From the NCBI GenBank assembly GCA_025726505.1, contig GCA_025726505.1_4340.1: a DNA stretch of 42,918 bases. One strand, given 5' to 3'. This document shows positions 1 to 42,918 of this stretch, in pieces. Origin of the DNA: a phage. The position numbers were made by a program, and so were the translations under genes. The notes under the pieces are model-generated. The model worked only from the letters and a program-made list of their open reading frames with translations, was not told the origin of the DNA and ran no database searches. The number at the start of each line of letters is the position of its first letter. The stretch's first letter is position 1.

Positions 1-32
1 AAAAAAAAAATCCCGGCTGGGTCAGGGCCGGG
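1..32 (-). terminator. Rho-independent terminator ending the leftward early/lysis operon
   Basis: Stem CCCGGC (12-17) / GCCGGG (27-32) followed on the minus strand by a 10-nt U-run (A10 at 1-10 on plus strand), 67 nt after the endolysin stop. Confidence 0.6.
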
Positions 33-98
33 GTGGAACTGGAGAGCAGAGGGATGGAGCAGGAGGTGATTTAAGTATCGTCTGATTACTCTCAGGTG

Positions 99-587
99 TC
101 AACCTTTCACCGCGCGGCCAATAGCCTCTGCCTCCTGCCACGGTTTACCGTCGAACAGCGCCAGTCGCCCGGCGGTACGACGGCGCAGGCCAAGTAATGG
201 TTTGCCGTTCTGATTGATGAACAACGCCAGTTTAGCCCGCAGCGTCGCGATGTCGCCTGAGCGCAGTGCCTTCCCGGTCCCGGTAGTAGCCGCAATCGCA
301 CCAGCACCGGCGTTATACACCAGGTCGCACACAGCGTCGAACTGCGCCTGTGTCAGGGAGTGGTGTGCTGCCGCGTCAACCGCAGCTACGGCCTTAGCCA
401 TATCACGATTCAGTAACAGGAGGCCTTGTCCCGGGGTGATGGTCTTGCCTGGCGTTACGTCTGGCCCATAATGACCGTACCCAATAGTCAGGTACTTCTC
501 ATTTGGCGTAGCACGATACGCAGTTCCGCGGAACCCCTCAAATGCTGCGGTGAAATGCAACCCATCATCTGAAATGTTTCGAGACAC
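99..587 (-). CDS. Endolysin, GH24 (T4/P22-type) lysozyme
   Basis: Translation carries the phage lysozyme core AAFEGFRGTAYRATPNEKYLTIGYGHYG and aligns by eye with P22 gp19; ORF track 99-638 trimmed to in-frame GTG at 587 preceded by GGAGGA (595-600). Confidence 0.85.
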   Translation of the reverse strand: MSRNISDDGLHFTAAFEGFRGTAYRATPNEKYLTIGYGHYGPDVTPGKTITPGQGLLLLNRDMAKAVAAVDAAAHHSLTQAQFDAVCDLVYNAGAGAIAATTGTGKALRSGDIATLRAKLALFINQNGKPLLGLRRRTAGRLALFDGKPWQEAEAIGRAVKG

Positions 588-837
588 GCTTATGTCCTCC
601 GTATGACAGCCACGCCTGACGAATCTGGCGCAGCGCAACTAATGTGATTAACGTCTCAGGCAACGTTGGCGACATGCTGCCTTGTAACAGGTGGATACAT
701 CCGGCGGCGCATACGATAGCGGTCAGGATATAGAGCACCCGACCGAATAGCCCATCGTCCACGCTGGGATGGTACACATTAAACAGCGATGTGCCCCCGA
801 TTGCCAGCATACCGCCGAACCAGAATAACTCATTCAT
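565..837 (-). CDS. Holin-like / antiholin-like membrane protein (2 predicted TM helices)
   Basis: 90-aa product with hydrophobic segments LFWFGGMLAIGGTSLF and VLYILTAIVCAAGCIHLL; ATG at 837 preceded by GAGGAGG; overlaps upstream holin stop and endolysin start. Confidence 0.55.
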   Translation of the reverse strand: MNELFWFGGMLAIGGTSLFNVYHPSVDDGLFGRVLYILTAIVCAAGCIHLLQGSMSPTLPETLITLVALRQIRQAWLSYGGHKRVSKHFR

Positions 838-1138
838 CTGTGCCTCCTCGACGTGCGATGTATTCTCCGGCAACGATACTGGAGAGACGGGAATAGATGG
901 GCATCCAGAGAACGGCGATGATAAAGCCCAGGCCTGCTATTTCACGGTCGCCCGTGATGCCAAACCATTGAGCCGCGAGAGGTGCGCCAAACACGGCGCA
1001 GGTGAAGCCAGTAGCAATAAAGCACAAGCCGTCGATAGGGCCAGAAATAACGGACTTATGTTGTCGTAGCCCGATGACCCCTCCGGCGAATGCGGCAGCG
1101 AGAAGCCACCCCGTCACTGTTTCAGTAAATTTATCCAA
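830..1138 (-). CDS. Holin (3 predicted TM helices)
   Basis: 102-aa product with three hydrophobic segments and charged C-terminus (ARRGGTDE); TTG start with GGAGG 7 nt upstream; sits directly upstream of second membrane protein and endolysin. Confidence 0.6.
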   Translation of the reverse strand: MDKFTETVTGWLLAAAFAGGVIGLRQHKSVISGPIDGLCFIATGFTCAVFGAPLAAQWFGITGDREIAGLGFIIAVLWMPIYSRLSSIVAGEYIARRGGTDE

Positions 1139-1197
1139 GATGAATCCTCCAGGTGCGTATTAAGTATGCAGTAACTGGAGGATAGCACGGTTAGGAA

Positions 1198-1638
1198 TTA
1201 TCCTAATAGTTGTTTGGTAATAATATTGCCGCCGGTGTTGGTGTCGAACTTCGATGCAACGACTACGCCACCATGTGCTGTACTACCTAAATACATAGCA
1301 GCCAGCGCATAAGGCGCGCCGGAACCTACAGCGGCAAAGCCGTCTGCAACCGCAATAACCGAACTAAGGGCACAATCCCATGATTTATAAAATGCGACTT
1401 TATACACCTTTTCTGCGTCTTTCATGTACACCAGGGCTTCGAAATCGAAGTCATAATGTCTGGGCTGTAGGATATACGGGCAGTCTATAAGCATAGTGCC
1501 AACTCCGGCGTCACCCGCTACCCCAATAGCAACAAATTCGTTCTCGTATATCTTTGTGTCTGTGTTGTAGTAGTTACTTCCGCACACAACACGGGTGTCG
1601 CAGGCCATTGTCTTTCCATCAAATGCAATAGTAGTCAT
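1198..1638 (-). CDS. HslV/proteasome-beta-like N-terminal-nucleophile hydrolase (putative protease)
   Basis: 146-aa product begins MTTIAFDG (Thr right after Met) and contains AVGSGAPYALAA, matching the HslV pattern MTTIVSV...IGSGGPYAQAA recalled from E. coli; ATG 1638 with GGAG RBS; ATGA overlap with upstream gene. Confidence 0.55.
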   Translation of the reverse strand: MTTIAFDGKTMACDTRVVCGSNYYNTDTKIYENEFVAIGVAGDAGVGTMLIDCPYILQPRHYDFDFEALVYMKDAEKVYKVAFYKSWDCALSSVIAVADGFAAVGSGAPYALAAMYLGSTAHGGVVVASKFDTNTGGNIITKQLLG

Positions 1639-1973
1639 TTATGTCTCCAGATGTATTGTCGTCTCTGTGGTTTAGTCGGGATATCTTCATATCCCAGCGA
1701 TTTCCAGTAATTAAATAGTCGATTAGCGATAGCTGCACGTTCCTGTGTTTTGAACTCACCGAGGTTCACGGCCTTCCCGTTCTGGAATCCACAGGCGCGG
1801 ACCGCTTTGCGTCTGGCCTGAATCTCGGGGTACAGTGCATTACGGCGTCGCTTATGAATGCGGGTCTTCGCTCTCGGTGACAGCGGCGCAAGGCCGCTTC
1901 GTTTCAGGATGTCAGTTGCGAGGCTTATATTCCGAGAATCTCGCGGGCCATTTCTTCTGTAACTTTCGAACAA
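1635..1973 (-). CDS. Hypothetical Arg/Lys-rich protein (possible nucleic-acid binding)
   Basis: 112-aa basic ORF; only in-frame start is TTG at 1973, 49 nt inside the upstream gene; stop overlaps the HslV-like start. Confidence 0.4.
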   Translation of the reverse strand: MFESYRRNGPRDSRNISLATDILKRSGLAPLSPRAKTRIHKRRRNALYPEIQARRKAVRACGFQNGKAVNLGEFKTQERAAIANRLFNYWKSLGYEDIPTKPQRRQYIWRHK

Positions 1974-2122
1974 GGTTCGTACATTACCTGTTCAGCGAAT
2001 TCTCGTAACTTTGCTTCGAGTTTCAAATAAGCGTCGTATTCCACATAATCTCCGTATGCATACTCAACCATCTCGGGCTCCGGCAGACCCCACGCGTTTA
2101 CCTCGTATCTCTGTACCGTCAC
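1925..2122 (-). CDS. Hypothetical small protein, paralog B of a tandem pair
   Basis: Probable GTG start at 2122 with GGGAGGGG RBS (track ORF extends to 2164); shares VQRY...Y(V/L)KLEA(K/E)L core with the adjacent gene. Confidence 0.5.
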   Translation of the reverse strand: MTVQRYEVNAWGLPEPEMVEYAYGDYVEYDAYLKLEAKLREFAEQVMYEPCSKVTEEMAREILGI

Positions 2123-2295
2123 TCCACCCCTCCCACATGTGTAACTGACCCACAGTTCGCGCACTCGACGTAATCCGGGAACTGGTCTTTGTATTTCTGT
2201 AACTCAGCTTCTAGCTTCACGTAGTCTTCGTATTTAACGTATCCACCGTCAGCGTCCGCTACACAAAACCCGTTATTAGAATATCTCTGTACCAT
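2119..2295 (-). CDS. Hypothetical small protein, paralog A of a tandem pair
   Basis: Probable ATG start at 2295 (track ORF extends to 2301); MVQRY...YVKLEAELQKY plus C-terminal CANCG motif. Confidence 0.5.
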   Translation of the reverse strand: MVQRYSNNGFCVADADGGYVKYEDYVKLEAELQKYKDQFPDYVECANCGSVTHVGGVE

Positions 2296-2297
2296 AA

Positions 2298-2501
2298 TCA
2301 CTTCTCATGTTTACCAAGTCGCTTAGGTGAGCAGATAGCGCGTACCTCTGAATCTATGGGCTTGTCACCCTGGAACAGGAAGTGCGCGTTCTCTGCGGCG
2401 CGTGCCGCTGACTGGCACGCCTCCATCGAGTAAAACGTTTCTGCTGCCGCTAGTTGCATCTGGCCTGTGTACAGTACCCAGATAAAGAGGATGCTGGTCA
2501 T
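2298..2501 (-). CDS. Hypothetical small protein with hydrophobic N-terminus (signal peptide or membrane anchor)
   Basis: 67-aa product from ATG 2501 (ATGA overlap with upstream stop); N-terminus MTSILFIWVLYTGQMQLAAA. Confidence 0.5.
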   Translation of the reverse strand: MTSILFIWVLYTGQMQLAAAETFYSMEACQSAARAAENAHFLFQGDKPIDSEVRAICSPKRLGKHEK

Positions 2502-3034
2502 TCGTAGTGAACCTCTTTTTCTTCTCCGCAAAGCCGGCACTTATTAGTCTCTACCCCGGCGGAATACTGCACTACCCTCCAATCGTGTTTGCATTCCTGA
2601 GTATCGTTTTTCGGTTTATATGCCTTGTCGTCCCACTCACGTTTACCACATTTAGAGCAAAGCTCACTACCAGGAACGTTGTTCGGATTGCCTTCGCTGA
2701 GAAACAACCCAGGCATAATAATCCAAGAGTGCTCGCATTCCTGAACGTCTTCCTTACGGCAACCGGATTGCTCGGGTCCGTGTTCGCCTACTACGTAGCT
2801 CTTCCATTTAGGCAGTGGGCCGCCGTGGTTGGTTACACGGTCGAAGTCCTCATTCATTAGTTTTATTGTTTCCTGCAACTCAGCCACCAGCGCCGAAGCA
2901 TCACGTAACTGGTTCTTGAGTGACAACACCTCATGGGCCAGGTCTTCGCACTGTTGCTTGTAGGGGTTGTTCGTTAGCTGCTGCCGTAGTTGGTTAAGCA
3001 GGAACTCGATTACTGCGTCGTTGTTACTGTTCAT
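2498..3034 (-). CDS. Coiled-coil protein with two tandem zinc-ribbon-like repeats
   Basis: 178-aa product; N-terminal heptad-like region (LLNQLRQQL, LKNQLRDASALVAELQETIKL); internal repeat QECEHSW...CSKCG and QECKHDW...CRLCG. Confidence 0.7.
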   Translation of the reverse strand: MNSNNDAVIEFLLNQLRQQLTNNPYKQQCEDLAHEVLSLKNQLRDASALVAELQETIKLMNEDFDRVTNHGGPLPKWKSYVVGEHGPEQSGCRKEDVQECEHSWIIMPGLFLSEGNPNNVPGSELCSKCGKREWDDKAYKPKNDTQECKHDWRVVQYSAGVETNKCRLCGEEKEVHYE

Positions 3035-3149
3035 CTTCTACCTCCCCGAAGAACGCGCACGCAGTATCTGCATCGCAAATAATTGGTCTGTCTGTTGTCA
3101 CATATGCCGATTGGCTCTCACCCAAAGTCATTTCGCTGTAATTAATCAT
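3024..3149 (-). CDS. Candidate 41-aa leader micro-ORF
   Basis: ATG 3149 preceded by GAGGAGAGAG; stop overlaps the start of the 2498-3034 gene; below the ORF-track size cutoff. Confidence 0.3.
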   Translation of the reverse strand: MINYSEMTLGESQSAYVTTDRPIICDADTACAFFGEVEDEQ

Positions 3150-3180
3150 CTTCTCTCTCTCCTCTCGCTTCGATAACTGA

Positions 3181-3209
3181 ATAGTATTCTATTATATCTG
3201 TGTGTGCAA
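3181..3209 (-). promoter_or_regulatory. Promoter-like element copy A (TTGCAC-N17-TACTAT with internal AATAG-N4-CTATT)
   Basis: Minus strand reads TTGCAC (3209-3204), 17-nt spacer, TACTAT (3186-3181); near-identical to copies at 4359-4387, 25820-25848 and 35100-35128. Confidence 0.5.
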
Positions 3210-3402
3210 GTAAATTTTATTGGTGTTTAGTGTCGCTAATTAACGACAGTTTCGTTGTTGCGATTTCCGCAAGAATCAGCGCCACTGTTGCGTTTCGTGA
3301 AAGTGTCGCCTTTTGACGACACTAAGCTAAAGTTGTACGCTGCTGTGTAGCAGCGTAAGTCACTCAGTCAATTAGTAACCTTTTGACCTGTTACACCACC
3401 TG

Positions 3403-3591
3403 TTATACCGGCGAGGGCGGCTCTGGTAACGGCATCCAGTGAGTAATATCACCGTGATATAAACTCTTTGCGGGACCCCAGTAGCCATCTGAATTAACCC
3501 GCATAACCTCACAGCCGACAAAACCATCAGTTACAAGAACGTATTCGTAAGGCTCCGGCATCCGCTCACTACACTTAATCCACTCGCTCAT
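3403..3591 (-). CDS. DUF551-like phage protein
   Basis: 62-aa product ends ...GDITHWMPLPEPPSPV, the characteristic DUF551 motif as recalled. Confidence 0.75.
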   Translation of the reverse strand: MSEWIKCSERMPEPYEYVLVTDGFVGCEVMRVNSDGYWGPAKSLYHGDITHWMPLPEPPSPV

Positions 3592-3594
3592 AAA

Positions 3595-3738
3595 TCACCC
3601 CTTATTCATCGCATACTGCACACCAGCTTTCCACGCCCGCCACGCGAGACGCGTCTTAACGTTCAGGTACTCTTTCTTAGAACCCTTGTTAACTGGCAGA
3701 CCCTCGACGATGGCCCACCGTTCAAATGCTTCTCTCAT
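3595..3738 (-). CDS. Candidate 47-aa hypothetical protein
   Basis: ATG 3738 preceded by GAGGA; stop overlaps the start of 3403-3591; below the ORF-track cutoff. Confidence 0.4.
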   Translation of the reverse strand: MREAFERWAIVEGLPVNKGSKKEYLNVKTRLAWRAWKAGVQYAMNKG

Positions 3739-3741
3739 AAC

Positions 3742-3942
3742 TTAGTCCTCAATAGTCACATATTCACGTCTACGCACGTACAGTTCTTCCCCGCAATGCT
3801 CAACTGTACACCCGTAATCGTTATAAGTTATAACCTCGAACTCATCGCCTACTAATACCCCAAAATATCTCAGTGGATGGTCGCAATATCCCGGCGGAAG
3901 AACATAATCAACATCAGTTATACGAATTCTCATTAACGGCAA
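3742..3942 (-). CDS. Hypothetical protein (Cys/His-containing)
   Basis: 66-aa ORF in operon register; CDH...C-x4-HC arrangement. Confidence 0.5.
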   Translation of the reverse strand: MPLMRIRITDVDYVLPPGYCDHPLRYFGVLVGDEFEVITYNDYGCTVEHCGEELYVRRREYVTIED

Positions 3943-4136
3943 CCTCCCTCAGAGTCGTCGGCACTGGCATCATGATTCGATGCCGTTCGTAAGGAGTGCA
4001 GGAGTTTAACCAGCATCTCCGGTGAGGATGTTGAAATTTCTTCACCATCAAGTGTGACAATCGCATATCGTTTAATTGTAAAATTAACTTCTATTAATCT
4101 ATGGTGTTTCAGTTCTTCAAATAATTCTTCCATCAC
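3933..4136 (-). CDS. Hypothetical acidic protein
   Basis: 67-aa ORF overlapping neighbours by 10 and 4 nt. Confidence 0.5.
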   Translation of the reverse strand: MMEELFEELKHHRLIEVNFTIKRYAIVTLDGEEISTSSPEMLVKLLHSLRTASNHDASADDSEGGCR

Positions 4137-4324
4137 TTCGCCCCTTTGAATTTAAAATTGTTGCCGATTAATTCCAGGTTATCGCGAAAGGCGAACCCGT
4201 TTTTCTTTCTCACCAGACCCCATACGTCGACAAGATTATCCTCGTCATACTTATTCTCGTCCTGCAACACTAATACGTATTGTCCGCCGCGTTTTGTTCT
4301 AGCCAACTGACCCTTCTTAAACAT
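4133..4324 (-). CDS. Hypothetical protein, first gene of leftward early operon segment
   Basis: 63-aa ORF, ATG 4324, GAGG-containing leader directly downstream of promoter copy B. Confidence 0.55.
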   Translation of the reverse strand: MFKKGQLARTKRGGQYVLVLQDENKYDEDNLVDVWGLVRKKNGFAFRDNLELIGNNFKFKGAK

Positions 4325-4358
4325 AACCCTCGCTCCTCTGTCTCGTTCCGATAAGTGA

Positions 4359-4387
4359 ATAGTATCCTATTATGTTGGGGTGTGCAA
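4359..4387 (-). promoter_or_regulatory. Promoter-like element copy B (TTGCAC-N17-TACTAT)
   Basis: Minus strand TTGCAC (4387-4382), 17-nt spacer, TACTAT (4364-4359); leader TTATCGGAACGAGA..GAGG resembles the leader after copy A. Confidence 0.5.
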
Positions 4388-4634
4388 GAGAATAGTTACG
4401 TTGCCGTTGTGATTCTTCTGAGAAGGTTGTGCCTTTATTCTTATTACTTGGTAACTAAAGGGCAGGCCTTAAGCCTGCCCAATAATCGTTACATTTTTAC
4501 GGTTGCGAATCTACGGCACTTTAAGAAAATCAGATACTTAAGAGATATGCTGCCGATGAGAATAGAGCTTGCCCAGGGCAACCGGAGATACTAAGGAAGG
4601 AAAGTTACAATAATTCGAATGTTCAGTAAACTTT

Positions 4635-4678
4635 CGCTTAACACTTTGCTTGCGCTGCGCGCAGCTGCGTTTTAAGCG
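4635..4678. repeat. Nested inverted repeat in divergent control region
   Basis: CGCTTAA (4635-4641) pairs with TTAAGCG (4672-4678), enclosing perfect 12-bp palindrome GCTGCGCGCAGC (4654-4665). Confidence 0.6.
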
Positions 4679-4767
4679 GTTTTACAAGGTGAACAGGAAT
4701 CAAAGTAACTAAGATATAGAAGCACCTTAAACGAAGATTTTCATAATGTCAATAGGTGCGATTATGT

Positions 4768-4796
4768 TTGATTTCCCATTATTCTCAATGTATACT
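4768..4796 (+). promoter_or_regulatory. Sigma70-like early rightward promoter
   Basis: TTGATT (4768-4773), 17-nt spacer, TATACT (4791-4796), about 30 nt upstream of the first rightward ORF. Confidence 0.45.
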
Positions 4797-4828
4797 CTGT
4801 TTCGTTAACTGATGATGAGGGTTTGAGA

Positions 4829-4999
4829 ATGACACAGAATGAGGTAGCTGAGCGTATTGGGGTTACTCGCCGCACGCTTAATAACTGGTTAAAGAGTGGG
4901 AAGTTCCCGGATTGTTGTATCCGTATTATGGGTCGCCGGCAGCCTGGTACGTTCGACCCAGAGAAAGTGGAAGCGTGGATTAAGGAGAACGTTAAATGA
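4829..4999 (+). CDS. Small HTH DNA-binding protein (AlpA/excisionase-type fold)
   Basis: 56-aa ORF QNEVAERIGVTRRTLNNWLKSGKFP...FDPEKVEAWI; GAGG RBS; ATGA overlap with next gene; preferred over track ORF 4896-5084 in another frame. Confidence 0.55.
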   Translation: MTQNEVAERIGVTRRTLNNWLKSGKFPDCCIRIMGRRQPGTFDPEKVEAWIKENVK

Positions 5000-5229
5000 C
5001 CGAGTTCCAGTCACGAGTATTTACGGCGGTCGTTTCGTTAACCCGCAAAAAAGGGTCGTGCAGCGTTATGGACTTGCGCCGTAGTTATTTTAGGTACTAT
5101 AGTTCAGCCATTATTGAAGGGTCGTTGAAAGTGCTGGTTAAATCCGGTGTCGTGAAAAACGTTGGCGGGAAATATAGCGCCGTTGCAGAAGTTCGCGGAA
5201 TGACCGCTACTTTAGAAGACCTGGAATAA
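4996..5229 (+). CDS. Hypothetical protein with C-terminal EDLE tail
   Basis: 77-aa ORF coupled to upstream HTH gene; ends ...TATLEDLE. Confidence 0.6.
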   Translation: MTEFQSRVFTAVVSLTRKKGSCSVMDLRRSYFRYYSSAIIEGSLKVLVKSGVVKNVGGKYSAVAEVRGMTATLEDLE

Positions 5230-5288
5230 AAGAAAGCCCCGACGCGGTGAACGCCGAGGCCAAATTACTCGCTGAAGGAGCATACAAT

Positions 5289-7529
5289 ATGTCCGATGTA
5301 ATTTTATCCTACTCGTGGTCCCGTCGCAACGCGCGGGCAGAGAAAAAGGATATAAACGTCAGTACCACACACACGGCAACACTGGACGACCTGAAAGAGT
5401 TAATCCAGCCGCTCGATGCCGTTCGTCGCGGAATTGACCCGAAGACCGCGCCTGGCTATATCACCGCCGCGTGCGATTCTACGCACAGCACCGTAAAAGA
5501 CCCGGAAACCGGTGACTTTAAACAAGCGCGTAAAGGCTTTTTCTATCGCTGTGATGCGTCTGTAAGCAAATCGTCGCTGGCGTATCTGGACTTCGACAGC
5601 GCAACACCGGAAGAGTATCAGGAAGCGGTGCGCCTGGTTAAGCGCAGCCGCCGGGCGATGTGCCTCTACACCACGGCATCACATACCGAAGAGTCACCGC
5701 GCTTTCGCGTCGTTATGCCACTGGCCTGCCCGGTTGAAGGCGGCGACATCATCCGTGTTCGTCATGGATTGCTCGAGCACTTCTTCAACGGCATGGGCGC
5801 CGACCGCAGCGGGTTCACTCTGTCACAGCCAATGTACCTGCCGCCGGTAGGCTCTACCGTTATCTGGTCTCGCCGCAACGACCTGATTGACCCGGATGAA
5901 TTACTGGAAGGCATCCCCGCCGTTGACGTTAGCAGCGCATCGGATTACCAGATACCGGAAGAGCTGCGCACTGCGTTTACTGATGCGTTTGAGGCACTGG
6001 CGTTCGAGTACGGCGGTGTTATGACGCCCCGCGGACTGAAAATGTCAGCTACGCCGGAACACGCAGAAAACTACAGCGACCCGACGCCACGCCCGGACGA
6101 CTTCCTGTTGTGCTTCCCACGCGAAGGATATGAAGCGCCGAACGTAACCATGATTCACGACACCGACATTACGGCAACCGAAGGCATGTCACCGAAAGAG
6201 GTGTGGAAGTATGCGTGCGATGCGACTGGTCTGCCGTTCAGTGAAGTCGCTGAGGCAATCGGATGGGGCGCGCGTGAATCTGTTTCGTGTAGCCTGGACG
6301 ACCTGGAAGACGATGAGGACTCAGAGGAGGACGAGCTACCGGAACCGGTAAAGGCTGATTTCGTCGTTGAAGGGTACATGCCGTCGGATTGTATATGGGA
6401 TATTGTCGGGGAATCTGGCACGTACAAATCATTCTATACGCTGGGGATGATGTACCTGAGCGCCGCCGGGTACCGGTTTGCGGGGGCAGACACCCAGCGA
6501 TGCTACCACTTCTATATCGACGGCGAGGGTGGCGCAGCCACACGTACACGTATTGACGCGCTCGCGGCTAAATACGGCGTGGAAGGTAAAGATTATGTAC
6601 ATGTCGTCGATATGGGTGAAGTCGGCAAACTTAAAAGCCTGATTAAGCTAATGCGCGAAACTGCTGGCGGCGAGCCAATCGGCATGGTTGCATTCGACAC
6701 CCTTAACCAGACGCTGGCCCTGACGATTGATAAGTTCGACGAGAACAGTTCATCAACAGCAATCGGTATGGGTAAAGTCATCGCCATCCTGAAAGAAGTG
6801 CGTGACGCGACTAAGGCCGCGGTGGGCGTCGTCCACCATACACCGAAGGGTGGAAAGAAAGCCCGTGGTAGTGGCGCGCTGTATGCGGGTGTTGACGTGG
6901 AACTGACAATCGAACGCGCGACCGACCGCCAGATAAACGTATACCACTCGAAATTCAAGCACGGACCTCAACAGAAGACGGTTGGCATGGTGCTGGAGTC
7001 AGTACAGTTCCGTGAAGCCCCACCGCCGAAAGAATACCGTGCTGTTGAGTTCCTCGGTAGCACGGAGGAATACGGCACAATCGTAAACCTCGACCTGCCA
7101 GAACCACATAAGGCACTTGTGTTGATGCCGTGGGGCTTCGAGCCGTTCAAAACTGACGAGGAGAAAGAGCGCGAAGAAGGGCTGACAAAGGAAGGTAAAG
7201 AAAACGTAAAGAATGCTGTGAAACGTGGGAAGGATGAAGGGCGTAAGGAATCAATACTCGCCGCGCTGGAAGACCTGCAACAGTCAGACGACACCGGACG
7301 AGGGTTTACACAACGGCAGATAGTGGCTAATTCTGGCGACCACGCCATCACCAACCATCATCTCGAGAAGATGCTGAAAGACGGCGAGTTGATGTTAGGG
7401 TGCGATGTTAACGGTGAAGTTATGCCTGGCACATACCGGATACCTGAAAAGATGGGCGACAGATTAAGGCCGAAGACAATATACGAACCGAATGAAATGC
7501 TGGTGGTGACAGAGGAGGATTTGGAATAG
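5289..7529 (+). CDS. Bifunctional primase-helicase (AEP/PrimPol-like N-terminus + P-loop NTPase C-terminus)
   Basis: N-terminal DxD (LAYLDFDSA) and SxH (TASHTEESPRF) primase-like motifs; acidic linker DDLEDDEDSEEDE; Walker A-like VGESGTYKS and Walker B-like MVAFDTL; start moved to ATG 5289 with GAAGGAG RBS (track GTG 5247). Confidence 0.8.
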   Translation: MSDVILSYSWSRRNARAEKKDINVSTTHTATLDDLKELIQPLDAVRRGIDPKTAPGYITAACDSTHSTVKDPETGDFKQARKGFFYRCDASVSKSSLAYLDFDSATPEEYQEAVRLVKRSRRAMCLYTTASHTEESPRFRVVMPLACPVEGGDIIRVRHGLLEHFFNGMGADRSGFTLSQPMYLPPVGSTVIWSRRNDLIDPDELLEGIPAVDVSSASDYQIPEELRTAFTDAFEALAFEYGGVMTPRGLKMSATPEHAENYSDPTPRPDDFLLCFPREGYEAPNVTMIHDTDITATEGMSPKEVWKYACDATGLPFSEVAEAIGWGARESVSCSLDDLEDDEDSEEDELPEPVKADFVVEGYMPSDCIWDIVGESGTYKSFYTLGMMYLSAAGYRFAGADTQRCYHFYIDGEGGAATRTRIDALAAKYGVEGKDYVHVVDMGEVGKLKSLIKLMRETAGGEPIGMVAFDTLNQTLALTIDKFDENSSSTAIGMGKVIAILKEVRDATKAAVGVVHHTPKGGKKARGSGALYAGVDVELTIERATDRQINVYHSKFKHGPQQKTVGMVLESVQFREAPPPKEYRAVEFLGSTEEYGTIVNLDLPEPHKALVLMPWGFEPFKTDEEKEREEGLTKEGKENVKNAVKRGKDEGRKESILAALEDLQQSDDTGRGFTQRQIVANSGDHAITNHHLEKMLKDGELMLGCDVNGEVMPGTYRIPEKMGDRLRPKTIYEPNEMLVVTEEDLE

Positions 7530-7539
7530 GTAGAAAGAA

Positions 7540-7556
7540 AGGGGCGTTAAGCCCCT
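7540..7556. terminator. Hairpin between convergent primase and XRE genes
   Basis: AGGGGC (7540-7545), loop GTTAA, GCCCCT (7551-7556); overlaps the 3' end of the minus-strand XRE gene. Confidence 0.45.
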
Positions 7557-7762
7557 TCACCGAACGCCAGCCACTTGGCGTCTACTTGTAGCACTCCCGC
7601 CAGTTTAAACAGCGTCGCCGGGCGGACGTCCTGAGTTACACCGAGTGCTAGCTGGTTAATTGCGCCCTGGGAAACGCCAGCCATGACCGCCAGACGGCGC
7701 TGGGAGATGCCGAGTTCTTTACGGCGTTGTTCTACGCGAATGCCTAGTTCAGATGGTTGCAT
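7547..7762 (-). CDS. XRE-family (Cro/cI-type) HTH transcriptional regulator
   Basis: 71-aa product with canonical HTH LGISQRRLAVMAGVSQGAINQL; divergent from the rightward operon. Confidence 0.8.
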   Translation of the reverse strand: MQPSELGIRVEQRRKELGISQRRLAVMAGVSQGAINQLALGVTQDVRPATLFKLAGVLQVDAKWLAFGEGA

Positions 7763-7790
7763 GTTAATTACTCCTTAGTTAGTCAATATG

Positions 7791-7809
7791 TGAATAGTAC
7801 CATATTAAT
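7791..7809. promoter_or_regulatory. Operator-like motif copy (TGAATAGTACCATATTAAT)
   Basis: Imperfect copy of the AATAG-N4-CTATT core, 29 nt upstream of the XRE gene start. Confidence 0.4.
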
Positions 7810-7826
7810 TATTTTAGAAAAGCCCA

Positions 7827-7856
7827 TTGACAACATGAATAGTTAGCTATTATAGT
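7827..7856 (+). promoter_or_regulatory. Sigma70-like promoter with overlapping palindromic operator
   Basis: TTGACA (7827-7832), 18-nt spacer, TATAGT (7851-7856); spacer contains AATAGTTAGCTATT (7838-7851); 32 nt upstream of ATG 7888. Confidence 0.55.
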
Positions 7857-7887
7857 TAGCCCATACCAAACGAGAGGAGAGAAACAA

Positions 7888-8388
7888 ATGTTAGAGAAAT
7901 TCTTAGTATTACTGGAACGTTTCGTAGTTGCGCATGAACTTATTGCTGCGAATAGTGCGAAAGAACCGGTGATTGGCTCACCAGAACATTTTGCTGAGTT
8001 TTGTAAGCTGCAAGGTGTAAGTGTAAAAGAGGCTTTAACTAAACCTTCAAAAGAAATCCCGGTCGAAGGGGAAGACATCGTCGACACTAAACCGGCAGAA
8101 GAAGAGAAGCCGAAACGCAAGCCGCGTAAAGCTAAAGTAGAGGAACCAACGCCAGAGCCGGAAGAAGAGAAAGAAGAGGTCGATTACCAGTCTCTTCGGG
8201 ACCAGATTCAGGCTATCGACGATGCAATTATCGAAGGTCCGAGCGATGCCGCGTACGATGATTCTGATGAACTTCTGGAAGAGTTCACCGGTAAGAAAAG
8301 GAAGATTGCTGCGATTAAAGACGAAGACCTGGCTGAATACCTGGAACGCCTGACGGCAATCAAGAACAAGTATTTCGAAGAAGAATAA
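7888..8388 (+). CDS. Hypothetical highly acidic protein with Lys-rich insert
   Basis: 166-aa ORF, GAGAGGAGAG RBS; Glu/Asp-rich (EEPTPEPEEEKEE, ends KYFEEE) with KPKRKPRKAK patch. Confidence 0.7.
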   Translation: MLEKFLVLLERFVVAHELIAANSAKEPVIGSPEHFAEFCKLQGVSVKEALTKPSKEIPVEGEDIVDTKPAEEEKPKRKPRKAKVEEPTPEPEEEKEEVDYQSLRDQIQAIDDAIIEGPSDAAYDDSDELLEEFTGKKRKIAAIKDEDLAEYLERLTAIKNKYFEEE

Positions 8389-8395
8389 CTATAAC

Positions 8396-8411
8396 GCGGC
8401 CTTCGGGCCGC
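8396..8411 (+). other. Intercistronic tetraloop hairpin
   Basis: GCGGCC-TTCG-GGCCGC directly followed by AACTGAGGGTCTGAATT-ATG of the next cistron; no long U-run. Confidence 0.5.
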
Positions 8412-8431
8412 TTTAACTGAGGGTCTGAATT

Positions 8432-8635
8432 ATGGCTATTTTAGCTAAGAAAAGTGGTCTTATGATTTCAGGGCGAGTTATAGAAGAAACAGATAGCTTT
8501 GTATGCTTCCACGCGACAGATAACAAACGCCCTACGTATGTACAAAAGTCGGATAAAACACAAAAAGTTTTCGACGGTGATTTTTCTATGGATGACGTTT
8601 TCGCGTGGATTAATTCTGTGAGGGTAAAGAAATGA
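8432..8635 (+). CDS. Hypothetical protein
   Basis: 67-aa ORF, GAGGG RBS, ATGA overlap with next ORF. Confidence 0.55.
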   Translation: MAILAKKSGLMISGRVIEETDSFVCFHATDNKRPTYVQKSDKTQKVFDGDFSMDDVFAWINSVRVKK

Positions 8636-8904
8636 TTTACCAACTCTACCGCGCCGTAGACAGGCGGGATAACACGGAGGCGCTATGGCTGTTGCGTGCG
8701 CCGTCCGGTGCGCACCAGATGGAAGAGATGGCGTACTTAGGCAAAGTACCGCGGCCCAAAGATATTGGCCGTCACGTGTCGCAGATTAAGCGCACGACTT
8801 TCGCCAAGCCTGACTTTTATGTCTTCGAGTCGATGTATGGGTGGGCTATGCATTGCCATCACCAGACACGACATTTAATTGACCAGTGGGAGAGCAGGGT
8901 ATGA
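8632..8904 (+). CDS. Hypothetical protein
   Basis: 90-aa ORF coupled to flanking cistrons. Confidence 0.5.
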   Translation: MIYQLYRAVDRRDNTEALWLLRAPSGAHQMEEMAYLGKVPRPKDIGRHVSQIKRTTFAKPDFYVFESMYGWAMHCHHQTRHLIDQWESRV

Positions 8905-10166
8905 TTTTAAAGGAACGCGGCGGCAATAATGATGTACACGCCTTACTGTCACCGTCAGGCGCTAAAAAGTGGCTGACGTGCAGTGCATCGCTGGCCTGTG
9001 AAAAAGATATTCCTAACACGTCAGGTAAATCCGCCGTTACAGGAACAGCATGCCACACTATAGCAGAGGTCCACCTAAACCAGTACATCAAAGGCACAGC
9101 GTTGCCGTTAGAGCGTGAAGTCGGCGCTTATGTGCTGGATGAGGGTAAAGGCCAGATTAAGGCACTAATCAGCCCGATGAAAGGCGCTGTACTGATTACC
9201 GCTGACATGGTTGAGCAGGTGCGCAAGTACACCGACTACTGCAAAGCGATTATCGACGTGGCGACTTACGCCAAGCTGGAAATGCGCGTCAATCTTACTC
9301 AGATTCTACACCCCGGGTACAAAGTACCGGCTGAGGGTGAAGAAGACGATTTAGAGACGTTTGGGACCGCGGACCTTGTTGCCGTTCAGGAACTGGCAAA
9401 CACCGACGAGCACATGCTCATTATTGGGGACCTTAAAACAGGACGGCATCGTGTCGAAGCGAAAGAAAACAAGCAGCTTATGCTTTATGCTCTCGGTGTT
9501 TATCGCAGACTCAAGAGACGCTATAACATCACCATGGTTCGTCTGGTCATCTTCCAGCCGTACGCTGGTGGTGCGTCGGAGTGGGACATCTCGGTTGAAG
9601 GTCTGGAGCTGTTCGCTAAGTTTGCACAGAAACGTGCACTGCTAGCACTAGACGCCTATTCCCGTGGTAAAAAGAACCTGAAATCGTCTGACTTCAGGCC
9701 GTCGGTAGATGGATGCCAGTGGTGTCGGTTCTCTGAACAATGTGCCGCGCGTACAAAGACGGTTAATTCTGTACTGGCGGAAGAACTGGAAGACGACTTT
9801 GTGCTGGAACTGACGCCGGAGCAACTCGTAACTGAGTATGAGAAGTTGCCGTTGTTGCGCCAGCACATCGACAAGGTTGAGAAAGCTATGGCTGCCGCGT
9901 TGCATTCCGGTAAGAAAGTGCCTGGGTACAAGCTGGTTGAGGGTAAGAGGGGCAACCGTGCGTGGAAAGACACCGATGCGGTATTTGAGAAGTACGGTAC
10001 TATGCTGCAAAAGGTAGTTCTCATGACGCCAACAGAAGCTGTTAAGGTAATACCGGAAGAAGAACTGAAAGACTTTATTACCCGTAAGCCTGGCACGCCA
10101 TGCGTCGCAACGGCAGACGACAAACGGCCTGAGTGGAATAAGGTTAGTGAAGAAGATTTAGAATAA
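8901..10166 (+). CDS. Cas4/RecB-family PD-(D/E)xK exonuclease with Fe-S cysteines
   Basis: N-terminal Cys (KWLTCSASLAC), nuclease motifs GTADLV...IGDLKTG and QLMLYALGVY, C-terminal CQWCRFSEQC; ends SEEDLE; start at ATG 8901 (track 8886 is GTG). Confidence 0.75.
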   Translation: MILKERGGNNDVHALLSPSGAKKWLTCSASLACEKDIPNTSGKSAVTGTACHTIAEVHLNQYIKGTALPLEREVGAYVLDEGKGQIKALISPMKGAVLITADMVEQVRKYTDYCKAIIDVATYAKLEMRVNLTQILHPGYKVPAEGEEDDLETFGTADLVAVQELANTDEHMLIIGDLKTGRHRVEAKENKQLMLYALGVYRRLKRRYNITMVRLVIFQPYAGGASEWDISVEGLELFAKFAQKRALLALDAYSRGKKNLKSSDFRPSVDGCQWCRFSEQCAARTKTVNSVLAEELEDDFVLELTPEQLVTEYEKLPLLRQHIDKVEKAMAAALHSGKKVPGYKLVEGKRGNRAWKDTDAVFEKYGTMLQKVVLMTPTEAVKVIPEEELKDFITRKPGTPCVATADDKRPEWNKVSEEDLE

Positions 10167-10170
10167 AGTG

Positions 10171-10199
10171 TTGACACCTGAATAGTTAACTATTATAGT
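10171..10199 (+). promoter_or_regulatory. Sigma70-like promoter with perfect palindromic operator
   Basis: TTGACA (10171-10176), 17-nt spacer, TATAGT (10194-10199); spacer contains perfect 14-bp palindrome AATAGTTAACTATT (10181-10194). Confidence 0.6.
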
Positions 10200-10257
10200 T
10201 CTAATCACTGGCCGGGCAGCTCCCGGAGTAAACGAAACTTAAAAGCGAGAAATCACG

Positions 10258-10887
10258 ATGGGTATTAAACTGAATCTGCGTAAAGTAAACACTGCTTGGG
10301 TTAACGTATTCGAACGCGAAAAAGACCGTGAAAACGATGATGGCTCAATCACTAAAGGTCAGTACAGCGCTACTATTATCCTGCCGTCCGACCACGCGCA
10401 AATCGACGCGCTCTACGACACCGTTTACGCGGTAGTCGAAGAAGCGTTAGGCGCCGCCGCTGCCGAGAAATGGATGAAGTCCAACTACGGCGAAGGTAAG
10501 CACATGGATAAATGTGCGATTAAAGACATTGCCGAGCGCGACAATCCGTTCGAAGACTTCCCGGAAGGCTTCTACTTCAAAGCGAAGGCGCAGAAACAGC
10601 CACTGATTGTAACCTCTAAAAAAGGTGAGACTCAGGTAGAGCAGGACTTCAACGTAGACGGCGAACAGATTGAAGGTGAACAGGTTTACAGCGGATGTGT
10701 AGCCAATGTAAGCGTCGAAATCTGGTTCAGCCAGAAATACAAAGTCCTCGGCGTTAACCTGCTGGCGATTAAATACGTCGGTGAAGGTAAAGCGTTCGGT
10801 GGTTCTAAAGCCGCCGCAAGCGTCAATGACCTGGAGGACGACGAAGAAGATGAAGTGCCACGCCGCGAACGTCGTCGCCGTGGTTAA
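10258..10887 (+). CDS. ssDNA-binding / annealing protein, T7 gp2.5-like (tentative)
   Basis: 209-aa product; by-eye resemblance to gp2.5 (NPFEDFPEGFYFKAKA vs MPFFDNGDGTTTFKFK; LLAIKYVGEG); acidic tail NDLEDDEEDE then RRERRRRG. Confidence 0.5.
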   Translation: MGIKLNLRKVNTAWVNVFEREKDRENDDGSITKGQYSATIILPSDHAQIDALYDTVYAVVEEALGAAAAEKWMKSNYGEGKHMDKCAIKDIAERDNPFEDFPEGFYFKAKAQKQPLIVTSKKGETQVEQDFNVDGEQIEGEQVYSGCVANVSVEIWFSQKYKVLGVNLLAIKYVGEGKAFGGSKAAASVNDLEDDEEDEVPRRERRRRG

Positions 10888-10906
10888 TATCTGAATCTGT
10901 TTAATT

Positions 10907-10930
10907 AAGGCCCTTTATTGGGCCTTTTTA
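10907..10930 (+). terminator. Rho-independent terminator/attenuator before the DNA polymerase gene
   Basis: AAGGCCC (10907-10913), loop TTTATT, GGGCCTT (10920-10926) followed by TTTA. Confidence 0.55.
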
Positions 10931-10945
10931 CTAAGGGTCAAAATA

Positions 10946-13219
10946 ATGAGTTATCTGTTCTTAGACTTTGAAACCTTCTCCGAAGCCGATTTGAAGAAAG
11001 TCGGCTCCTATGCTTACGCCGAACACCCGACTACCGAAGTGCTCATCTGCACCTATGCTTTTGATGACGAGCCTGTTCAGGTATGGGACTGCACTGACGG
11101 CAGCGACATGCCGGGAGATTTACACCGCGCGTTACGCCGTCTGGTGAAGCCAAACAGTCGCATTAAGATGGTGTGGCACAACGGCTCAATGTTCGATAGG
11201 CTCATCATGAAGCACTGCTGGGGCTTTGAAATCCCCGTAAGCAACACCATTGATACTATGATTTGGGCGTTTCGTCACGCGCTGCCGGGGTCTCTTGATG
11301 CGTTGTGCGAAGTGTTGGGTGTATCTGCGGACAATGCGAAAGACAAACGCGGCAAGGCGCTGATTCAGCGTTTCTCTAAACCGACGCCGAAGAACTACAA
11401 AATCCGCCGTTACACCGCAGAAACACACCCGGACGAGTGGGCGCTGTTCATCAAGTACGCCGTGAGTGACATCACTGCGATGCGTGAAGTCTTTCATAAG
11501 CTACCGCGGTGGGGTAACTCCGAGTTCGAAGACCGTGTACTGGAACTGGACCAGTTAATCAATGACCGGGGCTTTTTTGTTGATACGGCTCTTGCTGAGG
11601 CGGCGGTAGCGGCAGTGGAACGCCACAAGCAAGAGCTAAAAAACGAGGCCCGCGCAAAATTCGGGGGGAAACTAACGGGCAAAGATTTCCTGCCAATCCT
11701 TCGGGAACTGGCACCGGCTTACGATATCTATAATGCGCAGAAAGCAACGCTAGAGGGTTTGCTAGAGGATGACGACCTGCCTGATGATGCACGTACAATC
11801 ATTGAGATGCGCCTCGGCGCGGCCTCCACGGCGTCAACAAAATATAAGCCGCTCCTGCTAGGACGGTCCAAAGACGGACGACGCCGTGGTTGCATCCAGT
11901 ATGGCGGCGCGAAGCGCACTTTACGATTCGCGGGTAAAGGGTTTCAGCCGCAGAACCTGTCGCGCGGGTACTACCACGACGACCCGACTAACGAGGAAAA
12001 GAAACTTGTACGTCAGCCGTGGGAGTCCGACGAAGACTGGAACCGCAGGCTTAACCCGTTATCATTCGGCATCAATTTGCTTTTAAAGGGTCGGGCGCAT
12101 CGCCGCTTCGATGTATCTAAACTGACGGCCTCGACAGTCCGCAGTTGCATCATCCCAGAAAAAGGCAATAAGTTGCTCGTTGCTGACTACTCGAACGTGG
12201 AAGGGCGCGGGTTGGCCTGGACGGCGGGGGAGACGTCCGCTCTTGAGACGTTCCGCGCGGGGATTGATATCTATTGCGCCACTGCGGGCAAGATGTTTGG
12301 TATGGATCCTATTGAGCTTAAAGCCATCCGTAAGGACCTACGTCAGGTCGGGAAATGTTGCGAACTCGGCCTCGGCTACGAGGGCGGCGTAGGAGCTTTC
12401 ATGACTATGGCTAAAACTTACGGGCTGGACCTCTTTAAAATGACGGAGACAATGCGAGGTACGTTCCCTGACCATATATGGGCCGCCACTGCCCGAGGAT
12501 ACGAATGGGCGCGGATTCAGGAGGCTAAGCGGCCCCCAAAACCCGGTAAAAAAGATGAACGGGCCTCTTATGTGCTGCCTAAAGAAGTGTGGCGCACCTG
12601 CGATGCTATCAAGCGCATGTGGCGCGAGGCCCATCCGGAAACAGTTAAATTCTGGAAGGACCTTAAGGATTCGGTAATTGCCGCAATCAGAAACCCAGGA
12701 CGAGAGTTTTGGGCGGGGGCCAGAGTCCGCCTTAACGGCGACAGAGCTATTCGCATCTGGCGTACTAAAGAGAAAGACAGACAGGGTAACTTTGTGCCGG
12801 GTTGGTGGTTGTGCGTGGAACTGCCGTCTGGGCGCATCATGTCCTACCCTGGTATAGGCTTAAGCGTCACTAAAGAGACTGACGAGGATGGGCGCGTAAC
12901 AACTAACGTTCGCATTAAGTACCAGGGCGAAAATCGGACCACCCGCCAGTGGACAACTTTGTACACCCACGGCGGAAAATTGTGTGAAAACATCATCCAG
13001 GCGTTGTGCCGTGACTTACTAGTTAACGGACTCCTGACGGTCGAGGCAGCGGGCTACCCGATTGTGCTCCACGTACACGACGAATGTGTGGCTGAAACGC
13101 CAGATACGCCGGAGTACACGGTTAAAGAGATGGGCGACCTGCTATGCGCATTACCTGAATGGGCTGAAGGGTTCCCGTTAACATGGGCTGGGGAAGAGGT
13201 GTACCGCTATGCTAAGTAA
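10946..13219 (+). CDS. Family A DNA polymerase with 3'-5' exonuclease domain
   Basis: Exo motif LFLDFETFS at N-terminus; polymerase motif A LLVADYSNVEGR, motif B RKDLRQVGKCCELGLGYEGG, motif C VLHVHDECV. Confidence 0.9.
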   Translation: MSYLFLDFETFSEADLKKVGSYAYAEHPTTEVLICTYAFDDEPVQVWDCTDGSDMPGDLHRALRRLVKPNSRIKMVWHNGSMFDRLIMKHCWGFEIPVSNTIDTMIWAFRHALPGSLDALCEVLGVSADNAKDKRGKALIQRFSKPTPKNYKIRRYTAETHPDEWALFIKYAVSDITAMREVFHKLPRWGNSEFEDRVLELDQLINDRGFFVDTALAEAAVAAVERHKQELKNEARAKFGGKLTGKDFLPILRELAPAYDIYNAQKATLEGLLEDDDLPDDARTIIEMRLGAASTASTKYKPLLLGRSKDGRRRGCIQYGGAKRTLRFAGKGFQPQNLSRGYYHDDPTNEEKKLVRQPWESDEDWNRRLNPLSFGINLLLKGRAHRRFDVSKLTASTVRSCIIPEKGNKLLVADYSNVEGRGLAWTAGETSALETFRAGIDIYCATAGKMFGMDPIELKAIRKDLRQVGKCCELGLGYEGGVGAFMTMAKTYGLDLFKMTETMRGTFPDHIWAATARGYEWARIQEAKRPPKPGKKDERASYVLPKEVWRTCDAIKRMWREAHPETVKFWKDLKDSVIAAIRNPGREFWAGARVRLNGDRAIRIWRTKEKDRQGNFVPGWWLCVELPSGRIMSYPGIGLSVTKETDEDGRVTTNVRIKYQGENRTTRQWTTLYTHGGKLCENIIQALCRDLLVNGLLTVEAAGYPIVLHVHDECVAETPDTPEYTVKEMGDLLCALPEWAEGFPLTWAGEEVYRYAK

Positions 13220-13340
13220 ACTTATTATCGCGGTACTGGCGGGATTCGCCGCCGGTGTCCACTGCCACGAGGGTCAATACAGCATGATGGCCGCCGTACT
13301 GGGCATGTTCATCGCAATTTATCTGTGGGTGCTGGAATGA
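13209..13340 (+). CDS. Candidate 43-aa membrane micro-protein
   Basis: ATG overlaps polymerase 3' end; hydrophobic product; stop overlaps next ATG; below track cutoff. Confidence 0.3.
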   Translation: MLSKLIIAVLAGFAAGVHCHEGQYSMMAAVLGMFIAIYLWVLE

Positions 13341-13426
13341 AAATTTACTGGTTCTATGAAGAAGACTGTCGAATCTGTCCGCGCTGTGGGATTGAGCATA
13401 CGAAACGGGAGGAGTGCGTATTATGA
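13337..13426 (+). CDS. Candidate 29-aa zinc-ribbon micro-protein
   Basis: MKIYWFYEEDCRICPRCGIEHTKREECVL; ATGA-coupled at both ends. Confidence 0.3.
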   Translation: MKIYWFYEEDCRICPRCGIEHTKREECVL

Positions 13427-13575
13427 CAATGCTTGTATTTTGGACGATAGTAACCATGCTCGCACTTCTACTCGGTGCGGGAATAGCCGCGATGTTCTGC
13501 TATGGCCTGTTCTTTAATTTTGTCGGTGTTGCCGTTCTGGGCGGGGCATTTATAACTTGGGTTCTGCGCTCATGA
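13423..13575 (+). CDS. Candidate 50-aa membrane micro-protein
   Basis: Two hydrophobic segments; ATGA-coupled to the VRR-NUC gene. Confidence 0.3.
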   Translation: MTMLVFWTIVTMLALLLGAGIAAMFCYGLFFNFVGVAVLGGAFITWVLRS

Positions 13576-13886
13576 CCCCGGAAGGAAAAATACAGAAATA
13601 CGCAAAAGAGCGATTCGAGGCCATCGGGGGCCTCGTCCGTAAACTGTCTTATGAGGGGCGCTCCGGCGCTCCCGACCTGCTGGTAATTCTCCCGGGCGGC
13701 ATCGTCTGGTTCGTCGAGGTGAAGAAAGACGAAAGCACGAAGCCTGACCCACACCAGTTACGAGAGCATGAGCGGATGCGTAAACGTGGCGCAAATGTTT
13801 TTGTCGTTGGTTCGATAAAACAGATTGACACCCTAATAGCAGACTATTATAGTAAGCACATACCCCAACAATATAAGGAATTATAA
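13572..13886 (+). CDS. VRR-NUC domain nuclease
   Basis: PD-(D/E)xK core GAPDLLVILPGGIVWFVEVKK...REHERMRKRGANVFVV; start at ATG 13572 (track start 13557). Confidence 0.75.
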   Translation: MTPEGKIQKYAKERFEAIGGLVRKLSYEGRSGAPDLLVILPGGIVWFVEVKKDESTKPDPHQLREHERMRKRGANVFVVGSIKQIDTLIADYYSKHIPQQYKEL

Positions 13887-13887
13887 A

Positions 13888-14142
13888 ATGGCTATCGAAC
13901 TTCAACTGTCAGTAAACACCATGATTATTGGTTCAATCGATTCATCTGTTCGTATCGGTAAATACACAGGGGCGTCAGTTAATTACTCATGGTCTATGAA
14001 GGTTTCGGAAGTAAACCGTATCCTGGGCTTCGGGTCAGTTGGTCACAAGGTGCTTGCGGAAGACGTCGCTAAAGGGCTGTCCGTAGACTTCACAACGGCC
14101 AGAGAACTTATTAAGCAAGTTCAAGGCGAATTATCTAACTAA
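13888..14142 (+). CDS. Hypothetical protein
   Basis: 84-aa ORF with AAGGAATT RBS. Confidence 0.55.
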   Translation: MAIELQLSVNTMIIGSIDSSVRIGKYTGASVNYSWSMKVSEVNRILGFGSVGHKVLAEDVAKGLSVDFTTARELIKQVQGELSN

Positions 14143-14146
14143 TACA

Positions 14147-14160
14147 GGCCCTTCGGGGCC
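14147..14160 (+). other. Intercistronic tetraloop hairpin
   Basis: GGCCC-TTCG-GGGCC followed by TTAACTATAAGGAATTGATAG-ATG. Confidence 0.5.
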
Positions 14161-14181
14161 TTAACTATAAGGAATTGATAG

Positions 14182-14373
14182 ATGAAATACGAATATGACC
14201 GTAAACCAGCACGTGACATCGTACCTGGCGACATGATTTTCAACGTTAAGACCCGCCAGCCTGTTGCCGTTGATACGATGTTCGTCGAGTCAAACGGTAA
14301 ACTGGTTATCGAAGATGTAACAGGCAATGTTACAGCGTTCGGGCGTAAAGAGTTAGTTCTGGTGGCAAAATGA
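14182..14373 (+). CDS. Hypothetical protein
   Basis: 63-aa ORF, AAGGAATT RBS, ATGA overlap with helicase gene. Confidence 0.55.
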   Translation: MKYEYDRKPARDIVPGDMIFNVKTRQPVAVDTMFVESNGKLVIEDVTGNVTAFGRKELVLVAK

Positions 14374-15794
14374 GTAAGTTTCAAAGGCGCGAATATCAGA
14401 AGCTCATGACTTCGTTCATGCTACAGCATCCGCGCTGTAATATCTGGTGCGGCATGGGAGGGGGCAAAACCTCCTCAACTATGTGGGTGCTTAATTGCCT
14501 GTTTCGCAACGGGCAGCTTACAGAAGATGACCGCGTGTTAATCCTCGCCCCGTTACGTGTTGCGTCCGGTACGTGGCCCGCTGAACAAGAGAAATGGCAA
14601 TTCCCTTGTCTGCGTGTCGTAGATGCAACTGGTTCGGAGAAGCGCCGCATCGCAGCGCTGGAGTCAGATGCTAACGTGGTGTGCACTAACTACGAAGTTA
14701 TCGAGTGGCTAATTGACTACTACGGCAAAGACGACTGGCCTTTTACGGTTATCGTTGCCGATGAAAGCACGAAGCTTAAATCGTTCCGCAGCCGTTCGGG
14801 TGGTAGCAAGCGGGCAAAGGCGCTCAGCAAGGTTGCGTTCGGAAAGGTTAAGCGTTTCATCAACCTGACAGGCACACCGTCACCAAACGGCCTCAAAGAC
14901 TTGTGGGGTCAGAACTGGTTTATCGACGCTGGCGAGCGCCTGGGGTCATCGTACACGGCATTCACCGACCGCTGGTTTAACTCGGTACAGAAAGGAAAAT
15001 CGGCGATGGCGCGTGAGTATCACGCACGACCAGGTGCGGATAATGAGATTCATCAGAAGATGAAAGACATCAGCCTGACCATAGACCCTGCCGAGTGGTT
15101 TGGTTGTGAAGCGCCTGTTATCGTACCGGTGGAAATAGACCTGCCGAAGAAAGCGCGTCAGGCGTACATAGATATGGAGGAGAAGTTATTCGCAGAACTG
15201 GAGAGCGGGGAAGTTGAAGCGGCTAACGCTGCGGCGAAGACCTCAAAGTGCTTGCAGATTGCATCTGGTGCTGTATATGTGTCGGGGCCAGACGGTGAAG
15301 CAACGAAAGACTGGGAGAAAGTGCACGACACGAAACTGGATGCGCTGGAGTCGATTGTTGAGGAGTTACAGGGTGCGCCGTTACTGGTGGCCTATCAGTT
15401 CAAGCACGAACTGGAGCGCATCCTTAAGCGTTTCCCACAGGCGCAGGCGTTTGCCAAAGGTGCTAAGGGCAATAAGCAGATGGAAGCGTGGAACCGTGGT
15501 GAAATCGAGATTTTATGCGTGCACCCTGCGTCAGCCGGTCATGGTTTGAATTTACAGGACGGCGGGCATCATCTGGCGTTCATCTCACAAGACTGGAACC
15601 TTGAACACTATTTGCAGGTTGTCGAGCGCATAGGCCCTGTTCGCCAGAAGCAGGCGGGGCACGAGCGCCCGGTGTTCCTCTATCACATCGTCGCTAAAGA
15701 CACACTGGATGAGGTTGTTGCCGCGCGTACGGACGAGAAGAAATCGGTACAGGAAGAGTTGCTTAATTACATGAAGAGACGAGGTAAGAAATGA
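14370..15794 (+). CDS. Superfamily 2 (DEAD/SNF2-like) DNA helicase
   Basis: Motif I WCGMGGGKTS, motif II VIVADESTKL, C-terminal HPASAGHGLNLQDG. Confidence 0.85.
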   Translation: MSKFQRREYQKLMTSFMLQHPRCNIWCGMGGGKTSSTMWVLNCLFRNGQLTEDDRVLILAPLRVASGTWPAEQEKWQFPCLRVVDATGSEKRRIAALESDANVVCTNYEVIEWLIDYYGKDDWPFTVIVADESTKLKSFRSRSGGSKRAKALSKVAFGKVKRFINLTGTPSPNGLKDLWGQNWFIDAGERLGSSYTAFTDRWFNSVQKGKSAMAREYHARPGADNEIHQKMKDISLTIDPAEWFGCEAPVIVPVEIDLPKKARQAYIDMEEKLFAELESGEVEAANAAAKTSKCLQIASGAVYVSGPDGEATKDWEKVHDTKLDALESIVEELQGAPLLVAYQFKHELERILKRFPQAQAFAKGAKGNKQMEAWNRGEIEILCVHPASAGHGLNLQDGGHHLAFISQDWNLEHYLQVVERIGPVRQKQAGHERPVFLYHIVAKDTLDEVVAARTDEKKSVQEELLNYMKRRGKK

Positions 15795-15928
15795 ACATCA
15801 TAGCCCCGATTCCGGCATTGCAAAAACGTATCAAGGAACTTGAAGAAGAGGTTCTACGGCTACGACAGCAGAGAGACGCCGCTAATGCGCAACCGGCGTT
15901 TGTACTGGAGAAGTTAGCAGAAGAGTAG
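15791..15928 (+). CDS. Candidate 45-aa coiled-coil micro-protein
   Basis: ATGA overlap with helicase stop; LQKRIKELEEEVLRLRQQRD. Confidence 0.35.
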   Translation: MNIIAPIPALQKRIKELEEEVLRLRQQRDAANAQPAFVLEKLAEE

Positions 15929-15933
15929 AGAAA

Positions 15934-15951
15934 AGGCCCCGAAAGGGGCCT
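15934..15951. terminator. Bidirectional terminator at strand switch
   Basis: AGGCCCC-GAAA-GGGGCCT; U-rich flank on both strands; sits between rightward operon end and tailspike stop (15957). Confidence 0.7.
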
Positions 15952-15956
15952 TAGTT

Positions 15957-17786
15957 TTACATAACAACCGCAGCAGATATGTACCCAGAATCTTGATACG
16001 CCCCGGAAAGGTCGAAAACTTCAATGTTAAAAGAACCTGCGGACGTACTTACTACATTAATTACTAATTTCCCTCCGCCTGTGGTATTACCAACGCTGCA
16101 TGAAACAGCGTACGCGGAAGAGGGTAAAGCATTAGATAGGTTGATGGTATATTTACCGGTCCCGGTTTTAGATACGGTTGCTCCGTCTGCATACACTAAC
16201 GACCCTGAAATTCCGTTAAATTGAATCATTGCCCGTGTACATGCACTCGACCTTTTTGCGACGGTAGTCCCGATAAATGCGTATTCTTGGGCCTTGTTAA
16301 TATAAATCTTATTAACAGAAGTGTCAGGTACTTGTAAGACGTTGTCTATAACAACATTACAGTGTTTCGCGCCTGATACGGTAGAGCATCTATCTATCTC
16401 ATAATTGTCGATATTAATCGCCCTTACAAAACCTACACCCCCAAACGCGGACCAGTTTTGTTTAACAAGAACACCGGAAACACCGGACAAGAAAATAAGA
16501 TCGCCTGTCGTATCTTTACTAAACGTGTTGTTAGTTATCGAAACCGCGGAAGAACGCGGAGAGAGAACATCATCGGTAACATATACCCTTGCTAAAGCGG
16601 AAGCTGTATTCTCTTCGAAATAGTTACCATCTACCAGTAACTGCTGAGCACCCCCGGCGACGACACCTACGTCATAGCCAGTGTTTGCTTCGAATAGAGA
16701 ATCTCTAACTATGAAATTTCGTACACTACTTGCGGAACCTGAGTCTCCGATAAGAACACCGTTAACACCATCAAAGAAAGTGCAATTATCAACTTTAACT
16801 ACGTTGATATCTACCTTTGACGTTTTTATGCCGTTTGTGCATTTAGAGAAATAGCACGAAGTTAGCTCAGCTACCCCGGAAAAATAGTCTGGGGTGTCGT
16901 AATGTAAATAAACACCGTACCGAGCGTTTCTGACAACGCAATCTTGAAGTTTTAGGTACCAAGCCCCGCCGAAATCAAAACCATCAGACGATGAGTCCTG
17001 AATATCCAAGAAAAGTCCAGAAATCTTAGCTCCTATCGCACCACCTTGAACCCGAATGGCAGGTGATGCTGACCCGGTAAACTTAATTACTGAACCTGTT
17101 GTTTGGTCGTTAACGTGCCCAAAATTATTACCAGCGATACATAGACTATCAGTAGCCGTTATCGCTAAAGTAGAACTTATAAGATAGACACCATCTGGTA
17201 TGTATAAACTCTTTTTAGAATCTATTGCTGCCTGAAATGCGGAGGTGTCATCGGCTACGCCGTCGCCCACGGCCCCGAAATCTTTAACGGATACTAAATC
17301 TTGGTTCTTACCGTGCTGGGTCCGCCCTACTGCGCCCACTAAAGGGGACTTAACCGCTACTAAAGCATCACCTAAATTGACACTAGAGCTATCACCCAGT
17401 TCATCCCTTAAATTAGGGTCAGTTTGCGGCGTCCAGTCCGCGTTGCCTACTGGGTTAAAACTTGCTGGAACCGTAACAGGCAGAACACCGGCGTACGAGT
17501 ACCATGTTTTGCCAACCGGGTCGTAGACAACTTTGTCGCGGTCATTAACAGTTAACGTACCGCCGGTAGAGAAGTCCCACGACACAGGAGAAAACCCAGC
17601 GTCACGTAACACCGCCGGGAGCGTCTTCTGTGTCTGTCCTGTAACCTGGTTTGTTGCGTAATCAATATCAGCGCCACCTGCGACACCACCAGATTTACCG
17701 GTGATAACTTCAGCTTCAAAAATTTGGTGTTTCTTGGCGGTTTGTAAATCCGCCAGGCTTAAAACGTCACCGCATCCGCTTGACAT
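15957..17786 (-). CDS. Tailspike / tail fibre (receptor-binding) protein, possibly beta-helical
   Basis: 609-aa last gene of the late operon; Gly/Asn/Ser/Thr-rich central and C-terminal region; beta-helix and depolymerase role are inferred from composition only. Confidence 0.5.
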   Translation of the reverse strand: MSSGCGDVLSLADLQTAKKHQIFEAEVITGKSGGVAGGADIDYATNQVTGQTQKTLPAVLRDAGFSPVSWDFSTGGTLTVNDRDKVVYDPVGKTWYSYAGVLPVTVPASFNPVGNADWTPQTDPNLRDELGDSSSVNLGDALVAVKSPLVGAVGRTQHGKNQDLVSVKDFGAVGDGVADDTSAFQAAIDSKKSLYIPDGVYLISSTLAITATDSLCIAGNNFGHVNDQTTGSVIKFTGSASPAIRVQGGAIGAKISGLFLDIQDSSSDGFDFGGAWYLKLQDCVVRNARYGVYLHYDTPDYFSGVAELTSCYFSKCTNGIKTSKVDINVVKVDNCTFFDGVNGVLIGDSGSASSVRNFIVRDSLFEANTGYDVGVVAGGAQQLLVDGNYFEENTASALARVYVTDDVLSPRSSAVSITNNTFSKDTTGDLIFLSGVSGVLVKQNWSAFGGVGFVRAINIDNYEIDRCSTVSGAKHCNVVIDNVLQVPDTSVNKIYINKAQEYAFIGTTVAKRSSACTRAMIQFNGISGSLVYADGATVSKTGTGKYTINLSNALPSSAYAVSCSVGNTTGGGKLVINVVSTSAGSFNIEVFDLSGAYQDSGYISAAVVM

Positions 17787-17798
17787 ATAGAGTCCTCT

Positions 17799-20357
17799 TT
17801 AATTAAAACCATTGCTGGATCCGTCGGAGAAACCGCTGCCGTATGGCGCGACGCCGTCGTATTTATAGAATCCGTCATCATAGTTGTAGCCCGTAATCTT
17901 GACCGTGCGGTCGTCGCCGGGGTCGATTGAAGAAACAACTATCTTCTGAGCATTATGCCTTGCTTCGTTGCCGAATGAAAACTCAGTTTTTAGCGCACTA
18001 TTCCCCGTGTAGATTGCCTCCTCCGGTGCGGAGAGCATAATCACTTCGCGGTCGTGGCTTCCTTTGATAACAGAGATACTCTGCACAGAGCCGTCGCGCT
18101 TCTTGAGGATAATGGAGTGGTCGTCGCCCGGGGTAAACGTAACCGGCTGAGATAGTGTAAGTGTAAGCCCGTTAACGGCAACAACATAACCATCCTGCGG
18201 GGCGATGCGGGAGCCCTTAACCACGCTGATTACACCGCCGGGTGTAGCGAGAGCGCCTTCTTCTGTAGCTTCGAACTCTACGACAACTTTACTTAACGCG
18301 TTGCGCTGGTAGCGACGCCATGCCAGCCAATATGCCTGTTGGTAGTTGCGCACGCCCTTCGATTCGTATTCCTCGGTGTTTGCACCGAGTTCTTCCGGGA
18401 TATAAATTGTCTCCTGTACGTTAGTATACGGGTCGATGTACGAGAACGACAGGCTATCGTAGGTTGTCGAATCGTTGAACGTGCGGGTCCATTTCTCCGT
18501 ACCCGTCGTCTTACTGCGGTGGGTGAACACCATTTCAGGCCCCGCGACAGGACGGTCGAATCGCAGCATAATATCCGCACCTTTACGGTACGCGGTACAG
18601 AACACGGCTTCCGCTATGGTCTGAACGATGTCCTGCATGGTTGTGTCATAGTCGTCGAACGTGTAGCAGAATTGCCCTGCTAATTCACTTCCGAAATAGG
18701 ACTCAATTTCTTCCTGCACAGCAAGTAACTTGTCCATGTTTGCCGTTGTCAGTTCCAGATTGCCTACTGCGGGGTCGCGCGCCAGTCGAATTAGAGATTG
18801 TACGGCTTGCGTGTTCGGTGTCATTACTGTATCGAATACCCCATTGCCGAGGTATTTGTAGCACATCTCGGTCGCAATCATGCGCAGTTCAGGGTTATCG
18901 ATACTGGCGGCCCGCGGCGTCTGTTTACGTGCGCAATGTACGGTAGTTCTGTTGCCGTAGTGCGGGGTGGTGTCTAGTGATTGCCCGTACAGGTTGATGA
19001 AGGTTATCTCGTCACTTACTGTACCGTCGTAGTCCTTATCGAAATTCGTTATACGGCGCATACGGGCGCGGAAACGAGACGCGGTCGGCAATTGCCCGTA
19101 GATAGACGTACCGACGTAATCCGTGCTATTACCAGTAATTGTAGCCCGTACCGTGTAAATGCCGCTCAAAGGGTTACGCTGAGAGTCAATCATCTGGTAC
19201 TGGAGTTCTACAGTTACGCTGGTGCGGTTGTAGCCGCCGTCGTATTTGTAGAGGCCATTTTGCCCCGCAACGTTAACTAGCACCCGGTCAACTTCTCCGC
19301 GCACCATGTAGTACCAGTCCGAAAGCGATGGTTCATAAGTGTCTTTGGGCCCGATAAACGTGATTGATTGCTCGGTCAGGTTGTAGGTGGTGCTTCCGAG
19401 GTTAGGCCATTGGTTAGTGCCACCTGTAGCTATTCTCACCTCAAAATCGTCCACGTAAAGCACTTCAAACTCCCCATCTAAAACGGCAACGTCCTTAACC
19501 CAAAATTCAGTTAAGACCGCAATGTCTCCGACATTAAGAAATTCGGTAAAGGCGGAATCCCCGGAGCTGTCATATATGTAGCCTATTTTAGTAGACGAGT
19601 CGTAACGAACTCTCCCGTCAGCGCTCGGGTTAGCTCCGATGTCGTTGGGTGCTTTCAGTATAATACCGTCAACATCGTCGTTGGAGTATGTCACATATAG
19701 TTTCTGGTCAATGACGTCGCCGATTTGTAGTTGTGGTGAAGCGGTGTTGTTCGGCGAAGTATACGGCGCATACACGGCAACAGAGGAACCTGTGATATCG
19801 CTTATCAGGGTGTCACCCTCTGTCACGCCATCAGCATCAATATGCAGATGCCCGCGCCCTGCGTCATAGTACGAATACTCCAGCAAAGCCCCCGTAGAAT
19901 TGAATGCCTTGTACGTCTGCATCAGGTCATTAGGGATTGTCTGTACAGTCCCGCAGATATCATAAGAGCGCTCGTAAGGCCGCGGTTTGTTGGAGCGGTC
20001 TGTGAGGCTGTTATTTGGTGATGTTGTCTGGTTGTTAGTCGCCGTGTAGTTGGCGTTGGCTGCGGTGTTTAGCCCAAACAACTTAGCGATAGGCTTGAGG
20101 ATAAAACCAAACACCTTACTAACTGCGCCAAGCGCCCCACTACCAGCGCCCTCAATAATGTGGTACACGGCGTCTTCGTCTTTAAGCGCATCGAAGTCGT
20201 CAGTGACATCAGTATCGTCGCCAATCTCACCGAGGTAGACGCGCACCGGCACGCCGTCCGGGACACGGTTAACGACAAACTCCATCGGCATCCCGACGTG
20301 TTTTGTACGGTCGAAAGCGCCATCAGCGTTTCGCGTGTAGTGCAGGATTATCGCCAA
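17799..20357 (-). CDS. Tail tip / central fibre protein (lambda J-like by position)
   Basis: 852-aa ORF after K-like and L-like genes; TTG start with GGAG RBS. Confidence 0.5.
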   Translation of the reverse strand: MAIILHYTRNADGAFDRTKHVGMPMEFVVNRVPDGVPVRVYLGEIGDDTDVTDDFDALKDEDAVYHIIEGAGSGALGAVSKVFGFILKPIAKLFGLNTAANANYTATNNQTTSPNNSLTDRSNKPRPYERSYDICGTVQTIPNDLMQTYKAFNSTGALLEYSYYDAGRGHLHIDADGVTEGDTLISDITGSSVAVYAPYTSPNNTASPQLQIGDVIDQKLYVTYSNDDVDGIILKAPNDIGANPSADGRVRYDSSTKIGYIYDSSGDSAFTEFLNVGDIAVLTEFWVKDVAVLDGEFEVLYVDDFEVRIATGGTNQWPNLGSTTYNLTEQSITFIGPKDTYEPSLSDWYYMVRGEVDRVLVNVAGQNGLYKYDGGYNRTSVTVELQYQMIDSQRNPLSGIYTVRATITGNSTDYVGTSIYGQLPTASRFRARMRRITNFDKDYDGTVSDEITFINLYGQSLDTTPHYGNRTTVHCARKQTPRAASIDNPELRMIATEMCYKYLGNGVFDTVMTPNTQAVQSLIRLARDPAVGNLELTTANMDKLLAVQEEIESYFGSELAGQFCYTFDDYDTTMQDIVQTIAEAVFCTAYRKGADIMLRFDRPVAGPEMVFTHRSKTTGTEKWTRTFNDSTTYDSLSFSYIDPYTNVQETIYIPEELGANTEEYESKGVRNYQQAYWLAWRRYQRNALSKVVVEFEATEEGALATPGGVISVVKGSRIAPQDGYVVAVNGLTLTLSQPVTFTPGDDHSIILKKRDGSVQSISVIKGSHDREVIMLSAPEEAIYTGNSALKTEFSFGNEARHNAQKIVVSSIDPGDDRTVKITGYNYDDGFYKYDGVAPYGSGFSDGSSNGFN

Positions 20358-20713
20358 AATTCAATCTCCGTGTACGTGTCTCTGAGGTCCGCCAGCCTGT
20401 CAAGCCGTACCTGACGGGACGCAAGCTCGCAATGGCTAACCATCCCGTCGAAGTAAACTCCTGCGTGCCACACGATACGACCGCCACGGCGATACCCCAT
20501 CAACACCGCGCAGAAGTTTTCAGGCTTATCAATTTTTGTAAGCCCCTTCGTGTCACGGTGGCCTTCGTCAAACGCTTCGTTAATCGCCGTTGGGCTTGTG
20601 ACGTCGAACGCCGGGGTCTCTAACCCGGCATCGGCCCGTACGATGCGCACGTGATGCCAGCAATTGCGTTTGCGAAAATCGTAAGGTATACCCGTATAGT
20701 CATTAATATTCAT
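20348..20713 (-). CDS. Tail assembly protein, lambda K-like (NlpC/P60-type Cys-His motifs)
   Basis: 121-aa product with NCWHHVR...WHAGVY...SHCE; ATGA overlap with upstream gene. Confidence 0.55.
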   Translation of the reverse strand: MNINDYTGIPYDFRKRNCWHHVRIVRADAGLETPAFDVTSPTAINEAFDEGHRDTKGLTKIDKPENFCAVLMGYRRGGRIVWHAGVYFDGMVSHCELASRQVRLDRLADLRDTYTEIEFWR

Positions 20714-21225
20714 GTGGTCAACAGGCCGCGTAATAACGGTATCTCTTTAGGTGTCATCAGTATACCAGTGCTTCGTTGGTTCAGCATAGGTGTACCGACA
20801 TCCGCAGAGAACTCGCCTTTCTCCTGGTTTATAGCCTGCAACTCGTACACGACCGGGCCGTCAGCCGGGTAAGACAGGTCGGTACTGACGTAACGGCGGA
20901 AGACGAACTTCGGCAACTCGGTATTGCTCATTGGGATTTTATCCATCTCATCATCAAGTTGATTGAGGATATCCGGTAAAGTAAACGTGGTCGTCTGGTC
21001 CATATCACTGTTGTTAGCGGCCCCCGACGCCTCCATCGGGGTAGGTTCGAATGTGATAGTTTCGCCTGTCTCCAGTGTTGCCGTAAGTTCCTGTAACCCG
21101 CGCACAAGATAGTACGTCTTTGACAGCAACGGGTGGCTGATTTGCAACGTTATGTAGTCCATCTCGCCGTCGGGATTTGATGCCAACTTACGGCGATAGG
21201 CAGCTTCTACTGATTCCTGACTCAT
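20710..21225 (-). CDS. Minor tail protein (lambda L-like by position)
   Basis: 171-aa ORF between M-like and K-like genes; call is positional. Confidence 0.45.
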   Translation of the reverse strand: MSQESVEAAYRRKLASNPDGEMDYITLQISHPLLSKTYYLVRGLQELTATLETGETITFEPTPMEASGAANNSDMDQTTTFTLPDILNQLDDEMDKIPMSNTELPKFVFRRYVSTDLSYPADGPVVYELQAINQEKGEFSADVGTPMLNQRSTGILMTPKEIPLLRGLLTT

Positions 21226-21228
21226 AAG

Positions 21229-22629
21229 TTAGCCGTCCACATTAAAATCAATACGAGTGATATATTTACTACCCCACGCAGAATCGGCCTGAGGGATAGT
21301 CGCGTAATCATCTACAGCCTGAACGTTTATCACGGAGCCGTCGGAATAGGTGATGTCGATACTTGTCGCGCCGTTCATTACTACTTTTGCCGATGCCGCT
21401 GGGCGTGTTACAGGAGACGCCGACGTAATTATTGGTGATGTTGTATTTTGGTTTACCTCTACAGTAGCCGCGGATAATTTAATCCCTGAAACGCCATCCC
21501 CCGTAAATGACCCGGTAACTCCGTCTGAATATATCCATGCGTCCATCCGTATTCTCATTGTTTTATCTTCTGTTGCGGTGATTGTCTCCGATATTCGTAA
21601 CCACCCTCCGCCTACGTCGGTTACATCTGTACCGCCTGGGCCGGAATAAATGCTACCATCCCGCAAATCAACAACTGCTGAGCCTAATACTGTAGGAAGT
21701 TCTCGCACGTATATCCGTATGAAATTGTATCCGTTTGCCTTTGCGAAGAAACTAAAAGTCACCTTGTCGCCAACACCAACGCTAACATCTACAGTCTGGT
21801 TTATTAGGTGGTTACCTCTTGCGTCGGTAGCAGTTACGTCGTACGTGTCAGCGGCTGTTAAAACACCTGTTTCAGATACTGATACACTCACCAAACCTTT
21901 GTTCCAGTTTGAAGAAGAGAAATTGCTTGAATATAGGAATCTGTTAGTTACTGACACCTCTGGCGGCACACGCCCGACCGCAACACCATCAATGAACGTA
22001 AGAGGCCATTCATTGGCGGCGGACCGCACAAGATTGCCATTTCGGTTGATGTAGTAAACCTGTGGCCCGTCGTACACAATACGGCTATCAAGCGTGGATG
22101 ACAGCATGTTAATTGGCGGGTATCCTGCAGGCCCTTCATTGCTCCAGATGCGCGGGAACGTCGTATCGTAGTTCGCGTATATTTTCAGGAAACTACCCAG
22201 ACAATCCCCGTAACAACCATACAAATCTGGCAGATTGTTAATCAGGCACTGGTTCTCAAGGTCCTGGAACGGTGATTTCTCGGCGGTTGCCGTGAAAGTA
22301 ATAGTCCAGTTAATGCCGTCTTCGGTGGACTCGGCGATGGTGGACGTGATTGTTACCTGATAATCTTCAATACCCATGCCGAAGTCGTGCGCCATCCAGA
22401 AACTTGACGCACCGCCGTCTACTTTTTCAAGGAACGATAGAAACGCCTGCCGCCCCATTGCGGATGTAATCAGGGTTACGCTCACCGGAAACACGTCGTA
22501 ATACGTGTCGCGGCCCTGACGTACGCCGCCGCCAGCTAAATCTACACTCCAGACGTTGTTACGTCTGGTCATTGAGTAGCCTTTCGACACCACCGGCTTA
22601 AGGCTACGTGGAAAGTATAAGTCAGTCAT
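21229..22629 (-). CDS. Minor tail / distal tail protein
   Basis: 466-aa ORF directly after tape measure gene; 1-nt stop/start overlap. Confidence 0.5.
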   Translation of the reverse strand: MTDLYFPRSLKPVVSKGYSMTRRNNVWSVDLAGGGVRQGRDTYYDVFPVSVTLITSAMGRQAFLSFLEKVDGGASSFWMAHDFGMGIEDYQVTITSTIAESTEDGINWTITFTATAEKSPFQDLENQCLINNLPDLYGCYGDCLGSFLKIYANYDTTFPRIWSNEGPAGYPPINMLSSTLDSRIVYDGPQVYYINRNGNLVRSAANEWPLTFIDGVAVGRVPPEVSVTNRFLYSSNFSSSNWNKGLVSVSVSETGVLTAADTYDVTATDARGNHLINQTVDVSVGVGDKVTFSFFAKANGYNFIRIYVRELPTVLGSAVVDLRDGSIYSGPGGTDVTDVGGGWLRISETITATEDKTMRIRMDAWIYSDGVTGSFTGDGVSGIKLSAATVEVNQNTTSPIITSASPVTRPAASAKVVMNGATSIDITYSDGSVINVQAVDDYATIPQADSAWGSKYITRIDFNVDG

Positions 22630-24941
22630 TATTTGAACCCCGGCGCGTTTCTTGTGGCCTTGCGGGCCTTGCTAATCTTACTGTTACTGTTCTGCAAAGA
22701 TGCAGCCACCTGCTCCTCGATGATGATACGCAAACGGCCTTCATCATCCTGCTCGGTGGATACGTTGCCAATCTGACTCGATGTATTATTTACAATGGTA
22801 ACGTTAGATGGGCCGGAAGAAGACCCGTTTTGCCCCATAATTTCTTTCATCTGCTGTGCGGTGCGTACACGTGACGCACCAGCGGGCATGATAACTTCTG
22901 GTTTACCACGTTCAGCGATGGTGGAAGCCTGCCCGGCTGATAACTGTCCGCCCTGTTCACGTGCGGACCTGATAGCGGAAATCTGCGCCATACCCGCCCC
23001 AACGGCAGCGGCGGCAGCTACAGGAGCCAGGAACGGACCAACTACAGGGATAGCCGCTGTGGACTTGTACGCCTCGATAGCCGCGGTGTACGTGGCGATA
23101 GTGGCCTGTACGATAGCGAATGCCTTATACGCGCCAGAAGCCTCGCCCAAAGCCGAACCGATGTTTGAAGCCATGTTACCGAAGGCGGTTGCCGTTGCGT
23201 CGGCACGCTTCGTAGCATACTGCTCATTGATGGCGTTAAGCGCCGCCTGGTACTGCTTCTCACTAATAAGCCCCTGCTCACGGTACTTATCCGCTACCTC
23301 CAGTTTCTGCTGTTCCTGGATGTCGAGAAGCTCAAGCTCAGTAGCGTTCTGACCCATAATCTGTGCCATGAAGTCCTCGCCTTTCTGCTGCTTTTCCTGC
23401 TGCTCTTTTCTTTTCTTATCCAGTTCTTCCTGTCTGGCCTGCTCGGCTGTGAGCATAATTTGAGTTTTGGCGTTTTCATACTGCTGCTGGCTTATCGTTC
23501 CGGCGCGGTTGAACTCCTCCAGTTTCGCCAGTTTCTGTTCTTCCGCAGCGGTAATGCGCGAAATCTCATCTCCGGTTGTGCGGTCGACAGTAGCCAGGAA
23601 ATCTTCCGCCGCTTTTTTCTGTCGTTCAGCCGCCGTTTCTTCGCGTTTGGCTTGTGCCGCCAGCCGTTTCTCGTTCGATTTGGCCTCGCGGTCGGCCTTC
23701 GCTTTTTCGGTAGCGTCGATGCGAGCGATGTCTTGTTGTGCTTCCGTGTCACGCGCAGCATTATACGCGGCGATCTGTTCTTTGGTGACAGCTTCACGTT
23801 TAGCGAACGCCTGCTTATCCAGTTCAGCTTGCGCACGGATACGCTCGCGGTCACTTAAGATAGCGATTTGCTGGTTTTTGACGATAGCTTCGTTCTGTTC
23901 CTGGAATCTCTGCGTTGTTGAGTTGACGTTACGACCAAGATTCTTTTGGGCCTCCGCCGCCGCGTTTGCGGACTTCTCCGCGTTCTCCAGTGCCGTGGCG
24001 TTCTTGTTGGCATTGTCGGTCAGGCGGATAAGTTCCGGGTTCAACTGTTTTGTATTACCGAGCCAGTCGGTAAACACATCGGCGATGCGACGGGCATTCT
24101 CGGCGGTTGGCTCTTTGTTAAACGCACTCTGCGCCGCTATCATTTCCAGCGCCTGGTCACGGTTAACCCCAAACTTACTGCTAAGCTCTGCGATATTCTG
24201 CGCCAGCATGTTGACGCCTACGATGTTACCCTCGTAAGTGCCACCGAGTTTTTCTAACGTGTCGCCTACATCCGCACCTTTAGAGACCAATGCATCGTAC
24301 TGGCTGATAGCTGATGCTGTGGATGCCTTCCATGTCTCCCATGATTCTGCGTCCTCACGAACAGCTTTAGCTGTTTGCTGTGCGATAAGGTCCGCGTTAG
24401 CCTTAGCCAGCGCAAGCTGAGTCTCCGCCGCTTCTCTGCTGATTTGGGTAAGCTGGATAAGGCCGTCTGTCAGTTCGAGAGAGCCGGACGCCGTTTGCTG
24501 GAAAGTATCTTTTAGCTGTTTCTGTGCGGCTTCGAGGTCTTTTGAACTGCCTTCTGCTTCGGTTAACGATTTATACAGGACACCACCGATTGCTGACGCA
24601 AGAGCAATTACGGCCCCAAGCACCGCGCCACCAGGGCCGAAAGCACCCGCAAGCTGAGAGCCTTGTTGCCCGATTGCTACGAATGCAGACGTGCCGGACT
24701 GCAACTGGACGACCATGTCCTGCACCTGGAAGCCTACCTGCCCGGCGGCGTTACGGAATTTAGCGAAACCGTCAGAAGCCGCTTTAGACGTAGCGGAGTT
24801 TACTTTATTAACATCCGGCGTTAGTTTGTTTACGGATGTGTCCGCACGGTCTGCGGATGCCGCCATAGCGTCAAGCTGTTTAGCGGCTACATCAGCGCCT
24901 TCTGTTTTTACTCTGGCAATTAGGGAAGCCGTATCAGCCAT
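22629..24941 (-). CDS. Tail tape measure protein
   Basis: 770-aa Ala/Gln/Glu/Lys-rich coiled-coil protein with Gly/Ala hydrophobic segment (AFGPGGAVLGAVIALASAIGG); start ATG 24941 with GAGGG RBS. Confidence 0.85.
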   Translation of the reverse strand: MADTASLIARVKTEGADVAAKQLDAMAASADRADTSVNKLTPDVNKVNSATSKAASDGFAKFRNAAGQVGFQVQDMVVQLQSGTSAFVAIGQQGSQLAGAFGPGGAVLGAVIALASAIGGVLYKSLTEAEGSSKDLEAAQKQLKDTFQQTASGSLELTDGLIQLTQISREAAETQLALAKANADLIAQQTAKAVREDAESWETWKASTASAISQYDALVSKGADVGDTLEKLGGTYEGNIVGVNMLAQNIAELSSKFGVNRDQALEMIAAQSAFNKEPTAENARRIADVFTDWLGNTKQLNPELIRLTDNANKNATALENAEKSANAAAEAQKNLGRNVNSTTQRFQEQNEAIVKNQQIAILSDRERIRAQAELDKQAFAKREAVTKEQIAAYNAARDTEAQQDIARIDATEKAKADREAKSNEKRLAAQAKREETAAERQKKAAEDFLATVDRTTGDEISRITAAEEQKLAKLEEFNRAGTISQQQYENAKTQIMLTAEQARQEELDKKRKEQQEKQQKGEDFMAQIMGQNATELELLDIQEQQKLEVADKYREQGLISEKQYQAALNAINEQYATKRADATATAFGNMASNIGSALGEASGAYKAFAIVQATIATYTAAIEAYKSTAAIPVVGPFLAPVAAAAAVGAGMAQISAIRSAREQGGQLSAGQASTIAERGKPEVIMPAGASRVRTAQQMKEIMGQNGSSSGPSNVTIVNNTSSQIGNVSTEQDDEGRLRIIIEEQVAASLQNSNSKISKARKATRNAPGFK

Positions 24942-25314
24942 CTTCTCTGCCCTCAAATATTCCGTCTAAGCCCATGATAACCTCGGCTTCGAACAAACTT
25001 ATGCCGTAACCGGCGACATCACGAAACGCTACCAAATCTTGCCATTTGAGCGCATCGCGCGGGATTATAACGATAGTATCATCTGTTTCGCGCTGTAGGA
25101 ATTTAATGGCACGGTATTTCTCGAACACGTCGATAAGAGAAACGGGGCATTCCGGCCCCGTCGCTTCTTTCATCTGCGGTTCTTTAATCACGCCCATTGC
25201 AATCAAAGCCGCCTGGTGGCCCGCCGCGATGTCGTCGAATTGCTTACGTTTGTGGCGGTCGACAAAGCACCATTGCGCAAATTCATACAGCGCTTTTACT
25301 TTTCCGAGAGTTTC
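24934..25314 (-). CDS. Tail assembly chaperone T-frame extension (probable G-T fusion by -1 frameshift)
   Basis: Frame -1 relative to chaperone G is open from 25314 to 24934; G and T frames overlap 19 nt containing GGAAAAG (25305-25299). Confidence 0.45.
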   Translation of the reverse strand, partial: ETLGKVKALYEFAQWCFVDRHKRKQFDDIAAGHQAALIAMGVIKEPQMKEATGPECPVSLIDVFEKYRAIKFLQRETDDTIVIIPRDALKWQDLVAFRDVAGYGISLFEAEVIMGLDGIFEGREDG

Positions 25315-25712
25315 TCACGGCTATCGGTGTGATGCTTAACTACGGCCTCTGCCAACCCACTGTACTGGTCGAACAGGTTAGCAAGCGCCTCTTTGCTGAA
25401 TGGTTCGTCGAATGACCAACCGGTGACGATTTCCACGGCAAGCTGCTTGTTCAGGTCCATCACCCGCCAGCCCTTCTCATCATTATAGCGCGCCCAGTTA
25501 TTCAGCGCCTCGCACTCTTTATCTAATGGCGCAAGTTCTTCCGTAAGGCGTCGAATTGCCGTTGTGTAGGCACGGCCCGCACGAACACCAGCGTCACAAT
25601 CGGGGCCGATGACCTGCAACCATTCACCGGAATCTTTACCACTGGGCAGAAGGATAGGCATTTTAGTACCGGCGGCGTGGCGGTCGGCAAAATAGAAATC
25701 AGAAAGTTTCAT
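25296..25712 (-). CDS. Tail assembly chaperone (lambda G-like)
   Basis: 138-aa ORF immediately upstream of tape measure gene; slippery heptamer at its 3' end. Confidence 0.6.
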   Translation of the reverse strand: MKLSDFYFADRHAAGTKMPILLPSGKDSGEWLQVIGPDCDAGVRAGRAYTTAIRRLTEELAPLDKECEALNNWARYNDEKGWRVMDLNKQLAVEIVTGWSFDEPFSKEALANLFDQYSGLAEAVVKHHTDSREKLSEK

Positions 25713-25819
25713 TCTTTAGTCCTTTGGTTAAGAGGTTACTGGTTATGGTTAATGCGCCAGGCGGGAACCACCCGCTTTTCGTGTGCGACACTAGGCGCAA
25801 ACTTATTCTAGCACACTAC

Positions 25820-25848
25820 TTGCACACCCCAATATAATAGGGTACTAT
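25820..25848 (+). promoter_or_regulatory. Promoter-like element copy E (TTGCAC-N17-TACTAT)
   Basis: TTGCAC (25820-25825), spacer ACCCCAATATAATAGGG, TACTAT (25843-25848); 28 nt upstream of ATG 25877. Confidence 0.55.
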
Positions 25849-25876
25849 TCACATGTAACTTACTGAGGAAATAATT

Positions 25877-26203
25877 ATGCGTAAATTAGTACTAGCTCTG
25901 GGTTTTATGTCTTTTGCTACTTTTGGGTCTCCGTGCGAACAGGTATTTAGTGAATCTGTTCTTATGACTTCTGGTGTGCTCGAGAAAGCCGACCCTACTA
26001 TTGTAAAGGCGTTCAAGGACTCTACAGTTCGCGAGTGTGAGGCCGCCGTGGAGGTTGGTAAATCGGGCCTACCCCCGCAGGCCGTAACCTACACAGTGAT
26101 ACGTTCGGTAGAGAAAAACGGAGATGCTTTCTATAGCCTACTGACAGCCACCCGTCTGCAAATGGTAATGACAGGGTGGGCGATAGGCGCAGAAAGTAAA
26201 TAG
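25877..26203 (+). CDS. Small secreted/periplasmic protein (signal peptide)
   Basis: 108-aa product with N-terminus MRKLVLALGFMSFATFGSPC; two Cys; GAGGAA RBS. Confidence 0.6.
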   Translation: MRKLVLALGFMSFATFGSPCEQVFSESVLMTSGVLEKADPTIVKAFKDSTVRECEAAVEVGKSGLPPQAVTYTVIRSVEKNGDAFYSLLTATRLQMVMTGWAIGAESK

Positions 26204-26268
26204 TCGCCTTTATTTAAAGGAATGCACTGTGGTTAAATAGGACAAATCCTAAACACGAGGAAGTAAGC

Positions 26269-27399
26269 ATGGCCCAGAAGAAAATAACCGACGAACAGTT
26301 ACAGGAAGAATTGAACGCCGGGATGAAGATTATTGATATCGCCCGTAAATACGGCATCTCAGACCGCGTTATTCGTATCCGTAAAGCGAAGCTGGCTAAG
26401 AAAGGTGTAGGCCACGGGCGCGACGTTAGTCACCTTGTGCCGGACGGCTACAAGATTAAAGGCACGTCGTCCCTGGTGGACGAGTTCGGCAACACTAAGT
26501 TGCAATGGGTTAAGACTGACACCGATGCTGAACGTCAGGTCGAGTTGATGAAAGCCGTAATTGAAGGCATGAAGTCAGAGATTACACCTGTTGCGCCGGT
26601 TAAAGCCGTTCGCACCAAACGCGACGACAAGCTGCTCAACCTTTACACCGTGTCAGATTTCCATCTCGGTATGCTGGCATGGGCCGACGAGAGCGGCGAC
26701 GACTGGGATATGAAGATTGCGGAAGGCCTGTTCTCTCGATGGTTCGACGCGGCGTTTCAGAAAGCGCCGGACGCGGGAACAGGTGTTATTAACCTGCTAG
26801 GTGACCTTGCGCACTTCGATAGTCTGGTTGCCGTTACACCCGCAAGCGGTCACGCCCTTGACGCCGACACCCGTTATCAGAAACTTGTCCGTTACATGAT
26901 TCGTATGGTCCGCCGTGTCGTTGATATGGCGTTGGTTAAGCATAAAAATGTTCGCTTGCTTATCGTGCAAGGGAATCACGACGAATCGGGTATGATTTGG
27001 TTGGCTGAGATGTTCAGTACGCTGTACGACAATGAGCCGCGCGTGTTCGTCGATACGTCGCCGGATGTTTACAAGATGGTGCAACACGGCAAAACTACGC
27101 TGTTCTTCCATCACGGGCATAAAGCACGATTCGACGCTATCGAGCCTGTGATGATTGCCAAGTTCCGCAAAGCGTTCGGCGAGAGCGTCTATAGTTACGC
27201 ACATGTAGGACACCTTCACCACCAGAAGATTGTTGAAAGCCGTAATATGGTTGTCGAACAACATCGCACCCTGGCGGCTAAAGACGCCTACGCCTCCCGA
27301 GGCGGCTGGATGTCAGGTCGTAGTGCAAATGTAATTACTTATAGCGCCGAATACGGCGAGGTCGCACGTTTAACTATTTCACCGGAGATGCTGGGATGA
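26269..27399 (+). CDS. HTH-domain fused to calcineurin-like metallophosphoesterase
   Basis: N-terminal HTH (IIDIARKYGISDRVIRIRKAK) then phosphoesterase motifs SDFHLG, GDLAHFD, QGNHDE, FFHHGH, HVGHLHH; GAGGAAG RBS. Confidence 0.75.
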   Translation: MAQKKITDEQLQEELNAGMKIIDIARKYGISDRVIRIRKAKLAKKGVGHGRDVSHLVPDGYKIKGTSSLVDEFGNTKLQWVKTDTDAERQVELMKAVIEGMKSEITPVAPVKAVRTKRDDKLLNLYTVSDFHLGMLAWADESGDDWDMKIAEGLFSRWFDAAFQKAPDAGTGVINLLGDLAHFDSLVAVTPASGHALDADTRYQKLVRYMIRMVRRVVDMALVKHKNVRLLIVQGNHDESGMIWLAEMFSTLYDNEPRVFVDTSPDVYKMVQHGKTTLFFHHGHKARFDAIEPVMIAKFRKAFGESVYSYAHVGHLHHQKIVESRNMVVEQHRTLAAKDAYASRGGWMSGRSANVITYSAEYGEVARLTISPEMLG

Positions 27400-27629
27400 T
27401 TAAAGCCTTGTGGATTTTCGTCATAATGCCGATTGTTATTTTACTGGTTTTATCTATCGCGGTGATAGGCATGGCGACGGTCTTAACCTTTATCTCTATG
27501 GATTTGTCCGTGTTCTCTGGCCTGTACGAAGCTGTTACTGCGATAGCGCCGACCGCGATGCGTCTTTTATATGTAGGTGCTGTTGCTATTTCGGCAGTTA
27601 TCGTTCTGATTGATGAGAGCTATTTATGA
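27396..27629 (+). CDS. Small polytopic membrane protein
   Basis: 77-aa product, almost entirely hydrophobic; ATGA-coupled on both sides. Confidence 0.6.
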   Translation: MIKALWIFVIMPIVILLVLSIAVIGMATVLTFISMDLSVFSGLYEAVTAIAPTAMRLLYVGAVAISAVIVLIDESYL

Positions 27630-27856
27630 CTTCAAAATACGACCGAACTATGACAAACACCCACGGCAGTACAATGACTGTTGATGTCTACGATGTGCTC
27701 CGCGCTTTCGACATCCGCGACCCGGCGTTACAGCACGCATTGAAAAAGCTGTTGTGTATGGGGCTACGCGGACACAAAGACACAGGTACAGACTTAGACG
27801 AGGCAATAGAAAGTCTGGAGAAGTTACGGGAATACCGGAGTAATATTGATGAGTGA
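27626..27856 (+). CDS. Hypothetical protein
   Basis: 76-aa ORF, ATGA overlap with membrane protein gene. Confidence 0.5.
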   Translation: MTSKYDRTMTNTHGSTMTVDVYDVLRAFDIRDPALQHALKKLLCMGLRGHKDTGTDLDEAIESLEKLREYRSNIDE

Positions 27857-28025
27857 GACCGTAATGAAAACAATATACGTAATCCGTGTATATGACGAAG
27901 AATGGGATGAGTGGGTTGACATCTACGCCGTTGGGAGTAAGGAAGAAGCGTCAAAAGAAATGACGGAAAGAAGTGACCGAGGTCAGTTAACTAACTTCTA
28001 TGAAATGCCATTCAAAAGTGAATAA
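27849..28025 (+). CDS. Candidate 58-aa hypothetical protein
   Basis: ATG 27849 overlaps upstream stop; ends 6 nt before the bidirectional terminator. Confidence 0.35.
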   Translation: MSETVMKTIYVIRVYDEEWDEWVDIYAVGSKEEASKEMTERSDRGQLTNFYEMPFKSE

Positions 28026-28031
28026 GAAAAA

Positions 28032-28047
28032 GGCCCCGAGAGGGGCC
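28032..28047. terminator. Bidirectional terminator at strand switch
   Basis: GGCCCC-GAGA-GGGGCC, nearly identical to the 15934-15951 hairpin; between island end and tail tube stop (28054). Confidence 0.7.
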
Positions 28048-28053
28048 TTAGTT

Positions 28054-29220
28054 TTATGCGTAACTAATACGTTGAATTACGATAGACGACTGGTACTGGT
28101 TGCCGGTAGCCTGACCTTCAATGGACTGAGTGATTGATTCCGGGCCAGATATTTCTGGCGTAACAGCCGTAAGCTCTGCGCGTTTCAGGCTGAAAGACAT
28201 AGCCCCGTTTACCCCCGCCAGAATAGAGTTAATCTCTACCTGCTGCTCGTTGATAAACTTCTGAATCATCGCCATGTCATACAGCTTACCGGAGATAGAG
28301 AACGTGTTAGCTGCGCGGCTACGTTCCACAAACGCTACGTTAGTGTTACCAAGTTCGAACTGTGCGGACGCGCTGTTATCGTTGGTGATGGTCAGACTGT
28401 CGCAACGCAACGGCGTAGAGCCATCAAACACAGAAACGTCAACCGAGGAGAATGGCTCATCACCAAACGTGACAGAGGAGAAGTTGGAACCAGACGGTGG
28501 CGTAGTAAGAATCTCCTGGCTACGTCCGATGAATGGGAAGCTGCCGGTCACCATAGCGTTAACTGCCTGCTCAATAGTGAAACCAGAAACTTCCACGCCT
28601 TTGGTTAACGTGTACGCGTTAGTACCGCCGCACTGGCCTTTGTACCAGGTAAGGATAGAGAACGTCTTACACGCGTTACCGGTTTCCAGCGTGTCGCCGG
28701 TTTTAGCCTTACTAGTTTTTGTCTCGGTGGTCAGGGTGTGTTGGATGCCCGCACCAGTAACAACCGTAGCCGTTACTGCAGTAACAATAAATGGTTTTGC
28801 GTTATCGCCTGTTAAATCGGTAAATGCAATCAGGTCGCCTACCCCAACTCCGTCAGTGATAAAACTGCCGGTAGCGCGTGTGAACGTCTTGCCCGCCGGT
28901 GCGACCGTAATCGACAGACTGGACAGGGAAACACCGGATTGCCACGTAGAGCCTAAAGCACCAGCCAGCCAGTCATCCTGGCTTTTCGAGCTAAGCTCGA
29001 TCGCGTATTCACCGCTAACCTGTTTGTTACCGGTGCGGATGGATGTAGTTTCACGGCTGCCGTCCAGTTCGTTGGATGTCAGCGTGTCGCGGGTGATAGC
29101 AGGGACACCGCCAGTGTTACGCAACGGTGACCAGACCGGGTTAGTCGGTGTTACGCCCGGGGTGACTTCCGCCACATAGAATTGCGCGGTATTCGCGCCC
29201 TTAAAAGGAGTTGTAGCCAT
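28054..29220 (-). CDS. Major tail (tube) protein
   Basis: 388-aa Thr/Ser/Gly-rich protein between neck genes and tail chaperone; ATG 29220 with AAGAGG RBS (track GTG 29226). Confidence 0.6.
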   Translation of the reverse strand: MATTPFKGANTAQFYVAEVTPGVTPTNPVWSPLRNTGGVPAITRDTLTSNELDGSRETTSIRTGNKQVSGEYAIELSSKSQDDWLAGALGSTWQSGVSLSSLSITVAPAGKTFTRATGSFITDGVGVGDLIAFTDLTGDNAKPFIVTAVTATVVTGAGIQHTLTTETKTSKAKTGDTLETGNACKTFSILTWYKGQCGGTNAYTLTKGVEVSGFTIEQAVNAMVTGSFPFIGRSQEILTTPPSGSNFSSVTFGDEPFSSVDVSVFDGSTPLRCDSLTITNDNSASAQFELGNTNVAFVERSRAANTFSISGKLYDMAMIQKFINEQQVEINSILAGVNGAMSFSLKRAELTAVTPEISGPESITQSIEGQATGNQYQSSIVIQRISYA

Positions 29221-29222
29221 AT

Positions 29223-29639
29223 TCACAGCCTCTTGGTGAATGCAATAAAGTTAATTGACAATGGTCGTTTGGCCCATCCGTTTTCTACAATCAGCGGCCC
29301 CAGGCTAACCGATTGAACCTCGGCGCAGATGTCGTTACGCGAAAATGACTTACCTGCTTTAAACGCCGTGTTAAGTAAGTCTGCCATTTTATTGATTGGC
29401 GCGCTACCTTTCACCGATGCGTAGTTAATGTCGACCTGATAAACACCTGAGCGTTGTTCCGTGAAGAACAAATCCGCCTGCTCGGTATCTGCCAGCAACA
29501 TGTAACTTGCCAGATACGGCGTATCGGTTGACGTCGGCGCGTCGATGTTTTCAAGCGCAACCTTGATGCTGTTTGCAGCCCCGAATGCTACCAGCGGCAC
29601 ATCGAACGCTTTTGTTAAGTCCTCAAAGTAGCCCATCAT
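29223..29639 (-). CDS. Tail terminator / neck protein (positional)
   Basis: 138-aa ORF directly upstream of tail tube gene. Confidence 0.45.
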   Translation of the reverse strand: MMGYFEDLTKAFDVPLVAFGAANSIKVALENIDAPTSTDTPYLASYMLLADTEQADLFFTEQRSGVYQVDINYASVKGSAPINKMADLLNTAFKAGKSFSRNDICAEVQSVSLGPLIVENGWAKRPLSINFIAFTKRL

Positions 29640-30031
29640 TTCACCTTGTTGGCTTCTTCGTTAATGAGTTGCTGGAAGCGGGACACGTTAGTCCTGACAA
29701 CCCCGGCGGGGGCCTGTTGCGACCAACCATACTCAAGCCGTTGGGCATACGGCAGGTTATTTGTCAGCGTGAACTCGTGCCAGTCTGCGGCTTTCAGCAC
29801 GAAACCTGTAGCGTTTCCGATTGCTATGTTTCCTGATTTATCCGTAGCATCTGTAACCCCGAAAGCAGGAGTGCCGCCAGATACCATCCAGTTCATACGA
29901 AAGCGGCCTGTATCTACCGGACTCGCCTTTATGATAGCGGAAAACAGCTTGATAGACACCTGACGCATCACCTTCTCGGGATTCTTCTTCGCCTTTTCCA
30001 CGAACTTAGAGACATCAAGCGCGAAACTCAT
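29636..30031 (-). CDS. Tail completion protein, HK97 gp10-like
   Basis: 131-aa product with NNLPYAQRLEYGWS, resembling the gp10-family motif as recalled. Confidence 0.55.
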   Translation of the reverse strand: MSFALDVSKFVEKAKKNPEKVMRQVSIKLFSAIIKASPVDTGRFRMNWMVSGGTPAFGVTDATDKSGNIAIGNATGFVLKAADWHEFTLTNNLPYAQRLEYGWSQQAPAGVVRTNVSRFQQLINEEANKVK

Positions 30032-30387
30032 TTTCTCACCTGAATAAAATACGCCACGACATCATCGTTAACCATCTTCTTCTCGATAGCTACGACAGAC
30101 CATTGCTCGCCGCCGAATTGTACCTTGTCCTCTAGCTTCGGAACGACGCTGTAATCGGCTTTAACAATCATGTCGCCAGCCTGAATCGTCGTACCGTTTA
30201 CCAGCCCCGCATTAACCGGAACCGGAACGGCCTTCAACGGCAACACTTCATCCGCAGACCAGACGTATTCGCCTAGAACTTCATCCCATACTTTCGAGCC
30301 AGCGCGAATCAGAGATACCGTGCTGCCGAATTTGGTCAGCAGTCGTGTACCAACGCCCTGCATACGTTTACTAAAGGCGGTGCTCAT
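30028..30387 (-). CDS. Head-tail joining / head closure protein (positional)
   Basis: 119-aa ORF in the neck gene block. Confidence 0.45.
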   Translation of the reverse strand: MSTAFSKRMQGVGTRLLTKFGSTVSLIRAGSKVWDEVLGEYVWSADEVLPLKAVPVPVNAGLVNGTTIQAGDMIVKADYSVVPKLEDKVQFGGEQWSVVAIEKKMVNDDVVAYFIQVRK

Positions 30388-31001
30388 TACGCGGCCTCCA
30401 GTCTAGAAATAACCAGTAGCGCGGATGGTGCTGTGCCCCATGCAGTTACGGTAGCCGCTTGTGGGTATACGCCGCCGAAGTTACTCCCGGCGCTATCCCG
30501 CATAATCTGAACGGCGAACGTCTGGCCTGCGGTCGGGTTAATAACGACGCGGGATTCAATCGGAATTGTGGTGTCGGCACTTACCAGTTTTGTAGCAGCA
30601 GGAGAGCCATACTGAGCACCGTTGAGAAGAATACGCGATAGCAGGATAGACGTGCCGCTTGCCCCAGTGCGCCCGGCCTGTAACTTGATGCGAACGGCGT
30701 AGTTACCTGCGGTGTTGAACGTAACCAGCCCTGCGGCATTAATCATTACCGGGTCAGATGCGCTTCCCTGAGCAGAGCCGAAAGTTAACTGCAATGCTGT
30801 ATCTACTGCGGTAGGCGCTTGTGTTACGGTAGACGCCGCACGGAGAACTTCGACCTCTTTAACGCCAGGAGTGGCGTAAATAGGGGAGTCTGCCATCTGT
30901 GTTAGTACCGTGCGTAACTTCGCTGGAGTGATAAGCCCGGTTGTGTTGTCGGGCAGCTCTGAACCGATAAGGGTAAACATCTCTGTTTTAGTTTTCGCCA
31001 T
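30387..31001 (-). CDS. Structural protein of unknown role
   Basis: 204-aa Ala/Thr/Gly-rich ORF in head-neck block. Confidence 0.45.
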   Translation of the reverse strand: MAKTKTEMFTLIGSELPDNTTGLITPAKLRTVLTQMADSPIYATPGVKEVEVLRAASTVTQAPTAVDTALQLTFGSAQGSASDPVMINAAGLVTFNTAGNYAVRIKLQAGRTGASGTSILLSRILLNGAQYGSPAATKLVSADTTIPIESRVVINPTAGQTFAVQIMRDSAGSNFGGVYPQAATVTAWGTAPSALLVISRLEAA

Positions 31002-31003
31002 TT

Positions 31004-31516
31004 TTAGCCCCGGTACACGTTAAATGAGAAGCCATTGTTAAGACCACCACACAGTAACGGGCGTAAGGCATCGTCCGCGGCGGTAATTGCGGTCGTAGCG
31101 CCACTACTGCCGTTGTTGAAGTAGGTGACGGTTACTGTGCCCTCTACGCGCTCTGTCTGTACAGCGCGCCCATCTGAGTTAGCTCGTACCTCAGTACCCG
31201 TGCCATACGTAACGGCGGCGATTACCTGCGCAAGAATCACCTGCTTCGGGATGACATTGTTCTCTACAGGGAAGCCATTCAACGTTACGCCGGCGCGTGG
31301 GTAAGCGAGAGACTGTTCGGCGGATACGCGGCGGCCGCACATCTGCGGTTCTGCAAGCCCGACATAAGTAGCACCGTTGCGCAAGGCTACTTCCGCAGCG
31401 GTATCGTCTTCTGGCAGCTCAAGGCCATAATTAGCCGCTAACGCGCGGGCGTCCGCTAGTGAGATGTACGAATCAGCATTCGGGATGATTGCCCCCGTTT
31501 CCACGATTAGCGGCAT
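31004..31516 (-). CDS. Head-tail connector/adaptor protein (gp6-like N-terminus)
   Basis: 170-aa product; N-terminal ISLADARALAANYGLELPEDDTAAEVAL resembles head-tail connector proteins. Confidence 0.5.
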   Translation of the reverse strand: MPLIVETGAIIPNADSYISLADARALAANYGLELPEDDTAAEVALRNGATYVGLAEPQMCGRRVSAEQSLAYPRAGVTLNGFPVENNVIPKQVILAQVIAAVTYGTGTEVRANSDGRAVQTERVEGTVTVTYFNNGSSGATTAITAADDALRPLLCGGLNNGFSFNVYRG

Positions 31517-31519
31517 AAA

Positions 31520-31699
31520 TTATTCCTCTGACTTACGGCGACGACGCTTAGTACCACCGCCGTTGTTGTGCGCTTCTTCGTTGTCCGGTTGGGTGGCAAC
31601 CAGTTCATCAGCTTCTACAACACCGCGAACAGGCATCACCTGACCATCAACAACGTCAACGTGGGTGTACTTTTCACGGATTACATAATTATCTGCCAT
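31520..31699 (-). CDS. Candidate 59-aa hypothetical protein
   Basis: MADNYVIREKYTHVDVVDGQVMPVRGV...KRRRRKSEE; one residue below track cutoff. Confidence 0.4.
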   Translation of the reverse strand: MADNYVIREKYTHVDVVDGQVMPVRGVVEADELVATQPDNEEAHNNGGGTKRRRRKSEE

Positions 31700-31735
31700 G
31701 ACCTTTCCTTATTACGGCCCCGAAGGGCCGTTGTA

Positions 31736-32077
31736 TTAAGACACAGTTGCTACAGTGCTGCTGGAGATAATATTACCATACACATCGTGAACAACCACTT
31801 TATACGTACCAGAATCGGTGGTAGCGAGCGAAGTTTTCTCGTAGGTGGAGGCGTTGGCACCAGGGATAGCGTTGTTATTCTTATACCACTGGTAAGAGTA
31901 CGGCTCGAGTCCACCAACTACAACTACGGTAAGAGTCATCGTCTGCCCAGTAGACTTGGTAGTGGTAGCGTCAAGCGCAGTAGAGAAAGACGCAGGGGCG
32001 ATATTCGCCATATTGATTTTAGCGCCTACGGTATCGGCGGACACACCGGTAACACGACGTTTAATTACATCAACCAT
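31736..32077 (-). CDS. Ig-like domain protein (probable capsid decoration)
   Basis: 113-aa product with Ig-like signature LEPYSYQWYKNNNAI...DSGTYKVVVHD. Confidence 0.6.
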   Translation of the reverse strand: MVDVIKRRVTGVSADTVGAKINMANIAPASFSTALDATTTKSTGQTMTLTVVVVGGLEPYSYQWYKNNNAIPGANASTYEKTSLATTDSGTYKVVVHDVYGNIISSSTVATVS

Positions 32078-32089
32078 TTTTAAGCTCCT

Positions 32090-32389
32090 TTAGCTTACGG
32101 TTCCTGCGTTTTTAAGCGCAGTCAACAGATTTGCTACGGTAGTGCGCAGCGCGGTTACATCAGTTCGAAGTTTGTTGTACTCCGCTACAAGAGCATCGAA
32201 CTCGGTCTTAGTCGGGGCATCAGCAGACTGCGCTCCTTCACCAGCAGTAATGGCCGCGGGGGCGGCTACAGTAGCTGACTTTTTAACCCCGCCAACTACG
32301 CTGGTAGTAGCCGGCGTTACTGGGATGTCAAAGTCGCCGAAGTCGACATTCTGGAGACTACGCGGTAAGCCTTTTCCGGTCTTAGCCAT
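32090..32389 (-). CDS. Hypothetical structural protein
   Basis: 99-aa ORF immediately downstream of major capsid gene; Ala/Thr-rich. Confidence 0.45.
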   Translation of the reverse strand: MAKTGKGLPRSLQNVDFGDFDIPVTPATTSVVGGVKKSATVAAPAAITAGEGAQSADAPTKTEFDALVAEYNKLRTDVTALRTTVANLLTALKNAGTVS

Positions 32390-32448
32390 AATTTACCTCT
32401 TAGTAAATGAAAAGAGGGACCGAAGTCCCTCCCGATTATAGCTTAACC

Positions 32449-33498
32449 TTAAGCACCGACACCAGTTACCAGGAAGGCAATAGGTACATGCTTACGGTCA
32501 ACAACGCGGTTCCAGTTGGAGGCGTTTGCCAGGTCCTGCCAGGAAGCAGAGCGTGCTACGGTTTCAGTACCGTTACCGGTGATTACCGCACTGGTGAAGC
32601 TGTAGCCCAGTGGGTGCAGCAACCAGGTCTTACGGGTCCACAGGGTTTCAACACCGCCGCCGTTACCGCGAGACGCTTCACGCTCGTATTCCAGAGGGTT
32701 GGACGGGTTGCCCTCGCCGTAACCGATAGCACCGTTGCCGAAGATGATGGAGATGAACTTACGGCTAGAGCCAGTGCCGACTACGGTCATGCTGTCGTCA
32801 ACAATCACGCGGTAGCCCTGGTAGGTGGCAAACATGGTGTTGTTGTCGGCATCACGGATGAAGTCGATGAGCTGTTGCTTACGCGCCTGTGCATACACAA
32901 AGCTGTGCATCGCGATTGCACCCAGCACTTCACCGCTGTTACCCATCAACGCATCACCCATGGTCTGGGTAGCATCAATGAACGCACCGGAATCGAATCC
33001 CAGAGTTGCAGACACGTCGATAACCATGTCGTTCTGCTCGTGGTAGGCATCGGTAGCCGTTACGTTGTCGTTGTACAGACCGAGGGCGGTAGCAATCAGA
33101 CGGCGCTGAGCCTGACGCTGCCAGAAGTTATCCAGACGAGAGGCAACAGATTGCAGCGGGTTCTGGCTGGTCAGTTCAACAGTCAGGTCAGCTTGTCCGA
33201 AACCTTCGTTCAGATAAGCGACGCGCGCCATCATCTCACCGGTTTGTACGTTGCGCGGAGTGGCGATGTCCTGGTATACATCGTTCGAGTAGTTCGGCTC
33301 GATAGAAGTATCAATCGCTTTCCAGAAAGGAATATTAGCGATGCTGGACGGGCCACGAGCAATATCTGCTGCGTACGGGGTAGGGGTCAGGATGCCGGAC
33401 TGGAAGAACGCGGTTTTCTCTACCGGGTCCTCAGTCATATAAGACAGAAGGACGGGTACGTTGCCAGTTACGATATCGCCGATAGTGGTAATTGCCAT
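32449..33498 (-). CDS. Major capsid protein
   Basis: 349-aa ORF directly downstream of scaffold gene; GAGGA RBS; size and position typical of HK97-fold capsid proteins. Confidence 0.75.
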   Translation of the reverse strand: MAITTIGDIVTGNVPVLLSYMTEDPVEKTAFFQSGILTPTPYAADIARGPSSIANIPFWKAIDTSIEPNYSNDVYQDIATPRNVQTGEMMARVAYLNEGFGQADLTVELTSQNPLQSVASRLDNFWQRQAQRRLIATALGLYNDNVTATDAYHEQNDMVIDVSATLGFDSGAFIDATQTMGDALMGNSGEVLGAIAMHSFVYAQARKQQLIDFIRDADNNTMFATYQGYRVIVDDSMTVVGTGSSRKFISIIFGNGAIGYGEGNPSNPLEYEREASRGNGGGVETLWTRKTWLLHPLGYSFTSAVITGNGTETVARSASWQDLANASNWNRVVDRKHVPIAFLVTGVGA

Positions 33499-33500
33499 TA

Positions 33501-34202
33501 TTATTTCCTCAGGGCTTTAAGTTGCCGTTCAAATTCGGCAGGGTTCGATTTGTACAGAGCTAAACGCTCCGCTTCGTTCATATCTTTAAACGCTGGTGCG
33601 GCCCCGCCGCCTTTGCCGCCGGAAGCCCCGCCGCCGGAAGCTGCATTTGCTTTAATCAAATGCGAAAACGCTTTGTGTTCACGCAGGTATTTGCGGAACT
33701 GTTCCGGGTCAGTCGTGATTACGTTGCCATCTGCGCCGACAAACTTAGTAACCACATCATCACCTTCAAACTCAGTCTTAACGAACGGCGCAAGAATGTC
33801 TACTGCTTCGGGGGTGATGAAGTCACCCGCGAAAGAGCCTAACACCGCTTTACGTTCGCTGCCGAGGATGCGCTCTGCCATTTTGGAGATGCGACCATCT
33901 TTCTCGGCTAACACCGGGTCATACTGGCTACGAATCGTCTTTTCGAACTCGTCCATCTTACCAGCGGCTTTCAAAGCCTCCTGGTGTGCACGCTGCCGCT
34001 CTTCTTCAGCCTCTTTTGCTTTACGAGCAGCTTCTTTCTTCTCGTTCAGCAATGCTTCCTGGTTAGCCTTAAGCCCCGCAACTTCTTTCTCAATCAGCGC
34101 TTGAACTTCTTCGGCTGTGTACATTTTAGGAGCGTCACCGCCACCTGATTTATCTTCTGCTCCAGCTTCTTCCTGGAACGGATAACGTAAAAAACGATTC
34201 AT
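33501..34202 (-). CDS. Scaffolding protein
   Basis: Charged coiled-coil product (LKANQEALLNEKKEAARKAKEAEEERQRAHQEALKAAGK) upstream of capsid gene; start placed at ATG 34202 (track TTG 34256). Confidence 0.6.
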   Translation of the reverse strand: MNRFLRYPFQEEAGAEDKSGGGDAPKMYTAEEVQALIEKEVAGLKANQEALLNEKKEAARKAKEAEEERQRAHQEALKAAGKMDEFEKTIRSQYDPVLAEKDGRISKMAERILGSERKAVLGSFAGDFITPEAVDILAPFVKTEFEGDDVVTKFVGADGNVITTDPEQFRKYLREHKAFSHLIKANAASGGGASGGKGGGAAPAFKDMNEAERLALYKSNPAEFERQLKALRK

Positions 34203-34284
34203 AGTCAGTATGTCCCCTGGACGTTGGAACCCGGGCCACCCGGATTTACATGTCAAGAATAAATTATTCCAACATGCAAGGCAA

Positions 34285-34548
34285 CTATTCCAGAATATTC
34301 CTCACGTAATCCTGCAACATGAATACTTTCAGTCTCAGTTGCCGTACGCATTCGGCGTTCTGAACGTCGATAGCTAAATCCTCGTCAGCGTCGCTACTTG
34401 GCGCCGCCAGCTTGCACGGCGGCTGCATCGTCATCGTATCCGGGGATGGAATTGGCGTTTGTGACGGCACGGGACTTGAGCAGGACGCGAGCATCGTCGA
34501 AAGTGCACACGCTGCGGTCAGGCGTTTTAATGTACTTAACGACTTCAC
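34285..34548 (-). CDS. o-spanin (Rz1-like outer-membrane lipoprotein)
   Basis: Signal peptide with lipobox LASC, Pro-rich mature region (SSPVPSQTPIPSPD...QPPC); overlaps the i-spanin gene out of frame. Confidence 0.55.
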   Translation of the reverse strand: MKSLSTLKRLTAACALSTMLASCSSPVPSQTPIPSPDTMTMQPPCKLAAPSSDADEDLAIDVQNAECVRQLRLKVFMLQDYVRNILE

Positions 34549-34780
34549 GGGTAATTACCTCAGATTTCGTCTTGCCTTCGTTGTCAGCGGCTGCGGCCTT
34601 CGATTCATCCTGCTGCTGCCGTTGTGTTTTCTTCGCTAACTCAGCCTGTGCTTTCTGCTGTTGCTGCGAAACGAGATTCGCCCGGCCCTCATTCCAGCCA
34701 CTGCGGTACTGGTAGATGCCGTGTGCGTAAGCCAGGATGATGAAACATGCTCCCGCTACGACAGTTGCTTTAAGATTCAT
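34394..34780 (-). CDS. i-spanin (Rz-like)
   Basis: 128-aa product with N-terminal TM anchor (VVAGACFIILAYAHGIY) then charged helical region (QQQKAQAELAKKTQRQQQDE). Confidence 0.55.
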   Translation of the reverse strand: MNLKATVVAGACFIILAYAHGIYQYRSGWNEGRANLVSQQQQKAQAELAKKTQRQQQDESKAAAADNEGKTKSEVITREVVKYIKTPDRSVCTFDDARVLLKSRAVTNANSIPGYDDDAAAVQAGGAK

Positions 34781-34804
34781 GTTTCTCCTTTCTCGATAAG
34801 TAAA

Positions 34805-34824
34805 GCCCCGCCATAAAGCGGGGC
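34805..34824 (-). other. GC-rich hairpin upstream of spanin genes
   Basis: GCCCCGC-CATAAA-GCGGGGC, 25 nt upstream of the i-spanin start on the minus strand. Confidence 0.45.
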
Positions 34825-35031
34825 GCTAGTCCTTATCATTTAAACATAAAAACGGCGTAATCTCAGTAAACCAGCTACTTTTTACACAAGCAATAGAGTA
34901 TGGCCCTTCCGAACGCGTCAGCGTAACTACACTCAGGACTTACGTCCCGCTCCGTTACCTGCCCGCGCCGCGGTCGCTTGTTCATACTTCACAAGCTCAG
35001 GTGGAGCTTAGCACATTTTCAGTGAAAAGTC

Positions 35032-35047
35032 AACTATTCGAATAGTT
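35032..35047. promoter_or_regulatory. Perfect 16-bp palindrome AACTATTCGAATAGTT
   Basis: Self-complementary; abuts a minus-strand TTGACT -35-like hexamer; related half-site array at 34262-34299. Confidence 0.55.
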
Positions 35048-35099
35048 TATTCCAACATTTACAATTGAGCGGAATAACTGGAATACGTAGACAAATAGT

Positions 35100-35128
35100 T
35101 TGCAGACACCAATATAATAGGGTACTAT
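35100..35128 (+). promoter_or_regulatory. Promoter-like element copy F (TTGCAG-N17-TACTAT)
   Basis: TTGCAG (35100-35105), spacer ACACCAATATAATAGGG, TACTAT (35123-35128); 27 nt upstream of ATG 35156. Confidence 0.55.
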
Positions 35129-35155
35129 TCAGTTAACTTAAACAGGAGATGAAAA

Positions 35156-35971
35156 ATGAAACATGTAATCAGTTTTTCAGGCGGCAGAACATCAGCGTAC
35201 ACAACCCTTGAAGTGCTTAAACTTCACCCGGATGCTGAGGTTATTTATATGGATACCGGGGCGGAGCACCCAAAGACCTACGAGTTCATCCGTAATTTTG
35301 CTAAGCACTTTAATATTACGGTGACGTGCCTGCGGGTTGTTCCTAACCCAGAAATGCGTAAGGCCAGTACCTATGAAGTCCTTAGCGTAGATGAAATAGG
35401 TCCTGACCTGGAGCCGTGGCGCAGAATGCTGCGCAAGTACGGTCACCCATACGTCGGCGGCGCGTTCTGCACAGACCGGATGAAGACGGTGCCGTTCACC
35501 AAATACTGCGACGAGAAATACGGCAAAGGAAATTATGAGCGCTGGTTGGGAATTCGCTGTGACGAGCCAAAACGACTTGGCAACCGTGGACCGGGATTCC
35601 ATTACCTTGCAGACATTAGCGACTTCGAAAAGCAAGACATACTCGAGTGGTGGTCGCAACAATCATTCGACCTTGGCATTGAAGAACACTTAGGTAACTG
35701 CGTATTTTGCATCAAGAAGAGTTTACAGAAGGTTGCACTAGCGGCGAAAGACGAGCCACAACTCGCAGCGGAGTTCTGGCAGATGATTCAGGACGAAGAT
35801 AAAAAGGACGACAAGGTAATGTACCGTTCGAACCGGAGCCTTGGCGAGGTCATCGCTTTGTTTGGCAGTGAAGACCGCGCAGAACTTGCGGTCCGTATGC
35901 GCTCAATGCGGCAGTACGACACAGGGTCATGTAGTGAAAGTTGTGAGGCATTTTCTTCCGAAGAATACTAA
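35156..35971 (+). CDS. PAPS reductase-family PP-loop enzyme
   Basis: N-terminal PP-loop HVISFSGGRTSAY; C-terminal Cys motifs GNCVFC and GSCSESC; single opposite-strand gene inside the head module. Confidence 0.75.
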   Translation: MKHVISFSGGRTSAYTTLEVLKLHPDAEVIYMDTGAEHPKTYEFIRNFAKHFNITVTCLRVVPNPEMRKASTYEVLSVDEIGPDLEPWRRMLRKYGHPYVGGAFCTDRMKTVPFTKYCDEKYGKGNYERWLGIRCDEPKRLGNRGPGFHYLADISDFEKQDILEWWSQQSFDLGIEEHLGNCVFCIKKSLQKVALAAKDEPQLAAEFWQMIQDEDKKDDKVMYRSNRSLGEVIALFGSEDRAELAVRMRSMRQYDTGSCSESCEAFSSEEY

Positions 35972-35994
35972 ACTTCGTTAAAGAAATAAAACTA

Positions 35995-36013
35995 AGGCCC
36001 CATAACGGGGCCT
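35995..36013. terminator. Bidirectional terminator after the PAPS-reductase-like gene
   Basis: AGGCCCC-ATAAC-GGGGCCT followed by TTTTATCATT. Confidence 0.7.
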
Positions 36014-36017
36014 TTTA

Positions 36018-36479
36018 TCATTCTGGCTTAGTAACCTTCGCCGCTTTACTTACCGCCTCTACGCCATCGGCATCGGTAACTTTCACGAAGTAATCACCCA
36101 CCGCGTTGACCGTCAGAGACAAAGCCTCTTCCGGCGCGTTAACCACTTCCTTTCCGTCTTTAAACCAGGTAAGAGAGTACGGTGCTTTGCCCGCCTTAAC
36201 CTCGACAGTGATAGTTGCGCTGCCGTCCGCCAGTTCAGTGTCTTTCGGTTGCACAGAGAAATACACATCGCCAGCGTCCGCCAGATACGGAATCTCGTAA
36301 AGCATGCCCGCCGCAGGTAGCGCAATACCGGTTTTATCCGCAAACGGCATATCGTCTACCGGTGTGCCTAGTACACTTTCGTCCCCAACAGACACCACGT
36401 TCTCACCGGAGCCAGACACGCGAGCAAACTGGACTACGCGACGCGACGGTACATCAGTTACTTTGAAAAAGCCCATCAT
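36018..36479 (-). CDS. Ig-like domain protein (second decoration-type protein)
   Basis: 153-aa product with KAPYSLTWFKDGKEV...GDYFVKVTD, paralogous to the Ig-like motif at 31736-32077. Confidence 0.55.
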   Translation of the reverse strand: MMGFFKVTDVPSRRVVQFARVSGSGENVVSVGDESVLGTPVDDMPFADKTGIALPAAGMLYEIPYLADAGDVYFSVQPKDTELADGSATITVEVKAGKAPYSLTWFKDGKEVVNAPEEALSLTVNAVGDYFVKVTDADGVEAVSKAAKVTKPE

Positions 36480-37555
36480 TATTCCCCTTTCAGATAATCA
36501 GCAACACGTTTATCGAGTTCCGCCATCTCTTTAATAGTCAGCGGACGCCCGAAACCATCTACAGATATTACGCGAAACTCCTCCGGCGATATACCGCTGT
36601 TACGGAAAATCTTACCGCGAACAGGGCCGAGCGCCTGGTCCTGAAACCATGCCGGTTGTTGTTTCAGGAACTCGTAATAGGTGGTGTCGGCGCTTACCTG
36701 AGTGCCGCCGTCTGCGCCCTTAGCCGCGCGTTTTGCGCCTTTATCGAGGAAGTCGAACTCTGAACTGATTACCGGGGCCGTGCACGACCGACAATTCGGA
36801 TGGGCTGGGGGCGTCGGACCTTTACCGATTTCCCACGTCATTCCGTCCCTGGCTCTGCAAATCGTACTGGTACGGCTGTCCAGCGTTGACACCCACTCGT
36901 ACTTCTCGATGATGTCGTCGTTCTGACGGTACGTCTCGTTACGGGCTTCATTGGATACGTGAGACAGCGCGGTGCGGATTACCGTAGCGACGTTGCGCTC
37001 AGAGATGTCCGCCAGCCCGCCAGCGCCCACAACATTCTTAACAATCTGCCGTGTTGTCTGGCCCTGTACGAAACCCATCTTAACGCCAGTTACCAGGCGC
37101 GCGACTTCTGTTTCACCCCAGCCAGTCATCAGCTTAGTGAAATCAACAGGCTTGTCGCTTAACGATAAGGGTTGAAACTCGGCAGCGGCCCACACCTGCT
37201 CGGCGGTAGGTGTAACAAATTCCGCGTTAACGTTAGTCGTCAGTGTCTTCACGTTCCACTCGGCCTCATACGCCGCCAGTTCCTTTAGGTCTTCTGTCAG
37301 CTTCGTTTGCCAGTCGCCAGTTAGCCCGGTAAGCGCTTCTTCCAGGTTGCGTAACAGTTTATTAAGACGCGCGGTGCTTCGCCCGTCGTCACCGAATAAC
37401 AGCACCTGCCGTTTGATTTCATCCCGCATTTCCTGAATGAACGGTGCGAGGTCTTTCACTTCGCCGGATGCGGCGCGTTGTAGCCATATCTGGTGGCTGA
37501 TTAGGGATGTAAGTAAGCTCATAGATAAACCCTGTGGCGCTAAAGTTAATAGCAT
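36479..37555 (-). CDS. Head morphogenesis protein (SPP1 gp7 / Mu F-like)
   Basis: Family motif WEIGKGPTPPAHPNCRSCTAPV; follows portal gene; alternative ATG at 37522. Confidence 0.75.
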   Translation of the reverse strand: MLLTLAPQGLSMSLLTSLISHQIWLQRAASGEVKDLAPFIQEMRDEIKRQVLLFGDDGRSTARLNKLLRNLEEALTGLTGDWQTKLTEDLKELAAYEAEWNVKTLTTNVNAEFVTPTAEQVWAAAEFQPLSLSDKPVDFTKLMTGWGETEVARLVTGVKMGFVQGQTTRQIVKNVVGAGGLADISERNVATVIRTALSHVSNEARNETYRQNDDIIEKYEWVSTLDSRTSTICRARDGMTWEIGKGPTPPAHPNCRSCTAPVISSEFDFLDKGAKRAAKGADGGTQVSADTTYYEFLKQQPAWFQDQALGPVRGKIFRNSGISPEEFRVISVDGFGRPLTIKEMAELDKRVADYLKGE

Positions 37556-37565
37556 ACTATAAGAA

Positions 37566-37581
37566 AGCCCCTTTCGGGGCT
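37566..37581 (-). other. Intra-operon hairpin between portal and head morphogenesis genes
   Basis: AGCCCC-TTTC-GGGGCT. Confidence 0.45.
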
Positions 37582-37591
37582 ATATGTGAAC

Positions 37592-39073
37592 TTACTGCTG
37601 AGTGGTGTCCTGTTGTTGCGCAGACTGCGGAATCTCCCCCTGTACCCGGGTAACCGCGCCTAACGGCAGCGGCGCATCCTCGATAGCGTTCTGAATATCC
37701 TCGTCGGTCCAGTCCGTTACGCCCGCCTTGCGCAGCGCGGCATAGTAAGCGGTAGCAGGTAACAGTCCGGCGTTAATATCCGCCATCCACTGCGCGCGGT
37801 CCTGAGCGGTCATTGGTTGCAGGAAGAATTCCATGTTTAGCTTAAACTCAATCTCCGTGCCTTCACGCAGGCCCATCATAGCGGCTACCCAGCGCAACGC
37901 TTCGGTATATGCCATGCTTACGTTACGCGCGATAGTAGCCATTACGGACGTGTCGGCGCCGCGTTGCAGGCGGGCGGATTCGGCGGTGATTTGCTGCGTC
38001 GGGGTGATAAGCTGCGCACCAATCTGGATTGCCTGATTCTCTTTGTCCAGCATGTTCTGTTTAGCCAGGTTATTCTCCCCCGCCTGGACCAGAAACGCGT
38101 TGCCGCCGTAGCCGATGTTATGGCCTGAACGCGACCCCATGCGCACACCGTGTGGGTTTGCTTCTGCCCACTGTTCCATGCTCATGTTCTCACCCGGAGC
38201 AATGAACAGAGTGGGCTGGCCGACAACGAAGCTGGATTCCTCGTTGTCCGCGCTGTTGCGGAAATGTCCGATATTAAGCTCAGCTAATGGCAGCAAAGGC
38301 GCATCGTCGATGGTCGCATCGTTGTTGCTTGCCCCAATGAACGTGAACGGGATTTTGCCGCGTAACTGTTCGCCAAGTTCCGGGAATATTTCGATTACTT
38401 CACCATTAGCCCCACCTTCGGCATCGAAGCGGTAAATGCGCTGGCGGTAGCGCCCGTCAATCAAATCGAGAACGCGATACTGCTCACCGAACTTGGTTTC
38501 GAACTCTGCGCCCGGTTCCGAGTACTCCCACACCTCACGCAACACGACCATCGTCACGCGGTTAACTGAACCAACGCGAGTCAGTCGCCAGTTGATGATG
38601 TTCTCTGCGGTGTAAAATGCGATGACCGGGTTTAATAATCCCGCATTCTGTTCTGCCGCCGTTGCCGCAGCAGTCTCCGGGGCATCAACCAGCAACCCGC
38701 CACGGCCCACCGAGTCAATCTCCATTAACGTATCCTGCGCGTGCTGCCACAGCCCGACACCGGAGCCGTCCGCATTGCGCAACAGGTACTCAAGCTCAGG
38801 GGGGATAATTTGCTCAGGATCTTTACGCATAACGCTACCGACCATCCCGGCCAGCGTTCTCTTGGTGAAGTTGTAGCAGATAGCGCCGTTCTCGTATTCT
38901 TCCTGGCGCTGGGCCGCGTAGGTCGGGTCAGGCTCATTCTTCCCGACGTTGCGAAGATAGCGGATAAGGTCGCCTTCCAGTGCGTGGCGCACCTTCTGCC
39001 ATTTATCGAAGTGATGCAGCCATTCCCAGTGTTTAGTTTTAACACCCTGATTCTGACCGTTCATAGTTAACAT
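37592..39073 (-). CDS. Portal protein
   Basis: 493-aa ORF directly downstream of terminase large subunit; AAGAGGA RBS. Confidence 0.8.
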   Translation of the reverse strand: MLTMNGQNQGVKTKHWEWLHHFDKWQKVRHALEGDLIRYLRNVGKNEPDPTYAAQRQEEYENGAICYNFTKRTLAGMVGSVMRKDPEQIIPPELEYLLRNADGSGVGLWQHAQDTLMEIDSVGRGGLLVDAPETAAATAAEQNAGLLNPVIAFYTAENIINWRLTRVGSVNRVTMVVLREVWEYSEPGAEFETKFGEQYRVLDLIDGRYRQRIYRFDAEGGANGEVIEIFPELGEQLRGKIPFTFIGASNNDATIDDAPLLPLAELNIGHFRNSADNEESSFVVGQPTLFIAPGENMSMEQWAEANPHGVRMGSRSGHNIGYGGNAFLVQAGENNLAKQNMLDKENQAIQIGAQLITPTQQITAESARLQRGADTSVMATIARNVSMAYTEALRWVAAMMGLREGTEIEFKLNMEFFLQPMTAQDRAQWMADINAGLLPATAYYAALRKAGVTDWTDEDIQNAIEDAPLPLGAVTRVQGEIPQSAQQQDTTQQ

Positions 39074-39085
39074 TGAATAATCCTC

Positions 39086-40321
39086 TTAAAGTGCGAAACG
39101 AACTGGGGTATTGATAACAGGGCGGACAACAGGGAACAACCTATGCATACAATAACCTAAACTGTCGTTCCAGTCGTCAATAGCCGGGTGGGTTTTAAAC
39201 TTCTCCGGTTCACCGTTATCGTTATACCCCTGCGTCTCCAGTGACTGCGTTAATTTAGGGCATTTTGAAGTGTTAACCTTCAAACGGCTATGTGACAAAA
39301 GAGCGTTAACCGCGTTTATTCGGTCTTTAACGAATGGGTTCTTACTTGGAGCGTTAACACGCAAGCCAGCCTTTTCTATGATACCTATGTCGGATAATGA
39401 TGCATTAGTGTGACCTGAGCGGCCTGATGCGTCGGGGTAAACCGTAACCGTATGGCCCGGATACCGTATCCTGACATTATTGACGAAGTCGTCGGTATTA
39501 TGGCTGACAAACTCATCAACAACCGTCGGGTTGCCGTCTTCGATAACGCTCACGGTGGCGCAACAGCCACCGATGTTAAAGTCCAACCCTATGTGCAGAG
39601 CGTCTCCGTTCTGCAAGGTGCGAGTGGAGTCATGGGTGCTTCGTTTGAAATAGTGATACACCTTATTGGCCGTCAAACTGACAAATTCACCGTTGATATA
39701 CATATCGGCCAAAGCCGCGTCGTAGTTCCTGCGTATCTGTTCGACGTAGCCATCAGGTAAATAGGGGTTAGACAACGTAGACGCCTTAATCAGTTCCGTA
39801 GAACTGTCAGCGTTAGTAACCCAATAGTCATACACAAATCCAGAGAATCCCTGGTCAGGTGTGGTCACAGCAGCAATGCTGTTACCCCCTCTGCAAGGCT
39901 GTCGGGTACGCTCTGAAATTTTACGCCACACCAGAGACGCCTGTTCTTTAGTAAGAACGTCAAGTTCATCGGCTACAGAATGGGCTACTTCAAAAGCGAT
40001 TAGACGGTTCGGGTTGTCGTATGACCTGAAAAACATAGTGCCGTACCCCTTAACATGGATACTGTATTCTGATTTGTTGAGGTCATACTTAAGCCCCATC
40101 ATGTTCAGGTCATCAACCACACCAGGGATGGCGCGCAGCTTCAACAGGTCATACGTAGGCATGGTGTACAGGGTGTTTATCCCGCGCTCGCGCAACATGA
40201 GATACAGGAGACGCATAGTGGCCGCGCGGGACTTGCCCGCCCCCAGTCCCGCGACAATAGCTGGATGTGTCTTTGTACTGAACACAAAGTCCTGTTGTGG
40301 TTCGGTTAATGGGATATCCAT
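39086..40321 (-). CDS. Terminase large subunit
   Basis: N-terminal Walker A VAGLGAGKS; 411 aa; followed by portal gene. Confidence 0.85.
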   Translation of the reverse strand: MDIPLTEPQQDFVFSTKTHPAIVAGLGAGKSRAATMRLLYLMLRERGINTLYTMPTYDLLKLRAIPGVVDDLNMMGLKYDLNKSEYSIHVKGYGTMFFRSYDNPNRLIAFEVAHSVADELDVLTKEQASLVWRKISERTRQPCRGGNSIAAVTTPDQGFSGFVYDYWVTNADSSTELIKASTLSNPYLPDGYVEQIRRNYDAALADMYINGEFVSLTANKVYHYFKRSTHDSTRTLQNGDALHIGLDFNIGGCCATVSVIEDGNPTVVDEFVSHNTDDFVNNVRIRYPGHTVTVYPDASGRSGHTNASLSDIGIIEKAGLRVNAPSKNPFVKDRINAVNALLSHSRLKVNTSKCPKLTQSLETQGYNDNGEPEKFKTHPAIDDWNDSLGYCMHRLFPVVRPVINTPVRFAL

Positions 40322-40833
40322 TACTCAACCCCCGGTTTAACAGCCTTAACGAATCGAATCTCAATAGGTTCTGAACCCTCGCCCGTTGATTCTTCTTTCT
40401 TATTCAACCCCAACTTAGCAGCAGCAAACGTAGCCGAGATACCAGCTGCGCCTGTCTCAGTGAAATACGCCTCTTCCAGCGCCTGAGCGGTTTCATAGGC
40501 TTCTGCAAATGCGGGAATCTCGCGCAGCCACAGTTTAATAATCGGGATAGTGACGCCAATGTGCAAGGCGAAGCGGGCCAGTGACGGTGGTTTATCCTGA
40601 ATCAGCGGGCGTTCGTCACCCTTGGACGTAGGCACAAGTTCCCACGACGTGCGGTCGAAGAACTCGATTAACGCGTCGCAGTAGTCCGGGTCCCACAACG
40701 CGGCGGAATTACGGGATGATTGATAAAGGCTCTGTTTACCGCGCGGTCGTTTACGGCGACGGTTTGCGCTAACAGCTTCTTCATGTGCAGCTTGCACCAC
40801 CTCTGGTGATGGCTGCTTGAGTTTCAGCTTCAT
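40321..40833 (-). CDS. Terminase small subunit (positional)
   Basis: 170-aa ORF with basic N-terminal region (ANRRRKRPRGK) directly upstream of TerL; start placed at ATG 40833 with AGGGG RBS (track GTG 40872). Confidence 0.55.
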   Translation of the reverse strand: MKLKLKQPSPEVVQAAHEEAVSANRRRKRPRGKQSLYQSSRNSAALWDPDYCDALIEFFDRTSWELVPTSKGDERPLIQDKPPSLARFALHIGVTIPIIKLWLREIPAFAEAYETAQALEEAYFTETGAAGISATFAAAKLGLNKKEESTGEGSEPIEIRFVKAVKPGVE

Positions 40834-40932
40834 AGAATCCCCTTGCATATGCGTCTGACCATCAGAGCGCACCAGACGCGCCCTACGCGTCTAAAGGGAT
40901 TATATAAGGGGATTGGGCGGGATGTACAGAAA

Positions 40933-40950
40933 AGCCCTCCGTAGAGGGCT
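40933..40950 (-). terminator. Terminator between early-left genes and the late operon
   Basis: AGCCCTC-CGTA-GAGGGCT followed on the minus strand by TTTTCTG. Confidence 0.55.
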
Positions 40951-41052
40951 TGTATCAGTTGTATAGGCCGTGTCGTGGTGCTCTTTTACCATCGCCGCCG
41001 TAATGGTCGTTAGCTACGGCGATAGTCCAGGCGTTAGGGATGATTAGCAGTC

Positions 41053-41235
41053 TCATTTGAAAAACCACAACAGGATGCCTGCCACTCCTGATACACCCAT
41101 GCCTAAAAACATAGGCCACCACAGATGGCGAGGAAGACTGTTAAACAAAGTCGGTTGTTTTATCAGCACAACGAGAAAGGCCAGCCAAAACACCAGGTCG
41201 CCCGCGGCATCAAGTGCCTTCAAAAACTCAATCAT
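41053..41235 (-). CDS. Small membrane protein
   Basis: 60-aa product with two hydrophobic segments. Confidence 0.5.
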   Translation of the reverse strand: MIEFLKALDAAGDLVFWLAFLVVLIKQPTLFNSLPRHLWWPMFLGMGVSGVAGILLWFFK

Positions 41236-41492
41236 TCCCCACTCTCCTCTTTTGCAATGCGTTGTTCAGTTTTAGTGATACCCCGGCGCGTGAATAACAC
41301 CGGGCTTGTCTTAACGTGCGTCATCAGACGGTTGTTATAAATTACGTGGCGCTCGCAATCAAGGTCTTTGCTGTACTTCGCAATCGTCATTTCGTTGATG
41401 CCGGTTTGTCGACATGTCTCGGCCATCGTGCCGTATTCTTTAATCAGGTTCGGAATGCTGGTAATCATCCTAAGAAATTCCTCGTTGTCCAC
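41232..41492 (-). CDS. Small HTH-containing protein (possible regulator)
   Basis: 86-aa product with HTH-like MAETCRQTGINEMTIAKYSKD. Confidence 0.45.
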   Translation of the reverse strand: MDNEEFLRMITSIPNLIKEYGTMAETCRQTGINEMTIAKYSKDLDCERHVIYNNRLMTHVKTSPVLFTRRGITKTEQRIAKEESGE

Positions 41493-41624
41493 ATCGCATT
41501 CGGATATTTGTTATCACGGTCCTGCACAACGGCAATCATGTTACCGCGCTGCACGAGGCAGAAATGCCGTTGTTGCTCGCCGTTGTAACGACGCCAGATT
41601 GCTTCTTCTATTGCTGCGTCGATG

Positions 41625-41906
41625 TCACTGAGCATACCCAATACCCCACATAACCAACATCCCGACCGCTACGCCAATTGACACACCAACAGCGACGCCA
41701 ATTAACATTGATACCTTTGCGTCTTTTCGTGCTTGCTGGCTACGTGAAATTTTGTCCCCCTCTAACATGTTGCGTACGCGAACTAAGTGTTCAACTTCCA
41801 GTTTCGCGGCGGTCAGCTCCTGAGTTGCTTTTGAGTATTTACCGTTCATCTTATCCAGCGCCCTCTTTAGGTCTTTGTTCTTCTTGAGTTGCTCAATCTG
41901 CTCCAT
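41625..41906 (-). CDS. Coiled-coil protein with C-terminal TM anchor
   Basis: 93-aa product; charged helical N-terminus, C-terminal VSMLIGVAVGVSIGVAVGMLVMWGIGY. Confidence 0.5.
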   Translation of the reverse strand: MEQIEQLKKNKDLKRALDKMNGKYSKATQELTAAKLEVEHLVRVRNMLEGDKISRSQQARKDAKVSMLIGVAVGVSIGVAVGMLVMWGIGYAQ

Positions 41907-41908
41907 AA

Positions 41909-42100
41909 CTACCCCACTATCTCATCACCTAGCCACGCCGTTTCTCGTATATCGTCGACCACACAAGCGGCGTGCTCCCGGCTAATTGCAAAAATGTAGA
42001 AGCTGAACTTCTTCCCGTCGGCGTCGATGTGGTTAACCGAGTATGGTTTCCACAGGACGCCATCAATGACTACTGGTTCAGGCGCTTTCATACCCATCAC
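41909..42100 (-). CDS. Hypothetical protein
   Basis: 63-aa ORF in early-left operon. Confidence 0.45.
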   Translation of the reverse strand: MMGMKAPEPVVIDGVLWKPYSVNHIDADGKKFSFYIFAISREHAACVVDDIRETAWLGDEIVG

Positions 42101-42275
42101 CAGGGGCTTTGTTCAGATTAAAGCGGTTAATCAGTTCACGGCGCGTCTCGTAAAGCGACTCTACCATTTGCTCAGCTACGGCAATTTTAGTATTCAGGAC
42201 GTACATAACGCGCCCGATGTCTACACCGCCGTTAACAGCCTCTACCATCATCTTTTCGTAGTCGCGGTCAGTCAT
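42078..42275 (-). CDS. Hypothetical protein
   Basis: 65-aa ORF in early-left operon. Confidence 0.45.
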   Translation of the reverse strand: MTDRDYEKMMVEAVNGGVDIGRVMYVLNTKIAVAEQMVESLYETRRELINRFNLNKAPGDGYESA

Positions 42276-42429
42276 TTTTACGCTCTCCCCACATGCGATT
42301 GAGATACTTGTTCTTGTCCGGCCCCGGGAAACTGTTACGTTTCATCAGTTCCTCGCGTGTCGGGAACGGGGTGTGACTAACTTTACGGCCTACTCGTAAT
42401 GGCTGGCTGATTGGTGTTTGTTCGCTCAT
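42268..42429 (-). CDS. Candidate 53-aa hypothetical protein
   Basis: ATG 42429 overlaps upstream stop; below track cutoff. Confidence 0.3.
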   Translation of the reverse strand: MSEQTPISQPLRVGRKVSHTPFPTREELMKRNSFPGPDKNKYLNRMWGERKND

Positions 42430-42614
42430 TCAACAATCTCCCATTTAACACCGTGTGCGTCTTTTCCACTGTCAACAAGACCAATCACCTCTTCCCCTCC
42501 GTCTCCGACCAGAACTACAAGTCTGGAGCCGGGTATGAATGCATCGCACGTATAAACCTTACCTTCGGTAACATACCCGCATGACTTGTCTACTTCGACC
42601 GCTTTAACTTTCAT
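42426..42614 (-). CDS. Hypothetical protein
   Basis: 62-aa ORF; GGAGAG RBS. Confidence 0.5.
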   Translation of the reverse strand: MKVKAVEVDKSCGYVTEGKVYTCDAFIPGSRLVVLVGDGGEEVIGLVDSGKDAHGVKWEIVE

Positions 42615-42760
42615 TTCTTCTCTCCTGCATAAGCTGCTTTCAGTGCCTGCATCGCGGCAGCCCAGAACGCGTCGGCCGGGATATTACCGCTCAGGTTACC
42701 AACGGCGATGCGTGCCATCAGTTGCGCGTCTTCGAATGCATCGATATCTGTGATTTTCAT
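42611..42760 (-). CDS. Candidate 49-aa hypothetical protein
   Basis: ATG 42760 with AAGGAG RBS; ATGA overlap with next gene. Confidence 0.35.
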
Positions 42761-42867
42761 TTCCCAAACACTCCTTTAGTTTTCAGATTATGGCGGTAGA
42801 ACTGCATCACATGTTCGTTATGGAAGTTACTCATCTTCTCTACTCCGTTCTCGCTGTCGATGGAGTA

Positions 42868-42896
42868 AATATAATTGGTGTAAGAGTAATAGTCAA
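42868..42896 (-). promoter_or_regulatory. Sigma70-like early leftward promoter
   Basis: Minus strand TTGACT (42896-42891), 17-nt spacer, TATATT (42873-42868); upstream of a chain of small minus-strand ORFs. Confidence 0.5.
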
Positions 42897-42918
42897 CTAG
42901 TCATTGCAGAAAATAGAT

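Follow-up and report, generated by a model that had tools for sequence, protein, structure and literature searches.

A conserved A_AAG slip site and a covarying long-range RNA helix as a putative -1 frameshift signal in the tail assembly chaperone genes of a Kagunavirus coliphage

The window analysed here is the whole 42,918-nucleotide stretch of contig GCA_025726505.1_4340.1 (assembly GCA_025726505.1), from a coliphage belonging to Kagunavirus (Guernseyvirinae). Its tail genes lie on the minus strand in the order terminator (29223-29639), tube-like protein (28054-29226), G, T and tape measure, an order broken up by plus-strand genes at 25877-27856 (Table 1). Direct reading of the minus strand confirmed the chaperone ORF of the original prediction, G, which begins with an ATG at 25712 and ends with a TAA at 25298-25296, its last zero-frame codons being ...TCG GAA AAG TAA. 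The -1 frame was also found as described, following a TGA at 25317-25315 and running open from 25314 to a second TGA at 24936-24934. The tape measure gene does not follow closely on G, contrary to what had been proposed: between the two lies T, a 122-codon segment in the -1 frame, whose stop shares bases with the tape measure ATG at 24941-24939 (ATGGCTGA; AUGGCUGA), an overlap that is kept in relatives.

Both products fall in tail assembly chaperone families, G matching PF08748 (Phage_TAC_4, E=1e-8) and T matching PF23812 (Phage_TAC_18, E=9e-18), each above the gathering score, and the 259-position profile of PHROG 15027 ('tail assembly chaperone') aligns with G over positions 1-138 (E=1e-65) and with T over positions 138-259. 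The layout is that of a G/GT pair, in which two overlapping ORFs immediately precede the tape measure gene and the second can be reached only via a change of frame; both are located between the tube gene and the tape measure gene. A -1 fusion would consist of G residues 1-138 followed by 121 further residues (259 aa), with a predicted junction of ...EKLSEK/VKALYEF... A 259-aa G-T fusion of the same protein family and with the same junction (GGAAAAGTAA / GGAAAAGUAA) is already annotated in Salmonella phage Shemara (NC_069152.1) and PHROG 15027 models both parts as one profile; the G/GT pair as such is therefore not new. In the sources consulted, the Shemara fusion appears as an annotation only, with neither slip-site analysis nor stimulator, and the Shemara genome announcement does not mention a frameshift. 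More than 400 GenBank records match, and most of them split T off as a separate gene with an arbitrary CTG, TTG or ATG start.

Table 1. Positions in the window of the tail chaperone genes and of the elements of the putative frameshift signal
Feature	Coordinates	Strand	Basis or remark
G, tail assembly chaperone ORF, zero-frame product, 138 aa	25296..25712	(-)	ORF list, Pfam, PHROG
T segment, -1 frame, codon AAA (25302-25300) to TGA (24936-24934)	24934..25302	(-)	Pfam, PHROG, coding signature
Candidate heptamer GGAAAAG (G_GAA_AAG), first three bases unconserved	25299..25305	(-)	
A_AAG, conserved -1 slip tetramer (zero-frame AAG at 25301-25299)	25299..25302	(-)	Invariant in relatives
UAA, zero-frame stop of G, directly 3' of AAG	25296..25298	(-)	
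Spacer UAAAA, 5 nt, slip site to helix	25294..25298	(-)	Length invariant, sequence variable
Helix 5' arm GCGCUGUAUGAAUUUG, encodes A-L-Y-E-F in the -1 frame	25278..25293	(-)	Frozen GCG/CUG, pairing counts, RNAalifold, MFE
Helix 3' arm UAAAUUCCUACAGCGC, encodes K-F-L-Q-R in the -1 frame	25090..25105	(-)	CAGCGC, in-register pairing, covariation
Tape measure protein gene	22629..24941	(-)	Annotation of identical phage Bas75, ORF list

The locus was compared with 121 distinct relatives, chosen for an AAAG within the last three codons of G. Every relative, down to 44% identity, has a -1 ORF of approximately 360 nt after the G stop, and conservation of the T product sets in with the very first post-shift codon (KVxALYxFAxW...), with no conserved T start codon among these lineages, the first ATG, GTG or TTG lying anywhere from codon 5 to codon 95. 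Entropy at the third codon position of T was 1.24, compared with 0.58 and 0.53 at the other positions, and dN/dS was 0.1-0.5 in the first 32 codons; by these measures T is evolving as coding sequence. Retention of the ORF, conservation of T, the PHROG profile and the Shemara annotation together strongly support the -1 frameshift from the G frame to the T frame that the original prediction had put forward, and the longer chaperone, GT, is very probably made by a few ribosomes slipping back one base at A_AAG before the G stop. Such a frameshift alone adds little, because G/GT is textbook and is annotated in at least one relative.

The slip itself had been assigned to GGAAAAG, a heptamer which does lie where it was predicted, one base different from the lambda GGGAAAG. 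The place was right, but only the A_AAG is invariant among relatives and the first three bases vary. The 84 distinct sequences read GGAAAAG (57), CGCAAAG (10), GGTAAAG (8), AGCAAAG (3) and GGCAAAG (2), with GGGAAAG, TGTAAAG, AAAAAAG and CCAAAAG once each; among the relatives the tetramer is preceded by GGA, GGU, AGC, CGC, GGC, GGG, UGU, GUC, CCA or AAA, and the codon 5' of AAG is GAA, GUA, GCA, GGA, CAA, AAA or UCA. G_GAA_AAG differs from the canonical X_XXY_YYZ pattern, and canonical heptamers were seen in few relatives (G_GGA_AAG in L041 and L116, A_AAA_AAG in L084 and L145) and also in distant homologues. The Shashou announcement reported 'no canonical slippery sequence' (PMC6776780). On this comparison the in-frame A_AAG, a tetranucleotide site, is the only conserved shift motif. 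Support independent of the AAAG selection was given by 45 Guernseyvirinae-type loci found by G homology, all of which end in AAAG plus a stop, the motif being absent only in the distant L048-L052.

The G stop adjoins AAG in 83 of the 84 sequences (UAA, UAG or, once, UGA), and in the remaining one (L067) a UUA lies between them, the stop coming one codon later with A_AAG and the 5-nt spacing retained. The base 3' of the stop is A or C in 82/83 sequences. The motif alone is weak evidence, because a 6-codon overlap holds A_AAG by chance approximately 2% of the time; the 36 long ORFs of the window contain 36 in-frame A_AAG tetramers, compared with 52.4 +/- 6.4 in codon shuffles, and the one at the end of G is the only one in the window with a stop codon directly after it. 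It is conservation across relatives that lifts the site above chance. Across 15 lineages, 51 columns in G and T have an invariant, degenerate amino acid, with an invariant codon in only five (AAG, AAA, GUA, GCG and CUG), all at or just past the slip site; the -1 codon overlapping the stop is always GUA, though valine has four codons. Codons frozen at synonymous sites in this way pointed to an RNA helix. Nothing conserved that resembled a Shine-Dalgarno stimulator was seen by eye in the 30 nt upstream in 13 lineages, and a stimulator of that kind was rejected on these sequences.

A helix was found whose 5' arm begins exactly 5 nt past AAG in 120 of the 121 sequences, the spacer having 16 different sequences, each of 5 nt, among the 84. 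The 3' arm is shifted by approximately 75 nt between two clades: in the clade of this phage (clade A) the helix strands are approximately 190 nt apart and the loop is approximately 178 nt, and in its sister clade (clade B) a different 3' arm, approximately 125 nt downstream, closes a loop of approximately 110 nt. All lineages carry a complementary CAGCGC, located at either +203 or +129 (exactly at +203 in all clade A lineages), and predicted duplex energies range from -18 to -29 kcal/mol; in Shashou, of clade B, GCGUUGCU pairs with AGCAACGC. One lineage, L081, has GCGCUC without an evident partner, and the helix is therefore not universal. Closing a loop of approximately 110-180 nt, the helix may be slow to form.

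Run without any hint, RNAalifold gave a single consensus structure in 245 nt, namely this long-range helix with 11 bp, and the helix is included in the MFE fold of the phage sequence itself (z = -3.0). In the phage the predicted stem continues into a long imperfect rod; conservation covers the 10-13 bp closest to the slip site and not the rod. The check for RNA structure downstream of the heptamer, which the original prediction had suggested, showed no local hairpin, the conserved structure being the long-range helix: RNAalifold gave -0.1 kcal/mol on the first 60-120 nt and single-sequence z-scores lay between -1.7 and +1.2, values on which a local downstream hairpin or pseudoknot was rejected as the stimulator. 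An Rfam search of 24900-25750 gave no match better than E=3.4, at chance level only, and none to a frameshift element. Some lineages also offer competing pairings of similar predicted energy, such as those at +68 in L014 and at +248 in L030. Choosing the 3' arm by duplex energy alone was rejected, other partners being equal in several lineages, and position, register and covariation were decisive.

Pairing between these segments, at least 100 nt apart, is accompanied by compensatory changes in both clades. For clade A (35 sequences, 13 pairs), 95.6% of cells were paired, compared with 16-54% when the partner was slid, and both sides had changed at four pairs (13 cells). Clade B (21 sequences, 10 pairs) had 91.0% of cells paired, compared with 18-48% slid, with both-side changes at five pairs (23 cells). 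For each clade the covariation score was reached by 0/500 shuffles, which do not preserve phylogeny. The core helix contains 13 G.U pairs and only 2 A.C mismatches, an excess that indicates structure in the sense-strand RNA. Arm conservation is partly a protein constraint, because both arms are coding and codon-aligned; protein constraint alone was rejected on the frozen synonymous sites and on the slid-register and shuffle controls, and the arginine in the 3' arm, written CGC in nearly all clade A sequences, also counts against it.

The model that we consider probable is slippage of a single tRNA-Lys on A_AAG, stimulated by the long-range helix. A small fraction of the ribosomes translating G would shift to the -1 frame at the tetramer and continue to the TGA at 24934, producing the 259-aa GT, and the others would stop at the UAA and give the 138-aa G. 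The slipping tRNA-Lys would move from AAG to AAA, which requires of the codon before it only a final A. When AAG occupies the A site, the helix base would stand at the mRNA entrance of the ribosome, the usual geometry of a -1 stimulator, and its putative stimulatory position, 5 nt 3' of AAG, is within the range of approximately 5-8 nt for such 3' structures. The adjacent stop would keep G short and the T region almost free of ribosomes, so that a long-range helix could re-form between one ribosome and the next.

Slippage might instead be of the classical tandem kind on G_GAA_AAG, as in lambda, with the P-site tRNA-Glu and the A-site tRNA-Lys both re-pairing and no other signal needed, a reading which we hold to be improbable. 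GGAAAAG is the commonest variant, re-pairing from GAA to GGA would retain two Watson-Crick pairs and a central G.U, some relatives carry the true canonical heptamers listed above, and lambda reportedly needs only its heptamer. Against this, the three leading positions are unconstrained (CGC, GGU, AGC, GGC, UGU, GUC, CCA) and several variants permit no P-site re-pairing (for example GCA to AGC or CGC), and tandem slippage leaves unexplained both the frozen GCG-CUG synonymous sites and a covarying helix at a fixed 5 nt.

About as improbable is a 'shifty stop', a concept already established (Weiss et al. 1987, in the reference list of PMC5009743), in which the P-site tRNA-Lys would slip from AAG to AAA with the slow stop codon in the A site as the stimulator, the helix being secondary or unrelated. 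The near-constant adjacency of stop and AAG, which the A-site model does not need, could mean that the stop itself is part of the signal through P-site slippage, and the constant GUA overlapping the stop points the same way. The A or C after the stop also speaks for it, these being reported as weak termination contexts in E. coli (Poole et al. 1995). L067, however, has UUA before its stop yet keeps A_AAG and the 5-nt spacing, and a ribosome holding AAG in its P site would have just 2 nt between its A-site codon and the helix, which would thus already be partly unwound. A stop is in any case needed here to end G, the next one in the zero frame being approximately 30 codons away. Shifty-stop and A-site slippage are not mutually exclusive.

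The helix could also be real and have another role, in mRNA processing or stability (e.g. as an RNase III site) or in control of T or tape measure translation, with frameshifting achieved by A_AAG with or without the stop. The frameshift function of the helix is deduced from its position, the predicted stem of the phage runs on into the long rod, and one lineage lacks the helix; we rate this reading slightly below the previous two. The 5' arm is fixed 5 nt after AAG despite the move of the 3' arm, conservation is limited to the base pairs nearest the slip site and does not extend to the rod, and in E. coli assays the tetramer by itself gives near-background levels (PMC4066793), all of which count against this reading.

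Far less likely is that there is no frameshift and that T has its own internal or non-canonical start, at CTG 25290 (as annotated in Bas75, Jersey and Shashou) or at TTG 25206 or ATG 25197 (XY2). The separate T gene of most GenBank records speaks for it, as does a CUG (UUG in some lineages) that is almost invariant at 25290-25288. The invariance of this CUG is explained by its pairing with CAG; in lineages with UUG it faces CAG (G.U) or CAA (compensated). Annotators differ on the start position, at least 30 codons preceding the first canonical start are conserved as protein, K-V-x-A upstream of the CUG is conserved as well, and there is no conserved Shine-Dalgarno sequence for T; an independent start was rejected on the lack of a conserved start codon. 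RNA polymerase slipping on the A run to give a -1 mRNA, with no slip by the ribosome, has next to no chance of being right, since the four consecutive A of the phage site are only three in many relatives (GGUAAAG, AGCAAAG, CGCAAAG), far below the runs of about 7 or more A that support transcriptional slippage.

The locus can be set beside lambda, whose tail assembly chaperone genes have the programmed -1 frameshift of G/GT (Levin et al. 1993; Xu et al. 2004; summary in PMC5009743). In both phages the tape measure gene is immediately preceded by two overlapping ORFs, of which the second lies in the -1 frame and lacks its own start; also shared are a shift near the end of G, a short chaperone with a longer fusion, and the near-identical heptamer. 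In contrast to the canonical G_GGA_AAG of lambda, only A_AAG is conserved here, the zero-frame stop is immediately adjacent and there is a conserved downstream RNA helix; the tube gene is approximately 2.2 kb from G with opposite-strand genes between, and the G and T domains fall in other Pfam families (TAC_4 and TAC_18).

Parallels for the slip site are found in IS3, IS1222 and cdd. In E. coli assays A_AAG outranks all other -1 tetramers by a wide margin, giving 5.6% frameshifting with the IS3 pseudoknot after a 5-nt spacer and approximately 0.15% without a stimulator (PMC4066793), and NNA_AAG sites are used by IS1222 and present in B. subtilis cdd (PMC5009743). The phage site has the same tetranucleotide, read by the single tRNA-Lys of E. 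coli with no need for the preceding codon to re-pair, and a structure approximately 5-6 nt downstream; a low, percent-range level of frameshifting would be expected (PMC4066793, PMC5009743). Those systems use a local pseudoknot, a hairpin or an upstream Shine-Dalgarno sequence, whereas the phage has neither a local structure nor a conserved Shine-Dalgarno-like sequence, the genes are unrelated and the phage site has no Rfam match. E. coli dnaX (A_AAA_AAG) is similar in that tRNA-Lys slips on AAG, in having a 3' structure after a short spacer and in sharing the host translation apparatus; it differs in its full heptamer, upstream Shine-Dalgarno sequence, local hairpin, efficiency of approximately 50% and shorter frameshift product, that of the phage being longer.

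Pairing partners that lie far apart are linked to -1 frameshifting in barley yellow dwarf virus (BYDV), red clover necrotic mosaic virus (RCNMV) and the apical-loop/internal-loop (ALIL) pseudoknots of the IS3411 type, and in BYDV and RCNMV the zero-frame stop also abuts the shift site. These systems have a local stem-loop at the site, reinforced by a distant loop-loop contact. In the phage the first 120 nt contain no conserved local hairpin; the two distant strands themselves make up the helix next to the slip site, both within a -1 ORF that would be sparsely translated, and its 3' strand is at two places in two clades. A full-text literature search on long-range stimulators in tail chaperone frameshifts gave nothing relevant, and we found no earlier description of the helix.

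The slip in G/GT is very probably the ordinary phage trick, here at a bare four-base site accompanied by a conserved helix with strands approximately 190 bases apart. We lean, with less assurance than for the slippage model itself, towards regarding the combination as a distinct bacterial -1 cassette: a bare A_AAG abutting the stop, with a stimulatory helix whose strands lie 110-190 nt apart, both within the -1 ORF, which would persist since almost all ribosomes terminate before it, and whose 3' strand would have been relocated in evolution while the 5' strand stayed fixed. The conserved unit is tetramer plus structure, a combination that current predictors would miss; folding in PRFect, for example, is limited to windows of 50 and 100 nt (PMC10885494). 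It would account for the disagreement of annotators across a large phage subfamily and suggests a simple annotation rule, with the shift at A_AAG and a 259-aa fusion. The compensatory variants and the two alternative 3' arms would make the locus a compact natural system for studying long-range tuning of a frameshift ratio in E. coli. If the cassette reading is true, coordinated amino-acid changes would be forced in two parts of T (ALYEF and KFIQR), and the stability of the helix would set the GT:G ratio.

The positions originally predicted for G (the zero-frame tail assembly chaperone ORF), for the open -1 frame and for the GGAAAAG motif were all recovered unchanged on the minus strand (see table). 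The tape measure gene, of 770 codons, starts at an ATG inside the end of the -1 ORF, and this overlap between the stop of T (the -1 frame segment) and the tape measure start was retained in nearly all relatives. Four plus strand genes (25877-27856) lie between the tube-like gene and G, and as these opposite-strand genes interrupt the tail module, G is probably the first gene of its own transcription unit. A promoter-like match (GTTACA-17-TATATT, 9/12, at 25859-25831 on the minus strand), a match to the consensus only, was seen in the divergent intergenic region 5' of G.

Features of the chaperone locus and its surroundings in the window
Feature	Coordinates	Strand	Basis or details
G ORF, 138 codons	ATG 25712 to TAA 25298-25296	-	read from sequence; 3' end ...CTC TCG GAA AAG TAA
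-1 frame	TGA 25317-25315, then open 25314 to TGA 24936-24934	-	read from sequence
GGAAAAG	25305-25299	-	read from sequence
Long-range helix	5' arm GCGCUGUAUGAAUUUG 25293-25278; 3' arm UAAAUUCCUACAGCGC 25105-25090	-	one U-C mismatch, one G.U pair
T stop/tape measure start overlap, ATGGCTGA = AUGGCUGA	24934-24941; ATG 24941-24939	-	sequence
Tube-like gene	28054-29226	-	PHROG 290
Exonuclease/phosphatase-like protein, 376 aa	26269-27399	+	PHROG 704
Conserved unknown	25877-26203	+	PHROG 14165

Relatives were gathered from IMG/VR and metagenomes, and AAAG among the final three codons of G provided an anchor for 121 distinct sequences. All relatives with an amino-acid identity of 44% or more had a -1 ORF extending 359-365 nt past the G stop, and a closed +1 frame. 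Conservation of the -1 product begins at its first codon (K-V-x-A-L-Y-x-[FY]-A-x-W...), while the first ATG, GTG or TTG of the frame lay at widely different places between codons 5 and 95, and three lineages had no ATG before codon 109. The first 35 codons had a third-position entropy of 1.24, versus 0.58 and 0.53 at the other two positions, and dN/dS of the -1 frame between lineages was 0.1-0.5, with stops present in the other two frames. Conservation from the first codon, the lack of a fixed start and this coding signature therefore argue that the stretch 5' of any start is translated in the -1 frame from the end of G. Remoter homologues of G, at 30-35% identity (L048, L050, L051 and L052), share the G/-1 ORF layout with canonical heptamers (U_UUU_UUC, A_AAU_UUU) 24-57 nt upstream of the G stop and lack the A_AAG-stop arrangement, so the frameshift predates the signal found in the window. 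Together these comparisons suggested that the 259-aa GT fusion is very probably produced by a -1 shift at the A_AAG site, and the original prediction of a G/GT pair is supported by the retained -1 ORF, its coding character from the first codon and the annotated fusion of phage Shemara.

Several coliphages of the genus Kagunavirus (BUCT789, Bas72-75) shared the 1-kb region at 100% identity. A search at megablast sensitivity matched it to 224 phage records and one at blastn sensitivity to 403, most of them from Guernseyvirinae of Salmonella and Escherichia. G matched Pfam Phage_TAC_4 and the -1 product Phage_TAC_18; on the 259 positions of PHROG 15027 ('tail assembly chaperone') G covered 1-138 and the -1 product 138-259, and this end-to-end match indicates that the profile was made from fused proteins. 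For Salmonella phage Shemara (Cornellvirus), RefSeq has a CDS in two pieces, named 'tail assembly chaperone frameshift product', that spans the same ...GGAAAAGTAAAAGCGCTG... sequence. In most other records the second frame is a separate gene with inconsistent starts, at a CTG equivalent to 25290 in Bas75, Jersey and Shashou and at an ATG equivalent to 25197 in XY2. The GT fusion is already known, as annotation in a relative, and its signal is not worked out in the literature searched.

The slip tetramer A_AAG was present in all 121 sequences, a set itself selected for AAAG; independently of this selection, AAAG followed by a stop closes G in 45/45 close loci recovered through homology to G. 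The stop (UAA, UAG or, once, UGA) adjoined AAG in 83 of 84 distinct sequences and the Val codon overlapping it was always GUA, so that slow termination at a 'shifty stop' may contribute to slippage; however, the remaining sequence, L067 (Ga0065715_10089440), reads AAG UUA UAG, with the stop one codon later and the 5-nt spacing between AAG and the downstream helix intact, and stop adjacency is therefore not essential. The base 3' of the G stop (25295 in the window) was A or C in 82 of the 83 sequences with an adjacent stop, which may reflect a weak termination context or be a mere consequence of the -1 frame amino acid.

The proposed near-lambda heptamer was correctly placed, but only its A_AAG portion is the conserved unit, the first three bases being variable. 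Among the 84 sequences we found GGAAAAG (57), CGCAAAG (10), GGUAAAG (8), AGCAAAG (3) and GGCAAAG (2), with GGGAAAG, UGUAAAG, AAAAAAG and CCAAAAG once each, and GUCAAAG was an additional variant in the larger set of 121. Some codons found before AAG (GCA after A or C; GUA) are incapable of re-pairing after a -1 shift, and slippage of two tRNAs in tandem is therefore not the conserved mechanism. This agrees with data from E. coli, where A_AAG shifts far more readily than any other Z_ZZN tetramer, giving 5.6% with the IS3 pseudoknot after a 5-nt spacer, and tetramers alone give ~0.15%, barely over background (PMC4066793); IS1222 uses NNA_AAG sites, which are present in B. subtilis cdd as well (PMC5009743). 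In the window, no in-frame A_AAG other than the G site has a stop directly after it. Shift-prone motifs are reported to be avoided in enterobacterial genes, and the mild under-representation of in-frame A_AAG in the 36 long ORFs of the window (36 observed versus 52.4 +/- 6.4 in codon shuffles) agrees with this. Since the tetramer is not rare in the window and is weak alone in E. coli, the motif proves little and a stimulator is expected.

RNA structure prediction 3' of the heptamer, suggested as a check alongside the original prediction, gave no conserved local hairpin (RNAalifold on 60-120 nt, -0.1 kcal/mol; single-sequence z-scores unremarkable), and the conserved helix that was found is long-range. 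No Shine-Dalgarno-like sequence upstream of the slip site was conserved among relatives. Across 15 lineages, 51 codon columns of G and T had an invariant, degenerate amino acid and the codon varied in 46; the five that never varied were AAG (the last of G), the overlapping AAA, and then GUA, GCG and CUG. These frozen synonymous codons indicate that the bases of A-AAG-UAR-NN-GCGCUG are selected as nucleotides. The exact complement of GCGCUG, CAGCGC, was found in all 15 lineages, at +203 from the G stop in nine, the window among them, and at +129 in the remaining six. The window's duplex has a predicted energy of -24 kcal/mol, and those of other lineages comprise 10-17 bp at -18 to -29 kcal/mol. 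A terminator-like hairpin within the T coding region (25162-25141, minus strand; 8 bp, 6 G-C; GACGGGGCCGGAAUGCCCCGUU then UCUCUUAUCG) lies inside the loop of this helix, overlaps conserved G-P-E-C-P codons and is not kept in all lineages.

In the window's clade, A (3' arm end at +208; 35 non-redundant sequences; 13 pairs), standard pairs occupied 95.6% of cells, versus 16-54% when the partner was slid by 1-3 columns, and four pairs were changed on both sides (13 cells). None of 500 shuffles matched the observed pairing, covariation score or doubly changed cells, and results were alike for an earlier set of 26 sequences. The sister clade, B (+134; 21 sequences; 10 pairs), was 91.0% paired versus 18-48% slid, with five pairs doubly changed (23 cells) and 0/500 shuffles. 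Both arms encode protein and are aligned to codons, and phylogeny is not taken into account by the shuffles. Stronger arguments come from the control with slid registers, from the synonymous sites that are frozen and from compensations that arose independently more than once. Covariation was clearest between the third, synonymous position of a Tyr codon (UAU/UAC) and the first position of an Ile/Val codon (U-A 18, C-G 8, G-C 1, U.G 3). In L012, UAUGAA became UUGAAA in the 5' arm and UUCAUA became UUUCAA in the 3' arm, changing amino acids on both sides and keeping 13 perfect pairs; the core C-G pair of clade B was U-A in six sequences and broken in none. Shashou, although described as having no slippery sequence, contains CAG GAA AAG UAG, the 5-nt spacer and GCGUUGCU paired with AGCAACGC. 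Unprompted, RNAalifold on 245 nt of clade A returned the long-range helix, with 11 bp, as its sole consensus structure, and the minimum free energy fold of 25305-25070 in the window includes the helix (-80.6 kcal/mol, z = -3.0). Non-Watson-Crick cells in the core were G.U 13 times and A.C twice, an excess expected of a structure in the sense-strand RNA, as opposed to a DNA feature or antisense RNA. From these alignments the helix is, with high probability, a selected RNA structure.

The 5' arm begins exactly 5 nt past AAG in all sequences but one, through 16 different spacer sequences. One lineage, L081 (PPYF01422658.1), has GCGCUC and no evident partner strand. The same 5' arm is served by two 3' arm positions, that of clade B (L021-L047, L091-L122, L176-L192) being out of codon register. 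Two loci, L024 and L025, have the 3' arms of both clades, that of clade A in decayed form, and look like an intermediate in relocation of the 3' strand.

With AAG in the A site, the 5-nt spacer would place the base of the helix at the mRNA entrance, the standard arrangement for translocation slippage (dnaX, IBV kinetic work). The stop may have a further role: nearly all ribosomes would terminate just 5' of the helix, leaving T almost ribosome-free, and because of this, strands 110-190 nt apart could stay paired. We infer that the adjacent stop clears T of ribosomes so that the helix persists. The helix itself probably stimulates the -1 shift, and the full model, an A_AAG slip abutting a stop with a covariation-supported helix at a fixed 5 nt, is fairly likely as a whole.

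The locus resembles lambda-type G/GT in function, layout and protein families but lacks a canonical heptamer. Mechanistically closest are the A_AAG sites of IS1222 and IS3, the latter also with a 5-nt spacer between A_AAG and pseudoknot (PMC4066793), although neither has sequence or structural homology with this locus, and Rfam held no match to the signal. Long-distance stimulators are known in BYDV, RCNMV and IS3411-type pseudoknots (PMC5009743); here, in contrast, there is no local stem-loop, and the helix at the slip site is itself formed from distant strands. Such a helix would escape prediction programs whose folding is limited to the 50-100 nt that follow the site (PMC10885494), and no description of it was found in the literature searched. 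The observation is confirmed and the frameshift interpretation supported, and what appears new is the signal, an A_AAG directly before the stop and, always 5 nt further on, a long-range helix supported by covariation. PQ850596, NC_021777, MK931440 and MN927226 give T as a separate gene, from a CTG or from an internal ATG that loses 35 conserved codons; a join at A_AAG, giving the 259-aa product, would correct these records.

Follow-up and report, generated by a model that had tools for sequence, protein, structure and literature searches.

The window, by which we mean the whole stretch of 42,918 nucleotides that was analyzed (contig GCA_025726505.1_4340.1), is a Kagunavirus genome (Guernseyvirinae) in which five plus-strand open reading frames (ORFs; 25877-28025) lie antisense to the late operon, between the tail chaperone gene (25296-25712, minus strand; Phage_TAC_4, E 1e-8) and the tail tube gene (28054-29226, minus strand; Phage_tube_2, E 2e-36). 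The ORF coordinates and flanking families bear out a previous sequence-only reading of this DNA, which had described a five-gene opposite-strand island within the tail module. From left to right, the plus strand carries ORF1 (25877-26203), encoding a probably secreted protein of 108 aa with two conserved cysteines and occupying what is here called slot 1; ORF2 (26269-27399), encoding a 376-aa HTH-metallophosphoesterase; ORF3 (27396-27629), encoding a hydrophobic membrane protein of 77 aa; ORF4 (27626-27856), encoding a soluble protein of 76 aa that is the commonest partner of the phosphoesterase; and ORF5 (27846/27849-28025), encoding an acidic protein of 59/58 aa whose start is most likely the ATG at 27849 (58 aa). 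ORF3 and ORF5 are rare accessory genes.

Ribosome-binding sites of the GGAG/GAGGA type were found at all five ORFs. The suggestion that all the genes are ATGA-coupled holds for the ORF2/ORF3 (27396) and ORF3/ORF4 (27626) junctions, which are true ATGA overlaps, but not for ORF4/ORF5, which overlap by 8 nt, nor for ORF1 and ORF2, which are separated by 65 nt. In 64 of 78 relatives, stop codons interrupt an antisense ORF of 155 aa within the phosphoesterase gene (26797-27264, minus strand), which, therefore, was not considered a gene. Altogether, the data support the island as a self-contained, non-structural transcription unit opposing the late operon.

The left edge of the island is marked by a part of the tail operon, an int-alpA-like structured RNA (25749-25801, minus strand) in the leader of the chaperone gene. 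Rfam RF02996 matched positions 25737-25801 with 35.8 bits, equal to the gathering score (36.6 bits in the relative L017), and a scan of the whole window at the gathering threshold did not list this hit. In a counted alignment, 94.8% of the cells were paired (31-58% in slid controls) and four pairs changed on both sides, with covariation exceeding that of shuffled and slid controls. The element is single-copy, with no second copy elsewhere in the genome, and it also occurs in 13 of 30 relatives without the island. The island sits antisense at a natural break of the tail operon, past the terminator of the tube gene and ahead of the structured leader RNA of the chaperone gene.

Transcriptional Signals of the Island

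The promoter copy that had been proposed for the island was confirmed as a predicted element, a 29-mer (TTGCAC-17-TACTAT; 25820-25848, plus strand) present three times in the genome (4359-4387 on the minus strand, and from 25820 and 35100 on the plus strand) against a chance expectation of 0. Conservation among the copies runs from the -35 hexamer to near +1 and is limited to that stretch. Measured against the sigma-70 consensus, the 29-mer agrees at just 7 of 12 positions, and it is absent from the list of a consensus scan; an alternative promoter from that scan (25848-25875) was rejected, as its transcript would begin within the start codon of ORF1. Overlapping the -10 element is the palindrome AATAG-N4-CTATT (25836-25849), a presumed operator with seven sites in the window compared to 0.05 expected; all seven fall either in repeated promoter-like elements or in the early control region. 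The relative Bas71 likewise has seven sites, and in each of the six Guernseyvirinae loci that were checked the palindrome lies upstream of the island. Binding of this palindrome by the HTH of the phosphoesterase was considered and discarded, given that a Drexlerviridae genome, by its family a probable carrier of a homologue (the 378-aa GP44), has a single site, which is within chance.

On the right, a two-way intrinsic terminator (28030-28049) shared with the tail tube gene has an 8-bp stem with six G-C pairs and T-runs on both strands; it scores on both strands, in agreement with the bidirectional terminator first placed at 28032-28047. Near-identical copies occur at 15931-15959 and 35994-36014. 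Besides the island, these promoter and terminator elements serve the early small-gene operon, the PAPS-reductase cassette, and the helicase/tailspike junction and, as judged from the sequence, are the standard punctuation of this phage rather than signs of foreign origin.

The island would fire from one of the three phage promoter copies, and because its promoter shares the AATAG-N4-CTATT operator with the promoters of replication genes, its expression probably goes with that of the early and replication genes and not with that of the tail genes. RNA-seq data from Kagunavirus K1B4 point in the same direction, since in a coarse time course the slot-1 gene grouped with methylase and polymerase genes and not with the adjacent tail genes (PMC12645636).

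The HTH-Metallophosphoesterase

The sequence of ORF2 indicates a complete binuclear metallophosphoesterase with an HTH fused at its N-terminus, in line with the fusion that had been proposed from the motifs alone. All five motifs are present, namely DFH (residues 130-132), GDLAH (178-182), GNHDE (235-239), HHGH (281-284), and GHLHH (314-318), and the catalytic residues D130/H132, D179/H182, N236-H237-D238, H281-H284, and H315/H317 are invariant across 81 homologues with 40-99% identity. The protein comprises an HTH (aa 8-44; nt 26290-26400), a beta-hairpin plus helix (aa 61-104), and the catalytic domain (aa 119-376; nt 26623-27396), all encoded on the plus strand. Its N-terminus forms three helices with weak matches of the GerE/LuxR type, and homologues of ORF2 carry precomputed HTH Pfam domains.

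A Pfam search did match PF00149 and PF12850, but with scores under the gathering cut-offs (18.1 vs 21.5 and 20.3 vs 27 bits, respectively); this is a divergent subfamily, placed in the superfamily by its motifs and fold. ORF2 has the beta-sandwich metallophosphatase fold, onto which the motifs map, and Mre11 and SbcD are its best fold matches. Foldseek against PDB returned metallophosphoesterases only. In PHROG 704 ('DNA repair exonuclease'), residues 3-375 aligned with positions 1-389 of the 390 in the profile (E 5.1e-165). Searching PDB sequences with individual proteins and with profiles retrieved only weak HTH matches for ORF2 and none for ORF1 or ORF4, a BFVD fold search returned unnamed phage homologues only, and NCBIfam and PADLOC gave no match for any island protein.

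Mre11 and SbcD share with ORF2 the closest fold and the GDxxH version of motif II, the Mre11 form of this motif. However, identity is just 14-15%, a capping domain is not evident, and a Rad50/SbcC partner gene was found neither among the ORFs of the window nor in the annotated relative Bas71. Mre11, in turn, has neither an N-terminal HTH nor the conserved loops (aa 185-202 and 337-347) that are specific to this family. The lowest Foldseek E-values belonged to Rv0805, a cyclic-nucleotide phosphodiesterase, which favors a counter-defence role in which the enzyme would destroy the cyclic nucleotide or oligonucleotide signals of CBASS, Pycsar, type III CRISPR, or Thoeris. The other anti-competitor cargo of the island is in line with such a role, which we nevertheless regard as unlikely.

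Distribution and Genomic Neighborhood of the Phosphoesterase

Full-length homologues of ORF2 were found in 2041 phage records from several families, including Drexlerviridae, and a literature search covering Kagunavirus, Drexlerviridae, and T1 returned genome reports only, with no tested function for the family. The phosphoesterase occurs in 50/50 syntenic loci of Kagunavirus/Jerseyvirus relatives, a sample made up of relatives with this layout. Its G+C content (52.0%, GC3 59%) is close to that of the genome (51.0%), and recent acquisition of the gene as cargo is not supported by the sequence data.

In 17 of the 50 loci, genes for a phrog_415 HAD protein and then a phrog_139 dNMP kinase come after the phosphoesterase, and a HAD gene follows it in L073 as well. 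T5 Dmp (E 3.6e-57) belongs to the same PHROG as the HAD protein, the P-loop partner of the latter matches phrog_139 with an E-value of 3e-46, and because the HAD protein additionally matches PF25109, a polynucleotide-kinase phosphatase domain (E 7e-20), its substrate is ambiguous. In Erwinia phage phiEa100, the phosphoesterase-HAD-kinase trio adjoins exonuclease, endonuclease VII, and ligase genes, the ligase coming after the trio.

These neighbors bear on three views of the enzyme. Interference with host phospho-signalling, one of the functions first suggested for it, is not supported, since the nearest folds are Mre11 and SbcD and the recurrent neighbors are DNA and nucleotide enzymes, which argues for DNA as the substrate. 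The second view is a 2',3'-cyclic phosphodiesterase that heals RNA ends together with the HAD/kinase pair and a ligase, repairing tRNAs cut by host anticodon nucleases; metallophosphoesterase domains have this activity in the RNA-end healing of bacterial Pnkp. The PF25109 match and the ligase of phiEa100 speak for this role, but the P-loop partner belongs to a dNMP-kinase family and not to polynucleotide kinases, the PHROG of the HAD protein is shared with a T5 dNMP phosphatase, the window contains neither the HAD/kinase partners nor a ligase, and the HTH points to DNA, making RNA healing very unlikely. The third view, a recombination or repair nuclease acting on the DNA of the phage itself through Mre11/SbcD-like end-processing or hairpin-opening and sparing the host, would find partners in the PD-(D/E)XK exonuclease, gp2.5-like SSB, and junction resolvase of the phage. 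Against it stand the lack of a Rad50/SbcC-type partner, recurrent neighbors that are a dNMP kinase and a Dmp-like HAD protein rather than recombinases, and the position of the gene, which among the lineages checked lies apart from the replication module everywhere but in phiEa100; we consider own-DNA repair a possible role, though not a probable one.

The small soluble protein ORF4 aligns with phrog_2452 (E 3e-36) over the last ~70 aa at the C-terminus of that family and was detected in 774 phage records and in 30 of the 50 loci, never alongside the HAD and P-loop pair. ORF4 would fill the place that a Dmp-like HAD phosphatase and a dNMP kinase take in other relatives. Its identification as a DUF3310 or T7 gp1.7-like nucleotide kinase, based on one GenBank label and on inspection by eye, was rejected: no Pfam match was obtained at E <= 10, hhalign against T7 gp1.7 gave a probability of 0.7%, and 35 homologues carried no Pfam domain.

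Variability of the Island and the Moron Question

Comparison with relatives showed that the same five genes are not kept throughout and that the island is variable, as 27 architectures were observed around the phosphoesterase in the 50 loci and that of the window was seen once. In a second sample, of 70 relatives anchored on the tail tube gene, the phosphoesterase was absent from the tube/chaperone junction in 30, and the tube-chaperone gap was just 93-140 nt in five, indicating that the tail module works without the island. Additionally, three contigs carried the phosphoesterase cassette at a second antisense site, where the window has its PAPS-reductase cassette, which uses the promoter and terminator seen at the island.

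The rare genes lie downstream of the phosphoesterase. ORF3 was found in only eight phage records, among them Jerseyvirus SETP13, whose corresponding slot holds homologues of ~40% identity, and had no family match in Pfam, PHROG, NCBIfam, or PADLOC. Its sequence is strongly hydrophobic, as expected of the polytopic membrane protein proposed earlier, with a 19-residue Kyte-Doolittle maximum of 3.10 and two long hydrophobic stretches over most of the protein. ORF5 occurred in 23 phage records, only from Escherichia, Shigella, and Kagunavirus phages, and in 9 of the 50 loci. Both genes would be rare add-ons, and their G+C contents (43.2% for ORF3 and 40.1% for ORF5) fall within the lower range of the small island ORFs (40-49%).

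The earlier comparison of the island with a moron was partly sustained. Like morons and other accessory hotspots of late operons, it lies among structural genes as an autonomous unit with a promoter and terminator of its own, its content varies, and its small ORFs are lower in G+C. It differs in its use of the phage's own control elements, in its conserved anchor of native composition, and in the apparently virulent lifestyle of the phage; the annotation of Bas71 contains no integrase, and the classical sense of a moron as prophage-expressed cargo, therefore, does not apply. A stronger proposal would make all five genes together a moron of recent acquisition that acts mainly on the host envelope or signalling, and its own promoter and terminator, the composition of its small ORFs, and its absence from 30/70 relatives with the same tube gene could be taken to agree. 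However, other loci of this genome use the promoter and terminator as well, rarity is confined to ORF3 and ORF5, and the phosphoesterase is native in composition and fixed in the Kagunavirus/Jerseyvirus-type loci, so that recent acquisition of the entire block seems quite unlikely.

Alternation of ORF1 and Imm in Slot 1

ORF1 belongs to phrog_14165 (E 1e-55) and was found in 99 phage records, all of them from Salmonella, Escherichia, Shigella, or Kagunavirus phages, with a G+C content of 48.9%. The predicted signal peptide was recovered as an N-terminal MRK followed by a 13-residue hydrophobic run, too short to span a membrane, and the sequence suggests that ORF1 is probably a secreted, soluble protein. 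Across the 50 loci, slot 1 holds ORF1 in 15 and a T4 Imm-like protein (PF14373) in 34, and never both. The slot-1 protein of the relative Ivi matches PF14373 at about E 9e-14 (8.7e-14), whereas neither ORF1 nor ORF3 matched Pfam, Imm_superinfect (PF14373) included. ORF1 can thus be regarded as a positional alternative of Imm, as both use the same slot and the same promoter, although they share no sequence similarity and Imm is a membrane protein.

Superinfection exclusion, which had been listed among the candidate functions, can reasonably be proposed for slot 1, given that Imm replaces the 108-aa protein in 34/50 loci and the two are never found together; either protein would most likely exclude superinfecting phages at the envelope. 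Moreover, the choice of slot-1 gene co-segregates with the tape-measure/chaperone allele (15/15 for ORF1 and 34/34 for Imm), an association that could be simple physical linkage. An exclusion protein is known to target the tape measure (Bebeacua 2013, PMID 23692331, as cited in PMC3952083), and exclusion from slot 1 may be matched to the tape-measure type of the phage itself.

Discussion

The cassette itself is real and modular in its anatomy, fold, conservation, synteny, and linkage. We interpret it as a modular antisense unit in which an HTH-tethered, DNA-cutting phosphoesterase is combined with early expression and exclusion cargo, and we give this reading a probability of about 0.5. Its anchor would be a binuclear metallophosphoesterase with an intact Mre11/SbcD-type active site, probably a nuclease, held on DNA by the HTH and cutting it, while the surrounding genes would be exchangeable cargo. 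By analogy to T5 A1 and mycobacteriophage Gp48, the likeliest target would be the host chromosome, leading to host shut-down and nucleotide supply, with the processing of phage DNA ends as a close second.

T5 A1 is a predicted metallophosphatase that is essential and sufficient for digestion of host DNA, and it acts with the DNA-binding protein A2, in a pre-early region shared with dmp (bioRxiv 10.64898/2026.04.02.716235). Similarly to ORF2, A1 has all five motifs, works with a DNA-binding function, and has close by the genes for a HAD phosphatase of phrog_415 and a small membrane protein with two TM segments, and both proteins share the motif III extension NHDxxxSxWL. On the other hand, A1 has 556 aa and an unrelated N-terminal half, and the DNA-binding part is a separate protein in T5 but fused to the enzyme in ORF2. 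Specific homology could not be demonstrated beyond the extended motif III: hhalign of ORF2 with A1 gave a probability of 23% over 17 columns and hmmsearch 1.6 bits, and the HTH showed no similarity to A2. Another phage metallophosphoesterase, the early protein Gp48 of mycobacteriophage A10ZJ24, has phosphodiesterase activity and damages host DNA, thereby disabling host defences (PMC12287305). Gp48 comes from an unrelated phage group and host and, with its first catalytic Asp at residue 10, has no room for an N-terminal HTH. A bolder version of our interpretation, in which ORF2 would be a single-chain counterpart of A2 plus A1 that destroys the host chromosome, present in more than 2000 sequenced phages from several families, carried on a cassette moving between two antisense docking sites of the structural operon and accompanied by slot-1 exclusion specific to the tape-measure type of the phage itself, is tentative and less probable than the interpretation given above.

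The genes of the island are already deposited, loosely annotated, in hundreds of public records, and our results offer sharper questions rather than a new category. Among the enzymes of small coliphages and of Salmonella and Klebsiella phages that still await characterisation, the ORF2 family is one of the more widespread, and many of these phages are candidates for therapy. Besides, the two-site cassette with its reusable promoter and terminator represents a ready insertion platform for engineering 42-kb genomes, and two envelope proteins that strictly alternate according to the tape-measure allele provide a directly testable model of self-exclusion specificity in virulent siphoviruses. If the phosphoesterase does degrade host DNA, this would account for the shut-off of the host and the supply of nucleotides where a phage has no T4- or T5-type machinery, and it would bear on the risk of transduction.

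Results

Five plus-strand ORFs occupy 25877-28025 within the tail module, as a sequence-only reading had described. On one side is the tail assembly chaperone gene (25296-25712, minus strand; PF08748, and PF23812 for the frameshift partner), and on the other is the tail tube gene (28054-29226, minus strand; PF18906). Their putative promoter (a 29-mer at 25820-25848 with promoter-type conservation), a bidirectional terminator whose stem (28030-28049) scores on both strands, and the five phosphoesterase motifs of ORF2 (376 aa, 26269-27399) were likewise found, the motifs at the very positions first reported. That observation was confirmed except for the claim that all genes are ATGA-coupled, which was overstated: ATGA overlaps account for two of the four junctions, the others being an 8-nt overlap and a 65-nt gap. 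A ribosome-binding site precedes each of the five ORFs. An antisense 155-codon ORF inside the phosphoesterase gene (26797-27264, minus strand) is broken by stops in 64 of 78 relatives and is not a gene.

At the nucleotide level LM08P1, SZH-1, and other Kagunavirus genomes are about 91% identical to the island region, which matched 300 phage records, nearly all Escherichia and Salmonella phages. Gene order in the window is that of the annotated Kagunavirus Bas71, whose annotation is without an integrase; phages of this genus are small siphoviruses and require O-antigen or capsule on their hosts (PMC11990801).

Anchoring the comparison on the tube gene gave 70 evaluable loci in a sample that is not circular for the phosphoesterase, which lay antisense at the tube/chaperone junction in 40 of them, among which were all the loci whose tube protein was 88% identical or more. 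The other 30 loci (tube 64-77% identical) had no phosphoesterase there: the tube-chaperone gap was just 93-140 nt in five, the superinfection immunity-type protein (Imm) stood alone in one, four carried an ORF1 homologue, and the rest held other small antisense ORFs. The junction is a hotspot for insertions, and the tail module can therefore do without the island; in this respect the earlier view of a moron-like block is right. In three contigs (L047, L076, and L070) a phosphoesterase with 83-89% identity stands alone, its neighbours being the homologues of the genes at 34394-34780 and 36018-36479 in the window; this is exactly the site of the window's PAPS-reductase cassette, and the same terminator follows. 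Either of two antisense docking sites can thus take up the phosphoesterase, which behaves as a portable cassette. Recent foreign cargo, as the block had also been viewed, does not fit its composition, since the phosphoesterase is typical of the genome (52.0% G+C versus 51.0%; GC3 59%) and only ORF3 (43.2%) and ORF5 (40.1%) deviate among the island genes.

The 50 loci with a chaperone-island-tube layout, drawn from IMG/VR, GenBank, and the window, contain the phosphoesterase in 50/50 by construction and are circular for that gene, and they comprise 27 island arrangements, the window's order (ORF1-phosphoesterase-ORF3-ORF4-ORF5) occurring once. The first gene position encodes an Imm_superinfect protein in 34/50 loci (PF14373, E 9e-14) or a member of the ORF1 family in 15/50, never both. 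Downstream of the phosphoesterase lies either ORF4 (30/50) or a HAD protein with a P-loop protein (17/50), again never both, which suggests that ORF4 and a Dmp-like HAD phosphatase plus dNMP kinase may be alternatives; no sequence link between ORF4 and this pair was found. ORF4 (76 aa, 27626-27856) is small and soluble, has the conserved core KY...DVYDVL...QHALKK...GLRGHK, and corresponds to a domain at the C-terminal end of several larger PHROG families; a relationship to DUF3310 was tested and gained no support. Less common inserts were ORF5 (nine loci), an HNH endonuclease, an Ant-like protein, and a 66-aa protein (six each), and ORF3 (four), while the whole phage database held 8 records of ORF3, 23 of ORF5, 99 of ORF1, 381 of Imm, and 774 of ORF4.

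ORF1 (108 aa, 25877-26203) has a short hydrophobic N-terminus with small residues before a conserved Pro-Cys-Glu, and a Jerseyvirus homologue with 59% identity keeps both cysteines. Among near-identical Kagunaviruses, in which the phosphoesterase is 93-98%, the tube 88-98%, and the tail terminator 95-99% identical, two deep alleles of the tape-measure N-terminus and both chaperone parts (22629-25712, minus strand) track the type of the first island gene perfectly (loci L001-L078). The tape-measure N-terminus was 84-100% identical to that of the window in all 15 ORF1-type loci, and in all 34 Imm-type loci it had no match or was 44-49% identical; the tracking was seen in both genera. Genes right of the island promoter are uniform, and the mosaic boundary accordingly lies at that promoter. 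The tape measure is cited as the known target of the TP-J34 exclusion protein Ltp (Bebeacua 2013, cited in PMC3952083), and the pattern fits a first-gene product that would act in exclusion and be paired with the tape measure of its own phage; simple linkage between neighbouring genes fits the association as well.

The 29-mer occurs in three genomic copies against none expected by chance. When the three contexts were aligned, conservation ran from TTGCA to just beyond TACTAT, limits that match the expected promoter pattern; by our own count the element matches the sigma-70 consensus at only 7/12 positions, and a consensus promoter scan did not list it. The leftward copy at 4359 would drive a small-gene operon, and that at 35100-35131 (plus strand) a single PAPS-reductase-like gene (35156-35971, plus strand; PF01507), antisense to the late operon in the head gene block. 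This second antisense cassette (35100-36014, plus strand) has the same promoter and two-way terminator as the island, its terminator (35994-36014) being the same AAGGCCCC...GGGGCCTT element; a third terminator copy (15931-15959) closes the replication module. All three copies of this G+C-rich element (15931-15959, 28028-28056, and 35994-36014) lie at convergent gene junctions. The predicted promoter and terminator of the island are the phage's own control elements.

The palindrome AATAG-N4-CTATT lies in each of the three promoter copies and also in four sigma-70-like promoters within and beside the replication gene region (3170, 7828, 10171, and 13825). The seven window sites (3180, 4358, 7838, 10181, 13835, 25836, and 35116), against 0.05 expected, each fall in a repeated promoter-like element or early control region; Bas71 has seven sites too, and the palindrome lies upstream of the island in every Guernseyvirinae locus checked, regardless of the first gene. 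It is likely the operator of a phage regulator. The four sigma-70-like copies (3170-3198, 7828-7856, 10171-10199, and 13825-13853, plus strand) form a near-consensus family (TTGACA-17-TATAGT) with the palindrome 6 nt off its register in the island promoter. The Drexlerviridae genome phiA2-1 (L088) has a single site (39165-39178), and just downstream of it, in an early small-gene cluster, is an ORF4 homologue (39283-39513) wrongly labelled 'phosphodiesterase'. Since the palindrome is common to their promoters, the island appears to be wired into the regulatory circuit of the replication genes. Coarse RNA-seq of Kagunavirus K1B4 points the same way: its first island gene, 045, peaks with methylase and polymerase genes, and the adjacent chaperone/tail genes 046 and 050 belong to a different expression class (PMC12645636).

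At the left edge, the leader of the tail chaperone gene matches the int-alpA RNA (Rfam RF02996; 25737-25801, minus strand) with 35.8 bits, exactly the gathering score, and a relative gave 36.6 bits. The three-helix structure showed covariation, with 94.8% of cells paired and four pairs changing on both sides, compared with 31-58% in slid controls; as the counted G-U pairs would be C-A mismatches on the plus strand, the minus strand is probably the functional strand. Searches with a model made from 12 relatives gave one copy per genome and also recovered the RNA in 13 of 30 island-less relatives, in two of which it nearly fills the 93-140-nt tube-chaperone gap. Given this occurrence without the island, the predicted RNA belongs with the tail operon, and insertion of the island took place between the terminator of the tube gene and the chaperone leader. 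The RNA may serve as an attenuator, a processing site, or a stabiliser. An ORF of 30-37 codons (25724-25837, plus strand), which the Ivi and Bas71 records list as a hypothetical protein, overlaps the opposite-strand RNA and the promoter -35 region and is probably an annotation artefact rather than a gene.

Discussion

The full length of ORF2 is covered by a phrog_704 match (E 5e-165), and its Metallophos scores fall under the Pfam cut-offs. An alignment of 81 sequences (40-99% identity) was the input to a usable AlphaFold model (pLDDT 77.6), which predicts that a three-helix N-terminal domain (aa 8-44) and a beta-hairpin with a long helix (aa 61-104) precede the catalytic domain (aa 119-376). 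The alignment shows no variation at the metal ligands, nor at T190, P191, D198, D200, and R202, and D339 and R344, in two low-confidence loops that are presumably family-specific. The N-terminal domain has weak GerE/LuxR-type similarity, and homologues carry precomputed HTH Pfam domains.

The HAD neighbour found in 17 relatives belongs to phrog_415, which T5 Dmp, the dNMP 5'-phosphatase, matches over its full length (E 3.6e-57), and the P-loop neighbour is assigned to phrog_139 as a dNMP kinase. Phage phiEa100 has the same trio beside exonuclease, endonuclease VII, and ligase genes, and in L073 a HAD gene follows a 53%-identical phosphoesterase homologue. Dmp is encoded in the T5 pre-early region along with A2, which binds DNA, a membrane protein with two TM segments, and A1, a predicted metallophosphatase. 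Digestion of host DNA requires A1, which also suffices for it (bioRxiv 10.64898/2026.04.02.716235), and an early mycobacteriophage metallophosphoesterase harms host DNA (PMC12287305). A1 and ORF2 are alike in an extended motif III, beyond which homology could not be demonstrated.

From the HTH and Mre11-like active site, the co-regulation with replication genes, and the recurrent nucleotide-enzyme neighbours, we infer that the phosphoesterase is best read as a DNA-directed nuclease. Our first choice for its role, with a probability of about 0.4, would be to break down host DNA and so supply nucleotides. A role in processing the ends of the phage's own DNA comes second and is rather unlikely. 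Two results qualify the nuclease reading: the HAD neighbour also matches the polynucleotide-kinase phosphatase domain, and Rv0805-type cyclic-nucleotide phosphodiesterases were equally good Foldseek matches. The literature found on the family consisted of genome reports, with no functional test among them.

Of 50,697 phage records, 2041 contain a full-length ORF2 homologue, including Guernseyvirinae, Dhillonvirus, Drexlerviridae, the Erwinia Autographiviridae phage phiEa100, a Rhodobacter Casjensviridae phage, and Klebsiella, Vibrio, and Campylobacter phages. Overall, the island is an accessory cassette of modular build whose anchor is a conserved and widespread HTH-metallophosphoesterase; hundreds of public genomes already contain it under loose annotation.

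Follow-up and report, generated by a model that had tools for sequence, protein, structure and literature searches.

The spanins of K1G, K1H, K1ind1-3, Jersey and SETP3 (also SE2) were grouped into one overlapped spanin family in a bioinformatic survey (Kongari 2018, BMC Bioinformatics 19:326, PMC6139136), in which the Jersey family is characterized by a 155-bp overlap between both genes and by conserved residues Cys45 and Cys67 of the o-spanin (PMC6139136). For two phages of the Guernseyvirinae, Schulenberg (PMC6763661) and fBC-Eco01 (PMC9825357), the holin/antiholin and endolysin genes were stated to be separate from the overlapping i-/o-spanin genes. The record of phage Snoke (MK931441) labels the two genes analyzed here as i-spanin and o-spanin, whereas those of Bas74 (SonjaBuckley_Bas74) and SETP3 label both of them as Rz-like spanin. 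Our literature searches found no complementation or deletion experiments on spanins of the Jersey family or of the Guernseyvirinae, only annotations and the 2018 survey.

We analyzed a stretch of phage DNA of 42,918 nt (hereafter, the window). With high confidence, this window is the complete, circularly permuted genome of a Kagunavirus (subfamily Guernseyvirinae), and two of its ORFs encode its two-component spanin, a member of the "Jersey" overlapped spanin family. The pair reproduces the family membership, the 155-nt overlap and the Cys45/Cys67 residues. It is the same pair as in the described members, with the same +1 overlap, the same lengths (128 and 87 aa) and the same location, flanked by the head-decoration and scaffold genes, and nothing substantive sets it apart; the lipobox of this genome is the variant LASC, its cysteine being residue 23, and in many relatives the motif reads LSAC, LSGC or LNGC and the cysteine is residue 22, one position earlier. 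Snoke and Bas74 contain the same genes at the same coordinates relative to scaffold and capsid, and differ in the variable slot upstream. Neither the pair nor its family is new, and the geometry of the overlap and the separation from holin and endolysin have likewise been described, in the literature and in GenBank annotations of close relatives.

The locus also resembles Rz/Rz1 of phage lambda, with a type II inner-membrane protein whose periplasmic domain is predicted to be at least partly helical, a small Pro-rich outer membrane lipoprotein in the +1 frame, and periplasmic cysteines. The Rz1 gene of lambda lies entirely within Rz, but the o-spanin overruns the i-spanin stop codon here, as in the overlapped class, and the lambda pair forms the last part of the S-R-Rz cassette, whereas here it lies 8.2 kb off, in the head module. 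Precedents for such unlinked spanins are pseT.3/pseT.2 of T4 and gp18.5/18.7 of T7, which are located away from the holin and/or endolysin genes; these belong to other protein families, genome contexts and gene architectures.

Table 1. Location of the features of the spanin locus and of the lysis cassette within the 42,918-nt window.
Feature	Coordinates	Strand	Basis
Direct repeat GTATTCC-AG-TTATTCC, just upstream of promoter candidate	35071..35086	(-)	Conservation
Candidate sigma-70 promoter, extended -10: TTGACT, 17 nt, (TGc)TAAGCT	35005..35033	(-)	By eye; conservation
Leader, ~175 nt, predicted transcription start to hairpin	34825..34998	(-)	Sequence; relatives
36-aa ORF in leader	34875-34985	(-)	"Hypothetical" in relatives
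G+C-rich hairpin GCCCCGC-UUUAU-GGCGGGGC followed by UUUACUUAU	34805..34824	(-)	Terminator scan
i-spanin Shine-Dalgarno AAGGAG	34785..34790	(-)	4 nt upstream of ATG
i-spanin gene, 128 aa	34394..34780	(-)	ORF; phrog_2536; Snoke annotation
Codons of i-spanin transmembrane segment (residues 5-23)	34712..34768	(-)	Kyte-Doolittle
o-spanin Shine-Dalgarno GAGG, inside i-spanin coding sequence	34558..34561	(-)	9 nt upstream of GTG
o-spanin gene, 87 aa, GTG start	34285..34548	(-)	ORF; phrog_5672, phrog_1267; Snoke annotation
i-/o-spanin overlap, 155 nt, o frame +1 to i	34394..34548	(-)	Sequence
o-spanin lipobox L-A-S-C, Cys23 predicted as lipid-modified first mature residue	34480..34491	(-)	Read by reverse-complementing bases
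Head scaffolding protein gene	33501..34256	(-)	phrog_206, 3.5e-56; relatives' annotation
Major capsid protein gene	32449..33498	(-)	Relatives' annotation
Terminator after capsid gene	32412-32433	(-)	Terminator scan
Bidirectional terminator	35994..36014	(.)	Terminator scan
Holin-endolysin cassette: holin 830-1138, second holin 565-873, endolysin 99-638	99..1138	(-)	Profiles; Snoke annotation
Strong intrinsic terminator after endolysin, CCCGGC-loop-GCCGGG + T10	1..33	(-)	Sequence

Genomic position of the spanin genes

The ends of the window are contiguous in 52 relatives, and the linear record was opened at the endolysin terminator, the window starting inside the T-run of this element. The Snoke record likewise shows a terminator in the intergenic region that follows its endolysin gene. 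An initial annotation of this DNA had placed the spanins about 33 kb from the holin-endolysin cassette, which is correct for the linear window (33,147 bp) but not for the circular map, where 8,236 bp separate them and the spanins follow the endolysin, on the same strand, about 8.2 kb downstream; the apparent gap of 33 kb is a consequence of where the circular map was cut open. Small nin-like genes, the terminase, the portal and head genes occupy the interval between endolysin and spanins on the circle. The location of the holin and endolysin genes given in the same annotation was corroborated by matches of the two holins to PHROG holin profiles (2.7e-29 and 2.5e-33) and of the endolysin to Pfam Phage_lysozyme (1.3e-27), although the true start of the endolysin is probably later than that of the annotated ORF.

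The spanins sit between the head-decoration gene and the scaffold/capsid genes, with the scaffold gene immediately downstream of the o-spanin. All the related loci that were long enough on both sides (45/45) share one gene order, in which the Hoc-like gene is followed by a variable slot, the spanins and then scaffold and capsid. What fills the slot upstream of the spanins differs: in this genome it is a PAPS-reductase-like gene, whereas Snoke has a sliding-clamp-like gene there and Bas74 a small ORF. The bidirectional terminator closes both the minus-strand unit of portal, head-morphogenesis and Hoc-like genes and the inserted plus-strand gene, and relatives without the insert have an equivalent terminator after the Hoc-like gene. 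The earlier claim that the pair heads the scaffold/capsid unit, in an operon separate from that of holin and endolysin, agrees with the predicted terminators at 33-1 (-) and 35994-36014 and with the promoter candidate described below. The spanins are thus predicted to belong to a different transcription unit from the holin-endolysin cassette, and from these signals we infer a unit that would run from the promoter through a leader of ~200 nt, a hairpin, the spanins, the scaffold and the capsid to a terminator.

A conserved promoter candidate, leader and hairpin upstream of the spanins

The pattern of the sigma-70 promoter candidate has a single exact match in the genome, and in Jerseyvirus-like loci the candidate is kept as TAGACT, 17 nt, (TGt)TACGCT. 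A sigma-70 scan of positions 32000-36600 reported no promoter, the candidate falling under its threshold. The direct repeat that precedes it forms an invariant block in both Kagunavirus-like and Jerseyvirus-like loci and may be bound by a regulator; an inverted copy, GGAATA, lies downstream. Two readings of motifs were considered and rejected: the upstream repeat GTATTCCAGTTATTCC as the mark of a regulon, because the genome contains no other convincing copy (one close match only), and the palindromic motif GAATAGTACCCTATTAT as part of the spanin promoter, because it is absent from relatives without the insert. This palindromic motif has seven copies, most of them just upstream of plus-strand genes.

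The 36-aa ORF within the leader has no start codon in one related locus (L028) or in the Jerseyvirus-like loci. The RNAalifold consensus structure of the leader showed compensatory changes in 7 of its 23 pairs. Searches against Rfam gave no match on the whole window at the gathering threshold, and those retrieved for the leader at E values up to 10 were at chance level (14-15 bits). The terminator-like hairpin, whose stem ends 24 nt upstream of the ATG of the i-spanin, was present in all the relatives examined (47/47) with compensatory changes in its stem; its U-tract is weak, particularly in the Jerseyvirus-like versions. Transcripts from the promoter candidate would meet this hairpin before reaching the i-spanin, so expression may depend on more than promoter activity, and the hairpin could terminate most transcripts ahead of the spanins.

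In the late region PR'-6S RNA-tR' of lambda, the promoter is followed by a leader some 200 nt long that ends in a terminator-like hairpin, beyond which lie the lysis and head genes. The layout is the same here, but there is no sequence similarity, no Rfam match and no Q-like protein among those scanned: PHROG searches with 18 proteins encoded in the neighborhood of the lysis cassette, of the nin-like region and of the inserts found no Q-like antiterminator or late activator. A "late transcriptional activator" match inside an exonuclease was discarded as chance-level (E 7e-4, with no stretch passing alone). Repeat, promoter, leader and hairpin could be read together as an undescribed attenuation/antitermination switch, likened to lambda PR'/6S/tR' or to HK022 put, that would gate spanin, scaffold and capsid expression in the Guernseyvirinae and in which the 36-aa "protein" would be part of a non-coding regulatory RNA, a proposal that we regard as unlikely. 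The conserved leader with its hairpin is the only possibly new item at this locus.

Position of the spanins and timing of their expression

It had been proposed in the initial annotation that the separation of the lysis genes ties outer membrane disruption to late structural expression, which is a reasonable but hypothetical reading of the gene order. The chances are even, in our estimate, that the pair is indeed a spanin whose position follows no timing logic, reflecting instead a frozen modular history in the Guernseyvirinae, with the cassette and the spanin/capsid unit expressed together late, in which case the separation would tie nothing beyond what joint late expression already ties. The late-direction genes (lysis cassette, terminase, head, spanins and tail) are all on the same strand and form one continuous arc of the circular map, and the position of the spanins is fixed across Kagunavirus-like and Jerseyvirus-like loci, both of which favor this explanation. 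Furthermore, lambda Rz/Rz1 are inert until the cell wall is degraded, and spanins of this kind would not need precise timing. Against this explanation, the spanin unit has a promoter-like element of its own that is conserved, an upstream repeat and a conserved hairpin, which suggest regulated expression. In the one transcriptome study of a Kagunavirus that we found (PMC12645636), lysozyme and capsid are described together in the structural or "middle" phase, a result that favors joint expression and gives no sign of a timing difference; the spanins are neither mentioned nor resolved in that paper.

Properties of the i-spanin and o-spanin

The i-spanin gene starts with ATG, and its Shine-Dalgarno sequence is kept as AAGGAG or AAGGGG in all the relatives examined. 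The protein has a single hydrophobic stretch at residues 5-23, ATVVAGACFIILAYAHGIY, with a mean Kyte-Doolittle value of 1.72 over 19 aa (the best 19-aa window), and outside of it the sequence is polar, charged and rich in Ala, Gln and Lys. By the criteria of Summer 2007 and Kongari 2018 it has the organization of an i-spanin, that is, a small protein with one N-terminal transmembrane domain and the remainder predicted to be periplasmic. For the Snoke homologue (92% identical), an N-in/C-out topology by TMHMM is noted in the record. A single-sequence AlphaFold model predicted a long helix at residues 3-82, with pLDDT values of 75-87 as far as about residue 60, and another at residues 95-104; confidence is low in the C-terminal third (pLDDT <50 for residues 81-128). 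In the alignment of relatives Cys92 is invariant.

Profile searches assigned the i-spanin to phrog_2536, "Rz-like spanin" (E 6.9e-55), and its homologues are present in 630 phage records. In tblastn searches, identities were 61.1% with SETP3 (4e-28), 63.7% with SETP13 (1e-31) and 92-98% with Kagunaviruses. The profile built from its alignment had no match among PDB sequences at E values up to 1.

The signal peptide of the o-spanin is MKSLSTLKRLTAACALSTMLAS|C, with K2, K8 and R9 in the n-region, followed by the h-region and by the lipobox L-A-S-C23. Position +2 is Ser, not Asp, and the mature part of 65 aa contains 8 Pro, 7 of them within the first 22 residues. By rule-based reading, this corresponds to an o-spanin: a signal peptidase II signal with its lipobox cysteine, a residue other than Asp at +2, and a mature part that is short and rich in Pro. 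Matches were found to phrog_5672 (3.1e-30) and phrog_1267 (7.2e-17), both of them "Rz-like spanin", and the protein is 59-93% identical across the Kagunavirus, SETP3 and SETP13 loci. A ribosome binding site is annotated at the same place as the GAGG sequence in the Snoke record. Many relatives call one or both genes hypothetical, or cut the o-spanin to 47 aa.

A strict lipoprotein-signal scan of the genome in six frames returned the o-spanin and one other candidate, antisense inside a minus-strand gene, leaving the lipobox of the o-spanin as the one credible signal of this type; the same rule-based scan of all six frames found no further lipoprotein or spanin candidate. These results bear out the initial description of the locus as a charged protein, described there as helical, with a transmembrane anchor that overlaps, out of frame, a lipoprotein with an LASC lipobox and a Pro-rich mature region: the ORFs and the transmembrane stretch were found as described, the lipobox and the prolines can be read directly from the sequence, and the checks for a lipoprotein signal (rule-based scan) and a transmembrane segment (Kyte-Doolittle) were both positive. 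The i-spanin/o-spanin architecture that had been assigned on this basis holds as well, as the pair displays all the sequence hallmarks of an overlapped two-component spanin and belongs to a catalogued family.

Pfam searches gave no match to Rz (Phage_lysis) or Rz1, the best related one being DUF2514 (E 0.019, 15.5 bits versus a cut-off of 26). As homology to the lambda Rz/Rz1 families is not detectable, the spanin mechanism has to be deduced from the architecture, and this leaves some room for envelope proteins of another role, for instance a superinfection-exclusion lipoprotein with its membrane partner (T5 Llp, Cor-like), the outer membrane being disrupted by something else. Such a role, which would also accord with the literature searched containing no experimental test of the Jersey spanin family, is very improbable in view of the full spanin signature of the locus (type II membrane protein, Pro-rich outer membrane lipoprotein, +1 overlap and periplasmic cysteines in both proteins) and of a genome that offers no alternative spanin candidate. 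The i-spanin also matches three other Rz-like PHROGs, weakly but consistently, and one relative (L040) carries a "separated" variant of the Jersey spanin family in the same genomic slot, matching the spanin evolution described in the 2018 survey (PMC6139136).

Conservation and selection in the overlapping genes

In the overlap lie the codons for the last 51 residues of the i-spanin and for the signal peptide and Pro-rich linker of the o-spanin, which extends 109 nt beyond the i-spanin stop codon. Conservation was analyzed in 47 related loci that align over the spanin pair without gaps (62-98% identity). Both frames are open in all of them, with a GTG or ATG start codon for the o-spanin at the same position and its Shine-Dalgarno sequence kept (47/47 in each case). 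The lipobox cysteine (at position 22 or 23) is kept in 46 of the 47 relatives, as are Cys45 and Cys67. The overlap architecture is also conserved in 46 of the 47, L040 having an overlap of 14 nt of the "separated" type. Both subunits have conserved periplasmic cysteines able to form disulfides, Cys92 in the i-spanin and Cys45 and Cys67 in the o-spanin.

Codon-position diversity follows the i frame up to the stop codon of the i-spanin and, from precisely that point, the o frame. The pN/pS ratio was 0.33 for the part encoding only the i-spanin, and 0.44 (i frame) and 0.90 (o frame) for the overlap, whereas for the part encoding only the o-spanin (109 nt) it was 0.115 in the o frame versus 1.0 and 2.5 in the other frames. 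The latter part is under strong purifying selection. Within the overlap, hardly any purifying selection acts on the o-spanin frame itself, which is expected for a signal peptide and a linker, yet provides no positive evidence. An unexpressed chance open frame within and after the i-spanin gene might present such a ratio of ~0.9, and several records annotate one gene only or call them hypothetical, but the selection on the 109 nt downstream effectively refutes this origin for the 87-aa ORF, and the conserved start, Shine-Dalgarno sequence, open frame and three cysteines, along with a genuine lipoprotein signal found nowhere else in the genome, reduce its probability to practically nil.

Proposed mode of action

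Taking the pair as a spanin, we infer localization, complex formation and membrane disruption by analogy with lambda Rz/Rz1. The N-terminal helix would anchor the i-spanin in the inner membrane, and a domain predicted to be helical would reach into the periplasm. The o-spanin would be translated from the internal GTG, in the +1 frame, on the i-spanin mRNA, then exported, lipid-modified at Cys23 and, because Ser occupies position +2, sorted to the inner leaflet of the outer membrane. The C-terminal parts of both proteins would bind each other through the peptidoglycan mesh, probably as a disulfide-linked complex involving Cys92 of the i-spanin and Cys45 and Cys67 of the o-spanin. Upon release of the endolysin by the two holins, degradation of the wall would free the spanin complexes, and lysis would be completed when these fuse the two membranes, inner and outer, or disrupt them.

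Implications

As a discovery the spanin pair matters little, being correct but ordinary; the analysis provides the correct annotation for both genes. It also illustrates that distances taken from a linearized, circularly permuted genome can mislead (33 kb versus 8.2 kb here). The element formed by promoter, leader and hairpin could be the point at which late head-gene expression is regulated in the Guernseyvirinae, a phage group much used for therapy and biocontrol.

Genome identity and position of the lysis genes

A 3.5-kb stretch around the spanin genes matches 485 phage records. Kagunavirus LM02P1 ranks first (95.6% identity); many Escherichia Kagunaviruses come next with about 92%, and Salmonella Jerseyviruses reach 80-90%. 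When 700 bases from each end of the window were joined, the resulting sequence proved contiguous in 52 relatives. The window is thus an entire genome, circularly permuted, from the subfamily Guernseyvirinae, and distances across it must be read on the circle. The cut that linearised the record falls in the T-run of the strong terminator located after the endolysin gene. Past the junction, the minus strand carries a promoter-like site for the unit after this terminator, then about nine small nin-like genes and, further along, a bidirectional terminator, followed by the spanin unit.

The holin and endolysin genes do lie at the position given in the initial annotation, closed by their own terminator, but the separation of about 33 kb from the spanins that it had proposed is a product of the linearisation of the record: on the circle, 8,236 bp separate the endolysin from the spanins, which share its strand (the Snoke figure is about 8.6 kb). 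Location of spanins apart from holin and endolysin has already been published for phages Schulenberg (PMC6763661) and fBC-Eco01 (PMC9825357), and the sole Kagunavirus transcriptome paper found assigns lysozyme and capsid to one expression phase, with the spanins unmentioned (PMC12645636). That the separation ties outer-membrane disruption to late structural expression, as the initial annotation proposed, stands as a hypothesis. All 45 loci that reach far enough on both sides share the order head-morphogenesis gene, Hoc-like decoration gene, a variable slot of about 0-1.2 kb, spanins, scaffold and major capsid protein. The endolysin ORF as called mechanically has a TTG start and a length of 179 aa, and shares 74 nt with the second holin gene; its Snoke counterpart has an annotated length of 167 aa, so translation probably begins at a start codon further downstream.

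Features of the spanin region and of related sites in the window
Feature	Position	Strand	Remarks
Terminator after endolysin	33-1	-	strong
Holins and endolysin	99-1138	-	followed by terminator 33-1
Endolysin ORF	99-638	-	
GAATAGTACCCTATTAT copies	3179-3195, 4357-4373, 7792-7808, 7837-7853, 10180-10196	+	
GAATAGTACCCTATTAT copies	25834-25850, 35114-35130	-	
Tail-module insert	25877-27399	+	
Terminator after capsid gene	32412-32433		
o-spanin	34285-34548	-	87 aa; GTG start, GAGG upstream
i-spanin	34394-34780	-	128 aa; ATG start, AAGGAG upstream
Lipobox	34480-34491	-	L-A-S-C, o-spanin
G+C-rich hairpin	34805-34824	-	then UUUACUUAU; stem end 24 nt upstream of i-spanin ATG
36-aa ORF	34875-34985	-	in leader; 'hypothetical protein' in Snoke and Bas74
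Promoter candidate	35005-35033	-	TTGACT, 17 nt, TGcTAAGCT; extended -10
Direct repeat	35071-35086	-	GTATTCC-AG-TTATTCC; block conserved between Kagunavirus-like and Jerseyvirus-like loci
PAPS-reductase-like gene	35156-35971	+	
Bidirectional terminator	35994-36014		
Promoter-like site	42896-42868	-	TTGACT, 17 nt, TATATT

Architecture of the spanin pair

The proposal of a membrane-anchored protein overlapping, out of frame, a lipoprotein with lipobox LASC agrees with the features found. The only hydrophobic segment of the i-spanin covers residues 5-23 (Kyte-Doolittle 1.72), the remainder being polar and rich in Ala, Gln and Lys; a single-sequence AlphaFold model, of acceptable confidence for the first ~60 residues only, gives a long helix (3-82) and a short one (95-104). 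Cys92 is invariant in the i-spanin alignment, as are Cys45 and Cys67 in that of the o-spanin. The o-spanin signal peptide (MKSLSTLKRLTAACALSTMLAS, ending before Cys) is of the textbook lipoprotein type, with Ser at +2; under the E. coli sorting rule, Ser at this position directs a lipoprotein to the outer membrane. The mature protein of 65 aa is proline-rich, as had been described, with seven of its eight prolines within the first 22 residues. Strict lipoprotein-signal rules applied to all six frames of the circularised genome returned the o-spanin ORF and one antisense artefact.

The architecture of the pair predicts a mode of action like that of lambda Rz/Rz1. The i-spanin would be anchored in the inner membrane and the o-spanin lipoprotein would sit in the outer membrane, with their C-terminal parts joined through the wall and disulfide-linked; removal of peptidoglycan by the endolysin would then free the complexes, and the membranes would be destroyed or fused. 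A literature search found no experimental test of this mechanism in the "Jersey" spanin family.

Two overlapping genes

The two genes share 155 nt, with the o-spanin in the +1 frame. Both proteins are present in all of 48 related loci fetched from IMG/VR (i-spanin identity 62-98%). In the 47 loci that align without gaps, both frames are open with a GTG or ATG start at the same position, and the lipobox Cys (position 22 or 23) is kept in 46, the exception being L040. Nucleotide diversity by codon position has the pattern of the i-spanin frame as far as the i-spanin stop codon, beyond which it takes that of the o-spanin frame. Pairwise pN/pS was 0.33 for the i frame in the part coding for i-spanin alone, 0.44 for the i frame and 0.90 for the o frame in the overlap, and 0.115 for the o frame in the 109 nt coding for o-spanin alone, with control frames at 1.0-2.5. 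These values by region and frame indicate that both genes are real. Constraint on the overlap comes mostly from the i-spanin; all that the o-spanin contributes there is its signal peptide and a linker.

Within o-spanin residues 14-24 (window 34477-34509), the lipobox drifts across the family, as compared with loci L005-L051 from IMG/VR. It is LASC with Cys23 in this genome and LSAC with Cys22 in other Kagunavirus-like loci; Jerseyvirus-like loci have LSGC or an atypical form, LNGC. The signal peptide is nearly neutral in its own frame (pN/pS 0.9), yet the lipoprotein signal is always retained. Three relatives (L035, L038 and L051) carry a quite different transmembrane segment at i-spanin residues 5-27 (AAIITTACSAFLVFAYGKYNYLQ), their periplasmic domains being otherwise of Kagunavirus or Jerseyvirus type, which suggests that the membrane anchor was swapped by recombination.

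A catalogued spanin family

The identification as spanins was borne out by PHROGs matches of the i-spanin to phrog_2536 'Rz-like spanin' (6.9e-55) and three weaker spanin PHROGs, and of the o-spanin to phrog_5672 (3.1e-30) and phrog_1267 (7.2e-17), both 'Rz-like spanin'. Because a Pfam search of both proteins gave nothing significant (DUF2514 only, E 0.019), the pair is, at the level of sequence, without detectable homology to lambda Rz/Rz1. The same two genes are annotated as i-spanin and o-spanin in Snoke, whose record note refers to the lipobox and to the outer spanin of K1ind2, and as "Rz-like spanin (x2)" in Bas74 and SETP3. Kongari et al. (2018) described a "Jersey" family of overlapped spanins in 27 phages, including K1G, K1H, K1ind1-3, Jersey and SETP3, in which the genes share 155 bp and o-spanin positions 45 and 67 are always Cys (PMC6139136); overlap and cysteines are the same in this genome. 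The spanin pair thus belongs to a catalogued family and occupies its usual, already published position.

In a tblastn search the i-spanin had matches in 630 phage records, SETP3 (61%) and SETP13 (64%) among them; partial matches in Dhillonviruses may be the shorter second subfamily, EP23 to SO-1, of PMC6139136. Locus L040 (IMG/VR UViG 3300045988_013393, 3001-3589) has a "separated" variant in the same genomic slot, resembling that of FSL_SP-031 (PMC6139136): an i-spanin of 118 aa and an o-spanin of 81 aa with lipobox ITGC overlap by 14 nt. The L040 o-spanin signal peptide is unrelated; the C-terminal half of the mature protein is still homologous.

Inserts and a palindromic motif

In this genome the variable slot, which separates the Hoc-like gene from the spanin leader, holds a PAPS-reductase-like gene (Pfam PAPS_reduct, 1.8e-08; PHROG 33262, 9e-102) as an insert on the strand opposite to its neighbours. 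None of the 47 IMG/VR relatives that span the slot has this gene, and among 50,697 phage records only Salmonella phage S4lw carries it (83% identity); elsewhere the slot is filled by small ORFs, a RusA-like gene or a gene resembling a sliding clamp. A second opposite-strand insert, in the tail module, carries two genes, one for a protein of 108 aa with unknown function and the other DNA-repair-exonuclease-like (PHROG 704, 5e-165). The near-palindromic motif GAATAGTACCCTATTAT occurs seven times in the window (0.04 expected), mostly just 5' of plus-strand genes, and precedes both inserts within the minus-strand structural arc by about 26 nt. It matches the 'phage promoter' consensus motif of fBC-Eco01 (PMC9825357) and likely serves as a promoter or operator of the early or middle phase, travelling along with the inserts.

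Candidate promoter, leader and hairpin upstream of the spanins

With a promoter candidate upstream and a terminator after the capsid gene, we infer that the spanin pair heads the predicted scaffold/capsid unit, as the initial annotation had it. In Jerseyvirus-like loci the promoter candidate reads TAGACT, 17 nt, TGtTACGCT, and both groups retain the TG of the extended -10 and the T-A---T positions. The conserved block with the direct repeat also holds an inverted GGAATA. Some 200 nt of leader lie 3' of the promoter candidate, and compensatory changes affect seven of the 23 base pairs predicted in its RNA. The 36-aa ORF is without a start codon in L028 and also in Jerseyvirus-like loci, where the ATG is lost to an 11-nt deletion, and the surrounding RNA segments are conserved despite this loss; this stretch is probably a non-coding leader RNA and not a gene. 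The hairpin, terminator-like and standing between promoter candidate and spanin genes, was found in 47 of 47 relatives, with compensatory stem variants between genera (CCCCGC/GCGGGG, CCCTGC/GCAGGG, CCCGGC/GCCGGG and CCCGAC/GTCGGG).

In layout, the region 34781-35090(-) resembles lambda PR'/6S RNA/tR'. Rfam gave no family match, and no Q-like antiterminator was found among 18 proteins scanned. The conserved leader and hairpin are the sole feature here for which we found no description, and this region may merit separate study.

Follow-up and report, generated by a model that had tools for sequence, protein, structure and literature searches.

The 375-bp gap at positions 34781-35155 of the window (the whole 42,918-nucleotide stretch of phage DNA that was analyzed) is, on balance, probably made up of two host-type promoters that face away from each other and a conserved leader RNA of ~220 nt with a folded structure, arranged as two separable modules. 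The phage is of the Kagunavirus type with E. coli as its host, and the window matches Kagunavirus LM02P1 (100% across the gap). Module 1 would be an accessory-gene cassette, consisting of 35086-35155 together with a cargo gene and a terminator. Module 2 would be a conserved core, read from 35085 to 34781 on the minus strand. The sequence anatomy of the interval, its conservation, covariation, strand specificity, single copy and modularity are direct observations, and the interval is a divergent promoter region rather than an origin. A first-pass annotation of the same DNA had proposed a promoter control region. This description holds in that two divergent promoters of the sigma70 type were recognized, whose intervening and upstream sequences carry conserved half-site arrays. 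The same annotation had placed the rightward promoter, F, in late control; F belongs instead to an optional accessory-gene cassette that is missing from many relatives. Positions of all features are collected in Table 1.

Table 1. Features of the 375-bp gap and its surroundings (window coordinates; descending positions are read on the minus strand)
Feature	Position	Strand	Basis or remark
Leftward promoter P_L	35005..35033	-	phylogenetic footprint, ~45 relatives
P_L -35, TTGACT	35033->35028	-	17-bp spacer
P_L extended -10, TGC	35013->35011	-	
P_L -10, TAAGCT	35010->35005	-	
Structured 5' leader RNA, ~218 nt	34998->34781	-	predicted start G34998 +/-2
P1 hairpin, GCUUGU / ACAAGC	34976..34996	-	2 nt from predicted 5' end
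P2-P3-P4, 65-nt irregular hairpin	34909..34973	-	compensatory changes
P5 variable hairpin, GUGUAA..AGUAG / UUACU..UUACGC	34855..34887	-	one-sided wobble changes only
3' extended hairpin (P9, P8, P7 tip)	34781..34853	-	-27 kcal/mol, z = -4.3
P9, GUUUUU with AGAAAC	34853->48 with 34786->81		3' arm between SD and AUG
P8, UGAUAAG with CUUAUCG	34838->32 with 34800->34794		
P7 terminator-like stem, tail UUUACUUAUC	34824->34805	-	tip of 3' hairpin
P6 alternative local hairpin	34853->46 with 34836->29		competes with P8 and P9
36-aa ORF, sole ORF in interval	34985->34875	-	annotated as hypothetical in Bas70 and other records
Palindrome, 16 bp, perfect, AACTATTCGAATAGTT (halves AACTATTC and GAATAGTT)	35032..35047		sole 16-bp palindrome in window
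Proximal element, GGAATA-AAC-TATTC inverted repeat (minus sense)	35040..35058	-	-55 to -42
Distal box, TATTCC-AGT-TATTCC (minus sense)	35071..35085	-	-87 to -73 from predicted leftward start
Half-site cluster upstream of scaffold gene	34257..34301	-	GGAATA x3 in minus sense
Promoter F and RBS	35100..35148	+	aligned family of 6 copies
F -35, TTGCAG	35100-05	+	17-bp spacer
F spacer, embedded TATAAT	35113-18	+	
F operator-like inverted repeat, AATAG-GGTA-CTATT	35116-20 and 35125-29		overlaps -10
F -10, TACTAT	35123-28	+	
F predicted start	~35135	+	
Cassette SD, AGGAG	35144-48	+	
Accessory (moron-type) cargo gene, PAPS-reductase-like, 271 aa	35156..35971	+	Pfam and PHROG matches
Bidirectional intrinsic terminator	35994..36014	both	terminator scan

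Results

The Leftward Promoter

P_L emerged from a footprint of ~45 relatives. Both hexamers and the TG are kept, the spacer differs between the two leader types (A and B, the latter comprising SE2-type phages) and all four bases are found at the n of TGn. In type B the promoter reads TAGACT-N17(..TGT)-TACGCT. This arrangement corresponds to the extended -10 sigma70 pattern: a -35-like hexamer, a spacer of 17 +/-1, the TG, and A2 and T6 in the -10 element. The -10 hexamer, TAAGCT, is weak (3/6 consensus) and a consensus scanner missed P_L because it required at least 4/6 at this position. We infer that P_L is an extended -10 promoter of the sigma70 type that restarts transcription leftward, which would occur after the terminator that closes the terminase-to-Hoc operon. 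P_L is preceded by TATTC(C)/GGAATA half-sites in a conserved array.

Extent and Conservation of the Leader RNA

Some 220 of the 375 bp correspond to a conserved, structured 5' leader RNA, predicted to be transcribed, which the first-pass annotation had overlooked. The one Kagunavirus transcriptome paper (K1B4 RNA-seq, PMC12645636; reported at gene level) and two genome papers contain no start-site or intergenic data. Nucleotide diversity in the leader is 0.032, compared with 0.061 and 0.171 at codon positions 2 and 3 of the spanin gene. The whole-leader MFE is -70.5 kcal/mol (z = -2.3), and folds of the individual domains outperform their shuffles (z = -3.5, -4.3 and -4.4).

Compensatory substitutions exceed those in the controls, as expected of a structured RNA. 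Within type A there are five compensatory pairs and 98.6% of cells are paired, against 0 of 500 shuffles and 0-2 pairs in slid controls. The combined alignment of types A and B, which was fitted to the model, has 25 compensatory pairs out of 63 (2-7 when slid), with 96.5% of cells paired (36-43% when slid). The covariation derives mainly from two lineages and a few variants, so the number of independent events is small. Many pairs are G-U, or have changed to or from G-U, and pair only on the minus-sense strand; this points to RNA and not double-stranded DNA as the conserved element. We consider it, on balance, probable that the leader is a conserved, folded RNA, without an Rfam entry, ahead of lysis and capsid genes.

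There is one copy of the leader per genome, and BLAST detected no paralogue within the window. Rfam 15 gave nothing at gathering scores for the whole window, and only chance-level matches at E up to 10; a tRNA/tmRNA search found none. Three-anchor patterns applied to IMG/VR and metagenomes retrieved Kaguna/Jersey phages and obvious chance matches, with no new leader types (chance matches dominated a looser, two-anchor DNA pattern in IMG/VR). Judged by these searches, the leader occurs only in Kaguna/Jersey-type phages.

Helices of the Leader

P1 is the MFE structure of the 5' domain and accounts for 44% of the ensemble. In type B its place is taken by another hairpin, (U)ACGCU / AGCGU(A). The P2-P3-P4 hairpin has compensatory changes in each of its helices: C-G to U-A in P2 (11 sequences), U-A to G-C in P3 (relative L026) and GA/UC to UG/CA in P4 (L004 and L026), with P4 fully replaced in type B. 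When the type B leader was folded as transcribed, the architecture of P1 followed by P2-P4 was retained despite the different sequence. A conserved, single-stranded stretch, UUCGGAAGGGCC, follows at 34913 to 34902. P5 is probably dispensable, since its changes are one-sided, it is shortened in L026 and it is not recognizable in type B.

The GC hairpin of the first-pass annotation is genuine: the minus strand reads GCCCCGC-TTTATG-GCGGGGC and then TTTACTTATC, and the terminator scan detects it. This stem, P7, located 20 nt before the i-spanin ribosome-binding site, has 8 bp with seven G-C pairs (-17.9 kcal/mol on its own, z = -4.4) and shows three independent compensatory events. Its tail passes the 5-of-8 rule of the scanner with only three contiguous U residues. 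The U-tract is poor (UUUACUUAU; UUAGCGUAU in type B), so termination may be slight. A stop at this hairpin would give an RNA of ~200 nt, ending near 34797. Below P7, the P8 pairing GAUAAG/CUUAUC of type A is UAUACG/CGUAUA in type B. The 5' arm of P9 is GUUUCU in most relatives, and the pair GUUUCU/AGAAAC is GUAU/AUAC in type B.

Two other pairings were considered and not adopted. RNAalifold, run on a plain MAFFT alignment, suggested long-range pairing between the 5' end of the leader and the region after the stem. This less likely model was set aside in favor of the local P1, because P1 is the dominant 5'-domain fold in both types. A helix of the whole-leader MFE structure, AGUAUG/CAUACU, was discarded; its 3' arm varies without compensation.

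Proposed Role of the Leader

Promoter activity, the start site, termination and the regulatory outcome are predictions made from sequence. The most likely role is that of a cis-acting leader for the spanin-scaffold-capsid operon, working through attenuation, stability or translation control. The 5'-terminal hairpin could protect the mRNA end. P7 would stop some polymerases and release the ~200-nt RNA. In transcripts that read through, P7 would become the tip of the longer hairpin, base paired with the SD-AUG spacer. The leader would therefore set the amount of spanin, scaffold and major capsid expression, and probably its timing too. A more tentative proposal, which we regard as doubtful, is that the leader represents a new class of phage regulatory RNA that gates late genes, either as an antiterminator that binds polymerase or as a sensor that switches between P6 and P8/P9. 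In the sensor variant, a phage or host factor would trigger the operon.

Alternatively, transcription from P_L could end at the hairpin, and the functional product would be the resulting ~200-nt phage small RNA, acting in trans on host or phage mRNAs or proteins. There is precedent for such an origin, as StxS RNA arises through early termination of the late transcript of Shiga-toxin phages. A promoter and a terminator-like stem flank ~200 nt that are conserved, structured and non-coding, the leader is more conserved than the flanking genes and its unpaired conserved stretches (UUCGGAAGGGCC, UAUUGCUU and AGAUUACGCCGU) could be seeds. We nevertheless judge this explanation unlikely. BLAST of the leader element against 5,426 complete E. 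coli genomes found no match, and therefore no long complementarity. The U-tail is short and interrupted, unlike those of Hfq-type small RNAs. Furthermore, covarying pairs in P8 and P9 tie the sequence between the stem and the spanin AUG back to the leader, which fits a role in cis.

Processive antitermination of the kind directed by HK022 put RNA would also act in cis; here a nascent 5' domain would bind RNA polymerase, which would then read through the stem in the leader as well as terminators further along the ~19-kb late operon. P1 directly follows the promoter, P2-P4 begin 0-2 nt later and the terminator-like stem comes next. Strong minus-strand terminators do lie downstream (32433->32412, after the capsid gene; 28049->28030; 25162->25141), and the annotation of the relative Bas70 lists no antiterminator protein like Q or N. 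The leader, however, lacks the put shape, P2-P4 being one long hairpin. A search of the HK022 genome with its covariance model, R1, gave nothing at E <= 10, and the leader has no counterpart in Rfam. Phage late operons commonly show partial read-through of their terminators with no special device. We thus regard a put-like mechanism as quite improbable.

Half-Site Arrays and the Palindrome

The repeated units reported in the first-pass annotation were recovered. GGAATAACTGGAATA, at 35071-85, forms the distal box, which is near-invariant in both leader types; its spacer is AGT in almost all phages and GGT, GAT or AAT in a few, and four relatives carry a variant outside the search pattern. The conserved core ends upstream at this box, and the sequence beyond it is wholly replaced in cargo-less phages. 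TTATTCCAACAT, at 35047-35058, has an exact second copy at 34264-34275. This exact 12-mer repeat is by itself weakly significant. The proximal inverted repeat lies within a 19-bp repeat, GAATAGTTTATTCCAACAT (plus strand), whose second copy at 34257-34275 is identical at 17 of 19 positions (repeat family D4). The GGAATA-N3-TATTC core is kept at both sites in types A and B. Seven matches to the core occur in the window, two of them perfect and the rest one-mismatch or opposite-strand, where 0.6 are expected. A third such site, at 31512-26, proved to be merely a ribosome-binding site plus ATG. Exactly two clusters in the window, at these two places, have at least three TATTCC/GGAATA sites within 40 bp, and such clusters arose in 0 of 300 randomizations.

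The second cluster, previously noted at 34262-34299 upstream of the scaffold gene, is real. Its first two boxes fall in the last o-spanin codons, and its inverted repeat, GGAATA-ATT-TATTC, adjoins a TTGACA. This hexamer was considered as the -35 element of a second late promoter and rejected: no usable -10 follows and type B has TTGATT, so promoter function at this cluster is doubtful. The TATTCC sites resemble the RcsB half of the RcsAB box when set against the published consensus, a likeness that we record as a lead. Besides host RcsB, a NinH-like protein of the phage (41232-41492) is a candidate for binding within 35020-35130.

The perfect 16-bp palindrome is present as described. The minus-strand TTGACT is also there, but it overlaps the palindrome by 2 bp and does not merely abut it. 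The palindrome thus covers part of the P_L -35 element and is centered at -41.5 relative to the predicted start. Its half-sites correspond to those of the promoter F family operator, AATAG/CTATT. On its own it is at chance level; randomized genomes average 0.67 perfect palindromes of 16 bp, and such a palindrome is present in 49% of them. Most type A relatives keep it, several with single-base variants and L026 with two. It is absent from SE2-type (type B) relatives, in which the promoter and leader are kept. Covariation of the palindrome half-sites with the early-promoter operator in type B was considered and rejected; SE2 keeps AATAG-N4-CTATT without the palindrome, which is therefore a type A addition.

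If the region acted only at the level of DNA, as a protein-bound late-promoter control region or an iteron-type origin, the conserved 190 bp would be DNA sites. The dense TATTC/GAATA and AATAG/CTATT half-sites (35025 to 35130), their clustering beyond all randomizations and the position of the palindrome would fit this. The half-sites, however, fill only ~100 bp, and the other ~220 bp show compensatory G-U pairing that is strand specific. There is no AT-rich unwinding block, and type B phages dispense with the palindrome. The origin suggested in the first-pass annotation fares no better. Its iteron-like repeats are 5-6-bp half-sites and not the regularly spaced 17-22-bp iterons sought with a repeat finder. 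Cumulative GC-skew extremes fall at ~4.5-5 kb and ~16 kb, with none at ~35 kb, although this is weak evidence as phage skew follows transcription too. An exclusively DNA-level function is, in our view, very unlikely.

That the region encodes the 36-aa hypothetical protein is hardly credible: its frame is intact in most type A genomes and annotated in some GenBank relatives, but it is reduced to 9 aa in L010, L018 and L024, has lost its ATG in L026 and L027, is frameshifted in L004, is absent from all type B genomes, has no clear ribosome-binding site ahead of it and lies where changes keep RNA pairing, not codons. The earlier view that the gap holds no credible ORF therefore stands, as this sole frame is not conserved among relatives.

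Promoter F and the Accessory-Gene Cassette

The promoter copy designated F in the first-pass annotation is present (35113-35132). Further family members are found at 3196(-), 4374(-), 7809(-), 10197(-) and 25833(+), five matches against none expected. F would thus be one of about six copies of the promoter that this phage offers to host RNA polymerase (sigma70). Its operator, AATAG-N4-CTATT, occurs as seven perfect repeats with variable spacers (14 matches, 0.9 expected). A gene for an HTH_3 protein sits behind the copy at 7809(-). The operator is probably read by this small XRE-type helix-turn-helix protein of the phage (71 aa, 7547-7762), whose own gene would then be under another copy of the promoter.

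Kagunavirus genome papers describe a PHIRE motif, tgAATAGTa-ccTATTat-T, that is present in seven copies and was labeled a phage-RNA-polymerase promoter (PMC9825357). Reverse complemented, the motif corresponds to promoter copy F and its paralogues. Contrary to the published label, these sites, with TTGCAc-N17-TACTAT and an operator formed by an inverted repeat, resemble a sigma70 promoter, and the annotation of Bas70, the relative examined, includes no RNA polymerase gene.

The gene behind F matches Pfam PF01507 (1.8e-8) and phrog_33262 (9e-102). DNA similarity to ~300 phage records ends at its start codon, and the same slot in relatives holds at least 10 unrelated genes or is empty. The terminator at 35994..36014 ends both the plus-strand cargo gene and the minus-strand terminase-to-Hoc-like operon. 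In cargo-less relatives, the equivalent Hoc-gene terminator directly adjoins the TATTCC box. Exchange of the cargo would occur by recombination, from the start codon to the bidirectional terminator. The unit has its own promoter and terminator, and its presence, absence and content vary among close relatives, as is characteristic of a moron or accessory cassette.

Discussion

Phages of the Kaguna and Jersey types are isolated widely, with therapy and biocontrol of E. coli and Salmonella in view. GenBank records leave this stretch blank or give it a spurious 36-aa protein; a specific predicted promoter and a conserved RNA element can now be placed before the capsid and lysis genes. The interval also defines a natural "socket" in which promoter and RBS are fixed, the gene is exchangeable (cargo includes, for example, methyltransferases) and a terminator closes the unit. 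The socket should be useful for reading the arms-race content of phage and host, and as an insertion site for engineering. The literature would be corrected as well, with the published phage-polymerase motif better seen as a host sigma70 promoter plus operator.

Like phage morons, the unit of promoter F, cargo and bidirectional terminator is inserted in the orientation opposite to the head operon and is present, absent or swapped among close relatives. It differs from them in that promoter and RBS form the fixed socket, only the coding part being exchanged, and in that the socket promoter is shared with the early/middle promoter family of the phage itself.

On the leftward side, the nearest organization is that of lambda PR'-6S RNA-tR'. 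Both have a host-polymerase promoter, a non-coding RNA of ~200 nt and a hairpin just before lysis and head genes, that is, the promoter, short RNA and terminator immediately ahead of late genes that make up a Q unit. A second -10-like hexamer follows the P_L -10 (TAAGCT-5-TGAGCT; TACGCT-3-TACGCT in type B), at the place where lambda has its pause signal. A gene of the Q antiterminator family was found neither among the 83 annotated products of Bas70 nor among 10 window proteins (Pfam). In contrast to lambda, where holin and endolysin genes come next, the genes that follow the leader encode spanins, scaffold and capsid, and its terminator tail is weak. The leader is also conserved and covarying, and no need for internal structure is known for lambda 6S RNA.

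HK022 put shares with the leader a folded RNA right after the promoter, upstream of terminators, in an operon with no obvious antiterminator protein, although the put RNAs differ from it in shape and length. The E. coli ompA 5' UTR and the RNase III-processed lambda N and T7 leaders are functional analogies, not homologues. Like the 5' stem-loop stabilizers of abundant mRNAs typified by ompA, the leader places a hairpin within ~2 nt of the predicted 5' end. As in RNase III-processed leaders, a long, imperfect hairpin stands just before the RBS and, by analogy, could be a substrate for RNase III.

A conserved, structured leader RNA

About 300 phage records, from Escherichia Kagunavirus and Salmonella Jersey-type phages, match the 800 bp around the 375-bp gap, which lies between the PAPS-reductase-like and i-spanin genes, at 80–97% identity; the intergenic region is 100% identical to that of Kagunavirus LM02P1. 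The upstream regions of 48 related loci, taken from IMG/VR via the spanin protein, were aligned and comprise window-like (type A) and divergent SE2-type (type B) relatives. The most conserved stretch of the neighbourhood is the leader, the ~218 nt from the predicted transcription start to the spanin AUG. Pairwise diversity is 0.032 in the leader, compared to 0.061 and 0.171 at the second and third codon positions, respectively, of the spanin gene. In the minus sense, the whole leader folds at −70.5 kcal/mol (z = −2.3), its 5′ domain at −38.3 kcal/mol (z = −3.5, with the minimum free energy fold occupying 44% of the ensemble) and its 3′ hairpin at −27 kcal/mol (z = −4.3).

Covariation supports this fold. 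Within type A alone, five pairs have changed on both sides yet remain paired (0/500 shuffles; 0–2 in slid controls). A covariance model aligns the SE2-type leaders at 60–66 bits. In the combined alignment, which leans to the model and draws its compensatory events from few lineages, 25 of the 63 pairs show compensatory change and pairing is kept in 96.5% of cells, versus 36–43% with slid partners. Type B folded alone, as during transcription, gives the same layout of helices P1 and P2–P4. The sequences flanking P7 form helices, P8 and P9, whose pairs covary from one lineage to the other. Both compete with a local hairpin, P6, so the region is predicted to adopt alternative folds in which the surroundings of the ribosome-binding site take part.

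Features of the gap and related sites
Feature	Position	Strand	Remarks
Terminase, portal, head-morphogenesis, Hoc-like genes		−	Head of gene order
Bidirectional terminator	35994–36014		After Hoc-like gene
PAPS-reductase-like gene	35156–35971	+	Single plus-strand gene within this minus-strand gene order
Promoter F	35100–35148	+	Rightward cassette promoter with ribosome-binding site
TATTCC-AGT-TATTCC	−87 to −73 from predicted start		Both lineages
Inverted repeat GGAATA-N3-TATTC	−55 to −42 from predicted start		Both lineages
16-bp palindrome	Centred −41.5 from predicted start		Type A only
P_L	35005–35033	−	Putative leftward promoter
P1	2 nt from predicted 5′ end	−	Hairpin
P2–P3–P4		−	Irregular hairpin, 65 nt
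Conserved unpaired leader stretches			UUCGGAAGGGCC, UAUUGCUU, AGAUU(A)CGCCGU
P5			Variable
3′ extended hairpin			Tip P7 is the GC hairpin of the first-pass annotation
P8			Flank of P7; type A GAUAAG/CUUAUC, type B UAUACG/CGUAUA
P9			Hairpin base, including SD–AUG spacer; type A GUUUCU/AGAAAC, type B GUAU/AUAC
i-spanin	34780→34394	−	Then o-spanin, scaffold, major capsid, remaining virion genes
RcsAB-like copy	34290–34303		CCAGAATATTCCTC
Hairpin CCGGG-UGG-CCCGG	34230–34242	−	Between o-spanin and scaffold start
Strong intrinsic terminator	32412–32433	−	Directly 3′ of major capsid gene, within late operon
Tail-operon island	25713–28049		Genes 25877–28025 (+); promoter copy 25833(+) at front; bidirectional terminator 28030–28049 at end
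Perfect AATAG-N4-CTATT	3180, 4358, 7838, 10181, 13835, 25836, 35116
Antisense promoter-family copy	10178–10197	−	Perfect 14-bp palindrome AATAGTTAACTATT; between exonuclease and SSB genes
71-aa HTH_3 (XRE-type) protein gene	7547–7762		Behind one promoter-family copy
86-aa protein gene	41232–41492	−	Few hundred bases upstream of terminase genes
Cumulative GC-skew minimum	~4400–5250		Divergent region between promoter 4374(−) and helicase-primase gene 5247(+)

A putative leftward promoter and its half-site array

In the minus sense, P_L reads TTGACT-N17-TAAGCT, with TGC directly ahead of the −10. Across relatives both hexamers and the TG are invariant, whereas any of the four bases can follow TG and the spacer drifts; in the SE2-type lineage the sequence is TAGACT-N17-(TGT)-TACGCT, with a wholly different spacer. 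A genuine extended −10 promoter would be expected to leave such a footprint, and transcription is predicted to start at G34998 ± 2. The −10 hexamer is duplicated just downstream, as TAAGCT-5 nt-TGAGCT in type A (34994–35010 (−) in the window) and TACGCT-3 nt-TACGCT in type B (L039, ~2295–2312).

The first-pass annotation had read the gap as a late-promoter control region or possibly an iteron-type origin. Every feature it named is present where it was placed, but their significance is uneven. The 16-bp palindrome is perfect, yet 0.67 such sites are expected per randomised genome. Only two places, 34265 and 35048, have at least three TATTCC/GGAATA half-sites clustered within 40 bp (0/300 randomisations), and the repeated promoter-like 20-mer has five copies against none expected. 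Promoter control holds up, with P_L's footprint in two lineages and promoter F beside it, whereas an origin is not supported: the cumulative GC-skew curve does not turn at the gap. A search for the replication origin would have better prospects around the skew minimum than here. What that reading missed was the main content, the leader.

The half-site array probably binds a phage protein. Its GGAATA-N3-TATTC core has a further copy ahead of the scaffold gene, where no −10 follows it. Each of the six TATTCC hexamers looks like the RcsB half of the RcsAB box as published, a match we regard only as a lead. One copy agrees with that box, TaAGaatatTCcta, at 11/14 positions but may be coincidental, because it lies within the last codons of o-spanin. 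A second candidate reader of such AT-rich arrays is the 86-aa protein, which weakly matches NinH (Pfam E = 1.2e-5, under the curated cut-off); NinH is a Fis-like DNA binder.

An optional cassette and its promoter family

The conserved core begins at 35085 and extends leftward, and similarity to relatives stops exactly at the cargo start codon. The slot filled here by the PAPS-reductase-like gene holds an N6/N4 DNA methyltransferase, a 173-aa phrog_3007 protein, an endonuclease-VII-like protein or several small unknown proteins in relatives, and is empty in nine type-A and all SE2-type relatives. In empty-slot relatives the Hoc-gene terminator directly adjoins the TATTCC-AGT-TATTCC box, which makes an optional cassette of promoter F with its ribosome-binding site, the cargo and the bidirectional terminator. 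A second reverse-strand island, in the tail operon, is built like this cassette (35100–36014) and includes a metallophosphatase-type 'DNA repair exonuclease'. In Salmonella phage SE2 (L259), a reverse-strand amidase gene (20651–21301) lies between the portal and head-morphogenesis genes; the head operon of these phages therefore has more than one insertion slot. An HNH homing-endonuclease gene sits between both spanin reading frames in PQ423993.1 (L002, 2330–2836).

Six promoter copies align as cTTGCAc-N17-TACTAT, by sequence a normal sigma70 geometry. TATAAT lies within the spacer, and the promoters contain an inverted repeat, AATAG-N4-CTATT, with four spacer nucleotides that differ among copies. 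The window has seven perfect repeats and 14 matches at ≤1 mismatch, versus 0.9 expected. The same motif was reported in genome papers on relatives, which detected seven copies by PHIRE and attributed them to a phage RNA polymerase (PMC9825357). The annotation of the relative Bas70 includes no such polymerase gene. The 71-aa HTH_3 protein would be the obvious candidate reader of the repeat. The copy at 10178–10197, with no obvious ORF downstream, may drive an antisense or regulatory transcript.

Discussion

The best supported reading is that the upstream operon would terminate, P_L would restart transcription, and the leader would act in cis on the spanin-scaffold-capsid operon. Several such roles would fit: the 5′ hairpin may stabilise the mRNA end, P7 with its weak U-tail may be a partial terminator (an attenuator), and P8 with P9 may control ribosome access or form an RNase III site. 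Elsewhere in the late operon, the capsid-gene terminator implies that downstream virion genes need read-through or further promoters. The hairpin ahead of the scaffold gene has a stem kept in all relatives and a variable central loop base; it might serve scaffold expression as an RNA operator or as a processing site.

That the leader yields a trans-acting RNA of ~200 nt is unlikely. A put-like antiterminator would suit the strong terminators further down the operon, but the covariance model has no match in the HK022 genome, and we consider this somewhat less probable still. Many leader pairs are G-U, or alternate between G-U and Watson-Crick, which confines the structure to the minus-sense strand and fits RNA; a role at the DNA level alone is thus very improbable. 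The gap had been said to hold no credible ORF, and a functional product from its sole ORF (36 aa, minus strand), broken or absent in many relatives, can practically be dismissed.

No Rfam family matched at curated or permissive thresholds, no tRNAs were found, and no paralogue lies within the window. Each genome yields a single match to the covariance model; nothing leader-like occurs in 5,426 E. coli genomes, and pattern scans of IMG/VR and metagenomes place it only in the Kaguna/Jersey-type group, as two sequence types. The leader is an undescribed RNA element, absent from Rfam, of a well-sampled phage group. A promoter followed by leader, hairpin and late genes, accompanied by a moron cassette, is familiar in kind. 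A −10-like repeat at such a position causes sigma-dependent pausing in late promoters of the lambda type; P_L likewise has a −10-like repeat after its −10, and here the repeat is also part of hairpin P1.

Follow-up and report, generated by a model that had tools for sequence, protein, structure and literature searches.

A lambda NinC ortholog carried as single-gene cargo in the head-gene block of an Escherichia coli Kagunavirus, with a possible role in counter-defence

The window considered here is a stretch of phage DNA of 42,918 nucleotides. It comes from a small E. coli Kagunavirus, a virulent siphovirus with a 43-kb genome. Within the late head block lies one open reading frame (ORF) whose orientation opposes that of the late genes, and whose translation begins MKHVISFSGGRTSAY. 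A preliminary description of this DNA had proposed a plus-strand gene for a PP-loop enzyme at this place, located between two minus-strand head genes. The gene is real, given that homologs are found with E-values down to 4.8e-175 and that dN/dS against three homologous copies is 0.055-0.075 (approximately 0.06). Its GC content is 49.8%, compared with 51.0% for the window. The opposite orientation was described correctly and the right neighbour is a Hoc-like head decoration gene, but the left neighbour encodes a spanin (Table 1). No tRNA genes or Rfam families were detected in or around the locus, and the window as a whole is without tRNA genes. Overall, the observation made in the preliminary description is confirmed, whereas its interpretation as a whole is partly supported.

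Table 1. Features of the NinC-family locus and its flanks in the 42,918-nucleotide window.
Feature	Position	Strand	Remarks
o-spanin frame embedded in the Rz-like i-spanin gene, left flank	34285..34548		annotation of relatives
Rz-like i-spanin, left flank	34394..34780	-	PHROG 2536, E 6.9e-55; annotation of relatives agrees
5' socket arm (promoter, 5' UTR, Shine-Dalgarno, ATG)	35085..35158	+	kept in relatives with other cargo
Promoter copy	35100..35131	+	box repeated in the window; hexamers assigned by reading the sequence
Shine-Dalgarno AGGAG	35144..35148	+	7 nt upstream of ATG; kept in all socket copies
NinC-family ORF	35156..35971	+	271 aa plus stop codon
PP-loop SFSGGRTSA, residues 6-14	35171..35197	+	family signature SGGxTS
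Cys105, motif FCTDRMK	35468..35470	+	124/124 representatives; candidate Fe-S ligand
R134-x-D136-E137-x-x-R140, motif GIRCDEPKR	35555..35575	+	R134 124/124, D136 122/124, E137 124/124, R140 124/124
C182-x-x-C185, motif GNCVFCIKK	35699..35710	+	both 124/124; candidate Fe-S ligands
C259-x-x-x-C263 dyad, motif GSCSESCE	35930..35944	+	C259 118/118, C263 121/122; candidate sulfur-relay or catalytic dyad
3' socket arm including terminator hairpin	35984..36014		homology to relatives with other cargo restarts at 35984-35988
Bidirectional intrinsic terminator hairpin AAGGCCCCATAACGGGGCCTT	35994-36014	both	called as a terminator on each strand
Hoc-like head decoration protein, right flank	36018..36479	-	PHROG 3945, E 3.3e-84
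Second socket site, head morphogenesis / portal	37556..37591		empty in the window

The NinC-family gene stands as a monocistronic unit, bounded by a predicted promoter and by a terminator, and both signals had been claimed before. The conserved promoter box ATAATAGGGTACTATTCA occupies positions 35114-35131, and the box sequence ATAATAGRRTACTATTCA, which sits within TTGCA[CG]-N17-TACTAT, occurs five times in the window (3178, 4356, 7791, 25834 and 35114) where none is expected from 100 shuffles. By our reading of the sequence, a putative -35 element TTGCAG (35100-35105) is separated by a 17-nt spacer from a putative -10 element TACTAT (35123-35128), and a TATAAT at 35113-35118 overlaps this promoter copy. 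A generic sigma-70 scan of positions 34700-36100 called no promoter because TTGCAG agrees with TTGACA at only three of six positions, which places it below the scan threshold. We reject this blank as a true negative, given that the repeat analysis recovered the phage's own promoter. The ORF is probably expressed early, as are other gene clusters with the same box, a timing that is derived solely from promoter type. At the other end of the unit, the claimed terminator corresponds to a hairpin that scores on both strands.

Comparison with relatives indicates that these expression signals are parts of the phage backbone and that the ORF between them is the only element to be swapped. Homology to Bas70, XY2 and SHAK7693 (approximately 94%) stops exactly at position 35158, the G of the ATG, and downstream of every cargo ORF examined there is a AACTAAGGCCCC-loop-GGGGCCTT motif. 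Relatives carry ORFs of 173, 94, 67 or 63 amino acids as alternative cargo. The NinC-family gene was found in 0 of 182 close Kagunavirus relatives, and two metagenome contigs carry it at the same slot. At the second socket site, Salmonella phage S4lw has the NinC-like gene, and SHAK7693 has an ORF of 173 aa together with a repeat of the same 76 nt of the 5' arm at 91% identity (L007 3206-3281). The NinC-family gene is shown by these comparisons to be a single-ORF cargo of a socket that Guernseyvirinae keep inside the head-gene block. Recombination between the shared socket arms swaps the ORF alone, which accounts for both the unrelated small ORFs found at the same place in close relatives and the NinC-like gene at the second site in S4lw. 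The moron organisation proposed in the preliminary description agrees with the promoter box copy, the called terminator and the presence of other ORFs at this site in relatives. The gene appears to have the attributes that define a moron, namely a predicted promoter and terminator, apparent independence of the late transcript and variability among relatives. What had been missed is the feature that tells us most, namely that the ORF alone is exchanged, and also that a second socket site exists in related phages.

From its alignments, we assign the protein as an ortholog of lambda NinC over the full length. It has the PP-loop (adenine-nucleotide alpha-hydrolase) fold and falls within the PAPS-reductase branch. 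BLASTP aligns residues 1-269 of 271 with lambda NinC at 49% identity (E 9e-97), identity to a P22-like NinC reaches 65%, and residues 1-266 match PHROG 33262 (E 9.1e-102). The earlier wording of a stand-alone PAPS-reductase-like PP-loop enzyme was correct with regard to the PP-loop and the PAPS_reduct superfamily, but it overlooked the orthology with NinC. This family (PHROG 33262/424) is already known, and the window protein adds a member to it. There are 546 phage records and 3085 clusters at 50% identity, and at the DNA level at least 5% of complete E. coli genomes contain NinC. We considered whether the gene had been acquired recently from sequenced prophages of E. coli and rejected this, since identities are 60-80% and no genome copy covers at least 80% of the gene.

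The literature on NinC describes it only as non-essential or uncharacterised, and the lambda protein is dispensable (PMC10695390; PMC3224144). No conserved NinC neighbours were seen in unrelated phages, and therefore guilt-by-association offers nothing beyond the domain fusions described below. In Klebsiella phage SBP the gene is located between genes for an endonuclease and a primase/helicase, and lambda NinC lies between NinB (the Orf recombination mediator) and the NinD-NinG block, positions that would suit a role in the recombination, replication or repair of phage DNA and not in defence evasion. We consider such a role quite unlikely, given that the gene is optional single-ORF cargo in Guernseyvirinae, that the copy in Tunavirus ULIM2 lies among hypothetical genes, that NinC can be dispensed with in lambda, and that neither fold nor motifs are reminiscent of recombination proteins.

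Residue conservation was counted over 124 family representatives (50%-identity clusters), with n = 118 or 122 for some columns. The PP-loop claimed in the preliminary description is present and is not lost in the family alignment, where S8 (118/118), G9 (113/118), G10 (117/118), T12 (107/118) and S13 (118/118) define it. The protein carries the NinC family signature in full, and its positions are 95-100% conserved except for G9 and T12; a DTGxE motif is also essentially invariant. The C-terminal cysteine pairs noted previously, C182-x-x-C185 and C259-x-x-x-C263, are indeed present and invariant together with C105, but this pattern is not that of a classical PAPS reductase. Together, the low dN/dS and the invariant motifs indicate, at the level of sequence, an active enzyme under selection. 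By analogy with DndC and APS reductase, C105, C182 and C185 are candidate Fe-S ligands, and C259 and C263 are located in a C-terminal tail (residues 255-271) that has pLDDT values below 50. The fold is that of a PP-loop protein, with a Rossmann-like alpha/beta core and an N-terminal nucleotide-binding loop. Classical ATP pyrophosphatases have an Asp in this loop (SGGxDS) where NinC has a Thr, and therefore the use of ATP is not certain. A search of viral folds in BFVD added nothing functional.

The superfamily assignment raises the possibility that the protein is a true PAPS or APS reductase, an auxiliary metabolic gene product that would raise sulfate assimilation during infection. Its database label points this way, and its PHROG category is 'auxiliary metabolic gene'. 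The profile search proposed in the preliminary description supports membership in the superfamily, with Pfam PF01507 (PAPS_reduct) scoring 35 bits against a gathering threshold of 22.5, and the structure comparison proposed there returns APS and PAPS reductases as the best matches. However, the Pfam match covers only residues 3-64 (model positions 2-63 of 175), and the structural matches have TM-scores of just 0.44-0.52 at 19-21% identity. The dedicated NCBIfam models score more than 100 bits below their cut-offs: NF002537 (phosphoadenylyl-sulfate reductase) gives 24.4 against 154 bits, TIGR00434 (cysH subfamily) 18.6 against 165.1, TIGR02055 (APS reductase) 18.2 against 235.3 and TIGR02057 (PAPS reductase) 17.7 against 254.2. 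Moreover, CysH has a catalytic C-terminal ECGLH cysteine motif. A CG[LI]H motif occurs nowhere in the translation of our ORF, which ends in the tail DTGSCSESCEAFSSEEY. The glycine-rich SGGxTS loop also departs from the SSSFGIQA of E. coli and Vibrio CysH, and relatives of the protein are fused to DNA methyltransferases. We judge from these features that the window protein is not a sulfate-assimilation PAPS reductase, and we give the auxiliary metabolic reading scarcely any credence.

Profiles for the enzymes of DNA phosphorothioation and related defence systems give a different picture. The PADLOC profile for SspD, which has no curated cut-off, matches residues 2-143 with E 2.6e-13 (profile positions 1-124 of 277), and the BrxP profile matches with E 8e-5. 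DndC profiles give no match to the window protein at E <= 1. Among 46 diverse family members, SspD was matched by all 46 (best E 2.8e-20), BrxP by 22 and, at E <= 1e-3, DndC by four. DndC has been described as a PP-loop ATP pyrophosphatase that holds a 4Fe-4S cluster on three cysteines and has a separate cysteine dyad (PMC10853773). The five invariant cysteines of NinC, in a three plus two arrangement, would be compatible with such a centre. The label 'DndC-like' used in the preliminary description is not borne out by the DndC profiles.

The window protein belongs to neither a DndC nor an SspD system. Among 20 window ORFs scanned against PHROG, nearly all early or accessory and with many ORFs below 70 aa left out, there were no methyltransferase, Dnd, Ssp or deazaguanine genes, and DndA/IscS, DndD, DndE, SspA, SspB and SspC were likewise missing among the ORFs scanned. 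In tblastn searches, neither the methyltransferase domains (Dam, D12 and NPPF) nor the Vibrio phage protein p0019 (see below) matched the window at meaningful E-values. The previous statement that modification partner genes are absent from the window is borne out by both approaches. A phage without partner genes that encodes a protein resembling SspD in its N-terminal half might be using a non-catalytic decoy, which would mimic host DndC or SspD, bind their partners and poison the modification-restriction complex. We regard a decoy as most improbable, since the loop, the RxDE..R motif and the five cysteines are invariant out to clusters of approximately 30% identity, which indicates that catalysis has been retained.

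The family is linked to DNA by domain fusions, in which a Dam-type methyltransferase (PF05869) precedes or follows the NinC domain; other partners are a D12-class methyltransferase (PF02086) and an NPPF-motif domain. Over its whole length, with the CSESCE tail, the window protein shares 56% identity with the N-terminal domain of protein p0018 from Vibrio phage 44E38.1 (E 8e-107). The p0018 gene is accessory and varies among phages that are otherwise nearly identical, and a sensitive phage that received it along with p0019 plated on a Dnd-carrying host (Piel et al. 2022, bioRxiv 10.1101/2021.05.05.442762). This PAPS-Dam cassette is the only tested anti-Dnd phage cassette. Because p0019 and the fused Dam domain were transferred as well, the experiment does not separate out the effect of the NinC domain alone. 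We also considered the anti-Dnd protein JSS1_004 as a possible relative and rejected it, because it is a T7 gp0.7-like kinase that is unrelated to NinC.

With these associations in mind, the best explanation for the locus, to which we assign a probability of approximately 0.5, is that the NinC-family gene is socket cargo for escape from restriction that reads DNA modifications, most probably of the Dnd/Ssp type. More generally, counter-defence against DNA-based bacterial immunity is the function that we infer to be most likely. The preliminary description had left the function open between DNA or nucleotide modification and counter-defence, which was a sensible guess, but the question is not fully open because experiments implicate a NinC-domain protein in escape from Dnd restriction.

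The enzyme probably places a chemical mark on the DNA of the phage itself, or disturbs such marking, and escape would follow from this activity. With the chemistry modelled on DndC and SspD, the SGGxTS loop would bind ATP, and adenylation would activate the substrate. A [4Fe-4S] cluster would be held by C105, C182 and C185, and the C259/C263 pair on the flexible tail would take sulfur from the host cysteine desulfurase (IscS) and then deliver it. Since no partner for DNA targeting is encoded by the phage, a stand-alone NinC probably borrows the targeting proteins DndDE or SspBC from its host, and in the fused relatives the N6-adenine methyltransferase domain may supply DNA targeting. The dispensability of NinC in lambda fits an enzyme that depends on host partners, although it fits other roles equally well. 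A counterpoint to the link with phosphorothioation is that only the N-terminal half of the protein (residues 2-143) aligns with SspD.

The same fusions could be interpreted in another way. Repeated joining, in both orders, to three kinds of N6-adenine methyltransferase would be expected if the enzyme carried out a nucleobase modification distinct from phosphorothioation, such as ATP-dependent thiolation or amination at or near methyltransferase-target adenines, which would block conventional restriction enzymes. Kagunaviruses are reported to be highly sensitive to restriction-modification systems, by which they are mainly limited (PMC11990801), and this favours counter-defence in general as well as protection of bases. 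However, the closest profiles are SspD and BrxP, which are not base-modifying enzymes, while QueC is matched only with E 0.12, and the ORF scans of the window revealed no genes for precursor synthesis or a transglycosylase. To our knowledge, no unusual modification or novel base has come to light in lambda DNA despite decades of study. We therefore view nucleobase modification as unlikely.

Some characteristics of the protein would also accommodate substrates other than DNA. Its cysteines are arranged in a way that would suit a three-Cys Fe-S thiolase, and the enzyme could in principle modify RNA (tRNA thiolation or a lysidine-like reaction) or a free nucleotide or cofactor, and thereby tune host translation or metabolism during infection. 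Such a function seems very unlikely, given that the protein has no RNA-binding extension, the window has no tRNA genes, the fusion partners are DNA rather than RNA enzymes, and SspD is the top match in the defence library.

Returning to escape from Dnd/Ssp-type restriction, a more specific version would make NinC a self-contained enzyme that writes a sulfur mark onto DNA, either a phosphorothioate or an undescribed thio-modification. Stand-alone forms would hijack host DndDE or SspBC together with IscS, so that an incoming phage genome is stamped as 'self' in phosphorothioate-positive hosts, whereas Dam-fused forms would bring their own DNA-targeting module. We put this proposal forward tentatively and consider it rather doubtful. 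If true, one of the last lambda genes still uncharacterised would acquire a biochemical function, and NinC would define a new class of anti-restriction enzyme that completes, rather than blocks, a host modification pathway.

NinC is widespread but is not known to have an activity, in lambda or elsewhere, and the window offers a clean natural experiment in which promoter and terminator are fixed and nothing but the gene between them varies. Near-isogenic relatives in culture (e.g. BASEL Bas70-76) hold other cargo in the same socket, and therefore the counter-defence hypothesis is directly testable by swapping a single ORF. If the enzyme evades phosphorothioate-based or other DNA-reading immunity, this would bear on the prediction of host range and on the engineering of therapeutic Kagunaviruses and Jerseyviruses. 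The socket itself provides a ready-made site at which payload genes can be inserted.

Among known systems, the closest relatives of the protein are lambda NinC (Orf290) and P22-like NinC, which share the SGGRTS loop, the five cysteines and the CSESCE tail. The lambda protein is likewise stand-alone, and it is non-essential in lambda. Lambdoid ninC genes, however, are flanked by ninB and ninD within the early nin operon, whereas the gene in the window is one opposite-strand ORF, placed in a promoter-terminator socket within the late head block. The 44E38.1 protein p0018 differs by its C-terminal Dam domain (PF05869) and by its transfer with p0019 (DUF6475). Methyltransferases and homologs of p0019 are both absent from the window, and the NinC-family protein stops at residue 271.

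CysH enzymes (PDB 2goy, 6vpu and 1sur) have a DTGxxxPxT motif in common with the window protein, and each has a cysteine on a flexible C-terminal tail. Nevertheless, identity is approximately 20% with about 160 of 271 residues superposed, and E. coli and Vibrio CysH carry SSSFGIQA at the place of the intact SGGxTS loop of the window protein, in which ECGLH is lacking. The deeper family profile finds its best sequence match in the PDB in chain C of 21fy ('PptA'; E 1.5e-7), for which we found no describing paper in the literature. This protein is similar in length (270 aa) and shares C..LK and NCxxCxK motifs with NinC, its NNCVGCVKG aligning with C182-x-x-C185, but its P-loop (FSCGAPSA) is degenerate.

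SspD, DndC and BrxP are PP-loop enzymes that insert sulfur in DNA phosphorothioation systems. The SspD and BrxP profiles match the window protein in its PP-loop half, the SspD profile (277 positions) is similar in size to the window protein, and NinC has the same count of invariant cysteines as DndC (three plus two). The C-terminal half of the window protein does not align with these enzymes. They come from defence islands, whereas the window gene is phage-encoded, and Dnd/Ssp loci include a cysteine desulfurase, a DndD/SspC ATPase and a DndE/SspB recognition partner, none of which is near the window gene.

Finally, the morons of HK97 and lambda consist of a promoter, an ORF and a terminator inserted into late operons. 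The locus described here resembles them as an autonomous transcription unit amid late structural genes that varies between close relatives. It differs in that the promoter and terminator are fixed in the backbone and the ORF alone changes, and in that the same arms are present at two sites, so that cargo can move between them.

The plus-strand gene opposing the late block of this phage is a new member of NinC, a known and widespread family with uncharacterised biochemistry, and a few copies, either uncultured or deposited recently, match it at approximately 90% identity. Lambda NinC (Orf290) aligns with the whole length of the window protein at 49% identity (E = 9e-97), including the C-terminal DTGSCSESCE, and among the annotated matches, the NinC proteins of T1-like phages are 62-63% identical and those of P22-like Salmonella phages 65%. 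PHROGs 33262 and 424 ('phosphoadenosine phosphosulfate reductase') cover the protein end to end, and its closest database relative is 94% identical (E = 4.8e-175). Matches were found in 546 phage records (tblastn against phage genomes), in 2559 entries of a 90%-identity collection (E <= 1e-5) and in 3085 clusters of a 50%-identity library (E <= 1e-3), 314 of these at E <= 1e-30. At the DNA level, copies were detected in at least 269 of the 5426 complete genomes of E. coli, none of them close to the window gene. The ORF is real and under purifying selection (dN/dS of 0.055, 0.075 and 0.061 against three homologous copies), and its base composition is not different from that of the window (49.8% versus 51.0% GC). 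As an instance of its family, the gene is ordinary. A separate observation concerns the homolog of Erwinia phage Midgardsormr38 (L008, H62/P0087), which aligns in two pieces and whose annotated 340-aa protein spans no more than 52% of the query, pointing to a gene interrupted by an insertion, possibly an intein or mobile element, or by a frameshift.

Features of the window discussed in the text
Feature	Position	Strand	Remarks
Promoter box	3178-3195	-	repeat copy
Promoter box	4356-4373	-	repeat copy
HTH regulator gene	7550-7762	-	71 aa
Promoter box	7791-7808	-	repeat copy
Promoter box	25834-25851	+	repeat copy
Rz-like spanin	34394..34780	-	left flank; PHROG 2536, E 6.9e-55; o-spanin frame embedded
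Region between spanin gene and socket	34781-35084		~300 nt
Terminator-like hairpin	34805-34824	-	upstream of spanin start
Palindrome	35032-35047		16 nt, perfect
Promoter box	35114-35131	+	copy before NinC-family ORF
NinC-family ORF	35156..35971	+	271 aa; translation begins MKHVISFSGGRTSAY
Intrinsic terminator hairpin	35994-36014	both	downstream of NinC-family ORF
Hoc-like head decoration protein	36018..36479	-	right flank; PHROG 3945, E 3.3e-84
Second site	37556-37591		empty in window

The preliminary description typed the product as a PAPS-reductase-like or DndC-like enzyme. The PP-loop it reported, SFSGGRTSA, is found in the translation, and Pfam PAPS_reduct scores above threshold, but only across residues 3-64. 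We rejected a sulfate-assimilation enzyme on three grounds: scores for the NCBIfam phosphoadenylyl-sulfate reductase, cysH, APS-reductase and PAPS-reductase models (cut-offs 154-254 bits) are 17.7-24.4 bits; where the aligned CysH has SSSFGIQA, this protein keeps an intact glycine-rich loop; and the ECGLH tail is absent. A true PAPS reductase serving as an auxiliary metabolic gene is accordingly the least probable of the readings we weighed. The AlphaFold2 model (26 homologs; mean pLDDT 82.9, pTM 0.83; residues 255-271 disordered) structurally matches APS and PAPS reductases at about 20% identity across about 160 residues, and no close solved structure was found for the protein. The top PDB match of a deeper profile, 21fy chain C ('PptA', 270 aa; E = 1.5e-7), is a remote sequence relative that has the C..LK and NCxxCxK motifs in common with the family and a degenerate P-loop.

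Conservation was scored across 124 aligned cluster representatives. The SGGxTS loop was retained, with S8, G10, T12 and S13 essentially invariant, as were T34, G35 and E37 of DTGxE, C105 and K110, G132, R134, D136, E137 and R140, G180, N181, C182, C185 and K188, and finally C259 and C263. Given that C118 and C58 look conserved in close relatives and are not kept across the wider family, NinC proteins have five invariant cysteines, three plus two. Beside so many invariant positions, a non-catalytic decoy seems highly improbable.

The gene was thought to lie between two minus-strand head genes. It is indeed on the opposite strand, with a head decoration gene to its right, but what adjoins it on the left is a lysis gene; beyond that come the scaffold and major capsid genes, and beyond the decoration gene those for head morphogenesis (Mu F-like), portal and terminase. 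The region separating the spanin gene from the socket, which is non-coding or small-ORF sequence containing a terminator-like hairpin, is 94% conserved in relatives and has no Rfam match; it may contain a late promoter, or some other element that regulates the spanin-scaffold-capsid genes.

A generic sigma-70 scan found no promoter for the ORF. However, the 32-nt stretch at 35100-35131 is repeated at four further positions in the window, and the promoter-box core ATAATAGRRTACTATTCA occurs five times against none expected (100 shuffles). We read this stretch as a predicted promoter, with TTGCAG (35100-35105) and TACTAT (35123-35128) separated by a 17-nt spacer; a perfect TATAAT (35113-35118) overlaps it, and AGGAG lies 7 nt upstream of the ATG. 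Because the remaining copies sit ahead of small-gene clusters, an HTH regulator and a DNA-repair exonuclease operon, the box looks like the standard promoter of the phage for early or accessory genes, a timing that we infer. The gene therefore has its own promoter copy and terminator, as initially proposed. The box also includes the inverted repeat AATAG-N4-CTATT, and a perfect palindrome with box half-sites, AACTATTCGAATAGTT, precedes the NinC promoter by approximately 70 nt. One box copy is directly followed by the gene for the 71-aa HTH protein, a candidate regulator, negative or positive, of such promoters.

Within the Guernseyvirinae, the window phage is a Kagunavirus-like siphovirus whose identity to E. 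coli phages, among them XY2 and BASEL phages Bas70-76, is about 91%. In all 182 phage records that match the locus at high identity, coverage of the 1.6-kb query is confined to its flanks, at 48%. In pairwise comparison, homology to Bas70, XY2 and SHAK7693 (~94%) stops at 35158, the last base of the ATG, and restarts at 35984-35988, just ahead of the terminator hairpin; the site is occupied in these phages by one plus-strand ORF of 67, 173 or 63 aa. On alignment of the junctions, every cargo ORF is preceded by a common promoter and 5'UTR (..ATAATAGGGTACTATTCAGTTAACTTAAACAGGAG-N7-ATG) and followed by a common terminator (AACTAAGGCCCC-loop-GGGGCCTT). A second site with the same arms, empty in the window, lies between the head-morphogenesis and portal genes; it holds a 173-aa ORF in SHAK7693 (L007, where 3206-3281 is 91% identical to window 35085-35158) and a NinC-like gene in Salmonella Jerseyvirus S4lw (82% nucleotide and 89% amino acid identity). 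Two metagenome contigs carry the gene at the window's own site (94% and 89% amino acid identity). An exact-pattern scan of IMG/VR for the 5' arm yielded ten additional sockets, nine with one ORF of 173, 94 or 67 aa ending at the terminator motif, which was not found within 3 kb in the tenth (L012).

The head block of Guernseyvirinae has two expression sockets, each with the same promoter, 5'UTR, ATG and terminator, and those examined hold a single interchangeable ORF of 271, 173, 94, 67 or 63 aa. This supports and refines the earlier moron reading: the locus is a fixed, monocistronic socket in which the ORF alone changes, presumably through recombination within the common arms. The 173-aa cargo occurs in either slot, depending on the phage. 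Annotations wrongly name it a sliding clamp or RusA; its one profile match, DNA_pol3_beta_2, is below threshold. Product names in the S4lw record (OQ660438.1) are displaced by one gene, such that the NinC-like ORF is named 'portal protein' and the head-morphogenesis gene 'PAPS_reduct domain-containing protein'. A third position is seen in phage vB_AbaM_AB4P2 (OR544125.1; 45.7 kb), where an 87% identical NinC-like gene (2995-3813) adjoins the terminase large subunit gene; this phage was deposited as an Acinetobacter phage, yet its head-gene layout is Guernseyvirinae-like, and its host assignment may be worth checking.

Seven long fusions were noted among the best 150 cluster representatives of the family: five to a phage Dam domain (PF05869; N- or C-terminal), one to a D12-class N6-adenine methyltransferase (PF02086) and one to an NPPF-motif domain. 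Because these fusions are independent, in both orders and to several methyltransferase families, we argue that the NinC domain probably acts on DNA. Modification of RNA or nucleotides is improbable beside such partners, and a DNA base modification other than phosphorothioate (PT), although the strongest competitor, is still unlikely. 6mA is said to have been reported by Chen et al. (PNAS, 2017) as a substitute for PT in protection against DndFGH, which would rationalise the Dam fusions.

A PAPS-Dam fusion of Vibrio phage 44E38.1, p0018, is 56% identical to the window protein along the whole length of the latter (E = 8e-107). This gene and the adjacent p0019 are the sole genes specific to phages infecting Dnd-carrying Vibrio crassostreae, and moving both into a sensitive phage restored plating on the Dnd-keeping host (Piel et al., bioRxiv 10.1101/2021.05.05.442762). 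Since the sensitive phage possessed a 96% identical Dam domain before the transfer (same source), the difference is due to the added NinC-type domain, p0019 or both. Neither Dam nor a p0019 homolog was found in the window. Phage PAPS reductases were listed as candidate anti-defence genes in variable regions by a 2026 survey of Aca-regulated operons (PMC13551039), and Kagunaviruses are reported to be highly sensitive to restriction-modification systems (PMC11990801), so this lineage would profit from an accessory gene that protects its DNA. The preliminary description was correct as description; its interpretation is supported in part, having missed that the protein is a NinC, that anti-Dnd evidence exists and how the socket is built. 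The NinC question is now placed in a small virulent phage, where counter-defence can be tested by a single-ORF swap against cultured near-isogenic relatives.

We propose that the gene would be expressed early from the repeated promoter, that the SGGxTS loop would bind ATP and the substrate, probably DNA, would be adenylated, and that C105, C182 and C185 would hold a [4Fe-4S] cluster while a host desulfurase would deliver sulfur through a C259/C263 relay dyad. The phage would benefit by evading PT-reading restriction. NinC may also depend on host targeting proteins, which would explain why lambda can do without NinC on E. coli K-12 (PMC10695390) and why lambda NinC showed no phage-protein interactions (PMC3224144). 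A role in recombination or replication is suggested by the nin-region neighbours, and we consider it rather unlikely.

Proposed counter-defence through PT chemistry is consistent with the relatives of the protein. In the PADLOC library, it matches the PP-loop enzymes SspD (E = 2.6e-13, residues 2-143) and BrxP (8e-5) and not DndC; among 46 diverse family members, all match SspD, 22 BrxP and four DndC. As previously noted for phosphorothioation partner genes, none of the Dnd or Ssp partner proteins was found among the window ORFs scanned, which makes the protein a relative of such enzymes rather than a system member. DndC has been described (PMC10853773) as an ATP pyrophosphatase of the PP-loop type in which three cysteines carry a 4Fe-4S centre and a further cysteine dyad has a proposed sulfur-relay role, and the three-plus-two cysteines of NinC parallel this arrangement of cluster cysteines and dyad.
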